Shown in pieces: positions 1 through 64,000 of a stretch of DNA of 64,000 nt. The stretch is from Mercenaria mercenaria (lineage: Eukaryota), in the NCBI RefSeq assembly GCF_021730395.1, contig NC_069372.1:62847754-62911753 (forward strand), in the 5' to 3' direction. A program made the position numbers and the translations under genes. The stretch's first letter is position 1; each line of letters begins with the position of its first letter. The notes under the pieces are model-generated. The model made no database searches. It saw only the letters and a program-made list of their open reading frames with translations, and had not been told where the DNA came from.

Positions 1-1838
1 GACACATAGTGTTAAATCTTTTCGAGTGCAAGGCCCTACGGGTGCGCGCATGCGTCAATGCATGTGTAAGTTTGTATGTACAGAAAATCGTGTTCGGCCA
101 ATAACCCAATATCTTTGTCATGATTTGACCGATTTTAAGAACACGACAAGTTAAAGCATAGCAAAAGTGCCTTCTAGGGCACATCTATATAAATATATAA
201 TGATCATCTTGTAAATTTTGGTTGCAATGCCTGTTTTATACTGCCAAAAAATGTCAAGTAGGTATTTAGCTAGTTATTATTTAACATAAATTGTTAAATC
301 CAACAACAAATTAAATCTGTTACCACTTTCAGTTGAGTAAATACGGCAATAAGACATTGACCCGGTCAATCCGTTATGATTCGATGCCTGAATTTGTTGC
401 ACATAATTAGAGGGTCGCAATGGGGTTTGCTTTCACATATTAACCATGCATTTGAAGATAACGATAATATTTAGTTGTTTACATGTAAATTTGCTGATAT
501 GTACATATGCTATGTTCTTCAAGAATGGAGGAAATAAAAGTATCAGTCATAGTAATATGTAATCCATGGACGCGTTCAGTCAGAGAGTCGCCTCAATTAA
601 GAAAGAATAGTTTTAACGTCAGAGGTTATTTCTAAGGTCACGGAGTTTGACTGACCAGATTGTAATGACAACAGCTTTCGATATCAGTAGCTCAGTCAAG
701 TGTGACTTACCAAACTATAATATTCCTTCTCAAGAGAAGGAACAATAACGCAGCACAAATGACCAATGGAACAAGAGGGCGTGTCGCGTGCAAGACCAAC
801 AAACCTAACTAAGATCAATGAGAAATAATAACGTTTTTATGTACAAATTGATATTCAAATAGCTTGGCGCAAATATTCAGCATTAATTTCAATATGTCGT
901 GAGCAAGACCTATCCCCTACCTAAAAAGCCAAGGTAACACTATGAGGTAAAAGATTTAACTAATTCTTCCTTGTCCGGTTTATATAACTTGTTTGTATGT
1001 ACTTAGCGCAAACATACCCCATAACTAGATCATGTTTCGTGTACAGGTCACAGATCCAGCTCAATCCTTATATGTCATTTTCTTTGTCCAGTCTATAACG
1101 TTTTAATGCATAAATTGGTTATTACATTCAAGACAATGTCTCACGTGTAAGACTTAGGTTGCTAGCTTGAAGGTCAATGTCATAGATAGAGGTTAAATTT
1201 TTTAGATATTTTTTCTTGTTTGGTCCATACCATACTTTCTGTATGCATGGATGGATTGGATATTCAAATGGTTTGGCAAAACATTTATCATAATATGACA
1301 ATATCCTGAGCTCAAAGGCCATTGTAAAACTAATAGGTAGATATTCTAAGTATTTTGTCAGAGTTAGATCTATAACATATCTATACATGGATGGAGATTA
1401 CAATTACAAATTATTACTTGTGGAAATCTGTGTAAAATCATAGGAAACAGGTGTTTTTTTGTTCTATGGCACAAATTACTCCACAGTGGACAGTTGTACT
1501 AATCTTCTTTATATTATTTGATTTACAGAAACGCTTGTCCACTAGTGTGGCGTACACGGTCCAGCAAACATATATCAATACAGTATAATTGGCTATACAC
1601 AAATCAATCAATGTAAATTAATCTATCTCAACTTAATCAATTCAATTCAATTCAATTCATTCTTTATTGCATAATAAGGCCTCCGGCCCATACACAAGAG
1701 AAATACAGAACATATAACATCTAATTACATGTGTGAAGCAAAGGTCACTTACATTTACATAATAATATTATAAGGTACTTGTCAATTATGTATTATACAG
1801 TAAACACATGTCAGTATAGTTTTGTACCAAATACATGT

Positions 1839-2552
1839 TCAAGTAAAGTCTGAAACTAGCCTACTTCTTTCTTTAAAAGCATAATATATATACATTGCTA
1901 GGTTTCTAATAATTTCATCACTTTCTGTTGACATTAGATCATAAAAGTTTTGTATTGTAGCATTGTTAACAAAGTGGTATGGAATGTATAATGACCGAAT
2001 ATTTGAATACAAAGGACATATAAGTACAAAATGAAATTCGTCTTCAATAACAGCTTCACAATATGGACAGTCACGATGTTCTCTATCTAAACCAATATGT
2101 CTACCTTTTTCAATCATGAGATTATGTGAAGAACTTCGAAAATTTGCCATACAGGATCGAAATTTTGCTATATCTACAACAGTAACATACTTCTCAACAT
2201 TGTACAAAGGTTTAAAATGTATATAATGACAAAGTTTACTACTTTCATTGCATCTAGTCCTCCAGTTTTGAACATATTGGTCTTTCAACCTTTGTTCAAA
2301 CTGAAACAGAAAATAGCGTGGTTTAGCGACTTCTTGGCGTTCCCAAATATATCCAAACCCGTTAGTATATAAATATTGTTTTACATCTGTAGCCCAATTT
2401 ATATAACCTAAATTATCATAACATAAAAGCATTTCATAGCACAATTTGATATATCTGTTTCTAGGCAAAGTAAGCAAATATTTGATACAACGTTTAGCTG
2501 AATATATATACATGGGGAATCTACCAACGTCCCCAAGCATCGTTACATGCAC
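1839..2552 (-). CDS. LINE ORF2 C-terminal extension (Cys/His zinc knuckle), separated from the RT ORF by a frame break near 2521..2552
   Basis: 237-aa ORF contiguous with the RT ORF in another frame. It contains HRDCPYCEAVIEDEFHFVLICPLY, a CCHC-type motif common at LINE ORF2 C-termini. Confidence 0.6.
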   Translation of the reverse strand: MHVTMLGDVGRFPMYIYSAKRCIKYLLTLPRNRYIKLCYEMLLCYDNLGYINWATDVKQYLYTNGFGYIWERQEVAKPRYFLFQFEQRLKDQYVQNWRTRCNESSKLCHYIHFKPLYNVEKYVTVVDIAKFRSCMANFRSSSHNLMIEKGRHIGLDREHRDCPYCEAVIEDEFHFVLICPLYSNIRSLYIPYHFVNNATIQNFYDLMSTESDEIIRNLAMYIYYAFKERSRLVSDFT

Positions 2553-5043
2553 TTCTGTTCACTTTAAGAAAGCGTTTACACGCATATACCTGTATTGATT
2601 CGACACATCGCATATGTTTTAGTCCCCATAGTTCTGAACCATATAGTAACACAGCCGCAACTTTTGTATCAAATATTTTAAAGAACGTTTTATAAGGTAA
2701 ACATTGCAAATTTTGTAGAGAATTAAAAATATATATCAGAACTTTTTTCGCTTTAACCGACATAGCTTCAGCCATTTTGTACAATGACAGTCTGTTAGAA
2801 AAATATATGCCAACATAGGTAAAACCATTCACAGTATCTATTACGTTATTACCAAAGAACCAGCGTTCTCTCCTCGCTAATCGTCCACCTCGCTTAAAGA
2901 CCAGTACTTTTGTTTTAGAAATATTTACTGTAAGTTTACTTGAATTACAAAAGGTTTCTAAAATATTTAATTGCCTTTGTAACCCTACTACAGTATCTGC
3001 TAAAAGAGCAATATCATCTGCGAACATAAGTAGGAATATTTCCATAGTATCAGGAAATAACTGGATGCCTCTAGTATTGTTTTGACATAACAAAGTATCC
3101 AATTCGTTTATAAACATGGCAAACAAGATGGGACTCAAGTTACACCCCTGACGTGGTCCAACAGGGCAAGAAAATATACTGGTAAAACCTTGTTGTGTTC
3201 TAACACATGCTTTAACAGACACATAAATGGATTGTATAGCCTTGTATAAATGACCTTGAACACCATTGTTTTTCAAAATATTATACAATACTGACCGGTC
3301 AACCGAATCAAAGGCTTTCTGAAAGTCAATGAAAGCTACGTATATCGATTTTCCTTTTACACTTAAATATTTGTTAACAATAGAATACAGTATAAAGGCG
3401 TTATCAACTGTACAATAACCAGCTCTAAATCCAGCTTGACATTCTGATATTCTACTATATGCTTCTACATAGAAAGTTAACCTTTTGGTAATTATTGATA
3501 TGTAGACTTTACTTAAAATATCTAACAAAGCAATACCCCTGTAGTTATTTGGATTGCTAACACTTCCCTTCTTATGCAGCGGAATAATTATTGACTTGGC
3601 CCACTCATCTGGAAATTCACCTTTTGTAAATAATCTGTTGAACAATTTTCGTATAAAAGGTAATAATACATTTACACCATAAACTATATGCTGTGGAATA
3701 AGGTTACCGCCAGATGCCTTGTGTATATTTAAAGACTTTACAGTATTTACAATCTCGTCATCTGTTATACTAGAATTAAACACTAAGTCCTCGATCTCAT
3801 CGATATTTATATTCATATCAATATCTCTATCGTCCTGTTCATAATCAATATTGTCATCAGCAATATTCGCTGCAAACAAGTTGCTAAAATGTTCAAACCA
3901 GCTGTTCAAAGATATATTTGGTTGCGACTTGGGTTTATCTGTCAATTTCTTCAACTCACGCCAAAACATCCTTGAATTATTTACAACAGATTCTATTTTA
4001 GACACATATTTTTTATTATATAAGTAACGTTTCCGTCTACACATATTTTTATAAACATGTTTGCTATTTATATAGTCGTTCAAATTATTTTCACATCGGC
4101 TGGACCGAAACTTGTTTAAAGCTTTTCTACTCTGTAATTTTGCAGCTTTACAATCACTGTCAAACCATAGTTTATTTTCTTTACGAATAATCGGCCTTCT
4201 TAATTTTTGAAATCTAGCACTGCTATCTACTATAGCCGTTTCCAATTCGCCTACAATAACGTTTATATCAATATTACTGTCGTCTAGCATGTTATCTATC
4301 GGATTGAAAAAACCATTCAGTATATTTTCCGATAAACATTGTAAATACTCCTTACAATTGTCATCATTTAGATTGTAACACAAGTGCAGATTCTCGTCAG
4401 TGGTCACGGGTGTGTCACCATGACTTAATTTCAAACTTAGACTTATAGGCATATGACAACTCTCCGTGTTCGGTGAAATCTGGAACTGTTGAATGAGGTC
4501 AAACAAGCATTTAGATGTTATAAAATAGTCAATAGTACTACAACCATTACTATTAACGAAGGTATAGCCGTTACTCTCTGGATGCACACCAAAACGACCG
4601 TTTGCTATAATACAGGAATACACTTTACAAAATTCTATAAGCTCATGACCGAATTTATTCATCTTGGTGTCAGAAGAAGACCTTGCAATAACTACCTCAC
4701 TGTCAATAATATCTCTAAATTCCGTTAATTCTGGTATATTGACAGAACATGTAACATAGTCTAGAGCGTTAGAAGTTCGGGCATTAAAGTCACCATTTAA
4801 CAACAATTCTGTATCAAGTAATTGATTTGTAATAATACAATCCTCCAGTTCTTGTAACCCCGTCATATCCTTATTATCATAAAACGGAGAATTTTCTGGT
4901 GGTATATACAATGAAACATATAGAACATCTCTATCTGTGGTCAGTAATGTTTTATCAAACAATCGAGCAACAGCACTCCGGAAACATGAATAGAAACCTG
5001 CTGTATTGTGAATCACAACAAACTCAATATCCGAGTTGAACAC
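2521..5043 (-). CDS. LINE ORF2: apurinic-like endonuclease + reverse transcriptase
   Basis: 840-aa ORF. RT motifs are present (…HKKGS…NYRGIALL…, QAGFRAGYCT, FADDIALLAD). The N-terminal ~230 aa is endonuclease-like. Confidence 0.8.
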   Translation of the reverse strand: MFNSDIEFVVIHNTAGFYSCFRSAVARLFDKTLLTTDRDVLYVSLYIPPENSPFYDNKDMTGLQELEDCIITNQLLDTELLLNGDFNARTSNALDYVTCSVNIPELTEFRDIIDSEVVIARSSSDTKMNKFGHELIEFCKVYSCIIANGRFGVHPESNGYTFVNSNGCSTIDYFITSKCLFDLIQQFQISPNTESCHMPISLSLKLSHGDTPVTTDENLHLCYNLNDDNCKEYLQCLSENILNGFFNPIDNMLDDSNIDINVIVGELETAIVDSSARFQKLRRPIIRKENKLWFDSDCKAAKLQSRKALNKFRSSRCENNLNDYINSKHVYKNMCRRKRYLYNKKYVSKIESVVNNSRMFWRELKKLTDKPKSQPNISLNSWFEHFSNLFAANIADDNIDYEQDDRDIDMNINIDEIEDLVFNSSITDDEIVNTVKSLNIHKASGGNLIPQHIVYGVNVLLPFIRKLFNRLFTKGEFPDEWAKSIIIPLHKKGSVSNPNNYRGIALLDILSKVYISIITKRLTFYVEAYSRISECQAGFRAGYCTVDNAFILYSIVNKYLSVKGKSIYVAFIDFQKAFDSVDRSVLYNILKNNGVQGHLYKAIQSIYVSVKACVRTQQGFTSIFSCPVGPRQGCNLSPILFAMFINELDTLLCQNNTRGIQLFPDTMEIFLLMFADDIALLADTVVGLQRQLNILETFCNSSKLTVNISKTKVLVFKRGGRLARRERWFFGNNVIDTVNGFTYVGIYFSNRLSLYKMAEAMSVKAKKVLIYIFNSLQNLQCLPYKTFFKIFDTKVAAVLLYGSELWGLKHMRCVESIQVYACKRFLKVNRSACNDAWGRW

Positions 5044-6834
5044 CGTACATAGGAACCTTCAAAATATTATTAGATATCGATTTTCTATCGTCGCGGTCCT
5101 TAAACGAAACTCATTGTTTCGAGTAAAGGTTCAGACTGTGATAGAAGATCAACAACCTGATATTTATTTCATACGATGTTAACTGCTCGGAGCCAGGCAG
5201 ACTCGGGGTTCTTCATATTGCTGCTCTCGTGTTTATACGGTCCTGTCTAACTATGTTTAACGAGAGGCCTGCGATTATGGTTAAAGCCAGAATCCAGTTA
5301 CACTGATTTATCAAATGCATCAATTGTATTTATGTTATCTCTATTTCATAATTATACCCTTGAAATATCAAAATAATTGTACAAATAGATTTTTCTTTTC
5401 GGAGTCTTGTGCATTTACAAGATTCCTAAACCTATTACGGGGCTATCACGCCATACTAGTATGTGATGCCACATTATAGAATTTTGAGCTGTAAATCTCA
5501 GGTGAGCGATATATTGCTGCTAGTACCTTATAGTTTTTGGTGTTTTGTACTGTTTACGTTTTACATAATGTTTTCACATTTAGAATTAATATTATGGCAG
5601 TGTTCCAAATTTAATACTTTAAAAACCATAATCTTGGATGTCAAAAAAATCTTTTCCTGACAACCGCTGTTTTTCGTTATGTTTCATCAAATGGGAACAA
5701 TCTCTTTTCTTCTTGTGAAATATATTGATAGCAATTTTATTTCGGTGAATGCAAAAAGAAAGTATGCATGTATTCGTAAAACGCGACTTCCACGTATTCA
5801 AAATTTGATACTCTTCTTTAAATGATGAATGTATGTGTTAACATTACCTTTTATTGTCATTAGTCGCGATATCAAGTTTCATCAAATCCCTATCTTGGTT
5901 TCAAAGGTGTGGCATATCAAGGTACCAGAGATGAAATACTGTAAAATCTTTCTTTTTCGTGGGCACGAATATCGTGGTTTAATGCATGAGAATATTTCGG
6001 CGGGATATGATTCCTGGATTGACTCAACTACGACATCCGCGAAAATTAATTCTCACTAATATAACAGCTCTCTATGTTACAGTTACATGTTTATTTCAAT
6101 GTCCTTCAAGGTTATTATAAAATGACATTTTAATTTATACTCAAAATGTGCTTTTGTCTTGTCTTTTACAAGGTTATACATAGACAGGAGACTTTTACGT
6201 CAGTGTAATTAGAAAATTCACTAAACCAGTAACTTAACTTGAACAACAAAATAACTCTTGAATATTTTAATACTTGCAAGATTGTTTTAACAGACTGTCA
6301 CAACCAATACGTTTACAAATATCAGTTTTAAAATCAGGGGCTCATAGACAATGAAGGGGAGATGGGAGGCCAGATAACCTATATACTATAGAGAATGAAG
6401 TTAACCCTTATAGAGAAGAAGTTTTGACGTATTCATGCGGTAAAGGTTTAGTGACACTAGTTAACGTTCAGCTATTCATCAAGAATTGTTTGGAGATAAA
6501 ATCTGTTTCAATATCGCTGCGCAATATCTGCATTGTTAACTGCGATACTGATACATAACTTAAGGATATTCAATGCCCGTCTTTCGCTATACTATTTTTA
6601 GCATTAGAAGAAAATGTTAAATGTGTAATCGAAACAACTTTTAAAACAAGGTTTTAGAGACACGTCATGTCAAAAGAAGTTTGAATTTGGTTTCAAAGAA
6701 TTTGAAATTACTACTTCATTTATTTGACATTCCAAGTATTAGGAAATCATTTTCCTTGAAAACAAAAAACATGTTTATTTTCGTAAGAAATGAGTATTTA
6801 AGGTCCTAATGATATCAGGCAATCTGAATAAATA

Positions 6835-7112
6835 ATTGTTTGTTTGTTTGTTTTGGGTTTAACGCCGTTTTTCAACAGTATTTCAGTCATGTAACGGCGG
6901 GCAGTTAACCTAACCAGTGTTCCTGGATTCTGTACCAGTACAAACCTGTTCTCCGCAAGTAACTGCCAACTTCCCCACATGAATTATCAGAAGTGGAGGA
7001 CGAATGATTTCAGACACAATGTCTTTTATCAAATCGTCACGGAGAACATACGCCCCGCCCGAGGATCGAACTCGCGACCACGCGATCCGTAGACCGACGC
7101 TCTCCCTACTGA
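6835..7112 (-). mobile_element. tRNA-derived SINE (family A), minus strand, (CAAA)n tail
   Basis: On the minus strand, the head carries a pol III B-box (GAGTTCGATCC) at ~7045..7075. The body shares gttggcagtt.cttacggag / ggttaggt.aactgccc / ctgttgaaaa.cggcgttaaaccca with the copy at 21665..21915. A (CAAA)n tail lies at 6835..6860. Confidence 0.6.
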
Positions 7113-9699
7113 GAATAAATAATAGTATACAAGATAGAAGCATTTAAATGCATTTTAAACATATATACTAGTCATACATCGCATACATATACTGTCATAC
7201 GGATTTGATTTGAACGTGCTACTAAATTTAATCGGTATGTTTAGTTGGAATGATAATAATGACAGATTCGAAAACGCTTATCTGAGAGCGATATTATTCA
7301 AAATAAGAAGAGTGAGCAACATATACTGGTAGCTATTGTGGATTTGTGTCTAACCATCAGGATGTTTTAAGAGTGAATCAGCCTATTAACTGGTTCATCT
7401 CTCTTTGCCGGAAAGGTCACTTTTTGTTCCTTCTCAAAAGAAGGAACACTTATGGTTGACATTACGCATTTGACTGAGCAGGTAATGGATACAAGGGTAC
7501 TTTCAAGTTCATCCGCTAAACAGGATGGCGCCGTCCTTCCCATAAATGATCGGTTGCCATGGAAATAGTGAAACCATATATAGTTCAAAAGAGGTGTGTT
7601 TTTTTCATGAGAACGTTTTTTTTATATTAAATGGGTTGGTCCTACCGAACAGTTTAGTACCTATGAAAAAAGGTCTAGGTTTGACGGGGGTGGGGGCGTG
7701 CATGGTAGACGTTTCTGGCCCACACCTAAAATGACTAACTGTACTGGCAAATGGCTATACAGAACATGGTATACATTATTTCCAATGTATGTTTAAAAGA
7801 ATATGTCGAAACTTTTATAGATATAGAAAATATAAAGATTTTTGTTTCGTCTGAAAATTTTTTTTAAAAAACTTGTATATATATATGCAGATGTGTTAAT
7901 CACGTGACGAAAACACTTCTACACAGAATTCAGAAAGTTTCACATAAAGTAACCAAACAGATTTTTCATCACTGTCGTATTGAACATCTATAACATGATC
8001 CTAAAACAAACTTTCTTAACAGAAAGAATATTGCATATGCGCTAGAAGGAACGTTTTCATATGCAAAATCTTGTAACTTGATGACTATATGGCAGTTTAT
8101 ATTTCTTACAGGATAATAACCAAATATGGTATACCTTTACATTCCGGGTGTGCGTGCTAATTACCATCAACGTCAATTAGTCACCAGGTTGTTATGCAAG
8201 AGTACAACGCGACCGATCTAAACTACAATGAAAGATATTTGTGCATGTTTTATAGTTTACCAATGCGACTACATTTATATGTAATATAATATGTACAAAT
8301 ACAATAACTGAATAACATTGTGCGGCATGCAGTGATTATACAAGGAAAAAGTTTTTCCTTACTTTGGTTATTCTAAGCATATTTAGTATACTATAGCACG
8401 AACCATCAATTGTTTTATTAAAGATATATTTCAGCATTATTGTAAAACACAATGTATGTATTAAAATTTTATTATCAATGTAAGTGCTCATTAGATAAAT
8501 CCACTTATTCTTTCTCAGTCATGGATAAATCCATTATTCATTTATTCCTAACTAGAAAAATTTAGGATAAAGGTTTTTACTGTTTGACTGTATTTCATTT
8601 ACAGTAAAATCATATAAATTTCTTGTATTGCTAACATCTGTGTTCCGTGTACGTCGGAAATCTGTATTGAGTATAGAGAGGATCGTCAGGGTTAAATGGT
8701 TTTCCTGAAATACTGTTCGTATCTAAAGCAAACGTTATAAACTACCCTATGTTAGAAATCATACTTATACTAAAATAATACCAGATGCTGAAAGGAAAAA
8801 GAACAAAATTTTATCAATTTGTCCGCTTGACTTGAATATGTCTGTATACGTCGTCAATCCGCAAAAGGAAGGATGGGTGGGATATAACAAATATAAATAC
8901 GTTCATTGTACTGCTGTCAAATATTGAACCTCAACAAAGCAAACGATTAAATCATGCACAAAAAGCGCGAAAATACCGATAAATAAGACGTAAAGGCGGT
9001 AGAGTATTGATATAGTGTATATTTTCTGACCTGGTTGAGATATTTTTAGTACAGGCTGTACCATTAAAATCAATAGGTAACTTGGTGCATATCGGATTTA
9101 TTCGTAAGAAGTCGATACTTACCGTATCGGCTATTCTGGCTGATAATACAAAATATAAGACGCAGATTTATAAATGCAGTCGTAGCGTAATGGTTTACAC
9201 AGCGGATTTTTAAGAGATGTGGAAAGTGATTCGTGTGGGTTCGGTCCCAGATGACTCCTAGTTATATATTTCAAATATTATTCACCTTTATCTTCAATTT
9301 CTTTATATACTTTTTATATTTTATGTCTTGTTCTTTTTTTATATGGTTTTTTTTCTTTATATCAACAATCCAATTTTACAATGACAATGACAATAGAACC
9401 TTTAAAATCTAATCTTCTCCCTCGCTAGCACTCTCGGTTTCGTCACTGTGTATTCATTTATATATAATAAAGGAAAGTTTTCAATTTGCTCGTGAATATC
9501 GTGCATTTCTGGATAGTTTAAATACTAACCCTTAAACTATTTGAAGATCATTAATAAAGGAATTGAAAACCAAGTACATAAAATACCAGATAATTCATAT
9601 GTTATCTAAGCCGTTGCAGATTTTGAAAAAAAAAAAACAGGTTGTTTTGGTTAAACGAAAAAGAAAAAAACTCGAGATATATCAAGATATATATTTTAA

Positions 9700-9790
9700 T
9701 GAAATATAAAAAATAGTAACCCTATCACGGGATCGAACCTGCGTCCTTTTCAGTGCGAGGTAATTGCCCTAACCAATACACCAGTCGGTC
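9700..9790 (-). other. tRNA-like fragment (probable SINE head / tRNA pseudogene)
   Basis: The minus strand has GGTTCGATCCC (B-box-like) and TGGTTAGGG (A-box-like). No clean cloverleaf could be folded. An A-rich tract lies downstream on the minus strand. Confidence 0.3.
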
Positions 9791-10026
9791 GGTCATGAAA
9801 TCAATACCCATATTTTGCATTAACATATCTATTCCCATTTACGGAGAATTCGACGGAATGAAACGAAATCTAACGATGTAGCCGATTACCCTAAATTCAA
9901 TGATAGAATGGCCCATTTATGACCTTTCTATAAATATATCCGCCAGGTCAGAAAATATTCACTATACAGGAGCGTAGGTGATAATAAAAAAAACGCAAGG
10001 GTTAGCAAACGTGAATAAACCTTAAA

Positions 10027-10253
10027 GACCTGCTCCATTCCTACCTTTTAACCTTAAATTGTCACTGAAAAAGCATGCAAATCCTGACTATGAATAGTGA
10101 CGCCTGTCAAAATAGAGTTTATTTTATATAAAATTCTATATAAAATATCTGTGGTTTTACGTGCTAAAGTGTGGCGCGTGGCCGTTATCTGTTACCTATT
10201 GTAATCATGCGTTGCATACACACAATAGAATTTGAATAGCCGCGGAGCAGGGT
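10027..10253 (+). mobile_element. MITE-like element with 10-bp TIR (GACCTGCTCC ... GGAGCAGGGY), copy 1 of 3
   Basis: A ~225-bp sequence almost identical to 57641..57846 and 61788..62004. Its ends are inverted complements. It has TTAAA-like flanks. Confidence 0.5.
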
Positions 10254-11859
10254 TTTAATATCATTTACTCACTCTCAGTTGTGAGTAAATCAATTACTCA
10301 TTAATTCCATGCTCCTAACTGCAGAAAAAAGAATAATTTAGGATAAAGGGTTTTGCTATTAGACAGCATTTTAGTCGAGGAAAACAAAGATCATTTCGAA
10401 TTTCGATTATCTAAATAAATGTGAAAAAAATAGTACTCTTAATTATAAAGAAACTACTCTAATGAATTTAAACAAGGCAAAGTTTATTATAATGAACTTG
10501 TTCAGTAACAAATATATTAAGGACGCTCGCTACAGTTTCGTAATTTTTTTCTCAATAATAGATTTTGATGAAATGTTTTGTATTAAAAGATCATGTTATG
10601 ATGTATTGAAAAATGAAATAAAAATACTAGGTCACCAGCTTTGTTTCAATTTAATTTGCCCCTAGATATGGTGCTATTTTAAACATTTTTCAAAATTTCT
10701 GTAATCCTAAAACATATTCCAGTAAAGTACATTAATCAGCATAAATTTGATTATCTAAGCATTTTTATAACGGAAAACAATATATCTATTTGAAACATGC
10801 TCAGAGAAATCAAAAGAACATGATTTTGTAAAGAAAGGAATACTTGTTCAGCAGACCCAAGGGCTATTTTTGCATATTTTTGTCAGTTTTAAGTTGGTAC
10901 TTCTGCTATTTTATCTAGTTTCACATAATAGAATTTAATCAAACTCTGCACATACCTTTGGTTATGTCTACCTAATCTAAAACAAAAAGAAAATTGATAG
11001 GTCACCATATTAGATTTCGCTTAAATCAAATTACAACGAGGTGGGGTGTGGTGGGCATTTATACAACGCAGGTTGGCACGAAATACTCTTTCAGTGTTTA
11101 AGCAAATGACTTAGAAATGTATATATAAAATTATCAAACGGCAGATTTCTTAATAATCGGATTTTAAGGGGTTTCTGAAGCATTTTGATGGCATAGAACG
11201 ATGAAAGTTTCCGCCTTTTTTTTTTAACAAAACCTATAGTTTACGAATATACGGTACGGGATTAGAAACAGCTGTGACTCAATGCAGAGTTGGAGCGTTG
11301 GTATAAATAACAGACTCCAGTATATGTCGGATTGAAGCAATTTGAACTAAAAGTACTTTAAACGTATATATTTTGTAACCATGGTGATACTTACCCTAAC
11401 CTTTAGTCAGTATATTATACATTTTGTACATTAAATGCATGCGAACATACAATAATTTGCGAATTTTTGCCGTACGCAACATTAGATAATCACTTCCGGG
11501 CATGCGCAGAAGACCGCACCAGGTCTGCAGTGAGCTACATCGAAACCAAATTGGCACGGTGTTGGGGTAAATATCGACCCGTCCGGAAAAACTGTAGCGA
11601 GTGCCTTTAAAAGAAAATTGATTTAGATAAGAAAATTATACTCAATTATTATTTATTCAAGTTCGGGAGCAGACAAGAAGTTCGGTTACAGATTAGACCA
11701 CCGTCACTGCCTGAACAAAATTGAAAATGAAAATAATTATAACCCGTGATGGTAACATATATACTATTGTTAATGTTCTCAAAGAACAAATGTTGATTTA
11801 ATATTTTAAATGTTTTACTAAAATTAATACAGATAAACGAAACTCAAAATAAAAAGCAA

Positions 11860-12240
11860 AAGATAAATGCAACCTCTGCGCAGCCCAGAAGACAACGGGT
11901 AAACACAATCTCTGCGCTAACGGCAATGAATAAATTGTTTAAAGCCATAACTGCACAAAAAAAGGAACGGGTAATCACATAATCTGCACAACCCAAAAAG
12001 GCAACAGGTAAACGCACTCTCTGTGTAACTAGAAAAAAAGACAATGGGTTAACGCAGGATCTGCACCAACGGCAATGAATAAACGAAATCTCTGTGCAAA
12101 AGCAAAAGGGTTAATGCAATCCCGGCAAAACTCAGAAGAAAAATGGGTAAAAAACAATCTGCGATAACGGCAACGAATAAGCCCAATCCCTGTACAACAT
12201 GGAAACGTAATCTCTGCCTTATTTAACGAAAGCAATAAAG
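11860..12240. repeat. Degenerate minisatellite (~45-60 bp unit, GGGTAAACRCAATCTCTGYGC core)
   Basis: Visible imperfect tandem repetition. Overlapping small ORFs on the minus strand are likely spurious. Confidence 0.4.
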
Positions 12241-13854
12241 GTATCAAAAGCCAACGTATCATGACAGTCCTCTGAAAATGTAGCATACAACCTCGCCGAA
12301 TGGGCGTTTACATCAAACGCAGGTAGTAAATGACGTAACTGTCACTCTAGTTACCGGTGAGAGGGTAATTTGATCACGCTTGTAGTTTGCTCCGCCCAAA
12401 AGTATACTTCTATCGATCGCAATGGTTTAAAGTTACAGAAAAGAAGCGAGAAAGAGTTGGTTACAAAAGTAAAATATTACGGGAGTTTATTTCAAGATAA
12501 TCCTGCATAATACATTCATACATGTGCATGTACACATACGCAGCATATACACTTAAACCTATTTTCATTATAGATTTGAACTGTATTGATGTGTATAATT
12601 TGTATTTATAGCAACACTCGACGAAATACAACACAACTGCTAACACAAATTGTGTCTGTTACTGTTCAAAGGTTTCATGTATTTATTTTAAATTGATGTA
12701 TCCAGTCTTCGTAAAATATCCACGGATTTCGGTCATGGAAATTTTTTCAAACGCGGAAAATATCGCATACTCGATGTTGTCTTTACACATTGAACTATAA
12801 GGTTCGTTTTTCAATTTTGCTTTCAATTATGAGAATACAAACTTAGCAATATTTATTTATTTATTTATTTCCTGTCGCCACTCGACGGTTTACATGCAGT
12901 CCTCCTGTCCTGTCATGTTGATTGCTATTTTTGCGCGCAAATTATGACCAATATCACTCAACTGAACATGCTTTCAGGTCACTGTTATATTATAGCACTA
13001 AGTCTTGTTTAGTACGTCATTTCTTTTACACATGTGTATCGGACAGTTCTGTAAAGAGCGCAACGCACGCTGAGAGCGACCGAGTAAATCGCGTACAGTC
13101 TTGGCACTTTTTTGTTTTTCATTTTTGCTTAAAACATTTCTAAATGGTGCAGATAAACAGCAGCCAAGTTTCTTTAAACTAATACGAATTTCCTTTCATA
13201 TAGGCTATTAAGCTAAGTATGATGATATGTAATCCGATTGTCGGTAAAAAATACAAAGTGATGCGGTCATTATAATTATAAGTCCATCTGAGTCTGATTA
13301 CTACACCCAGTCTTCCAGGTTTCAAGTGGGTTAATATAGGTTGTCCAAGATGCTGTGTATTTCGATTTTTCCAAGTTCGACGCCGAGAATTGTCGAAGTT
13401 GGACAAGCTTTTGATAGGAAAACTATAGTTATGATTTTAAACGTGATTCTGATTAAATGCATATTATAGTCAAATGGTACGATCGTTAAATACTAGTATT
13501 TGTGACAAATCTAACGGTGAATAAAGTATAAGCAAGATCGCCTTCTACAAACTCTGTGAACGTAGAGGTTCAGTCTTAACTATCACAGTAAATAAAATAC
13601 TTTTACCGATATTTTCTCTCAAACTGTAAAATACCAAACCAAAGGGTCGACGTCGATTAGAATTTCATTGGAAAAGTTTCCTATATGAAAAATCATAAAT
13701 TATTTATAGAAATAGGTCAAATTATTACTGCATACAGAAGACATGTGGTATGCGATGTCATGAATACTTTAGTCAAACGTAAAACAGTAGAGATAAAAAT
13801 AAGCTGTTAGTCGAACACGACGCCCTAAATCAACTTGGGAGTTCTATGCCGACT

Positions 13855-14456
13855 AGTAGTATAAGCGTCGGTTTGGGGGCAAACAAACGGGCGCCATCTT
13901 GGATGACCTAGTTACTATAAAAAGTAACTCATTTGCATATAAGAAATGAATTCATTGCGCATGTGCGGCGGCCATTTTGAATTCTAAGTTTAAAATGACG
14001 TATTTATGAAAATGTTTAGGAATGACTTGTATACCTATCTAGGGCGTGTTCGCGCACATTGAGGGTCAGCCTTACACGGGGAGATAACACGAAAACAAAA
14101 GCTATACGCATGCGTAAAAAAGAACCTCTCGTATAAAAACAATTCGAGAGAAAATGTATAATATAATTACGTACTGTCTACGACTTGACCAATCATTAAA
14201 ATAAAAACTGTACGAGAATAACTATTTATAAAATGAAATTATAAGACAAAATAATACCTACTCAACAGATGTAAACCCGGCGATATCCCGCGCTAAAATG
14301 AACCAACACTTGTACGCCACTCTTTATCCATTTAGAATACCGTCGTTTCTAAACATAAAATAGCCAATCAGAAGGCAGGAAAACGAACCAATGAAACATC
14401 TCCAATAGAGTCGTTTTGACCAATGAAAACGTCGAAATTTTAACCAATCAACGCCC
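13855..14456 (+). repeat. Left terminal inverted repeat of Polinton-like element
   Basis: Reverse-complement of 20714..21597 after removing the nested SINE. Near-identity is seen at both the outer (13861..13950 vs 21509..21597) and inner (14440..14456 vs 20714..20730) parts. Confidence 0.8.
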
Positions 14457-14500
14457 CTCTTCCTTCTCCTCTGCCCGCATTCTGATTGGTCACTCAGGGA
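14340..14500 (+). promoter_or_regulatory. Cluster of ~7 CCAAT/ATTGG boxes at inner edge of left TIR (mirrored in right TIR at 20714..20830). TATA-like CATATAAG at ~14505 and TATATAA at ~15118 lie upstream of the ATPase ORF
   Basis: Repeated CCAATCA/CCAATGA motifs are read directly. Promoter function is inferred only. Confidence 0.3.
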
Positions 14501-14559
14501 TCACACGCATATAAGTCAAAAGTAAATTTAACCATGACTGAAGGTGTTACGAGTTACTT

Positions 14560-15050
14560 TATATACCGACACCACCTCCTCTCCCTCCTCCTCCTCCTCC
14601 TCCACTCCTCCTCCTCCTCTCCTCCTCTTCCTCCACTCCTCCTCCTCCTCCCCCTCCACTCCTCCTCCTCCTCCCCCTCCTCTCCTCCTCCTCCACCACT
14701 CCTCCTCCTCCCTCCTCCTCCACTCCTCCTCCTCCTCTCCTCCTCCTCCTCCCTCCCCCTCCTCCTCCTCTCCACTCCTCCTCCTCCTCTCCTCCCCCTC
14801 CTCCACTCCTCCTTCTCCTCCTCCTCCACTCTTCCTCCTCCTCTTCCTCCACACCTCCTCCTCCTCCACTCCTCCTCCTCTTCCTCCACTCCTCCTCCTC
14901 CTCCTCCTCCACTCCTCCTCCTCCTCCTCCTCCTCCTCCACTCCTCCACTCCTCCTCCTTCACTCCTCCTCCACTCCTCCTCCTCCTCCACTCCTCCTCC
15001 TCCTCCACTCCTCCTCCTCCACTCCTCCACCTCCTCATCCTCTTCCTTCT
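14560..15050. repeat. (CCT/CTCCT)n polypyrimidine microsatellite
   Basis: ~490 bp of CCTCCTCCT/CCACTCCTCC. It is flanked by the direct repeat TCCTTCTCCTCTGCCC (14461.. and 15041..). Confidence 0.9.
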
Positions 15051-15142
15051 CCTCTGCCCAAGAAAGCGTAAGAATGGCTAATAGAACAGAATAAAGCAGT
15101 GTTGTTTTGATAAAAAATATATAACTTACATCGGTTTCACAA

Positions 15143-16552
15143 ATGCATCAGTGTCCTGTTTGCCATCAGTCTTTCTCTAGGATCGACAACATGCGGAGAC
15201 ATCAACGTTATGTCCACGGAAATGACGAAGCCACTGACAGTTTTTCACCGCCATTACAAACATGGGACATCTCAAGAGAGACGACGTTTCAACATCCATT
15301 TTCTATGGTCGTTTCAGGACCAAGTGGTAGTGGAAAAACTGAATGGACAAGAAAACTGTTATCATCAAATCTTGTAAGACCTCAGCCTCAGCGTATCATA
15401 TGGTGTTTTGGACAATGGCAACCATTGTATGATGAACTACGGCGTGAAATCCCCGGGGTCGAATTTGTACACGGTATTCCAGACTACTTGAATGATTCCC
15501 AATATATAAATGTTAATCAAAGGAACCTGCTGGTCTTTGACGACTTGATGACTGAAGCTAAATGCTATCAAAGAATTGCTGATCTCTTTACCAAGGGCAG
15601 TTACCACAGGAACATATCTGTCGTATATCTCACCCAAAATTTGTTCCCTCAAGGTAAAGCTTGTAGGGATATCGCTTTGAATACGCAGTATCTGGTGCTA
15701 TTTAATAATCCTATTGACAGACAACAAGTAGCTACATTGGCGAGAAGAATTTACCCTTCGTCTAGTAACATCTTTATGAAACGGTTTGAACGAGCGACAT
15801 CAAGACCGCACGGTTATTTGGTAATAGACTTAAAATCGAGCACCCCAGAACAACACCGTTTACGCGATAACATTTTCGAGGCGAACAATCCAGAAAAGAG
15901 AAAACGAACAGATGATGAATATAAACCAGAAGACTATTTCAATGGAGAAGGATACTTATCGGACAAAAATGATGACAAGGATGAAGATGAGGAGGAGGAC
16001 TATGATGACCATGATGATGATAGTGGTGATGAAACAGAAAATAGAAATAATGACACAAGCTTTGTAAAGAAACGATCTTTGATCAAGGGACCTCCCGGTA
16101 AACGTAGAAAAGTTGAGATTATAGAAGAGCGATCACGCCGTGAGATATGGGATAAGCGTTTTCAGGATCCTCTCAGACAATCTATTAAAGAACAATTCAG
16201 AGCTAAAGTTAACAACTATACGGAACAAGGGCTCTCTTTTGAAGAAGCTTACCGTCGCACCGCTAATGACAAATTGCCTCAACTAAGAAAGAGACTGAGA
16301 CAAAATTATGCCCGATTTCTAATTGACTTTTATGAGCTACAAAACGATCCTACTCAGCAGCAGATTCTACAGTCGGCTAAGAAGCTAAGAAGTCAGCACG
16401 ACATGACTGTCAAAGAATCTATTCGACAAGCCATTGCGCTTAGAAAAGACCTATTTGATGAGTTGTGGCCCGATCATGAAAGCAAAGAAGAATATTCAAT
16501 GGATGATAATAAAGAAGCTGATGACGATCAAGAATCTGATGATGGAGAATGA
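15143..16552 (+). CDS. Polinton-type DNA-packaging ATPase (A32/FtsK-HerA-like P-loop NTPase) with N-terminal C2H2 zinc finger and acidic/basic low-complexity C-terminal half
   Basis: 469-aa intact ORF. It has CPVCHQSFSRIDNMRRHQRYVHG (C-x2-C-x12-H-x4-H), Walker A VVSGPSGSGKTEW, Walker B LLVFDDL and YLTQN. The C-terminus has D/E-rich and KRRK-containing segments. Confidence 0.75.
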   Translation: MHQCPVCHQSFSRIDNMRRHQRYVHGNDEATDSFSPPLQTWDISRETTFQHPFSMVVSGPSGSGKTEWTRKLLSSNLVRPQPQRIIWCFGQWQPLYDELRREIPGVEFVHGIPDYLNDSQYINVNQRNLLVFDDLMTEAKCYQRIADLFTKGSYHRNISVVYLTQNLFPQGKACRDIALNTQYLVLFNNPIDRQQVATLARRIYPSSSNIFMKRFERATSRPHGYLVIDLKSSTPEQHRLRDNIFEANNPEKRKRTDDEYKPEDYFNGEGYLSDKNDDKDEDEEEDYDDHDDDSGDETENRNNDTSFVKKRSLIKGPPGKRRKVEIIEERSRREIWDKRFQDPLRQSIKEQFRAKVNNYTEQGLSFEEAYRRTANDKLPQLRKRLRQNYARFLIDFYELQNDPTQQQILQSAKKLRSQHDMTVKESIRQAIALRKDLFDELWPDHESKEEYSMDDNKEADDDQESDDGE

Positions 16553-16597
16553 ACGTTGTAAGAAGGATTGGCGTGATTTAACTTTCACCATGCCAAA

Positions 16598-16885
16598 ATG
16601 GGCTCCATAGAAGTGTACGATTATAAACAAGAAAAATGGGTACCGGATAAACCGGACCCGGAAAAATGGATACAACATTTCAAAGACCTGAGGGACGGAT
16701 ACGTACGGCCTGATCATATGGGCCGTTACTTTGTAGGGAGCGGTGCATATCGAAGAAAAATGGCCGAATTAAAAGAGGAACAAGAAAGGGAAGCAATGAA
16801 ACCAGAACAAAAAGGGGAAGATCTCCCCGTAGTAAAACTTGTGACACCCATAGCCCAGCGGTTGATATTGCTAGGTCGGAAATAA
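16598..16885 (+). CDS. Hypothetical ORF between ATPase and protease (possible remnant of a Polinton structural gene)
   Basis: 95-aa ORF. No recognisable motif, only its position. Confidence 0.25.
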   Translation: MGSIEVYDYKQEKWVPDKPDPEKWIQHFKDLRDGYVRPDHMGRYFVGSGAYRRKMAELKEEQEREAMKPEQKGEDLPVVKLVTPIAQRLILLGRK

Positions 16886-17032
16886 GACGGTCACGAAAGC
16901 AAAGTGATCTGAAGCGACATAACGATAAAATGGACACACCATTGAGTCGTGATTTAGACAGCCCACGACGTAAGAAATATCGCGAAAGCATGACCCAAGG
17001 TACTATGGATTGGAACACCTATACATTTTAAA

Positions 17033-17448
17033 ATGAATAACTACGAACTCGAGGAAATGTTAAAAGAGTACCCTGTGACAATATGCGCTGCGGACCAACT
17101 TCAAATACGTAGAGGACAATACGTCATTTCAAATACAGACACGAGCCAGGGATCAGGAAAACATTGGGTGGTCTTTTATTTTCCAAAAAGGGACCCGTCG
17201 AATTTTTCGATTCACTAGGTAATACACCAGAGCACTACAAAGTTCATTTTGAGCAAGCGTTAAAGAAGCGTTATTGGATGAACTTCAGTCAAATACAGGA
17301 TACGGATTCAAACATATGCGGGCTATATTGCGTATATTACATTATGAACCGATGTTCCGGACAAAAAATGAAGGACATTTTAAAACCGTTTGATGTGTAT
17401 CATCGCAAGAAGTTTAATGATGACTTTATTTTGTCTTATTTTAGTTGA
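17033..17448 (+). pseudogene. Adenovirus-type cysteine protease (adenain/C5 peptidase, Polinton PRO), split by a +/-1 frameshift in a homopolymer near 17180..17195
   Basis: Frame 1 reads …GSGKHWVVFYF (His of triad in 'HW'). Frame 2 reads …FFDSLG… (Asp) and …QIQDTDSNICGLYCVYY (Gln and the Cys nucleophile in CGLYC). The frame break lies in ttttccaaaaaggg. Confidence 0.7.
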
Positions 17449-18439
17449 TACATGTAGTCTGTTTTAGTGATACAAGCTTTGGCAATAAAAGATTGAAAGA
17501 ACAATATGTCTTTGTTATTTATAACCTATACGTTCGAATTTGATTTGAAAGAAAAGATGAAGAGTTTGTAGGTGTGGTGGTGTATACAAATAAAACAACA
17601 TATTCGTTTACTGCATTTTATTTATTCAATATCGTTTTCACAAATTGATATCATGCTTCGCAATAAGAGTCTCTAGCAGTTCTAAATGAAGTATTGCATC
17701 AGTAATATCTACAGATTTCGTAAGTAAAATAACATTCCAGTTTGGAACAGCTTTGAACCAAACTATCGCAAAAATGACAAGTTTTAACATGTAAGCTAGC
17801 CTTTCTTTGAGACTTTTGAACCAGTCAGAATGCGTCGTATCACTAGTCAATCAGAGCATTGCTAAGCCAAAACGTTGCTTTGGCTCTGTTTATTATACTT
17901 CGCCCTGTAAATTCATTCACTGCCATTTTGGATATCAAAGTGTAATGATTACTTTGGCGTATTTCTCGCATGAGTGATTTGACTTCCGTTTTAAGTTTAT
18001 TGCCTTATAGTACTTATCGAGACATTCGGTTAGATACCAAACATGTCTAGGTTATCAGAGGAGGAGAGGTGTTGTCGGTATATACAGTAACGCCTTCTTC
18101 CATAACGCCTACAATTTTACGCAGGAGTGACCACGCATTCAAATTCTGTATACAACGCAATAGTCCTCGTTACCTTTCATTTGATACCAAACACTGCTAA
18201 AGTCGTTCCAAGCATAATAGAGAAATGTTGTACTTTACGTTTTTCTAACAGATAGGTAAGGTAAGACAACCATCGTGCTTAATTGACTGCCGTGTCAATA
18301 GTTATTCATCTATGATTTAAAGAAAAGTAAACATTCCTTTCTATTATTACATTAAAAAATATTGTAAACCGTTAGAGGAAATAAATAAACTCAGTAACCA
18401 AGCTTTTAAATTCCGTTAGTATTTATAAAGCTATACACT

Positions 18440-19100
18440 GAAGTTATAAAACACGCTCAATAATGCTGAAAAATGTTAAACTACGTGCTATCGCTTGTCA
18501 AAATTCTGCTTCCTGATTGGCTGTAGGTAGCGAAGTGTTATTTACTATACCAGAGTTCTACAGGTAAATATCATTCGGTTAAAGGATCTGGTAGAGCGCA
18601 CATCACGGTTTATGCTGTATGAACGATTATATTAGGTATTTCTGTTTCATTTTCGTTCAGGTAAATTAATGACATTTTGCTATAATCATTTCTATACTTA
18701 TGCATAAAGCGTTAACGGCGCTCTTTAAAATCAATATATATGTAGCACGGAGTAAAGCGATACGGGTCTTAACCTGTCAGGTGTATTGGAAAAGTGTTAC
18801 CGCTTGTCAAAATTCTGCATTCTGATTGGCTGTTGGTAGTGATAGGATATTTCTATTCAACCATCTAAAGATTTGATTCATTAGGCGAATTTATCCGGAC
18901 TGGTAAGTTGTATGAATAATTTAGTTAATTATTTCTATTTTATTTCGTATCGGGTTTATCAAAGAAATTGTAATCATTATATTAATGCTCCCATAAATCG
19001 AATCCTGCGCTAAAATCATCGTATTTGTACGCTATAGTACGGGTTTAAGCCTGTCAAAAATATTTTATTCTCTGATCAGTCTTCAGACTTACCGTTGCCA
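18440..19100. repeat. Internal dispersed ~330-bp-spaced repeats containing GCTTGTCAAAATTCTGC.TYCTGATTGGCTGT.GGTAG (CCAAT-box core)
   Basis: Three related copies at ~18480, ~18800 and ~19060 (partial). The region 17450..20700 lacks ORFs. Confidence 0.4.
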
Positions 19101-20713
19101 TTTGACGGTATGATGCAGAAGAGAACGCGTGGCATTTGACTGAAATCCTGTATCCCCGCAAAATTCGTCTGCGCCGGTGAAAGTGTTAACGATAAAGTCA
19201 AAGTTTTCCATGTCACCGGTATGAATTCTAAAGTAGAGATGGTACCTACCCAAATAAATCAAAGGGGGACAACTCTGAATTGATCAATAAACTGAAGCCA
19301 ATATTAAACATTGATCAAAAGTGAAAGAAAGATCAGATAGGTCCTTTTATCAGGCAGACAAAATATGACCTATATTTGTTTAAATCCCTTTGTATTCAAT
19401 ATACAATATGCACGCTTTTCTCATGACTTACACTGACAGTTATTTTGTAAGCTGTAGTGAGGCCCTGATAGAAAGTTTATTAATGCATGAAGATTATATA
19501 GAATAATGCATACATTCCTTTGAAGAAAATTAACGACATTAAGAAACATTATTAAGTTTTGATCTTTTAGCCAAAGTTGTTTATTTATTGTTCTCAATGG
19601 TGATACATTGGTTTACACAGCATTTATATATCAAAATGTAAAATGTATATATCCAACAATGAGAAATAACAAAAAAAAGTTAAATTGGTAATACAAAAAT
19701 TCACTGTCGTCAAATATAATTACAATGTTTTAAGGTAGTGGTTGTAATTACTACATGTTAAGGTAGCTGACAGCTGACTCTATGTAATGTATTTTAAGCA
19801 ATTCTCAATTTAAACATTCTCTGGAGGGAACTAGCACGATCATTTGCTTTCCTTGAAAAACGAATAAATGCTGAAAAAGCATATGGAGATTACTCTATTT
19901 GATGATTTTCGTTACAGGTCAACTACCCTAAACAAACTAAAAGGTGTTTTATTTATTGTTGAAAACAAAGTAATCGGATAATTTCAGATATCAACATCAA
20001 TTTAAAACTTATACTGTTTACACAACTTCAAAAATGTTTTTGTTGGGGCCTCTCATTTACAAATATATCAACAATTATCACCTGAATCGAGTGCATTCAT
20101 GAGTGAAAAATATTGATGGTAAAATGGCGTAGGGGTTTGTTTACAATATAAAATCTTTAATAACTTCTTTAAGGTACATTTTTGGGATGGTTTTGGTAAG
20201 CTTATAATAAAGAGCATGTCATTCTCTTTCACTCAGAATTTTTTCAAGCGTTTTAGACTATTGGCTAGTCTTGGAATTTGACTTTATTAAAAGACAAAAG
20301 GAAGTTCAGTATAGGCTCTTTCAAAATGTTGAAAGTAGAGTAAACTTACCTTATACTCTATTGAATTTATTTAGCTGTGGGAGCTTTTGATATAGACTAT
20401 AATTGGGGAAGTCCTAAAATCTTTGAAAAACGGTCAATACAAGAGTTGTCCATTTTGCTTCAGATATTTTGAGAAAGTCATTTTTTAGATATCAAATATT
20501 TCTATTTTTGACATGGAGAAGAGGAAAACCATAAATATATTTAGAAAATTGGTGCACTTAGCTATCACTTCACTCTGAAAAAAAAACCTATAAAGATGAA
20601 TTTGAATTTTTTAGGTACCATCTCTATCTAAAGGATGACGATTAACGGCTGCGCACTCTCTTATATACAATTCGCGTTCTGAATTCGCGATGTCATTCGT
20701 CAATAATATTGAG

Positions 20714-21597
20714 CGTTGATTGGTTAAAATTTCGACGTTTTCATTGGTCAAAACGACTTTATTGGAGATGTTTCATTGGTTCGTCTTCCTACCTTCTGAT
20801 TGGCTATTTTATGTTTAGAAACGACGGTATTCTAAATGGACAAGGAGTGGCGTACAAGTGTTGGTTCATTTTAGCGCGGGATATCGACGGGTTTACATCT
20901 GTTGAGTGAGTAATATTTTGTCTTATAATTTCATTTTATAAATAGTTATTCTCATATAGTTTTTATTTTAATGATTGGTCAAGTCGTAGACTGTACGTAA
21001 TTATATTATACATTTTCTTTCGAATGGTTTTTATACGAGAGGTTCTTTTTTACGCATGCGTATAGCTTTTGTTTTCGTGTTATCTCCCCGTGTAGGGCTG
21101 ACCCTCAATGTGCGCGAACACGCCCAAGATAGGTATACAAGTCATTCCTAAACATTTTCATAAATACGTCATTTTAAACTTAGAATTCAAAATGGCCGCC
21201 GCACATGCGCAGTGAATTCATTTCTTATATGCATTTTTTTTTTGTTGGGTTTAACGTCGCACCGACACAATTTTAGGTCATATGGCGACTTTCCAGCTTT
21301 AATGGTGGAGGAAGACCCCAGGTGCCCCTCCGTGCACTATTTCATCACGAGCGGGCACCTGGGTAGAACCACCGACCTTCCGTAAGCCAGCTGGATGGCT
21401 TCCTCACGTGAAGAATTCTACGCCCCAAATGAGGTTTCAAACCCACGTCGATGAGGGGCAAATGGTTTGAAGTCAACGACTCTAACCACTCGGCCACGGA
21501 GGCCCCTTCTTATATGCAAATGAGTTACTTTTTATAGTAACTAGGTCATCCAAGATGGCGCCCGTTTGTTTGCCGCCAAACCGACGCTTATACTACT
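20714..21597 (-). repeat. Right terminal inverted repeat of Polinton-like element (interrupted by a SINE at 21234..21506)
   Basis: Reverse-complement match to 13855..14456. The segments 21165..21233 and 21507..21597 become contiguous in the left TIR (13861..14000). Confidence 0.8.
21234..21506 (-). mobile_element. tRNA-derived SINE (family B) nested in Polinton right TIR, 12-bp TSD TTCTTATATGCA
   Basis: The poly(A) tail (poly-T on +) is at 21234. The head GGGGCCTCCGTGGCCGAGTGGTTAGAGTCGTTGAC (minus strand) ends at 21506. Flanking TSDs are at 21222..21233 and 21507..21518. The insertion is absent from the left TIR. Confidence 0.7.
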
Positions 21598-21664
21598 CCG
21601 ACTTCTGCTTTATTGCAACTAAATTTTTACCTGCCCGTGTGATTTCTAGACTCCGATCCATCGT

Positions 21665-21915
21665 GTGACCGCTCCCGTAGTCGAGTGGTTAGTCGCTGAC
21701 TTTTCACTGTAACCTCTCACTGATTGTGGGCATCGGTTCGAGCCTTGCAACCGACCATATCTCTTTATGTGAGAGAGTTGGCAGTTTCTTACGGAGGACG
21801 TGAGTCTAGTACTGGTTCTTCCCAGGAGCGACGGTTAGGTAAACTGCCCACCCAACATAAAGGAAGAACTGTTGAAAACGGGCGTTAAACCCAAGAAATA
21901 AATAAATGAATTTCC
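21665..21915 (+). mobile_element. tRNA-derived SINE (family A), (AAAT)n tail
   Basis: Head has A-box TAGTCGAGTGGTTAG and B-box GGTTCGAGCC. The body and tail match the minus-strand copy at 6835..7112. Confidence 0.6.
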
Positions 21916-22939
21916 GTCGTGAGCAAGTTTCTTGGCAAGGAAACTTACTTAGTCACGAATCCCGAATCAAGTTTCAATTCGCTATTAAAGTGAAATGAAG
22001 GAGTCCAGCACTTAAAGGTTTTAGCTTCATATACAACGGCTACACGGCCGAAAGTTGAATTGTTGATGTACATATTCAATGTACGAAAAAAAAAGATTCC
22101 AGTTAATTCAAGCCTGTCTTCAGAATCGCATGTTTGCTAGATTCTCAAACACACAAAACTGTTTACCTTTATAACTTGAATAATGTATATAAACAGGGCA
22201 TTTATGTTTATAATAAAGTAAATATGTTATTCCACGGAGGTAATATCTCCATGCCCTGACCAAGCGAAAAATACACATGTTGTTTACATTACATAATATT
22301 ATGCTATTTTATCTTTTGATCTTTATGCACCGGCTGACTTAATTTGCATTTTGTAGTGAGACTAGAAGGGATTAATGATTTGTTTTATCAACTTGTCACA
22401 AGGAAATCGATGGACATCGGTAACAGAAAAAATACTTATATACGTGAAATAATTGAGATAATGCGACGTTAATCTACAGCTGTCGAATGGGGGAGTTTTA
22501 CATAATGACATAATGTAATTAGTCCGAGTCTGTGGTAATCGCTGGTAGATGTCTATTCTGCACGTTTTGGATAGAGATTGTAAAAAAATGTTTCATTTGA
22601 AACTGATTCTGAGATACGGCTAAAAACTGTAATATCATCAATGTTTTAAAAACAATAAAGACTTTTCAGTTTCTTCTTGTTGCTTCTTTTACGACAATGG
22701 CCTCGTTCAATTACTGATACATTTTGGCCATGCGTGGGGGGTTAAAAAGTGAAAGACTATCAGGTTTCCCAAGCTACTCAGTCCACCTAGTACTCCCTGA
22801 CAGGTAGTGATAAAAAAAGGTGCAAAAACCTAACATCTTATAGCCCTAAGTGTAAAACATGTACATACATAAGCTGTTGTGCAGGAAAAGAGAAATATTA
22901 GTAGGGTTAAAAAACAGGATAAAAGCAAGTATATATAGT

Positions 22940-24530
22940 AATTATGGTTGGAACATCGATGCAGCCAGTGCTGATTTGAATCCGAAGATTGTTTCAGCAC
23001 TGACTACATGAGATGGTAAGACGTTCCACTCTACCACAGTTCTGGGGAAGAATGAGTATTTGTAGTAGTCAACTGTGGTAGAAGGTATTTGCAGAGCTAA
23101 GTGATGGTAATGTCTAGATTGTCTAGTGATTGGAGCGAGATATTGTTTAGGATCGACATCAACATGATTATGAACCATTTTGTAAAATAAAACCAACCTA
23201 CTATATTTTATATATACCTCTCTTAGCAGAATGTATATTACGTTTTAAGAAACCAATACTTTGACATGCATTACTAGATATTTTGTTTATATGAGGGGAC
23301 CAAGATAAGTTAGATGTTACTTCTACACCTAGGTAAGTAGCTCCCATAATGACAGACTGTTAAGGTCCTGTTGCAGCTGAGCTGAGTCTGCCTGTGACTT
23401 AATTGTTCTGACACAGTCATCTGCAAAATGACGCACATTGGAAGATACAGAACCCGGTAGGTCATTTATGTAGAGCAGGAGTAGTAAAGGTCCCAGGACG
23501 GACCCCTGGGGACGCCTGATATAACAGGAGCCAAGCCAGATGTTGCCCCAGCTACCACCACCCTTTGTGTTCTATGTCCTAGGAAAGCTTTGATCCAGGA
23601 ATGTGCAGAGCCCCTGATGCCATAGTGATCTAATTTTAATAAGAGCCGGCCACGGTGAACTACATCAAAGGCTTTACTAAAGTCCATGATGGCAACATCA
23701 ACTTGGCTTCGCTGTACTGATTTAGCTATGTCATGGATAAAACCCACAAGTTAGGTCTCGCAAGACCGCCGGGCACGAAAACCATGCTGGTTGTCCACCA
23801 GGATGTTAAATTTGTCTAAGTGATTCAAGATATTACTGACCACAATGTGTTCTAATAGTCTGCAAGCTATACATGTCAATGAGACTGGTCTATAAATTGA
23901 AGCTTGAAACTTTTCACCTTTTTTAAAGATTGGTGTTACGTAAGCCTCAGACCAATCTGAGGGAACAGTACCACTATCAAGAGATTTATTAAACAATATT
24001 GTAAAGATTGGAGCTATTTCAGTTGCACATTCTTTTAAAATTCTAGGTTTGATTTGGTCTGGACCTGCTGCTTTGTACGGGTTTAAATTTTCAAGAAATT
24101 TCTTAACACCATTTTCAGTTACTTTTATTCTGGGCATGCTAGCAAATGGGCTAGGACCAAGATTTGGTAAGCTTGGACTGGGGTCATTTGTAAATACTGA
24201 AGAAAACTGTTTATTTAAAATTTCTGACTTATCCTTGGCACTAGATTTCAAGACACCATTTTCTCTCAGAGGAGCAACAACACAAGAGTCATTTTTCAAA
24301 CTTTTAATAAAACCCCAGAAACGTTTAGTTGTGCCATGTTTATGTTCTTCTGAGCTACAAATAATATTATTCATGTAGTCCCAATATGAATTACGTGTTT
24401 TCTTTTGGATAAGAGTTTTAATCTTTTTAAGTTTAGAAAACCATGGAAGATGATGTCTACCTGAGACAATTTTGCTCGGTACATGACTTGCTAGCTCATC
24501 TAATTTCTGTTTAAAGCTATGCCACAATTC
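22940..24530 (-). pseudogene. Degraded LINE (CR1/L2-like) reverse-transcriptase fragment
   Basis: Three minus-strand ORFs in different frames (23751..24527, 23466..23747, 22942..23196). RT motifs are present (KAAGPDQI…YRPVSLTCI…, MDFSKAFDVV). Confidence 0.65.
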
Positions 24531-26269
24531 TTGAACACCCCAGTTTTGAGAGTGGTTTAGGGTGACAAAATTAATTAAACCTTTTTAAAAAATTAATTTC
24601 TGACCAATTTGCTTTATCAAATAGTAAAATTTTGTGCTTACTTTTTAGATTAACTCTTGCTGATGATAAAAGGTCAACAAATGGAATGCAATGGTCACTA
24701 AAACCAGGAATGTATTGTTTAGACAACTTAACGGGAAAACCCTACAAAAAATGAAATGTACATAACTTGATTCGCGTCTTGGGCGGAGTTTATGTAAATG
24801 ACGGTTACAAAAATAGCCACTCACGATAAGAAAATCCATATCAGTCAGGATGGAGGTAATGTAGAGATATATTACCTCCATGCAGTCAGTCACTACATGT
24901 GTATGATGCAAACACTGTATCGGCGCGGTTTTCTGAAATCAGCAGTAAACAATGAATAAAGTTTCCTTTTAAAAGAAAATGCTTAATGTAGGAACTCTAT
25001 AAAAGACTGCAAGTATATCAGCTTATGATCAAAACAAAAACAGTTCGCATAAAACCTAAAACATTGTGTAAAAGCATCGCCCTCGGTTGGGGTGTCGTTA
25101 ACGTGTTCTATTTATAGTCTAAATGAGGGTTTTCCTTTGTTACTATTTAAATCCGACGAAACCGGCAGTAGTCGACTTATCTGTCTTTTTCGCAAACATG
25201 ACGAAGCGGTGAAAACATGCATAGAAGCAGTCTAAATCCTGAACGAGCTTGTTGCAAGCCAAAACAAAAATACCCATTTAAATATGGTGTACCATTTGGG
25301 TCGAAAGTATGCTTTTCGTGCGCGCACATTTCAGAATATACGTGCACGTATAAAAGTATGCGTAAAGCAGACTTTCGGCCCAAATAGTACTCCATAGAAA
25401 TTGGCGGCAAATTTTCCTCTCAGATACCCATTTGGCAGATTACATTATTTCAGGGGCGTGCTTACTATGACAGGTATAAAAGTCCATAAATTCTTTACAA
25501 CAGTAAATGAAATAACTGAAATATGTTAAATCAGAAATGAAACGATCTTCATTTTCAATAAAATCTTTATATATGTAATTAATTTACATATTGTTCGTGA
25601 AACAACCTCGATTTAATAATAGACTGTCATAAAACGCAAACACCCGTTGGACCGATGTGTAGGTGTGACCAATCGGTAGACTTCTTACATCCTGCCGCTT
25701 GGATATATTCTGCTTCCCGGCTTCTTGTAGTAGACACGACTACAATTGGGGAGACAAAATAACCGAAAACAATATATAGGCTTGGAGTCGTAGCTCCAAG
25801 CCATAACAGAAATGACTTTGTGAGTAAACTATTTCTTTGTAGAATAAAGAATCGTTTAACATCATAAAAGTATATGCAAATGCAATATTACGAAAATAAT
25901 TTTATATCTATGCAATATCAAAACAAATGGTTGAAAATATAGTTGTCCGCACTCAGAAATCTTAAAAATTATTTTTGAAAATATTGTTAACTGAAATATT
26001 TGATATAAAAATCTTAACATATTATAATATAAATTTTATGCAACCAATTAATTTTTTTTAATTTAATTAAGATATAATATTTTTCTGTTCAATCAATCAT
26101 GTTCTTTCCCAGATCATACAACTATTTTCAAACGCTCATGTCATAAACATGTAATGAGATTTACTTTTTTAAAACAGGAAAATCCATAATAAATTTATGA
26201 TCAAAACGAGACCAGTTTCAACATTCAGTATTCTAATCACTAAATCTAATGCCACTCTAAGAGAAATCC

Positions 26270-26760
26270 AATATTAAGCAAATAAATATTCAATACTTGC
26301 GTTTAAATATTATTAAACATTCACTAAATATCTTAATTTAAAGAGACAGACACACGTTCTTTTCAATTAACTTTTACATAACCGACTTTCGAAGAATTCG
26401 AGTGTCATCTGCCATGTCTTATCCACAATCTATCGTCATTTTCTGATGATTGTGGCTGCTCCGGATTTAAAAGAAAGAAGTCCTTATTTTTTTTAGTCAA
26501 TCCAATATTGTTAGCTTTTCAATAAATACGAGTATCTCTGTTTACAGGCCTCAGTTTAAAGCTATTGAAATCAATTCTCAATTTTGCCAACGAAGCATTA
26601 TAAGAAACTAAACATTTTAAAATATCTAGATATTCCAAACAGAGTTTTCCCCCTTCATTACACACTATTATTGTACAACTGCAATCAAGCTTAACGACTA
26701 AGACTTTACTGTTGAATTATTAAGAACCAAAAAGAGTCTCTTTATTGTTTCCTTGACCTT
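26270..26760 (+). repeat. Segmental duplicate A (copy 1) upstream of the tandem array
   Basis: Near-identical to 28185..28690. Confidence 0.7.
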
Positions 26761-27503
26761 AAATATTTGAAGGATCTTTTAAACAAAAGAACATTTAGAA
26801 ATAAATGTTTGCCCAAACGTCGTATTTTCAGACGTAAGTGTCCAAAATAAAGAATAAAATATACGGAGTTTAGTATTATAATCATTAGCAAATCTATCCG
26901 CATCCTTCGGTCCAAACATACTGTCGTTAGGTGCACCGCGCATATTTCGTCTGAGAAACTTATAGTAGAACTTATAGTAGAATTTTGTTTTTGCTTGTCT
27001 TGTTACCAAAATTTATATGCAATATTCTGACCACAGTCTACTATATATGCTGCAATTAAATAGGACGCATCTAATATACACCATAATCGAAGGCAACGGG
27101 TTACCAAAGGGTTTTTTTTTTTTGCCATAAATAAGATGAAAACGTACATTCCAAAATTGTAAATATGTTAAGCATTTAATACTTTAACCAATATCAATAT
27201 CCCAATCCACTGAAACTCTTCTCTCAGTAAATTGGTAGAAAATTTTTGTTTGTAAAACAGATGCCATATAAACAAATTATCTGCCAACTGAGAAAGTTTT
27301 TTGGCACTAGATATTAGTAAACATTTTAAAATATCATTTCTAAGCAAATCTTGGTAAATCTTAAACGTCTATTATGAATTTTTTATAAGACCCGATTGTA
27401 GACCCCATAAATATCCCAACCATTCTAAGACCTGTACCGGAAAATATCGCACACTCGCTAAACTGTTCAAAAGTTTGATCAAAGAATAAATACTTATCAT
27501 ATT

Positions 27504-27716
27504 CTAATTAACTGTACTAAGTCTGACTTGATCGAGTCGATGTTCCCGAAAGGCTTTTCCCCAAAAGGTGAATTCAATAATGTAGGTGCTGGTCCCGTGT
27601 TGGATATTGGCCCAGTAATCCCCTTGTTGGTTAGAGGCACATCCATTGGCAAAATGACCCTCTTTGCCGCACCTGTAACAGAAGACATTGGACACTTCGC
27701 CATGTCGTCCATCCAT
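27504..27716 (-). other. Short ORF with Gag-like CCHC zinc knuckle (CYRCGKEGHFANGC), probable retroelement remnant
   Basis: The motif is read from the 70-aa minus-strand ORF. There is no wider Gag/Pol context. Confidence 0.25.
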
Positions 27717-27959
27717 AATTCCTCTGCTGATTTTGTTACGAAAAACATGTGTGCGTAAACTATCAAGAGAAAGAGAATGAGAAATAGTGGTAGTTTTTTC
27801 TCAGTTTTCTTCTTTGGCCGATCCTCCGCCTGTCGAATGCGCTTATCGTCGCCGGGCCGAAACTTCATGCAGTGTATAACGCTATAATAAATTCCATAGC
27901 AATAGTTATGCTTGGTCTTGTTTTGTTGAGCTCATTGAAGTCACATAACAATTTCTATT

Positions 27960-28160
27960 GTTTAACTTTATTGTTGGTAATAAGAGTACCAAAAGTCGAT
28001 CGGTTACCATCTGATTGGTAAAGAAGAGTGTAAGGTTGAATCATAACTTTATTAATTTTGGATAGAAGTGAATATTTTTTACATTCACCAGAAATTCAAA
28101 ACGTGTTAATTCTACTTATATAGTAATTGTTAGTATTTCTAAAAACGAAATTTGGGTCCA
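27960..28160 (+). repeat. Segmental duplicate B (copy 1)
   Basis: Matches 28695..28915 (…ccaaaagtcgatcggttaccatctgattggtaaagaagagtgtaagg…). Confidence 0.7.
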
Positions 28161-28184
28161 TTATAACTTTAGTAACCTTGACAT

Positions 28185-28690
28185 AAATATTCAATATTTG
28201 CGTTTAAATATTATTAAACATTCACTAAATATCTTAATTTAAAGAGACAGACACACGTTCCTTTAAATTAACTTTTACATACTGTAACCGACTTTCGCAG
28301 AATTTAAGTGCCATCTGCCATGTCTTATCCAGAATCTATCGTCATTTTCTGATGATTGTGGCTGCTCCGGATTTAAAAGAAATAAGTCATTCCGGATTTA
28401 AAAGAAAGAAGTCATTATTTTTTTAAGTCAGTCCAATATTGTTAGCTTTTCAATAAATACGAGTATCTCTGTTTACAGGCCTCAGTTTAAAGCTATTGAA
28501 ATCAATTCTCAATTTTGCCAACGAAGCATAATAAGAAACTAAACATTTTAAAATATCTAGATATTCCAAACAGAGTGTTCTCCCTTTATTACACACTATT
28601 ACTGTACAACTGCAATCAAGCTTAACGACTAAGACTTTACTGTTGAATTATTAAGAACCAAAAAGAGTCTCTTTATTGTTTCCTTGACCA
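28185..28690 (+). repeat. Segmental duplicate A (copy 2)
   Basis: Near-identical to 26270..26760, with small indels. Confidence 0.7.
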
Positions 28691-28694
28691 TAAA

Positions 28695-28915
28695 GTACCA
28701 AAAGTCGATCGGTTACCATCTGATTGGTAAAGAAGAGTGTAAGGTTGAATCATAACTTTATTAATATTGGATAGAAGTGAATATTTTTTACATTCACCAG
28801 AAATTCAAAACGTGGTACCACCTTAATACATATGAACGTGTTAATTCTACTTATATAGTAATTGTTAGTATTTCTAAAAACGAAATTTGGGTCCATTATA
28901 ACTTTAGCAACCTTG
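28695..28915 (+). repeat. Segmental duplicate B (copy 2), directly abutting the 66-bp tandem array
   Basis: Matches 27960..28160. The array starts within ~10 bp of its end. Confidence 0.7.
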
Positions 28916-28924
28916 AAATACATT

Positions 28925-31900
28925 ATCAAAGGAGGGTTTTGTGGTGGTGTGCGAGGTGCTGGTGATGATGTGCCAAATGTTAGGGTTGCTGTAGATGGTG
29001 GTGTGCGAGGTACCCGGGTTGCAATACGTGGTAGTTTACGAGATGCCAGGGTTGCTGTAGGTGGTGTATTACGAGGTACTGGGATTGCTGTAGGTGATAT
29101 TGTGTGAGGGGTCAAGGTTGCTGTAGGTGATGTATTACGAGGTTCCAGGATTGCTGTAGGTGATATTGTTTGAGGTGTCAAGGTTGCTGTAGGTGGTATA
29201 AAACGAGGTGCCAGGATTGCTGTAGGTGACATGTTTGAGGTGTCAAGGTTGCTGTAGGTGGTGTATTACGAGGTGCCAGGATTGCTTTAGGTGATATTGT
29301 TTGAGATGTCAAGGTTGCTGTAGGTGGTGTATTACGAGGTGTCAGGATTGCTGTAGGTGATATTGTTTGAGGTGTCAAGGTTGCTGTAGGTGGTGTATTA
29401 CGATACGAGGTGCCAGGATTCCTGTAGGTGATATTGTTTGAGGTGTCAAGATTGCTGTAGGTGGTGTATTACGAGGTGCCAGGTTTGCTGTAGGTGATAT
29501 TGTGTGAGGTGTCAAGGTTGCTGTAGGTGGTGTATTACGAGTGCCCGGATTGCTGTAGGTGATATTGTGTGAGGTGTCAAGGTTGCTCTAGGTGGTGTAT
29601 TACGAGGTGCCAGGATTGCTGTAGGTGATATTGTGTGAGGTGTCAAGGTTGCTCTAGGTTGTGTATTACGAGGTGCCCGGATTGCTGTAGGTGATATTGT
29701 TTGAGGTGTCAAGGTTGCTGTAGGTGGTGTATTACGAGGTGCCAGGATTGCTGTAGGTGATATTGTTTGAGGTGTCAAGGTTGCAGTAGGTGGTGTATTA
29801 CGAGGTGCCAAGATTGCTGTAGGTGATATTGTGTGAAGTGTCAAGATTGCTGTAGGTGGTGTATTACGAGGTGCCAGGATTGCTGTAGGTGATATTGTGT
29901 GAGGTGTCAAGGTTGCTGTAGGTGGTGTATTACGAGGGGGCTTGATTGCTGTAGGTGATATAGTGTGAGTTGTCAGGGTTGCTGTAGGTGGTGTATTACT
30001 AGGTGCCAGGATTGCTGTAGGTGATACTGTTTGAGGTGTCAGGGTTGCTGTAGGTGGTGTATTACGAGGTGCCAGGATTGCTCTAGGTATTATTGTGTGA
30101 GGTGTCAAGGTTGCTGTAGGTGGTGTATTACGAGGTGCCGGGATTGCTGTAGGTGATATTGTGTGAGGTGTCAAGGTTGCTGTAGGTGGTGTATTACGAG
30201 GTGCCGGGATTGCTGTAGGTGATAATGTGTGAGGTGTCAAGGTTGCTGTAGTTGGTGTTTTACGAGGTACCGGGATTGCTGTAGGTGATATTGTGTGAGG
30301 TGTCAAGGTTGCTGTAGATGGTGTATTACGAGGTGCCAGGATTGCTGTAGGTGACATGTTTGAGGTGTCAAGGTTGCTGTAGGTGGTGTATTACGAGGTG
30401 CCAGGATTGCTGTAGGCGATATTGTGTGAGGTGTCAAGGTTGCTGTAGGTGGTGTATTACGAGGTGTCAGGATTCCTGTAGGTGATATTGTTTGAGGTGT
30501 CAAGGTTGCTGTAGGTGGTGTATTACGAGGTGCCAGGATTCCTGTAGGTGTTATTGTTTGAGGTGTCAAGGTTGCTGTAGGTGGTGTATTACGAGATGCC
30601 AGGATTGCTGTAGGTGATATTGTTTGAGGTGTCAAGGTTGCTGTAGGTGGTGTATTATGAGGTGTCCGGATTGCTGTAGGTGATATTGTGTGAGGTGTCA
30701 AGGTTGCTGTAGGTGGTGTATAACGAGGTGCCCGGATTGCTGTAGGTGATATTGTTTGAGATGTCAGGGTTGCTCTAGGTGGTGTATTACGAGGTGCCAG
30801 GATTGCTGTAGGTGATATTGTTTGAGGTGTCAAGGTTGCTGTAGGTGGTGTATTACGAGGTGCCCGGAATGCTGTAGGTGATATTGTGTGAGGTGTCAAG
30901 GTTGCTCTAGGTGGTGTATTACGAGGTGCCAGGATTGCTGTAGGTGATATTGTTTGAGGTGTCAAGGTTGCTGTAGGTGGTGTATTACGAGGTGCCAGGA
31001 TTGCTGTAGGTGATATTGTGTGAGGTGTCAAGGTTGCTGTAGGTGGTATATTACGAGGTGCCAGGATTGCTGTAGGTGATATTGTGTGAGGTGTTAAGGT
31101 TGCTGTAGGTGGTGTTTTACGAGGGGGCTTGATTGCTGTAGGTGATATTGTGTGAGGTGTCAGGGTTGCTGTAGGTGGTGTATTACGAGGTGCCATGATT
31201 GCTTTAGGTGATACTGTTTGAGGTGTCAGGGTTGCTGTAGGTGGTGTATTACGAGGTGCCAGGATTGATCTAGGTATTATTGTGTGAGGTGTCAAGGTTG
31301 CTGTAGGTGGTGTATTACGAGGTGCCGGGATTGCTGTATGTGATATTGTGTGAGGTGTCAAGGTTGCTGTAGGTGGTGTATTACGAGGTACCGGGATTGC
31401 TGTAGGTGATATTGTGTGAGGTGTCAAGGTTGCTGTAGGTGATGTATTACGAGGTACCAGGATTGCTGTAGGTGATATTGTTTGAGGTGTCAAGGTTGCT
31501 GTAGGTGGTGTATTACGGGGTGCCAGGATTGCTGTAGGTGATATTGTGTGAGGTGTCAAGGTTGCTGTAGCGGGAGTATTACGAGGTGCCAGGATTGCTA
31601 TAGGTGATATTGTGTGAGGTGTCAAGGTTGCTGTAGGTGGTGTATTACGAGTTGCCAGGATGCTGTAGGTGATATTGTGTGAGGTGTCAAGGTTGCTGTA
31701 GGTGGTGTATTACGAGGTGCCCGGATTGCTGTAGGTGGTATTGTGTGAGGTGTCAAGGTTGCTGTAGGTGGTGTATTACGAGGTGCCAGGATTGCTGTAG
31801 GTGTATTACGAGGTGCCAGGATTGCTGAAGGTGATATTGTTTGAGGTGTCAAGGTTGCTGTAGGTGGTGTATTACGAGGTGCCAGGATTGCTGTAGGTGA

Positions 31901-34900
31901 TATTGTGTGAGGTGTCAAGGTTGCTGTAGGTGGTGTATTACGAGGCGCCAGGGTTGCTGTAGGTGATATTGTTTGAGGTGTCAAGGTTGCTGTAGGTGGT
32001 GTATTACGAGGGGCCTTGATTGCTCTAGGTGATATTGTGTGATGTGTCAGGGTTGCTGTAGGTGGTGTATTACGAAGTGCCAGGTTGCTGTAGGTGATAC
32101 TGTTTGAGGTGTCAGGGTTGCTGTAGGTGGTGTATTACGAGGTGCCAGGATTGCTGCAGTTGATATTGTGTGAGGTGTCAAGATTGCTGTAGTCGGTGTA
32201 TAACGAGGTGCCGGAATTGCTGTAGGTGATATTGTGTGAGGTGTCAAGGTTGCTGTAGGTGGTGTATTACGAGGTACCGGGATTTCTTAGGTGACATTGT
32301 TTGAGGTGTCAATGTTGTTGTAGGTGATGTATTACGAGGTTCCAGGATAGCTGCAGGTGATATTGTTTGAGGTGTCAATGTTGCTGTAGGTGGTGTATTA
32401 CGAGGTGCCAGGATTGCTGCGGGTATTATTGTGTGATGTGTCAAGGTTGCTGTAGGTGGTGTATTACGAGGTACCGGGGTTTCTAAGGTGATATTGTTTG
32501 AGTTGTCAAGGTTGCTGTAGGTGATGTATTACGAGGTTCCAGGATTGCTGCAGGTGATATTGTTTGAGGTGTCAATGTTGCTGTAGGTGGTGTATTACGA
32601 TGTGCCAGGATTGCTGTAGGTATTACTGTGTGAGGTGTCAAGGTTGCTGTATGTGGTGTATTACGAGGTGCCCGTATTGCTGTAGGTGTTATTGTGTGAG
32701 GTGTCAAGGTTGCTGTAGGTGGTGTATTACGAGGTGCCCGGATTGCTGTAGGTGATATTGTGTGAGGTGTCAAGGTTGCTCTAGGTGGTGTATTACGAGG
32801 TGCCAGGATTGCTGTAGGTGATATTGTGAGGTTTCAAGGTTGCTCTAGGTGGTGTATTACGAGGTGCCAGGATTGCTGTAGGTGATATTGTTTGAGGTGT
32901 CAAGGTTGCTGTAGGTGGTGTATTACGAGGTGCCAGGATTGCTGTAGGTGATATTGTGTGAGGTGTCAAGGTTGCTCTAGGTGGTGTATTACGAGGTGCC
33001 AGGATTGCTGTAGGTGATATTGTGTGAGGTGTCAAGGTTGCTGCAGGTGGTGTATTACGAGGTGCCCGGATTGCTGTAAGTGATATTGTGTGAGGTGTCA
33101 AGGTTGCTCCAGGTGGTGTATTACGAGGTGCCAGGATTGCTGTAGGTGATATTGTTTGAGGTGTCAAGGTTGCTGTAGGTGGTGTATTACGAGGTGCCGG
33201 ATTGCTGAAGGTGATACTGTGTGGAGTGTCAAGGTTGCTCTAGGTGGTGTATTACGAGGTGCGAGGATTGCTGTAGGTGATATTGTTTGAGGTGTCAAGG
33301 TTGCTCTAGGTGGTGTATTACGAGGTGCCCGGATTGCTGTAGGTGATATTTTGTGAGGTGTCAAGGTTGTTGTAGGTGGTGTATTACGAGGTGCCAGGAT
33401 TGCTGTAGGTGATATTGTTTGAGGTGTCAAGGTTGCTGTAGGTGGTGTATTACGAGGTGCCAGGATTGCTGTAGGTGATATTGTGTGAGGTGTCAAGGTT
33501 GCTGTAAGTGGTGTATTACGACGTGCCAGGATTGCTGTAGGTGATATTGTTTGAGGTTTCAAGGTTGCTGTAAGTTGTGTATTACGAGGTGCCAGGATTG
33601 CTGTAGGTGATATTTTGTGAGGTGTCAAGGTTGTTGTAGTTGATGTATTACGAGGTTCCAGGATTGCTGTAGGTGATATTGTTTGAGGTGTCAAGGTTGC
33701 TGTAGGTGGTGTATTACGAGGTGCCAGGATTGCTGTAGGTGATATTGTGTGAGGTGTCAAGGTTGCTCTAGGTGGTGTATTACGAGGTGCCAGGATTGCT
33801 GTAGGTGATATTGTTTGAGGTGTCAAGGTTGCTGTAGGTGGTGTATTACGAGGTGCCAGGATTGCTGTAGGTGATATTGTGTGAGGTGTCAAGGTTGCTG
33901 TAGGTGGTGTATTACGAGGTGCCAGGATTGCTGTAGGTGATATTGTGTGAGGTGTCAAGGTTGCTGTAGGTGGTGTATTACGAGGAGCCTTGATTGCTGT
34001 AGGTGATATTGTGTGAGGTGTCAAGGTTGCTGTAGGTGGTGTATTACGAGGTGCCAGAATTGCTGTAGGTGATATTGTTTGAGGTGTCAGGGTTGCTGTA
34101 GGTGGTGTATTACGAGGTGCCAGGATTGCTGCAGGTGATATTGTGTGAGGTGTCAATGTTGCTGTAGGTGGTGTATAACGAGGTGCCGGGATTGCTGTAG
34201 GTGATATTGTGTGAGGTGTCAAGGTTGCTGTAGGTGGTGTATTACGAAGTACCGGGATTGCTGTGGGTGATATTGTGTGAGGTGTCAAGGTTGCTGTAGG
34301 TGGTGTAATACGAGGTACCAGGATTGCTGTAGGTGATATTGTTTGAGGTGTCAATGTTGCTGTAGGTGGTGTATCACGAGGTGCCAGCATTGCTGTAAGT
34401 GATATTGTGTGAGGTGTCAAGGTTGCTGTAAGTGGTGTATTACGAGGTGCCAGGATTGCTGTAGGTGATATTGTTTGAGGTGTCATGGTTGCAGTAGGTG
34501 ATGTATTACGAGGTTCCAGGATTGCTGCAGGTGATATTGTTTGAGGTGTCAATGTTGCTGTAGGTGGTGTATTACGATGTGCCAGGATTGCTGTAGGTAT
34601 TACTGTGTGAGGTGTCAAGGTTGCTGTATGTGGTGTATTACGAGGTGCCCGTATTGCTGTAGGTGTTATTGTGTGAGGTGTCAAGGTTGCTGTAGGTGGT
34701 GTATTACGAGGTGCCCGGATTGCTGTAGGTGATATTGTGTGAGGTGTCAAGGTTGCTCTAGGTGGTGTATTACGAGGTGCCAGGATTGCTGTAGGTGATA
34801 TTGTGAGGTTTCAAGGTTGCTCTAGGTGGTGTATTACGAGGTGCCAGGATTGCTGTAGGTGATATTGTTTGAGGTGTCAAGGTTGCTGTAGGTGGTGTAT

Positions 34901-37900
34901 TACGAGGTGCCAGGATTACTGTAGGTGATATTGTGTGAGGTGTCAAGGTTGCTCTAGGTGGTGTAATACGAGGTACCAGGATTGCTGTAGGTGATATTGT
35001 TTGAGGTGTCAATGTTGCTGTAGGTGGTGTATCACGAGGTGCCAGCATTGCTGTAAGTGATATTGTGTGAGGTGTCAAGGTTGCTGTAAGTGGTGTATTA
35101 CGAGGTGCCAGGATTGCTGTAGGTGATATTGTTTGAGGTGTCATGGTTGCAGTAGGTGATGTATTACGAGGTTCCAGGATTGCTGCAGGTAATATTGTTT
35201 GAGGTGTCAATGTTGCTGTAGGTGGTGTATTACGATGTGCCAGGATTGCTGTAGGTATTACTGTGTGAGGTGTCAAGGTTGCTGTATGTGGTGTATTACG
35301 AGGTGCCCGTATTGCTGTAGGTGTTATTGTGTGAGGTGTCAAGGTTGCTGTAGGTGGTGTATTACGAGGTGCCCGGATTGCTGTAGGTGATATTGTGTGA
35401 GGTGTCAAGGTTGCTCTTGGTGGTGTATTACGAGGTGCCAGGATTGCTGTAGGTGATATTGTGAGGTTTCAAGGTTGCTCTAGGTGGTGTATTACGAGGT
35501 GCTAGGATTGCTGTAGGTGATATTGTTTGAGGTGTCAAGGTTGCTGTATGTGGTGTATTACGAGGTGCCAGGATTGCTGTAGGTGATATTGTGTGAGGTG
35601 TCAAGGTTGCTCTAGGTTGTGTATTACGAGGTGCCAGGATTGCTGTAGGTGATATTGTGTGAGGTGTCAAGGTTGCTGCAGGTGGTGTATTACGAGGTGC
35701 CCGGATTGCTGTAAGTGATATTGTGTGAGGTGTCAAGGTTGCTCCAGGTGGTGTATTACGAGGTGCCAGGATTGCTGTAGGTGATATTGTTTGAGGTGTC
35801 AAGGTTGCTGTAGGTGGTGTATTACGAGGTGCCGGATTGCTGAAGGTGATACTGTGTGGAGTGTCAAGGTTGCTCTAGGTGGTGTATTACGAGGTGCGAG
35901 GATTGCTGTAGGTGATATTGTTTGAGGTGTCAAGGTTGCTGTAGGTGGTGTATTACGAGGTGCCCGGATTGCTGTAGGTGATATTTTGTGAGGTGTCAAG
36001 GTTGTTGTAGGTGGTGTATTAGGAGGTGCCAGGATTGCTGTAGGTGATATTGTTTGAGGTGTCAAGGTTGCTGTAGGTGGTGTATTACGAGGTGCCAGGA
36101 TTGCTGTAGGTGATATTGTGTGAGGTGTCAAGGTTGCTGTAAGTGGTGTATTACGAGGTGCCAGGATTGCTGTAGGTGATATTGTTTGAGGTGTCGAGGT
36201 TGCTGTAGGTGGTGTATTACGAGGTACCGGGATTGCTGTAGGTGATATTGTGTGAGGTGTCAAGGTTGCTGTAAGTGGTGTATTACGAGGTGCCAGGATT
36301 GCTGTAGGTGATATTGTGTGAGGTGTCAAGGTTGCTGTAGGTGTTGTATTACCAGGTGCCAGGATTGCTGTAGGTGATATTGTGTGAGGTGTCAAGGTTG
36401 CTGTAGGTGGTGTATTACGACGTGCTAGGATTGCTGTAGGTGATATTGTTTGAGGTTTCAAGGTTGCTGTAAGTTGTGTATTACGAGGTGCCAGGATTGC
36501 TGTAGGTGATATTTTGTGAGGTGTCAAGGTTGTTGTAGTTGATGTATTACGAGGTTCCAGGATTGCTGTAGGTGATATTGTTTGAGGTGTCAAGGTTGCT
36601 GTAGGTGGTGTATTACGAGGTGCCAGGATTGCTGTAGGTGATATTGTGTGAGGTGTCAAGGTTGCTGTAGGTGGTGTATTACGAGGTGCCAGGATTGCTG
36701 TAGGTGATATTGTTTGAGGTGTCAAGGTTGCTGTAGGTGGTGTATTACGAGGTGCCAGGATTGCTGTAGGTGATATTGTGTGAGGTGTCAAGGTTGCTGT
36801 AGGTGGTGTATTACGAGGTGCCAGGATTGCTGTAGGTGATATTGTGTGAGGTGTCAAGGTTGCTGTAGGTGGTGTATTACGAGGAGCCTTGATTGCTGTA
36901 GGTGATATTGTGTGAGGTGTCAAGGTTGCTGTAGGTGGTGTATTACGAGGTGCCAGAATTGCTGTAGGTGATATTGTTTGAGGTGTCAGGGTTGCTGTAG
37001 GTGGTGTATTACGAGGTGCCAGGATTGCTGCAGGTGATATTGTGTGAGGTGTCAATGTTGCTGTAGGTGATGTATAACGAGGTGCCGGGATTGCTGTAGG
37101 TGATATTGTGTGAGGTGTCAAGGTTGCTGTAGGTGGTGTATTACGAGGTACCGGGATTGCTGTGGGTGATATTGTGTGAGGTGTCAAGGTTGCTGTAGGT
37201 GGTGTAATACGAGGTACCAGGATTGCTGTAGGTGATATTGTTTGAGGTGTCAATGTTGCTGTAGGTGGTGTATCACGAGGTGCCAGCATTGCTGTAAGTG
37301 ATATTGTGTGAGGTGTCAAGGTTGCTGTAAGTGGTGTATTACGAGGTGCCAGGATTGCTGTAGGTGATATTGTTTGAGGTGTCATGGTTGCAGTAGGTGA
37401 TGTATTACGAGGTGCTAGGATTGCTATAGGTGATATTGTGTGAGGTGTCAAGGTTGCTATAGGTGATGTATTACGAGGTGCTAGGATTGCTGTAGGTGAT
37501 ATTGTGTGAGGTGTCAAGGTTGCTGTAGGTGGTGTATTACGATGTGCCAGGATTGCTGTAGGTGATATTGTTTGAGGTGTCAAGGTTGCTGTAGGTGGTG
37601 TCTTACGAGGTGCCAGGATTGCTGTAGGTGATATTGTGTGAGGTGTCAAGGTTGCTGTAGGTGGTGTATTACGAGGTGCTAGGATTACTGTAGGTGATAT
37701 TGTGTGAGGTGTCAAGGTTGCTGTAGGTGGTGTATTACGAGGTGCCAGGATTGCTGAAGGTGATATTGTTTGAGGTGTCAAGGTTGCTGTAGGTGGTGTA
37801 TTACGAGGTGCCAGGATTGCTGTAGGTGATATTGTGTGAGGTGTCAATGTTGCTGTAGGTGGTGTATTACGAGGTGCCATTATCTGAGTTACCGGGATCT

Positions 37901-38180
37901 CTGTAGGTATACTAGGTACCCTGGTTGATATGCGTGGTGGTGTACAAAGTGGTAGGGTTGCTGTAGGTGATGAAGTACGAAGTGCCGGGATTGCTGTAGG
38001 TGATATTTTTTGAGTTGCCGGGATTTCTATAAGTGGTGGTAAACGAAATGCATGGGTTGCTGTAAGTTAATGTATACGAAGTCCCGTGGTTGCTGTGCGT
38101 GTTGGTTCACGAAGTTGAGGGTTACTGTAGGTGATGATGTATGTGGTGCCGAGGTTGTTGTAGCTAGTGGTGCTATACGA
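28925..38180 (-). repeat. ~9.2-kb tandem array of 66-bp units (33-bp half-units). The minus strand reads as T/P-rich 22-aa repeats TPQTISPTAILAPRNTPPTATL (mucin/PTS-like)
   Basis: Unit ggtgtcaaggttgctgtaggtggtgtattacgaggtgccaggattgctgtaggtgatattgtKtga is repeated ~140 times. Minus-strand ORFs of 120-693 aa are interrupted about every 0.3-2 kb by frame breaks. Confidence 0.9.
35799..37880 (-). CDS. Longest uninterrupted reading frame of the repeat array (693 aa of TP-rich 22-aa repeats): putative mucin-like repeat exon or coding-competent satellite
   Basis: Stop-free for 2.08 kb in one frame only. Periodicity in multiples of 3 is maintained. No start or end context was identified. Confidence 0.3.
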   Translation of the reverse strand: MAPRNTPPTATLTPHTISPTAILAPRNTPPTATLTPQTISPSAILAPRNTPPTATLTPHTISPTVILAPRNTPPTATLTPHTISPTAILAPRKTPPTATLTPQTISPTAILAHRNTPPTATLTPHTISPTAILAPRNTSPIATLTPHTISPIAILAPRNTSPTATMTPQTISPTAILAPRNTPLTATLTPHTISLTAMLAPRDTPPTATLTPQTISPTAILVPRITPPTATLTPHTISPTAIPVPRNTPPTATLTPHTISPTAIPAPRYTSPTATLTPHTISPAAILAPRNTPPTATLTPQTISPTAILAPRNTPPTATLTPHTISPTAIKAPRNTPPTATLTPHTISPTAILAPRNTPPTATLTPHTISPTAILAPRNTPPTATLTPQTISPTAILAPRNTPPTATLTPHTISPTAILAPRNTPPTATLTPQTISPTAILEPRNTSTTTTLTPHKISPTAILAPRNTQLTATLKPQTISPTAILARRNTPPTATLTPHTISPTAILAPGNTTPTATLTPHTISPTAILAPRNTPLTATLTPHTISPTAIPVPRNTPPTATSTPQTISPTAILAPRNTPLTATLTPHTISPTAILAPRNTPPTATLTPQTISPTAILAPPNTPPTTTLTPHKISPTAIRAPRNTPPTATLTPQTISPTAILAPRNTPPRATLTLHTVSPSAIRHLVIHHLQQP

Positions 38181-38189
38181 GATGCTTTG

Positions 38190-39110
38190 TTGCTCTAGGT
38201 AGTGGTTTTCGAGAGGCCAGAGTTGCTGTAGGTAGTGGTGTACGAGATGCCGGAGTTGCTGTAGGTAGTGGTGTACGAGATGCCAGGGTTGCTATAGGTA
38301 GTGGTGTACGAGATGCCAGGGTTGCTGTCGGTAGCGGTTTTCGAGAGGCCAGAGTTGCTGTAGGTAGTGGTGTGCGAGATGCAGGGGTTGCTGTAGGTAG
38401 TAGTGTGCGAGATGCAGGGGTTGCTGTAGGTAGTGGTGTACGAGATGCAGGGGTTGCTGTAGGTAGTGGTGTACGAGATGCAGGGGTTGCTGTAGGTAGT
38501 GGTGTGCGAGATGCAGGGGTTGCTGTAGGTAGTGGTGTGCGAGATGCAGGGGTTGCTGTAGGTAGTGGTGTGCGAGATGCAGGGGTTGCTGTAGGTAGTG
38601 GTGTGCGAGATGCAGGTGTTGCTGTAGGTAGTGGTGTGCGAAATGCAGGGGTTGCTGTAGGTAGTGGTGTGCGAGATGAAGGGGTTGCTGTAGGCAGTGG
38701 TGTGCGAGATGCAGGGGTTGCTGTAGGTAGTGGTGCGCGAAGTGCCAGAGTTGCTGAAGGTAGCGATGTGCGAGGTGCAGGGGTTGCTGTGGGTGTTGAT
38801 GCTAGTTGCCAGGGTTGCAGTAAGTGGTGGTATACAAGGTTCTAGGTTGCTATGGGTGATATTGTGCGTGATGCGGGGGTTTCTGCAGGAGGTTCGGTAC
38901 GAGGTGCCGGGGTTGCTGTATGTGGTACGAGGTGCCGTGTTTCTGTGAGTGGTGGTGTGCGAAGCGCCGGGGTTGCTGTACGTTATGGTGTACAAGGTCT
39001 CGGGGTTGCTGTAGGTTGTGGTGTACGAGGTTCCAAGGCTGCTTTAGGTGGTTGCTTGTGAGGTGCCAGGGTTGCTGTAGGTGGTGGCGAACGATCTGTT
39101 TGCTTGAATT
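38190..39110 (-). repeat. 33-bp tandem repeat variant (ggtagtggtgtRcgagatgcaggggttgctgta). Minus strand reads [11 protein letters not shown] x ~25
   Basis: Direct continuation of the 66-bp array with a changed unit. The 266-aa minus ORF 38195..38995 is made of 11-aa repeats. Confidence 0.85.
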
Positions 39111-39640
39111 GGCTGTGAAAAGTCTCCCCGTACTTGTATTCAGTGTTGTTATATTTTCTGGTCCTTTGGGATCATGAAGTCCATTCAATACATGTGTAAC
39201 AGAGATCCGCTTAAGCCGGTGCTAGGGGGTGTGAGAGGTGTTGCACATTCCATTACCTCTCATGAACAGATCCAATCAAACCGAGTGAGCTATTATTTTG
39301 CTTGGTTGCATTCTATGCTTCCAAAGGATCTTTTTACAGATTTTATTAACTATCACAACAGCAATCTTTAAGTGCAGTGTGGCGGCTGTAAAAGGTCTCC
39401 CCGTACTTGGATTCAGTGTTGTTCTGTTTTCTGGTCCTTTGGGATCATGGTATCCATTCAATAAATGCGTATAGAGGTCCGCTTAAACCGATGCTAGGGG
39501 GCGTGAGAGGTGATGCACATTTCATTACCTCTCATGTACAGACCCAATCAAACCGAGTGTGCTATTAAAATGTTTGGTTGCATTCTATGCTTCCAAAGGA
39601 TCTTTTTACAAATTTTATTAACGTCGCACCGACAAAAGTT
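39100..39640 (+). repeat. Tandem duplication of a ~270-bp unit (39100..39370 and 39370..39640) distal to the array
   Basis: Both copies contain gtctccccgtacttg.attcagtgttgtt…ggatcatg…tccattcaata…ttcattacctctcatg…caaaccgagtg.gctatta. Confidence 0.5.
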
Positions 39641-39690
39641 TAATACATGTGGTGACTTTCCAGCTTTGAAGACCTCAGGTACGGGGAATT
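39615..39690 (-). mobile_element. Truncated 3' portion of family-B SINE
   Basis: ttaacgtcgcaccgacaaaagtttaatacatgtggtgactttccagctttgaagacc matches the SINE tail region at 21245..21320. Confidence 0.4.
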
Positions 39691-40249
39691 GTGTTGTCAA
39701 TAACTAGCAATGATGAAATAAAAGTTACTTATTAAATGCACTGAAAATAAGCCTTAGAGAAATTTTCTCTGGATCTCTTGTGCACATATATCAATATATA
39801 TTAAGGCCCTTTGTGTGAATTCAGATCATCAGTAAAAACATACGACTGCCACCGTTTTTGCTTTTGTTTCCATTACACTTATAACCGTTTACGTGTTTGC
39901 AGGGTTATAATTTAAATACGCAAACTGATAAAAGAAGGCAGCAGAAATTAATATGTAGGCTTCGCCCATATATTAAAGAATTTCCTTGTTTTCCCTTAAT
40001 TCATGCATGCAATTTTATAACTTTTCTGCGCGAATTTATCAGTCGAACTGCGATTTGTTGCTATTCTAACATGCAGAAATCATCATTGATTATGTTCATT
40101 TAATTTTGAAGATAGGATGACCAATTATGTGTACTGCTCTCCCAAATGATGTGATAAATTGTGGGAAGTTTAAATAACGTCGGAATAGGCGGGACCCTAA
40201 TTATAAACTTGTCCGTATGTTTTACTGATGACCTAAATACACACAAAGG

Positions 40250-40680
40250 GCCTGAATATATATAGATAAGATGTCGTGCGCTCGAGATAAGATGTTGATC
40301 GCTCGAGATTAGATGTCGTGCGCATGAGATAAGATGTTGATCGCTCGAGATAAGATATCGTGCGCACGAGATAAGATGTTGATCGCTCAAGATAAGATGT
40401 CCTGCGCACGAGATAAGATGTTGATCGCTCGAGATAAGATGTCGATCGCTCGAGATAAGATGTCGTGCGCACGAGATAAGATGTTGATCGCTCGAGATAA
40501 GGTGTCGTGCGTACGAGATAAGATGTTGATCGCTCTAAATAAGATGTCGTGCGCACGAGATAAGATGTCGAGCGCACGAGATAAGATGTAGAGCGCACGA
40601 GATAATATGTCGAGCGCACGAGATAAGATGTCGAGCGCTCGAGATAAGATGTCGTGCGCACGAGATAATTTAATCTAAAA
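40250..40680. repeat. 22-bp minisatellite (CGAGATAAGATGTYGWKCGCWC)n, ~20 copies
   Basis: Read directly. ORFs 40233..40694(-) and 40334..40591(+) are repeat artefacts. Confidence 0.8.
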
Positions 40681-41699
40681 AAAAATAATTGCATGTCCTA
40701 AACATACCACTGTAGATATATATATATATAAATTTGTAAGATATAAACCCATCTAAATAACCCGTTAAGAAATAAATCCCGATTTAGTATACTTTGGTTA
40801 TAAAACACATTTACGTGCTTTTAGTGTCTGGGGTTCTGTCCGTATTTCAAACATGCCCATGTATTTCGTACCTAAATGGAAATTACTAAACCGCTATTAA
40901 TATAATACATTTACAGTTTTGTTTTGTCTTTCATAGGAGAAATATCCAGTAAAATGCACGTATCAAAAGAAACTGACGACGTGACGACTCTGTAACAATC
41001 GTACATCCGAACATTGTGATCCCTGGAGTCCCGTTTTTAAAAAGACAACTAAAGTAGAGGGCTTCGAAAGAACTATTCATTTCATTTCATCTAATGCAAT
41101 CGTTTTAGAGTATAAAGTGGTGTAGCAAAATGCTTATGCCCACCTTACATGTGCTGCCAGTATCTTTCAGTTTGATTTTAAATAGGATTTTTACCTGTGC
41201 AAGAGATTTCTCGACGACTTTCCGTTAGACCAAAATACTTTGAGGTATTAGCGACTTCAAGTTTACTTCCGCATTTACAAAAAAACTACAATTCAATCTG
41301 ACTAAAGTACTTGATCTTCTAAACGAAGATCTGAGGATGACCCATTCACATTCATCTTTCTGTATATTTGGATTTCCGATATTGCTATTTTTATTTTCGC
41401 AAATCTATTTTTATTTGAAACAATCAGACGACTCGTTTCAACAAGCATTTGGCTGAACCATCTGACATCTTGTCACCGGGATAAGCACTGTTCAGTACGC
41501 ATGCACAGGGAGACAGGTCTAGCGTTTTATCTACCCTTCTGTGATATTAATCTATTAATTTCAATTCGATATATGCCTAAAAACACAGGTGATAGACAAA
41601 AGAGCTCTAGTGAAGTAAAAAGAAAACTGTCATAGCCGTAAAAGCGCTCATGATAGACAATAGTACCCCCTTGATATAGTAATTATAACCCTGCTGATA

Positions 41700-42140
41700 G
41701 TCTTTGGGAAAGAACCCTGTTGATTGCCAGGTATTATAAAACCGGAGATAGCACTAAGAAACCCGGTGTTAGAGATGAGAACCCCGTTGATAGCAGTAAG
41801 AACCCCGGTGATAGGCATTAGAATCAACCACGGTGATAGCAGTAAGAACTCGGGTGATAGCAGTAAGAACCCTAGTGATAGGCATCAGAAGCCCAGGGAA
41901 AGCAGTAAAGAACCCGGTGATAGCAGTAAGAACCCCGGTGACAGCAGTAAGAATCCTGATGATAGACATTAGAAGCCCAGTGAAAGCAGTAAGAACCCCG
42001 GTGATAGCAGGAAGAACCCGGGTGATAGCAGTAAGAACACCGGTGATAGGCATTAGAACCCTGAATATATTCATTGGACTCCCGGTGATTGACATTACAA
42101 CCCCTGTTATAGCAGAAAGAACCCACCTTGATAGACATTA
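41700..42140. repeat. 21-bp minisatellite (AGCAGTAAGAACCCCGGTGAT-like)n
   Basis: ~20 imperfect units. Overlapping ORFs on both strands are repeat artefacts. Confidence 0.7.
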
Positions 42141-42493
42141 GAACCCTGCTGATTGTATTCGTCATTGTGGTCGTCATAAGAATTATAAACACGAAAACCC
42201 CAGGCTAAATATAGATTTTTTAAACTTCTACTTTCACTTTCAAAATGTTGAAAGCAAGGCTCTGATTGGTTAGCGGAAGGGTTGTCAGAACGAGTCTATC
42301 AATAGCACGTCTTCAGATCCACTGGTGATGTACTTTAGTCAGATTGACTACAATGGAACAAAATAAATCAACAAATAACAGGCTAAACATATTTAATGAT
42401 GGTTTATAAGAACATTATAACTGAATAATATCAGTCGAAACTTTTTGTTGATACTAGTAAATATTTCTGAGCTAGAAAACTTTGCCTTGAGTT

Positions 42494-43847
42494 CACGGCT
42501 ACTAAACGCTAGCGCCACCACCAAATTGTGGTGATAAGGAAAAGAGCTATCGACATTTCCGTGGTGCAGCTATCGGCCGTTTCTACTTGTAAACACGTGA
42601 GAAAATTTAAATTTTATCTTATATTTTTATTGATAGAACTTTTTTCGAAAATCGGAGAATGTAGTTCCGTGTAATAACACTTTTACTACAGGTTGGCTGT
42701 AATTTCATTAAAATAATATGCAAATTGTGGTGTCAGGAGCTTTTCTCCCGAATCTGACAAAGGCATATTTTCATATCGGCCAGTATTCGAACACCATTCC
42801 AATGAATAGACACACTGTAATAACATACCTGCGCATGCAAATGGTGTAGAAATGAATTGCACTTATCCCCACACACCAAAGAATTACGAAAAAACACAGT
42901 AAAAAGTTAAAACACGACCATTTTAGAAAGTGGTGGTGCTATCACTCAAGAGGTGGCGCTATATAGTAGTGGTGGCGCTGTTGTATATGATTAGTGGCTC
43001 ATATATTCAATTTTGATATATGAAAATGTCTGTCTGCAAGCCACGGAATTTTTTACAATAATCGATGCTATCAACCTTTCCCACGCTATACCCAAATTAC
43101 GTTACTCAACAAACTACATGTAGTATTAACCTCTACATGATCGCAAAATAATCTACATGTATATGGATTCAGATTGTACATCTAAGCTCTATTGATTAAT
43201 CATATTTAATCGATTGGAATTGAAAATGTACTGTACTCATTTTTCACAAAGAATTGTTCTTTCATTAATAACATAATCCTTGCAAGAAAATTATCAATTA
43301 GAGAATATTGGTGTTTGTTTTGGTACGGATGCGTCAGCAGTTCGTATTATTGAATGCCGTAACAGCGCCACCACTACTGTATAGCGCCGCCACTAGAGTT
43401 ATAGCGCCACCACTTTCAAAAACCCTGGTATATTTCTTCTAACTCTAATTCTATTATTCATGGTGTGTGCGTATATAATCATTTATCATTTCCACACCAT
43501 TTGCATGCGCAGGTATGTTCTTACAGTGTGTCTATTCATCAGAATGGTGTTCGAATACTGGCCGATATGAAAATGTGCCACTGTCAGATTCGGGAGAAAA
43601 GCTCCTGACACCACAATTTGCATATTATTTTAACGAAATTACAGCCAACCTGTAGTAAAAGTGTTGTTACACGGAACTACATTCTCCGATTTTCGAAAAA
43701 ATTCTATCAATAAAAATATAAAATAAAATATAAATTTTACTCACGTGTTTACAAATAGAAACGGGCGATAGCTGCACCACGGAAATGTTGATAGCTCTTT
43801 TCCTTATCACCACAATTTGGTGGTGGCGCTAGCGTTTAGTAGCCGTG
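42494..43847. mobile_element. Foldback-type element / long inverted repeat (two ~480-bp arms around a ~340-bp core)
   Basis: 42494..42975 is the reverse complement of 43365..43847 (for example cacggctactaaacgctagcgccaccacc vs ggtggtggcgctagcgtttagtagccgtg). The core has nested GGTGGCGCT inverted subrepeats. Confidence 0.65.
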
Positions 43848-44849
43848 GAGTTGCCTCGCTTAAACATTGCCTGGTTAGTAGATGAAGCAATTTTCGTCAA
43901 AAATTTGACGAAGTTATTATAATACTTAATAGCTTCTATTGGTTTCATCAGACAGTAATAACGCTGAAATGTTATTGGTTTGAAAACTAATTATTTTTAG
44001 AATTCACGGGGCAAGTGTGTCGTTAAACGAAAGCATTCTTTGTATTAGACATTATTGTTTGATTTTAATAGCTGGAAGTCAAAAATGAATACTTGTTTCT
44101 TTGTAGAAAGGAGCAGTAAATGCTCTATAAAATGGCTTAAATAGTTTCTGTAATATTTTGCTCTTTATGGAAGCAACAGAAGGTGCGTCAATTAATCGTT
44201 TGACAAATTTATATAATTTCAGATGGATAGACCGTCCTCATGTTCCCCTTTCACCTGGAATAGCCGGTGGTTACAAGCATATTGCTGTGTAATTCTCAAG
44301 GCCGGTGTAACAGAATGGGGTGACATTGTCCTTCTATAGCTTTCCCAAAAGATGACAAGCAGAAGAAGACATAGCTTAGCCGGATAAGACGTTATGCCAT
44401 TGACGACAATGAGAAGTCCATACCCTTCGTTATCAACACTCATTCACCGGTGTGCTCAGCCCATTTTGTTGGAGGCATAAAGCTTTTTAGACATAAATCA
44501 AGCGTATCTGCAATAATTAAAAATTGAATTGATAAAAAAGCAATGGCTTCATTGATGAAATGCATTGTTCAGTTTATCTCATGTTAAATTAAACTTAACA
44601 CCGTGGTTCGCTAAATACACGGTATATTGTACGTTCCATTACCGGTATTTCCTGTTGATTTTGTCAACATCCTGCATGGTAAGGTAAGAAAAATTTCTTA
44701 TTTTTATTGAAGTTCAACGCAACGTGTTTAAAGAAGTGATGTATTCAGTACGAGCGACAGATCATTCACGCTTCCCATGGTAATGTGGTTTTGGTCAGTA
44801 ATTCTCTAAATTCTTGAATCATTCGAGTTAACTATCGTGTGGAGTCGGG

Positions 44850-45950
44850 TTCGAACACTCTAGAGGCCACAGTTTTGACCCAATCTTTATGAAACTTAGT
44901 TGGAATGTTTGTGTTGATGATCTCTAGGCCAAGTTTGAATTTGGGTCATGTTGGGTCAAAAACTAGGTCACTAGGTCAAATCAAAGGAAAAGCTTGTGAA
45001 CACTCTAGAGGCCCAATTGTGATCCAATCTTTATGAAACTTGGTCAGAATGTTTGTCTTGATGATCTCTAAGTCAAGTTTGAATCTGGGTCATATGGGGT
45101 CAAAAACTAGGTCACTAGGTCAAATCAAATGAATTACTTATGAACCCTCTAGAGGCCACAGTTTTGACTCAATCTTTATGAAACTTGGTCAGAATGTTTG
45201 ACTTGATGATCTCTAGGTCAGTCTTGAAACTGGGTCATTTAGAATAAAAAAGTAGGTCACTAGGCTAGATCAAAGGAAAAGCTTGATAACACTCCAGAGG
45301 CCACGTTTATGATCCTATCTTCATGAAACTTGGTCAAAATGATGATCTTGATGATCTTTACCTCAAGCTCGAATCTGAATCATCTGGGGTCAAAATCTAG
45401 GTCAACTATTAAAATCTAAGAAAAACCTTGTGCATGCAATAGTGGCTGCATTTTTCATTTGATGTGCATGAAACTTGGACAATGTTTGTCTGCATGAAAT
45501 CTCGGATGAATTTTTATCTGGGTCACGTGGGGTCAAAAACTAGGTCACCATGTCAAATCAAAGAATAAGCTTGTTTACACCCTAAGGGGCACATTTTTAA
45601 TCTATCTTCATAAAACTTGGTCAGAATGTTTGTTATCATGAATTATTGTATGATTTTAAATATGGGTCACGTGGGGTCAAAAACTAGGTCACTAGGTCAA
45701 ATCAAAGGAAAAACTTATATACACTCTAGAGGCCACTTTTTTCTCCAATCTTCCCGAAACTTTGTCAGAATGTGTGTTTTCAAAATCTTCGAATCTGGGT
45801 CATGTGGGGTAAAAAAACCAGGTCACTAGGTCAAATCAAAGAAAATGCTTGTTTGCACTCAAGAGGCCAACGTTTTTGGTCCAATCTTAATGAAAATTGG
45901 TCAGAATATTTATCTCCATGAAATCACTAGGTAAAATAGGTTTACACTGT
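44850..45950. repeat. ~143-bp satellite, 8 tandem copies
   Basis: Recurring cactctagaggccac…caatctttatgaaacttggtcagaatgtttg…gatctctaggtcaagtttgaatctgggtcat…ggggtcaaaaactaggtcactaggtcaaatcaaagga. Confidence 0.8.
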
Positions 45951-46086
45951 TATGGTGTGTTACTCAGGTGAGCGCTCTAGGGCCATCTTGGCCCTCTTGT
46001 TTGACAGGAAGTGTGACCGGATTTGTTTTATTTGTTTTGACACCCCGCGGCTGGTATATCGGTGACAGTGACCACTCAATGAACAC

Positions 46087-46274
46087 AGGGGCCTCCTTGG
46101 CCGAGTGGTTAAGGTCGTTGACCCTTCACCGATAAGTGTTCGAGCCTCACTCGAGGCGTTGAATTCTCCGTGTGAGAAAGCCATTAAAATAATGCGCGTA
46201 AGGGCACCTTGGGTTTACCTCGAAAATTGCCATATGACATGAATTGTGTCGGTGCGATGTTTAACCCAACAAAA
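46087..46274 (+). mobile_element. tRNA-derived SINE (family B), internally shortened copy
   Basis: The head GGGGCCTCCTTGGCCGAGTGGTTAAGGTCGTTGACC and the tail …gtgtcggtgcgatgtttaacccaacaaaa match the nested copy at 21234..21506. Confidence 0.6.
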
Positions 46275-57846: not shown

Positions 57847-60593
57847 TTTAAACGCAACAGTAGTATAACGTTGATACTGTATAAACTAAAAAATTGCAAA
57901 ACATTAATACATGCATTCTTCTATCAGAACTTTTTTAGTAATCATTTAATTAATACTACTTCAAATGTATAATATATATATATAACGAGAGTACATTTTT
58001 TTTTAGTTTATGTTCATTAAAACATCAATGTTGTTAATGAATCTTGTTGATAAGTGTTGTTTCTGCTGAACTACAAAATATGACTTTTGAAATGTATATG
58101 ATTTTACATTGTCTATATACATATAATACAGCGCAGACATGCTTAATATATTTGTAGTATATCGTCGGAAAAAAATGAAGAACAATTAAGCTTAAAGACA
58201 TACTTCACTTGTTTCATTCAGGGACCGAAGGAAATATTAAAATACTCGGTACTAAAATGCACATTTTGTTTTTTGTATTTGCTATTTTGTATTATAAATA
58301 CAAAATATATTGGCAATAAAATTGATTTTATCTGTTGAACTTCCAAGTATACTGCTCAATGTTTTGCTTGTATGATTAGCTCAGTGAATAAAGCTTAAGA
58401 TTTTCACGAGTTTAGTTCAGGGTCAAGCAAAGATTTTCTATTGACATTTTTACAATATTTTACAGCCGAATATAGGCTTTTCCCCTAGTCCTAGCCAAAA
58501 AAAAGCTATGTTTTCGCCTTAAGTTGTCTTTCCCTTGTAATTAAAACAAAAAGGTTCCGTAATGTACATAGTGAATCATTTTACGATTGTTGGAGTTTAT
58601 ACATTTTCAAACTCCAGTCATCAAATTAACGACTCGTGACTGCTATTTATGTCCCGCTTACTGTATTTACTTCTCATTACATGCCAAAGTTCAAAAGTAA
58701 ATTGGCATCAGTTCTTCCAAATCATTGTAGGACTGTTTCTGTTATGATAACATTCTAAGGTCTATGTTTTCAAATTTGGATTTCCCCTGTTTGGAGTACG
58801 TAGCGCTCTATTCTTTTCAAAAGAAAGACACATGTCGTTTTAAAATATCAAAACCAATCACTTTCTGTGTAGAACCACTAACCCTCTGGAAACCAATTAA
58901 AAGGCTTCCTCACATGACGACCCGAGCTCATTGTCACAGGGGCAAATATTTTTTCAAAATTAAGTTTAAGTGTATATGGCTCATGGACCAATACTGTATC
59001 CTAGGTACGTTACTGCCACCTGTGTTACTGACAATTGTAAAAAAGGCATGCGCGCCATCAGCTCGATAAGGTTATAACATGAAATCGAACAATTTTTGTT
59101 ATAATCTGTGAAGAAAATATAAAGTCTTTTTCTGTTCTCTCAAAAGTATTATTTTTTATTTTCGACCTTTTATTTCTGGAACGTCGATATGTCTATGCAT
59201 TACCTTTTCACTAAGTTTCAGTTTATTTCTTTTCTTTTTTTTAAGTATTAAAATGCAGATTAGCCTTCGAAATTAAAAGATTTTGTATCGATCATTAACA
59301 ATTTATACACTACAAGGAAATATTTCGGTTTATCTCGTTTCATTTCTTTTGCAAAGATGATTAGTACACATATTCAGCAAAGTAATTACACTATATTACA
59401 TATTAAAATAAACGTGATTTGTCAAGTTATACAACTAGTGCTTACATTACTGATAAAGCTGGGACGTTTACTTCCCGTCGCATGTTGTAGAAAAAAAGAG
59501 ATGAACTGTTACTTGTTTTAATCATAATTTCCATAAACACAATGCATTAGGACCTTTTTAGATGAAAAAAGTGGTTTCTACATTTCTACATACTATAGTT
59601 AGACTATTTTTACTTCAAAAGGTTAGAAATATAGATGTGATTGTAATTTTGAGAATTCATTTCATAATACTTTGAGAAATTGTTGTTTAAACGTTTGTGA
59701 GTCTAGTGCATAGAAAACTGAACTGATTATCAGGCGTTAATTTAGCACATAACTATATAACGTGCAAAAATATGACAAAGTCGTTCATTCTCTGGTTTGG
59801 CGTATTCTTCCATAAGTTATGGACAACTTCCCCACATTATTCACTGGAAGAAGACGAATAAATTCAGATGCATTGTCTTTTGTCAAATAGTTAAAGCTAC
59901 TCGCCCACTGTTTGGGTTAAATTATTCAACATGTTAATTTCCACCAAGTTTGGCATACAATGATTATACGACACTGAAAAATGATAAAATGGGTGTAGAT
60001 AAAAGTAAGATATTGGTGAAATTGCAAGAAGAATGTAAATAATCTGTATTACTTTTGCAAATATCTTGCTAAAATCGTATTGTTAGTTAGTCCCTTTTTA
60101 TATATCATTGAACTTTGCACAACAACTTACTGAGAGAAATCTAGAATTATTCACGGAAGGTTTTGAATATTATCTGCAATGAAAACATTTTATTCCCGCG
60201 CATCTTTTATTGATATAAATACCAGTAATGCCGACTAGGTTTACAATTATTTTATCTTTTTGAAAAAAAAAATCCTGACATTTTTATAATTTTGTAGTCT
60301 GGGTTTATTTTTTCTTGGCACATAATATGCACAATTTGAATAGCCACAGGAGCTATATCCTATGAACAAAACAGTGTATGGACATAGACTACACGGAGAC
60401 GTGTTTACGTCACTAACACAATAGTAGCTTGACATTGCACAAATCAGCCACCATAGTTACGTATCAGCAGTATATAATATGACTCATACATTCGTACAAC
60501 ATGATATATATGTTGATTACTGCGTGTAACATATGGACAGCTATCGGTATATCATTCACGTACGTTTTAAACTAAGCATTTGAAGGCATAGAA

Positions 60594-61739
60594 ATGTGTG
60601 ATAAAAATAATTTGGAATTGTACCTCAATGATGTTTTTGAAAAAGAATGTGTGTTCAAAATTGAACAAACGGAAGTGGAATTCATTCAAAATGGCATAGA
60701 AAATCTTGCTCAAAGGATAGTAGACTTGGTTCTAGATGATTTGGGCATAGATATAATAAAATGGAGAGGAAGTACAGCATACAAGACACTTCTTCGCAAT
60801 TCGGAAATTATAAAAGTGGGTAGTTACTACGAGGGAACAAAAAATAAATTCCCAGATGAATTTGATATCATTTTTTGCTTTTATGAGCAAAAAGGAGATG
60901 CACTTTTTAGCTATGCCCCCGTTACTGAAGTTATTAAACAAGTGTGCAAGAAACATAAACATGCCTTAAGGTACACAGACACTCGTTGCGCAAAACAGAA
61001 GATTGACTTTGAGAAATATGTTGAAAAACATGGCCCAGCAACATGGCTGCGTTTTATTTACAGAAATAGAAGAGGTGAAAAGAAATACATCAATGTTGAT
61101 CTTGTCCCTGCCAGCCGCTTTTTCATTACAGAAAGGGAGCATCTGGTAACTGTGACTGAAATTTGCACGTTGGTGCCTTTTCGGCCGGAAATTTTGTCAA
61201 CCGGAAGTTTCTTAGTCGTCGAAGACAATTTCTCGTTCACCGAGACGGAAGTTCATTTTATGAGGAATGTATTGTCTAGAAACCACGTCAAAGTTTACAG
61301 AATCCTAAAGCAGTTGATAAACGGGCACAGCGCCGAGACAGTTTACAAAGACGGTTCAATGTCTTGTTATACCTCGTATGTGATTAAGTCCATCATGATA
61401 GAGCATCACTATCGGTGTAAAAGATCCGTTACGGCAGATATCCTAGTCGGACCGTGTCTATTACAGGTTTTAGACACACTAGGCTCTTTCGAATACGATA
61501 CCCAAGTGCCCAAATTGGTTGCACGAAGAATTAGGGGACCATCGATCGTACCCGAATGCTATTTAAAACTTTTTCTCAGGAGTTACCTACAGTCTATGAC
61601 AACAACATTAAGGTCCATGCAAAACTCAAGAAGTGGATACGATTATGAAAGAGATCGAATTACGAAGTCTTTGTTGGAGCAGTACTTAGACGAAAATGGA
61701 GAACCGGAGATGCAGATTGATTTTTGCACATTGTTATAG
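60594..61739 (+). CDS. cGAS-like receptor / Mab-21 family nucleotidyltransferase (cGLR), copy 2
   Basis: 381-aa ORF, ~90% identical to copy 1. It has the same GSYYEGTKNKFPDEFDIIFCF and NVDLVPAS motifs. A 15-aa patch is replaced (GIDIIKWRGSTAYKT vs SRNQEMKESLPKNS). Confidence 0.75.
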   Translation: MCDKNNLELYLNDVFEKECVFKIEQTEVEFIQNGIENLAQRIVDLVLDDLGIDIIKWRGSTAYKTLLRNSEIIKVGSYYEGTKNKFPDEFDIIFCFYEQKGDALFSYAPVTEVIKQVCKKHKHALRYTDTRCAKQKIDFEKYVEKHGPATWLRFIYRNRRGEKKYINVDLVPASRFFITEREHLVTVTEICTLVPFRPEILSTGSFLVVEDNFSFTETEVHFMRNVLSRNHVKVYRILKQLINGHSAETVYKDGSMSCYTSYVIKSIMIEHHYRCKRSVTADILVGPCLLQVLDTLGSFEYDTQVPKLVARRIRGPSIVPECYLKLFLRSYLQSMTTTLRSMQNSRSGYDYERDRITKSLLEQYLDENGEPEMQIDFCTLL

Positions 61740-61787
61740 TTATTTGACACACATCCCGTCATATGCAACTAGATAGATTTACTTAAT

Positions 61788-62004
61788 GACCTGCTCCAGT
61801 CCTACCTTTTAACCTTAAATTGTCACTGAAAAAGCATGAAAATCCTGATTATGAACAGTGACTCCTGTCGAATTTTATATAAAATTCTATATAAAATACC
61901 TCTGGTTTTGCGTGCTTAAGTGTGGCGCGTGGCCGTTAACTGTTACCTATTGTAACCATAGGTCGCATACACACAACAGAATTTGAATAGCCGCGGAGCA
62001 GGGC
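61788..62004 (+). mobile_element. MITE-like element (copy 3 of 3), downstream of cGLR copy 2
   Basis: Same termini and body as the other two copies. Confidence 0.5.
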
Positions 62005-63569
62005 TTTAAACGCAACATTAGTATAACCTTGATACTGTATAAACTAAAAAATTGCAAAACATTAATACATGCATTCTTCTATCAGAACTTTTTTAGTAAT
62101 CATTTAAATAATACTACTTCAAATTTATAATTTATATATATAACGAGAATACAGTTTAATATTTTTGGTTTATTTTCATTAAAACATCAATGTTGTTAAA
62201 TGAATCTTGTTGATAAATGTTGTTTTTACTGAACTATAAAGTATGACTTTTGAAATGTATATGATTTTACATTGTCTATATACATAATACAGCGCAGACA
62301 TGCTTAATATATTTGTAGTATGTCGTCATTTGCTATTTTGTACTATAAAATACAAAATATATTTGATATAAAATTGATTAAACTGTTGAACTTCTATGTT
62401 TATTGCTCAATGTTTTGCTTGTATGATTAGCTCAGTGAATAAACATGATAAAGCTGAAGTTTTTCACGAATTTAGTTCAGGGCCAAGCAAAGGTTTTCCA
62501 TTGACATTTTTACACTATTTTACATCCGAATATAGGCTTTTTCCCTTAAACATAGCCAAAAAAGCAATGTTTTCTCCTTGTAATTAAAACAAAAAGATTC
62601 CGTAATGTGCATAGTGAATTATTTTACGATTGTTGGAGTTTATACATTTTCAAACTCCAGTCATGAAATTAACGACTCGTGACTGCTATTTATGTCACGC
62701 TTACTGTATTTACTTCTCATCACGGGCCAAAGTTCAAAATTAAATTGGCATCAGTTCTTCCAAATCATGGTAGGACTGTTTCTGTTATGATAACATTCTA
62801 AGGTCTATATTTTCAAATTTGGATTTCCCCTATTTGGAGTCTGTAACACTCTACTTTCTCCAGCACAAAGCCACAGGTCGTTTTAAAATATCAAAACCAA
62901 TCACTGCCCGTGTAACTATTAACCCTCTAAAACCCAGTTGAAAGGCTTCCTCACATGTCGACCTGAGCAGGGATCGAACCCGCAGGAGTGCGGGTAAAGT
63001 AATTTGAAGACAGCAATACACTTAGCCCTGGAGGCTCCCTCACTTCGATTTAGGTTTTACAAGTACAATGTTAATATAATTATAATCATTATTTGAGTCA
63101 TATCAATGTACATACAGTATATTATACAAACTTAAAAACAAAAAAGCAATATAAAAGTACATTGCCACTCGTGTAATGAGTTTTAAGAGGCCTTTGGAAC
63201 ACTTAACATTACATAATATCACTATACTATTTACATATTATTAAAGCTAAGAAGTAGACGCTAATCCATATATCAAGAGGATATTAAAATGAGCGATTAA
63301 AACACTGATGTTTTAAAAAATGTACTTTTGCGCTGATTCAAAAACGGGCTGAAAATCAGATATCACCCCAATCAGATCGTAGATGAACTGATAAGCACTT
63401 ACTTTACAGGTACAAATATCATATAAAAAAGAAGTTACTTTATTTACATAGATGAAGCTGTCTTCTGTTTAAAATGTCATCACATGTTTGGGCACATATT
63501 CTAATGAGTGAATGATTTGTAAAAACATAATCGACATCTTACATATTATTGAAGTTTGGTTCTGTTAAT

Positions 63570-64000
63570 AAAACTAGCACTGGAGCTGCTTCTGCTTCTT
63601 TTGCTGCTTCTGCTTCTGCTGCTACTGCTTCTCTGCTGCTACTGCTTCTTCTGCTGCTACTGCTTCTTCTGCTTCTGCTTCTTCTGCTGCTACCTCTTCT
63701 GCTGCTACTGCTTCTCTGCTGCTTCTGCTTCTGCTGCTGCTGCAGCTGCTGCTGCTACTGCTACTGCTTCTTCTTCTGCTGCTGTTACTGCTTCTGCTTC
63801 TGCTGCTACTGCTTTTGCTTCTTCTGCTGCTACTGCTTCTCTGCTGCTTCTGCTTCTGCTGTTGCTGCTACTGCAGCTGCTGCTACTACTACTACTGCTT
63901 CTTCTTCTGCTGCTGCTGCTGCTACTACTGCTGCTGCTACTGCTACTGCTTCTTCTGCTGCTGCTACTACTGCTACTGCCTCTGCTGCTGCTGTTACTAC
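63570..64000. repeat. (CTG/CTT/CTA)n trinucleotide microsatellite running to window end
   Basis: Read directly as gctgctactgcttctgct… for >430 bp. Confidence 0.9.

Follow-up and report, generated by a model that had tools for sequence, protein, structure and literature searches.

A short Maverick/Polinton-derived element, probably helper-dependent, and its relatives in other genome assemblies

Mavericks/Polintons straddle the line that separates transposons from viruses, and animal Mavericks may form particles. In vertebrates, intact Mavericks measure 12.7–24.6 kb and have terminal inverted repeats (TIRs) of 46–1,447 bp; their commonest reported end motif is (AGT)2//(ACT)2 with a perfect 6-bp target-site duplication (TSD), and 96% of loci are defective (PMC8097293). 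Marker-gene surveys assign up to 16% of some bivalve genome assemblies to Polinton-like 'viral regions' (bioRxiv 10.1101/2025.04.19.649669). The Polinton supergroup also includes derivatives without pPolB and/or integrase, namely Tlr1, polinton-like viruses (PLVs) and transpovirons, and Tlr1 has at times been termed a non-autonomous polinton (PMC5499653, PMC11161782). Here, we describe a Maverick/Polinton-derived mobile element of 7,743 bp (13855–21597) within the window, i.e. the whole 64-kb stretch of DNA that was analysed.

Boundaries of the element

The ends of the element are made up of the following features:

13849–13854, left TSD copy, CCGACT, by direct reading identical to 21598–21603
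13855–14454, + strand, left TIR of 600 nt, beginning AGTAGTATAAGC, with an AGTAGT end
20713–21597, − strand, right TIR, the 600-nt repeat plus an insertion, terminating GCTTATACTACT, with an ACTACT end
21234–21506, − strand, SINE-like repeat of 273 bp with an A10 tail, a secondary insertion in the right TIR
21598–21603, right TSD copy, CCGACT, by direct reading a perfect 6-bp duplication

The sequence-only reading had proposed long TIRs, AG…CT termini and a 6-bp TSD, and each of these features was confirmed. When the later insertion was excised, the reverse-complemented arms aligned over 600 nt with 582/600 matches, 18 mismatches and no indels (97.0% identity; K2P = 0.031), the ends read AGTAGT...ACTACT, and CCGACT lay on both flanks. 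The concern that such a 'TIR' might be an ordinary repeat found at many loci was not borne out within the 64-kb window, where a similarity search revealed no further copy. The right arm is longer than the left only because of the 273-bp insertion, which starts with a T10 run on the + strand (the A10 tail on the minus strand) and is flanked by a 12-bp duplication, TTCTTATATGCA, at 21222–21233 and 21507–21518. Partial copies of this repeat lie elsewhere in the window (46088–46274 and 39618–39667). No tRNA was called in it by ARAGORN or Rfam; in our own reading, it has a tRNA-like box A/B.

The left TIR has subterminal GCCATnTT-type motifs and a cluster of CCAAT boxes at its inner end, such that CCAAT/ATTGG density peaks for the window at 14300–14500 (6 per 200 bp vs a mean of 0.36). 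Further repeats were present inside the TIRs:

14553–14584, + strand, left arm of an inner inverted repeat, pairing with 18060–18091
14575–15054, + strand, (CCT)n-rich microsatellite between the left TIR and the ATPase gene
18060–18091, − strand, right arm of the inner inverted repeat, pairing with 14553–14584

The inner arms, between which the gene core lies, are 32 nt long and 88% complementary (blastn E = 1.6e-4 within the window), and their significance is uncertain. Long 'ORFs' in the microsatellite were rejected as genes, being low-complexity artefacts. The corresponding position in two related loci (L001 and L002) is occupied by different tandem arrays, which flank the core on either side in inverted orientation.

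Retained and missing genes

The interior of the element was resolved into three genes and a long stretch poor in ORFs:

15143–16552, + strand, long-form packaging ATPase, an intact ORF of 469 aa
16598–17028, + strand, small conserved protein X, frameshifted, stop codon at 17029–17031
17033–17448, + strand, adenain-like (clan CE, C5) cysteine protease, frameshifted, ~138 aa after repair
17449–20712, filler of 3.26 kb, non-coding or without assigned content, longest ORF 70 aa

The earlier description of the interior as containing only an ATPase and a protease was right about both genes but missed X. Polinton-type ATPase profiles scored above their Pfam cut-offs (Pox_A32, 28.2 bits against 22.8; Adeno_IVa2, 24.6 bits against 21). 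The protein consists of a C2H2 zinc finger (1–26), an ASCE ATPase core (about 48–245), an acidic disordered linker and a helical C-terminal domain (about 326–445), with Walker A (GPSGSGKT) and Walker B (LLVFDDLM) motifs. The AlphaFold2 model had the STIV2 B204 packaging NTPase as its best target-normalised fold match, and the core is predicted to be an ordinary packaging-type ASCE fold, while the C-terminal domain matched nothing known. The ATPase is 39–44% identical to canonical metagenomic Maverick ATPases, and besides their ATPases these Mavericks encode capsid-like proteins, a protease and an integrase of the rve+chromo type.

Protein X is about 130–144 aa long (~144 aa in the window copy after repair), and its gene has lost 1 nt at about 16858/16859 in this copy, which breaks the reading frame. 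Its 653 relatives in the protein database all lack a Pfam domain (0/653). The model of X, of moderate confidence (pLDDT 72), is a β-hairpin with helices, for which no nuclease-like or recombinase-like match was found, and no homology to the canonical post-ATPase Maverick protein was detectable. The protease gene is likewise disrupted, by a 1-nt deletion in a G-run at 17190–17192. Its His, Asp and Gln...Cys motifs are present and it is 26–41% identical to canonical Maverick proteases. The adenain profile proposed as a check gave a mixed score: the repaired window protein fell below the Peptidase_C5 cut-off (18.2 bits against 21.3; E = 0.0021), and the intact L001 orthologue exceeded it (23.6). 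The best PDB sequence match of this orthologue was the ASFV S273R protease.

Genes for replication, integration and capsids were sought by tblastn with proteins of seven canonical contigs. The queries were PolB ORFs of L037, L088, L036 and L044, four rve+chromo integrases, and MCP/mCP candidates from five contigs, which were assigned by position and mutual similarity and not by profile. None of them (PolB, INT, mCP or MCP) had a match at E ≤ 0.1 in the window or in eight related loci (L001–L008). In addition, Pfam scans found no rve domain in the window ORFs, and no DDE or other transposase domain and no helicase domain in either these ORFs or the six-frame translation of the ORF-poor stretch. 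No helper Maverick was present in the window or within 10 kb of the eight relatives. Without a polymerase, integrase or capsid gene, the element must depend on a helper. The proposal of a Polinton-derived, non-autonomous element is thus upheld by its ATPase profiles, adenain-like protease, ends and TSD, and by the missing PolB, INT and capsid genes.

The 3.2-kb stretch was correctly described as free of long ORFs. However, its interpretation as the place where the pPolB, integrase and capsid genes would normally be fits poorly with gene order. In L037, a canonical Maverick with its genes on the same strand, the post-ATPase gene is separated from the protease by the integrase and capsid genes, and here the gap between X and the protease is 1 nt. 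Therefore, the stretch is probably not the former site of the missing genes. It holds no Maverick gene remnant: a six-frame Pfam search of 17440–20720 returned nothing, and 17449–20712 had no Rfam match and no similarity to related loci.

Related elements and selection on their genes

The eight related loci come from other assemblies; all have the ATPase–X core, with the X homologue after the ATPase (8/8), and four have the protease (with the window element included, X is present in 9/9 and the protease in 5/9). Polymerase, integrase and capsid genes are missing from all eight. Members of this lineage occur in several other genome assemblies and measure 6–12 kb; the protease, BIR or PC4 cargo and a second ATPase paralogue are features of some members and not of others. 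The window element and five relatives (L002, L003, L004, L006 and L007) have matching termini (29–30/30), with AGTAGT ends and six different perfect 6-bp TSDs. In a neighbour-joining tree, drawn without support values, the long-form ATPases formed one clade apart from the canonical short ATPases, and no integrase lay within reach at any of 14 loci of this clade. Some 90%-identity clusters are large (P0013, 1,802 members; P0049, 303).

For unsaturated pairs, dN/dS was 0.13–0.39 for the ATPase, 0.19–0.31 for X and 0.12–0.17 for the protease, and these ratios indicate that all three genes are under purifying selection in the lineage. A value of 0.76 for X in the near-identical L001–L004 pair rests on very few substitutions and is uninformative. 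Part of the selection could predate the short form, dating from time spent in autonomous ancestors. For L001 and L004 such an origin is less probable, since each copy is a short-type element and their ATPase dN/dS is 0.175 (at dS 0.11).

These relatives bear on the view that the element is a one-off internal deletion of an autonomous Polinton, with the ATPase and protease as roleless passengers and the 3.2 kb as the deletion site. The window copy itself is old and decaying, with 3% TIR divergence, frameshifts in X and the protease, and a SINE in the right TIR, although both frameshifts fall within short runs of G and may stem from assembly error. Such degradation would suit a one-off deletion, as would the 96% of vertebrate Maverick loci that are defective (PMC8097293) and L092, which has lost PolB and demonstrates that partial deletions happen. 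Nevertheless, all eight relatives share ATPase–X and lack the same genes, with the protease tightly linked to X in 4/8; their ATPases are a distinct long form in one clade; dN/dS is well under 1; and the 3.2-kb stretch holds no gene remnant. The 'internally deleted' label of the sequence-only reading, taken as a single event, does not fit these data, and we regard this explanation as unlikely and largely refuted.

Helper dependence and comparison with known systems

We consider it probable that the element is a non-autonomous Maverick/Polinton descendant, belonging to a conserved lineage of short elements in multiple genomes and receiving integrase in trans from a helper. The cis features retained (600-nt TIRs, AGTAGT/ACTACT ends and 6-bp TSD) would be those that a Maverick integrase uses or leaves. 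In agreement, L092, which encodes integrase and capsid proteins, has AGTAGT/ACTACT ends and a 6-bp TSD (AATACA), although the canonical Mavericks compared here come from samples other than those of the short elements. Integration would rely on rve integrase from autonomous Mavericks of the same genome, and the DNA may be copied by the protein-primed polymerase of the helper or by host replication. The genes retained, all on one strand, are the derived long-form ATPase, X and the adenain-like protease, and these would contribute to spread of the element because purifying selection persists within the lineage. Most likely, the zinc-finger-tagged ATPase would direct packaging of the element's own DNA and the protease would mature capsids, in particles built by the helper.

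Retention of an ATPase and a protease without capsid genes is hard to explain if both matter only in the element's own virion, which suggests that the short elements parasitise helper Mavericks. A more tentative extension is that the lineage consists of Maverick satellites, self-sustaining, with their DNA packed in helper capsids and integrated by helper integrase. Taken together, the retained and elaborated ATPase (fused to a zinc finger that would bind DNA and to a novel helical domain), the new protein X and the frequent maturation protease might fit this picture, a joint reading that we hold equally loosely. Some members of the lineage carry anti-apoptotic (BIR) cargo.

A helper would be dispensable if this were a new kind of autonomous element, with integration performed by X, by the C-terminal domain of the ATPase or by the second ATPase paralogue. 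The 0/14 clade loci with an integrase within reach, the very large size of some clusters and the lack of known matches for X and the C-terminal domain would agree with this. However, the ends and 6-bp TSD match those of Mavericks with an rve integrase, X (~130 aa) has a hairpin-and-helix model (pLDDT 72) and no nuclease- or recombinase-like match, and the ATPase core is predicted to have the usual packaging fold, which together make autonomy very improbable. Finally, non-mobile explanations, namely that host genes were enclosed by an inverted duplication (segmental or arising by chance) or that a viral fragment was endogenised, have nothing in their favour beyond the viral-type genes and are refuted by 600-nt TIRs that stop exactly at AGTAGT/ACTACT, identical flanking hexamers (chance 1 in 4,096) and recurrence of the pattern at five further loci whose TSDs all differ.

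As one old and decaying example, the window copy is of little interest alone. The helper-dependent lineage to which we assign it is widespread and high-copy, and has lost all replication, integration and capsid genes while a packaging ATPase and a maturation protease are kept under selection. Marker-gene counts of Polinton-like regions may include many such non-autonomous elements, which matters for annotation. If the satellite reading is true, the lineage would parallel phage satellites in eukaryotes, at the level of transposons, and would provide indirect evidence for particles of animal Mavericks.

Compared with autonomous Mavericks/Polintons (polintoviruses and adintoviruses; vertebrate Mavericks, L037, L088, L091 and L092), the element shares TIRs of a few hundred nt, (AGT)2//(ACT)2 ends, a 6-bp TSD, an A32/IVa2-type ATPase (39–44% identity in the core) and an adenain-like protease (26–41%). 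In contrast, it lacks pPolB, the rve+chromo integrase and the major and minor capsid proteins, is 7.7 kb long vs 12.7–24.6 kb for intact vertebrate copies, and has X in place of the canonical post-ATPase protein. Canonical Maverick ATPases are also shorter (~200 aa), without the N-terminal C2H2 finger and the ~220-aa C-terminal extension. Defective Maverick copies ('genomic fossils') and the PolB-deleted L092 resemble the element in loss of essential genes, helper dependence and, for the window copy, decay. Here, however, the gene loss is common to a whole lineage across assemblies, the kept genes are under apparent purifying selection, and specific domains and cargo (BIR, PC4 and a second ATPase) have been gained.

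Tlr1 and PLVs are recognised by an MCP, usually an mCP, an ATPase, helicase-type replication and no protease, a set that the element does not share; they keep capsid genes and usually lack a protease, and the present element is the reverse, with a protease and no capsid homologue. Transpovirons keep a pPolB derivative and drop the structural module, whereas this element has no replication gene, and it differs from all three groups in having retained no part of the morphogenetic module other than ATPase and protease. Cut-and-paste DNA transposon superfamilies with TIRs have a transposase between their repeats, and no transposase domain was found here. Phage-inducible chromosomal islands and virophages offer an analogy only, and a hypothetical one for an element known from its sequence: a small, capsid-less element with packaging-related proteins of its own that may use helper particles.

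Termini and inverted repeats of the window element

The window element (13855-21597, 7,743 bp) opens with AGTAGTATAAGC at 13855 and closes with GCTTATACTACT at 21597, its outermost 25-30 nt reading AGTAGTATAAGCGTCGGTTTGG..., and CCGACT immediately flanks it on both sides. A repeat search of the window returned its terminal inverted repeats as two pairs, one of 521 nt at 97% identity (13934-14454 versus 20713-21233) and one of 91 nt at 99% (13855-13945 versus 21507-21597). The right-hand repeat is in two pieces because an insertion lies between them:

21234-21506, - strand: SINE-like insertion, 273 bp, with an A10 tail (T10 run at its + strand start)

This insertion has its own 12-bp target duplication, TTCTTATATGCA, at 21222-21233 and 21507-21518. 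Once the insertion and one copy of its duplication were taken out, the arms aligned over 600 nt with 18 mismatches and no indels (97.0% identity, K2P 0.031). All of the features listed in the sequence-only reading (inverted repeats, AG/CT ends and a 6-bp duplication) are present, and the element is Maverick-derived, with Maverick-type ends and target duplication. No further copy of the terminal repeat was found elsewhere in the 64-kb window, and neither the window nor any fetched locus contained an empty insertion site (...TCTATGCCGACTTCTGCTTT...).

Several motifs accompany the repeats. The densest CCAAT/ATTGG clusters of the window lie at the inner repeat ends (14300-14500 and 20700-20850; 5-6 per 200 bp versus a window mean of 0.36), with TATAAG at about 14511, downstream of the left cluster; together they look like inward-facing promoters. 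GCCATnTT / AAnATGGCG motifs, similar to YY1 sites, occur at 13892-13978 and are mirrored in the right repeat. No more than about 120 nt separates them from the ends, both here and in the related loci L003 (tandem copies) and L007; candidate roles are as integrase, ATPase or promoter sites. A 32-nt inner inverted repeat (14553-14584 / 18060-18091) encloses a (CCT)n array and all three genes, and an exact 21-nt direct repeat (14456-14476 = 15039-15059) borders a 583-bp segment containing the array. In L001 and L002, inverted tandem arrays stand on either side of the core.

Partial copies of the SINE-like repeat were seen at 46088-46274 and 39618-39667. Its 5′ end resembles tRNA box A/B, and neither ARAGORN nor Rfam called a tRNA in the insertion. 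The window also contains:

1839-5043, - strand: LINE-type ORF, 840 aa, endonuclease and reverse-transcriptase domains
23751-24527, - strand: separate reverse-transcriptase fragment
56434-57582 and 60594-61739, both + strand: paralogous intronless ORFs, 381-382 aa, weak Mab-21 / nucleotidyltransferase (cGAS-like) signals, all below Pfam cut-offs

The stretch 29050-39087 (about 10 kb) is a tandem array with a 66-bp unit made of two 33-bp halves; most of it shows 91-92% matches with 0% indels, and its GC skew is strong. The - strand has long open frames, the longest of 693 aa, and the array may represent a coding exon of repetitive make-up instead of a satellite.

Genes, selection and state of this copy

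The element contains three genes:

15143-16552, + strand: ATPase, intact 469-aa ORF, Pox_A32 and Adeno_IVa2 above Pfam cut-offs
16598-17028, + strand: protein X, small and unannotated in databases, 1-nt deletion near 16858 (16858/9)
17033-17448, + strand: adenain-like protease, 1-nt deletion in the G-run 17190-17192

An ATPase and a protease had been proposed as the only genes; both are there, but a third conserved gene, X, lies between them. Profile searches placed the ATPase above the cut-offs and the repaired window protease below its own (Peptidase_C5, E = 0.0021). The intact orthologous protease of L001 scored above the Peptidase_C5 cut-off, and its best solved-structure match was the ASFV S273R protease.

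The ATPase has intact Walker A and B motifs. Its AlphaFold2 model (42 relatives) comprises an N-terminal C2H2 finger, a confident ASCE core (about 48-245), a disordered acidic linker and a confident helical domain (about 326-445). The top target-normalised structural match was the genome-packaging NTPase B204 of STIV2, and matches in a PDB fold search fell mostly on the core, not on the C-terminal domain. By hhalign, this domain is unrelated to X and to the canonical Maverick protein encoded after the ATPase (the post-ATPase protein). X itself matched nothing in Pfam or PHROG, and its AlphaFold2 model, of moderate confidence (pLDDT 72), retrieved nothing from BFVD at E <= 0.001 (Foldseek). When profiles of X and the canonical post-ATPase protein were compared, a 12-column C-terminal tail alone aligned (E = 0.1, not significant), basic in both proteins and closing with (D/N/E)-W-x-x-(Y/F). 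This tail was seen in X of the window (16990-17028), L001, L002, L004 and L006 and in the post-ATPase proteins of L037, L062, L079 and L039, and may have a function common to the two protein sets.

Ratios of dN/dS were 0.13-0.39 for the ATPase (unsaturated pairs), 0.19-0.31 for X (informative unsaturated pairs) and 0.12-0.17 for the protease. L001 and L004, two short elements in one assembly, gave 0.175 for the ATPase (dS 0.11), and for X this near-identical pair gave 0.76 on very few substitutions. The window copy has marks of decay: 3% divergence between its repeats, one frameshift each in X and the protease, and the SINE in the right repeat. Each frameshift is the loss of one G from a short G-run, for which assembly error is conceivable. 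The copy is old and probably inactive, although its ATPase ORF is still open.

Long 'ORFs' at the 480-bp (CCT)n array upstream of the ATPase were rejected as low-complexity artefacts. Downstream of the protease, the 3.26-kb filler (17449-20712) is as free of ORFs as had been described, with none above 70 aa. It yielded no domain in a six-frame Pfam search, no remnant in tblastn with canonical Maverick proteins, no similarity to relatives (blastn and tblastx), no Rfam match and no tandem repeat.

A conserved lineage of short elements

The protein database holds 169 relatives of the ATPase, many of them 54-67% identical along the full length, and clustering at 90% identity gives some very large groups, such as that of P0013 with 1,802 members. 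Most are on megabase contigs of ENA assemblies, with roughly 20x coverage and host-associated. One relative, on a 2-kb contig, falls in the bin of a 'Candidatus Thiodiazotropha' MAG; these bacteria live in symbiosis with lucinid clams. Polinton-like regions are reported to reach their highest content in bivalves (2026 preprint). Taken as hints, these observations suggest an invertebrate host, possibly a bivalve.

We fetched eight related loci (L001-L008), each with 10-kb flanks. The long-form ATPase followed by X is found in all eight, with the protease directly after X in half of them (L001, L002, L004 and L006), and no polymerase, integrase or capsid gene was seen in any. In five loci (L002, L003, L004, L006 and L007) the ends read AGTAGT...ACTACT and are complementary at 29-30 of the 30 terminal bases; these elements have perfect 6-bp duplications (CTAGAA, CAAACA, TGTAAT, GTTCCA and AGTAAG, respectively) and lengths of 6.0-12.0 kb. 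The L007 terminus, AGTAGTATAGGGGTCGGTTTAGGG, is similar to that of the window element, AGTAGTATAAGCGTCGGTTTGGGG. Neighbour-joining of the ATPase cores (a tree without support values) placed the window element, L001-L007 and five short metagenome contigs (L011-L015) together in a single clade, separate from canonical ATPases. The window element is one member of a conserved lineage whose defining features are the long-form ATPase and X. It had been read as internally deleted: the gene loss is real, but it is common to the relatives, not a one-off.

Some members have further genes, including a second, deeply divergent A32-type ATPase (about 475 aa, upstream on the opposite strand) and BIR-domain (IAP-like) cargo:

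L001 8016-9443 (-), L002 8087-9166 (-) plus a mirror copy, L004 7779-9188 (-): second ATPase, within the long terminal repeats in L002
L001 13136-13543, L004 13310-13675, L007 (both arms), and metagenome contigs L011 and L013: BIR gene
L003 11452-11937, and L011: PC4-like gene

L003 (3980-13046), L005 and L007 (5431-12854) are near-perfect palindromes with arms of 3-4 kb and spacers of 0.1-0.4 kb, each arm carrying ATPase, X and cargo.

Origin and relation to canonical Mavericks

An ATPase profile scan of JGI metagenomes gave 80 loci, the longer contigs of which have the classic Maverick gene set. L037 encodes, in same-strand order, a large pPolB-sized ORF, a roughly 200-aa ATPase, a post-ATPase protein of roughly 210 aa, an rve+chromo integrase, two capsid-sized proteins and a C5 protease. 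PC4-like genes, seen in some short relatives, are present in canonical contigs too, L037 among them. Canonical ATPases are 39-44% identical to the window ATPase core and canonical proteases 26-41% identical to the window protease; canonical PolB, integrase and capsid candidates had no match at E <= 0.1 in the 64-kb window or L001-L008. The window element is without every gene needed for replication, integration or capsid.

Two losses from an L037-like order (PolB, and the integrase-to-capsid block) would leave ATPase, small protein and protease. Against so simple a derivation, X has no significant similarity to the canonical post-ATPase protein. The missing genes had been sited in the 3.2-kb filler, where no remnants were found; since the canonical order puts the losses elsewhere, the filler is probably not their scar.

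The element would have inserted via the integrase of a helper Maverick, its DNA being copied by a helper or host polymerase. Conceivably, though we think it rather unlikely, the retained, selected ATPase and protease act in packaging/maturation in helper-made particles, making these elements Maverick satellites. An integrase profile search found >6,000 Maverick integrases; the two that were placed (L091 and L092) come from samples other than those of the short elements.

Defective Mavericks are common. Literature phrase searches for non-autonomous Mavericks/Polintons returned only a remark on Tlr1, and no earlier account was found of a conserved lineage with ATPase and X, with or without the protease, that lacks polymerase, integrase and capsid genes, though Repbase may hold one. 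Under the Polinton definition, the window element is not a Polinton (PMC5499653). Its ends recall vertebrate Mavericks, which have perfect 6-bp duplications and 5′-(AGT)2//(ACT)2-3′ as the commonest end motif (PMC8097293). Among the metagenome contigs of integrase-encoding Mavericks, L092 alone has complete ends (8198-18201, 10,004 bp, AGTAGT/ACTACT, duplication AATACA), the others being truncated. It shares end motif and duplication length with the window element but is a polymerase-less Maverick derivative of another kind, encoding integrase, capsid candidates, protease and ATPase and retaining only a remnant of a PolB that is nearly all lost.
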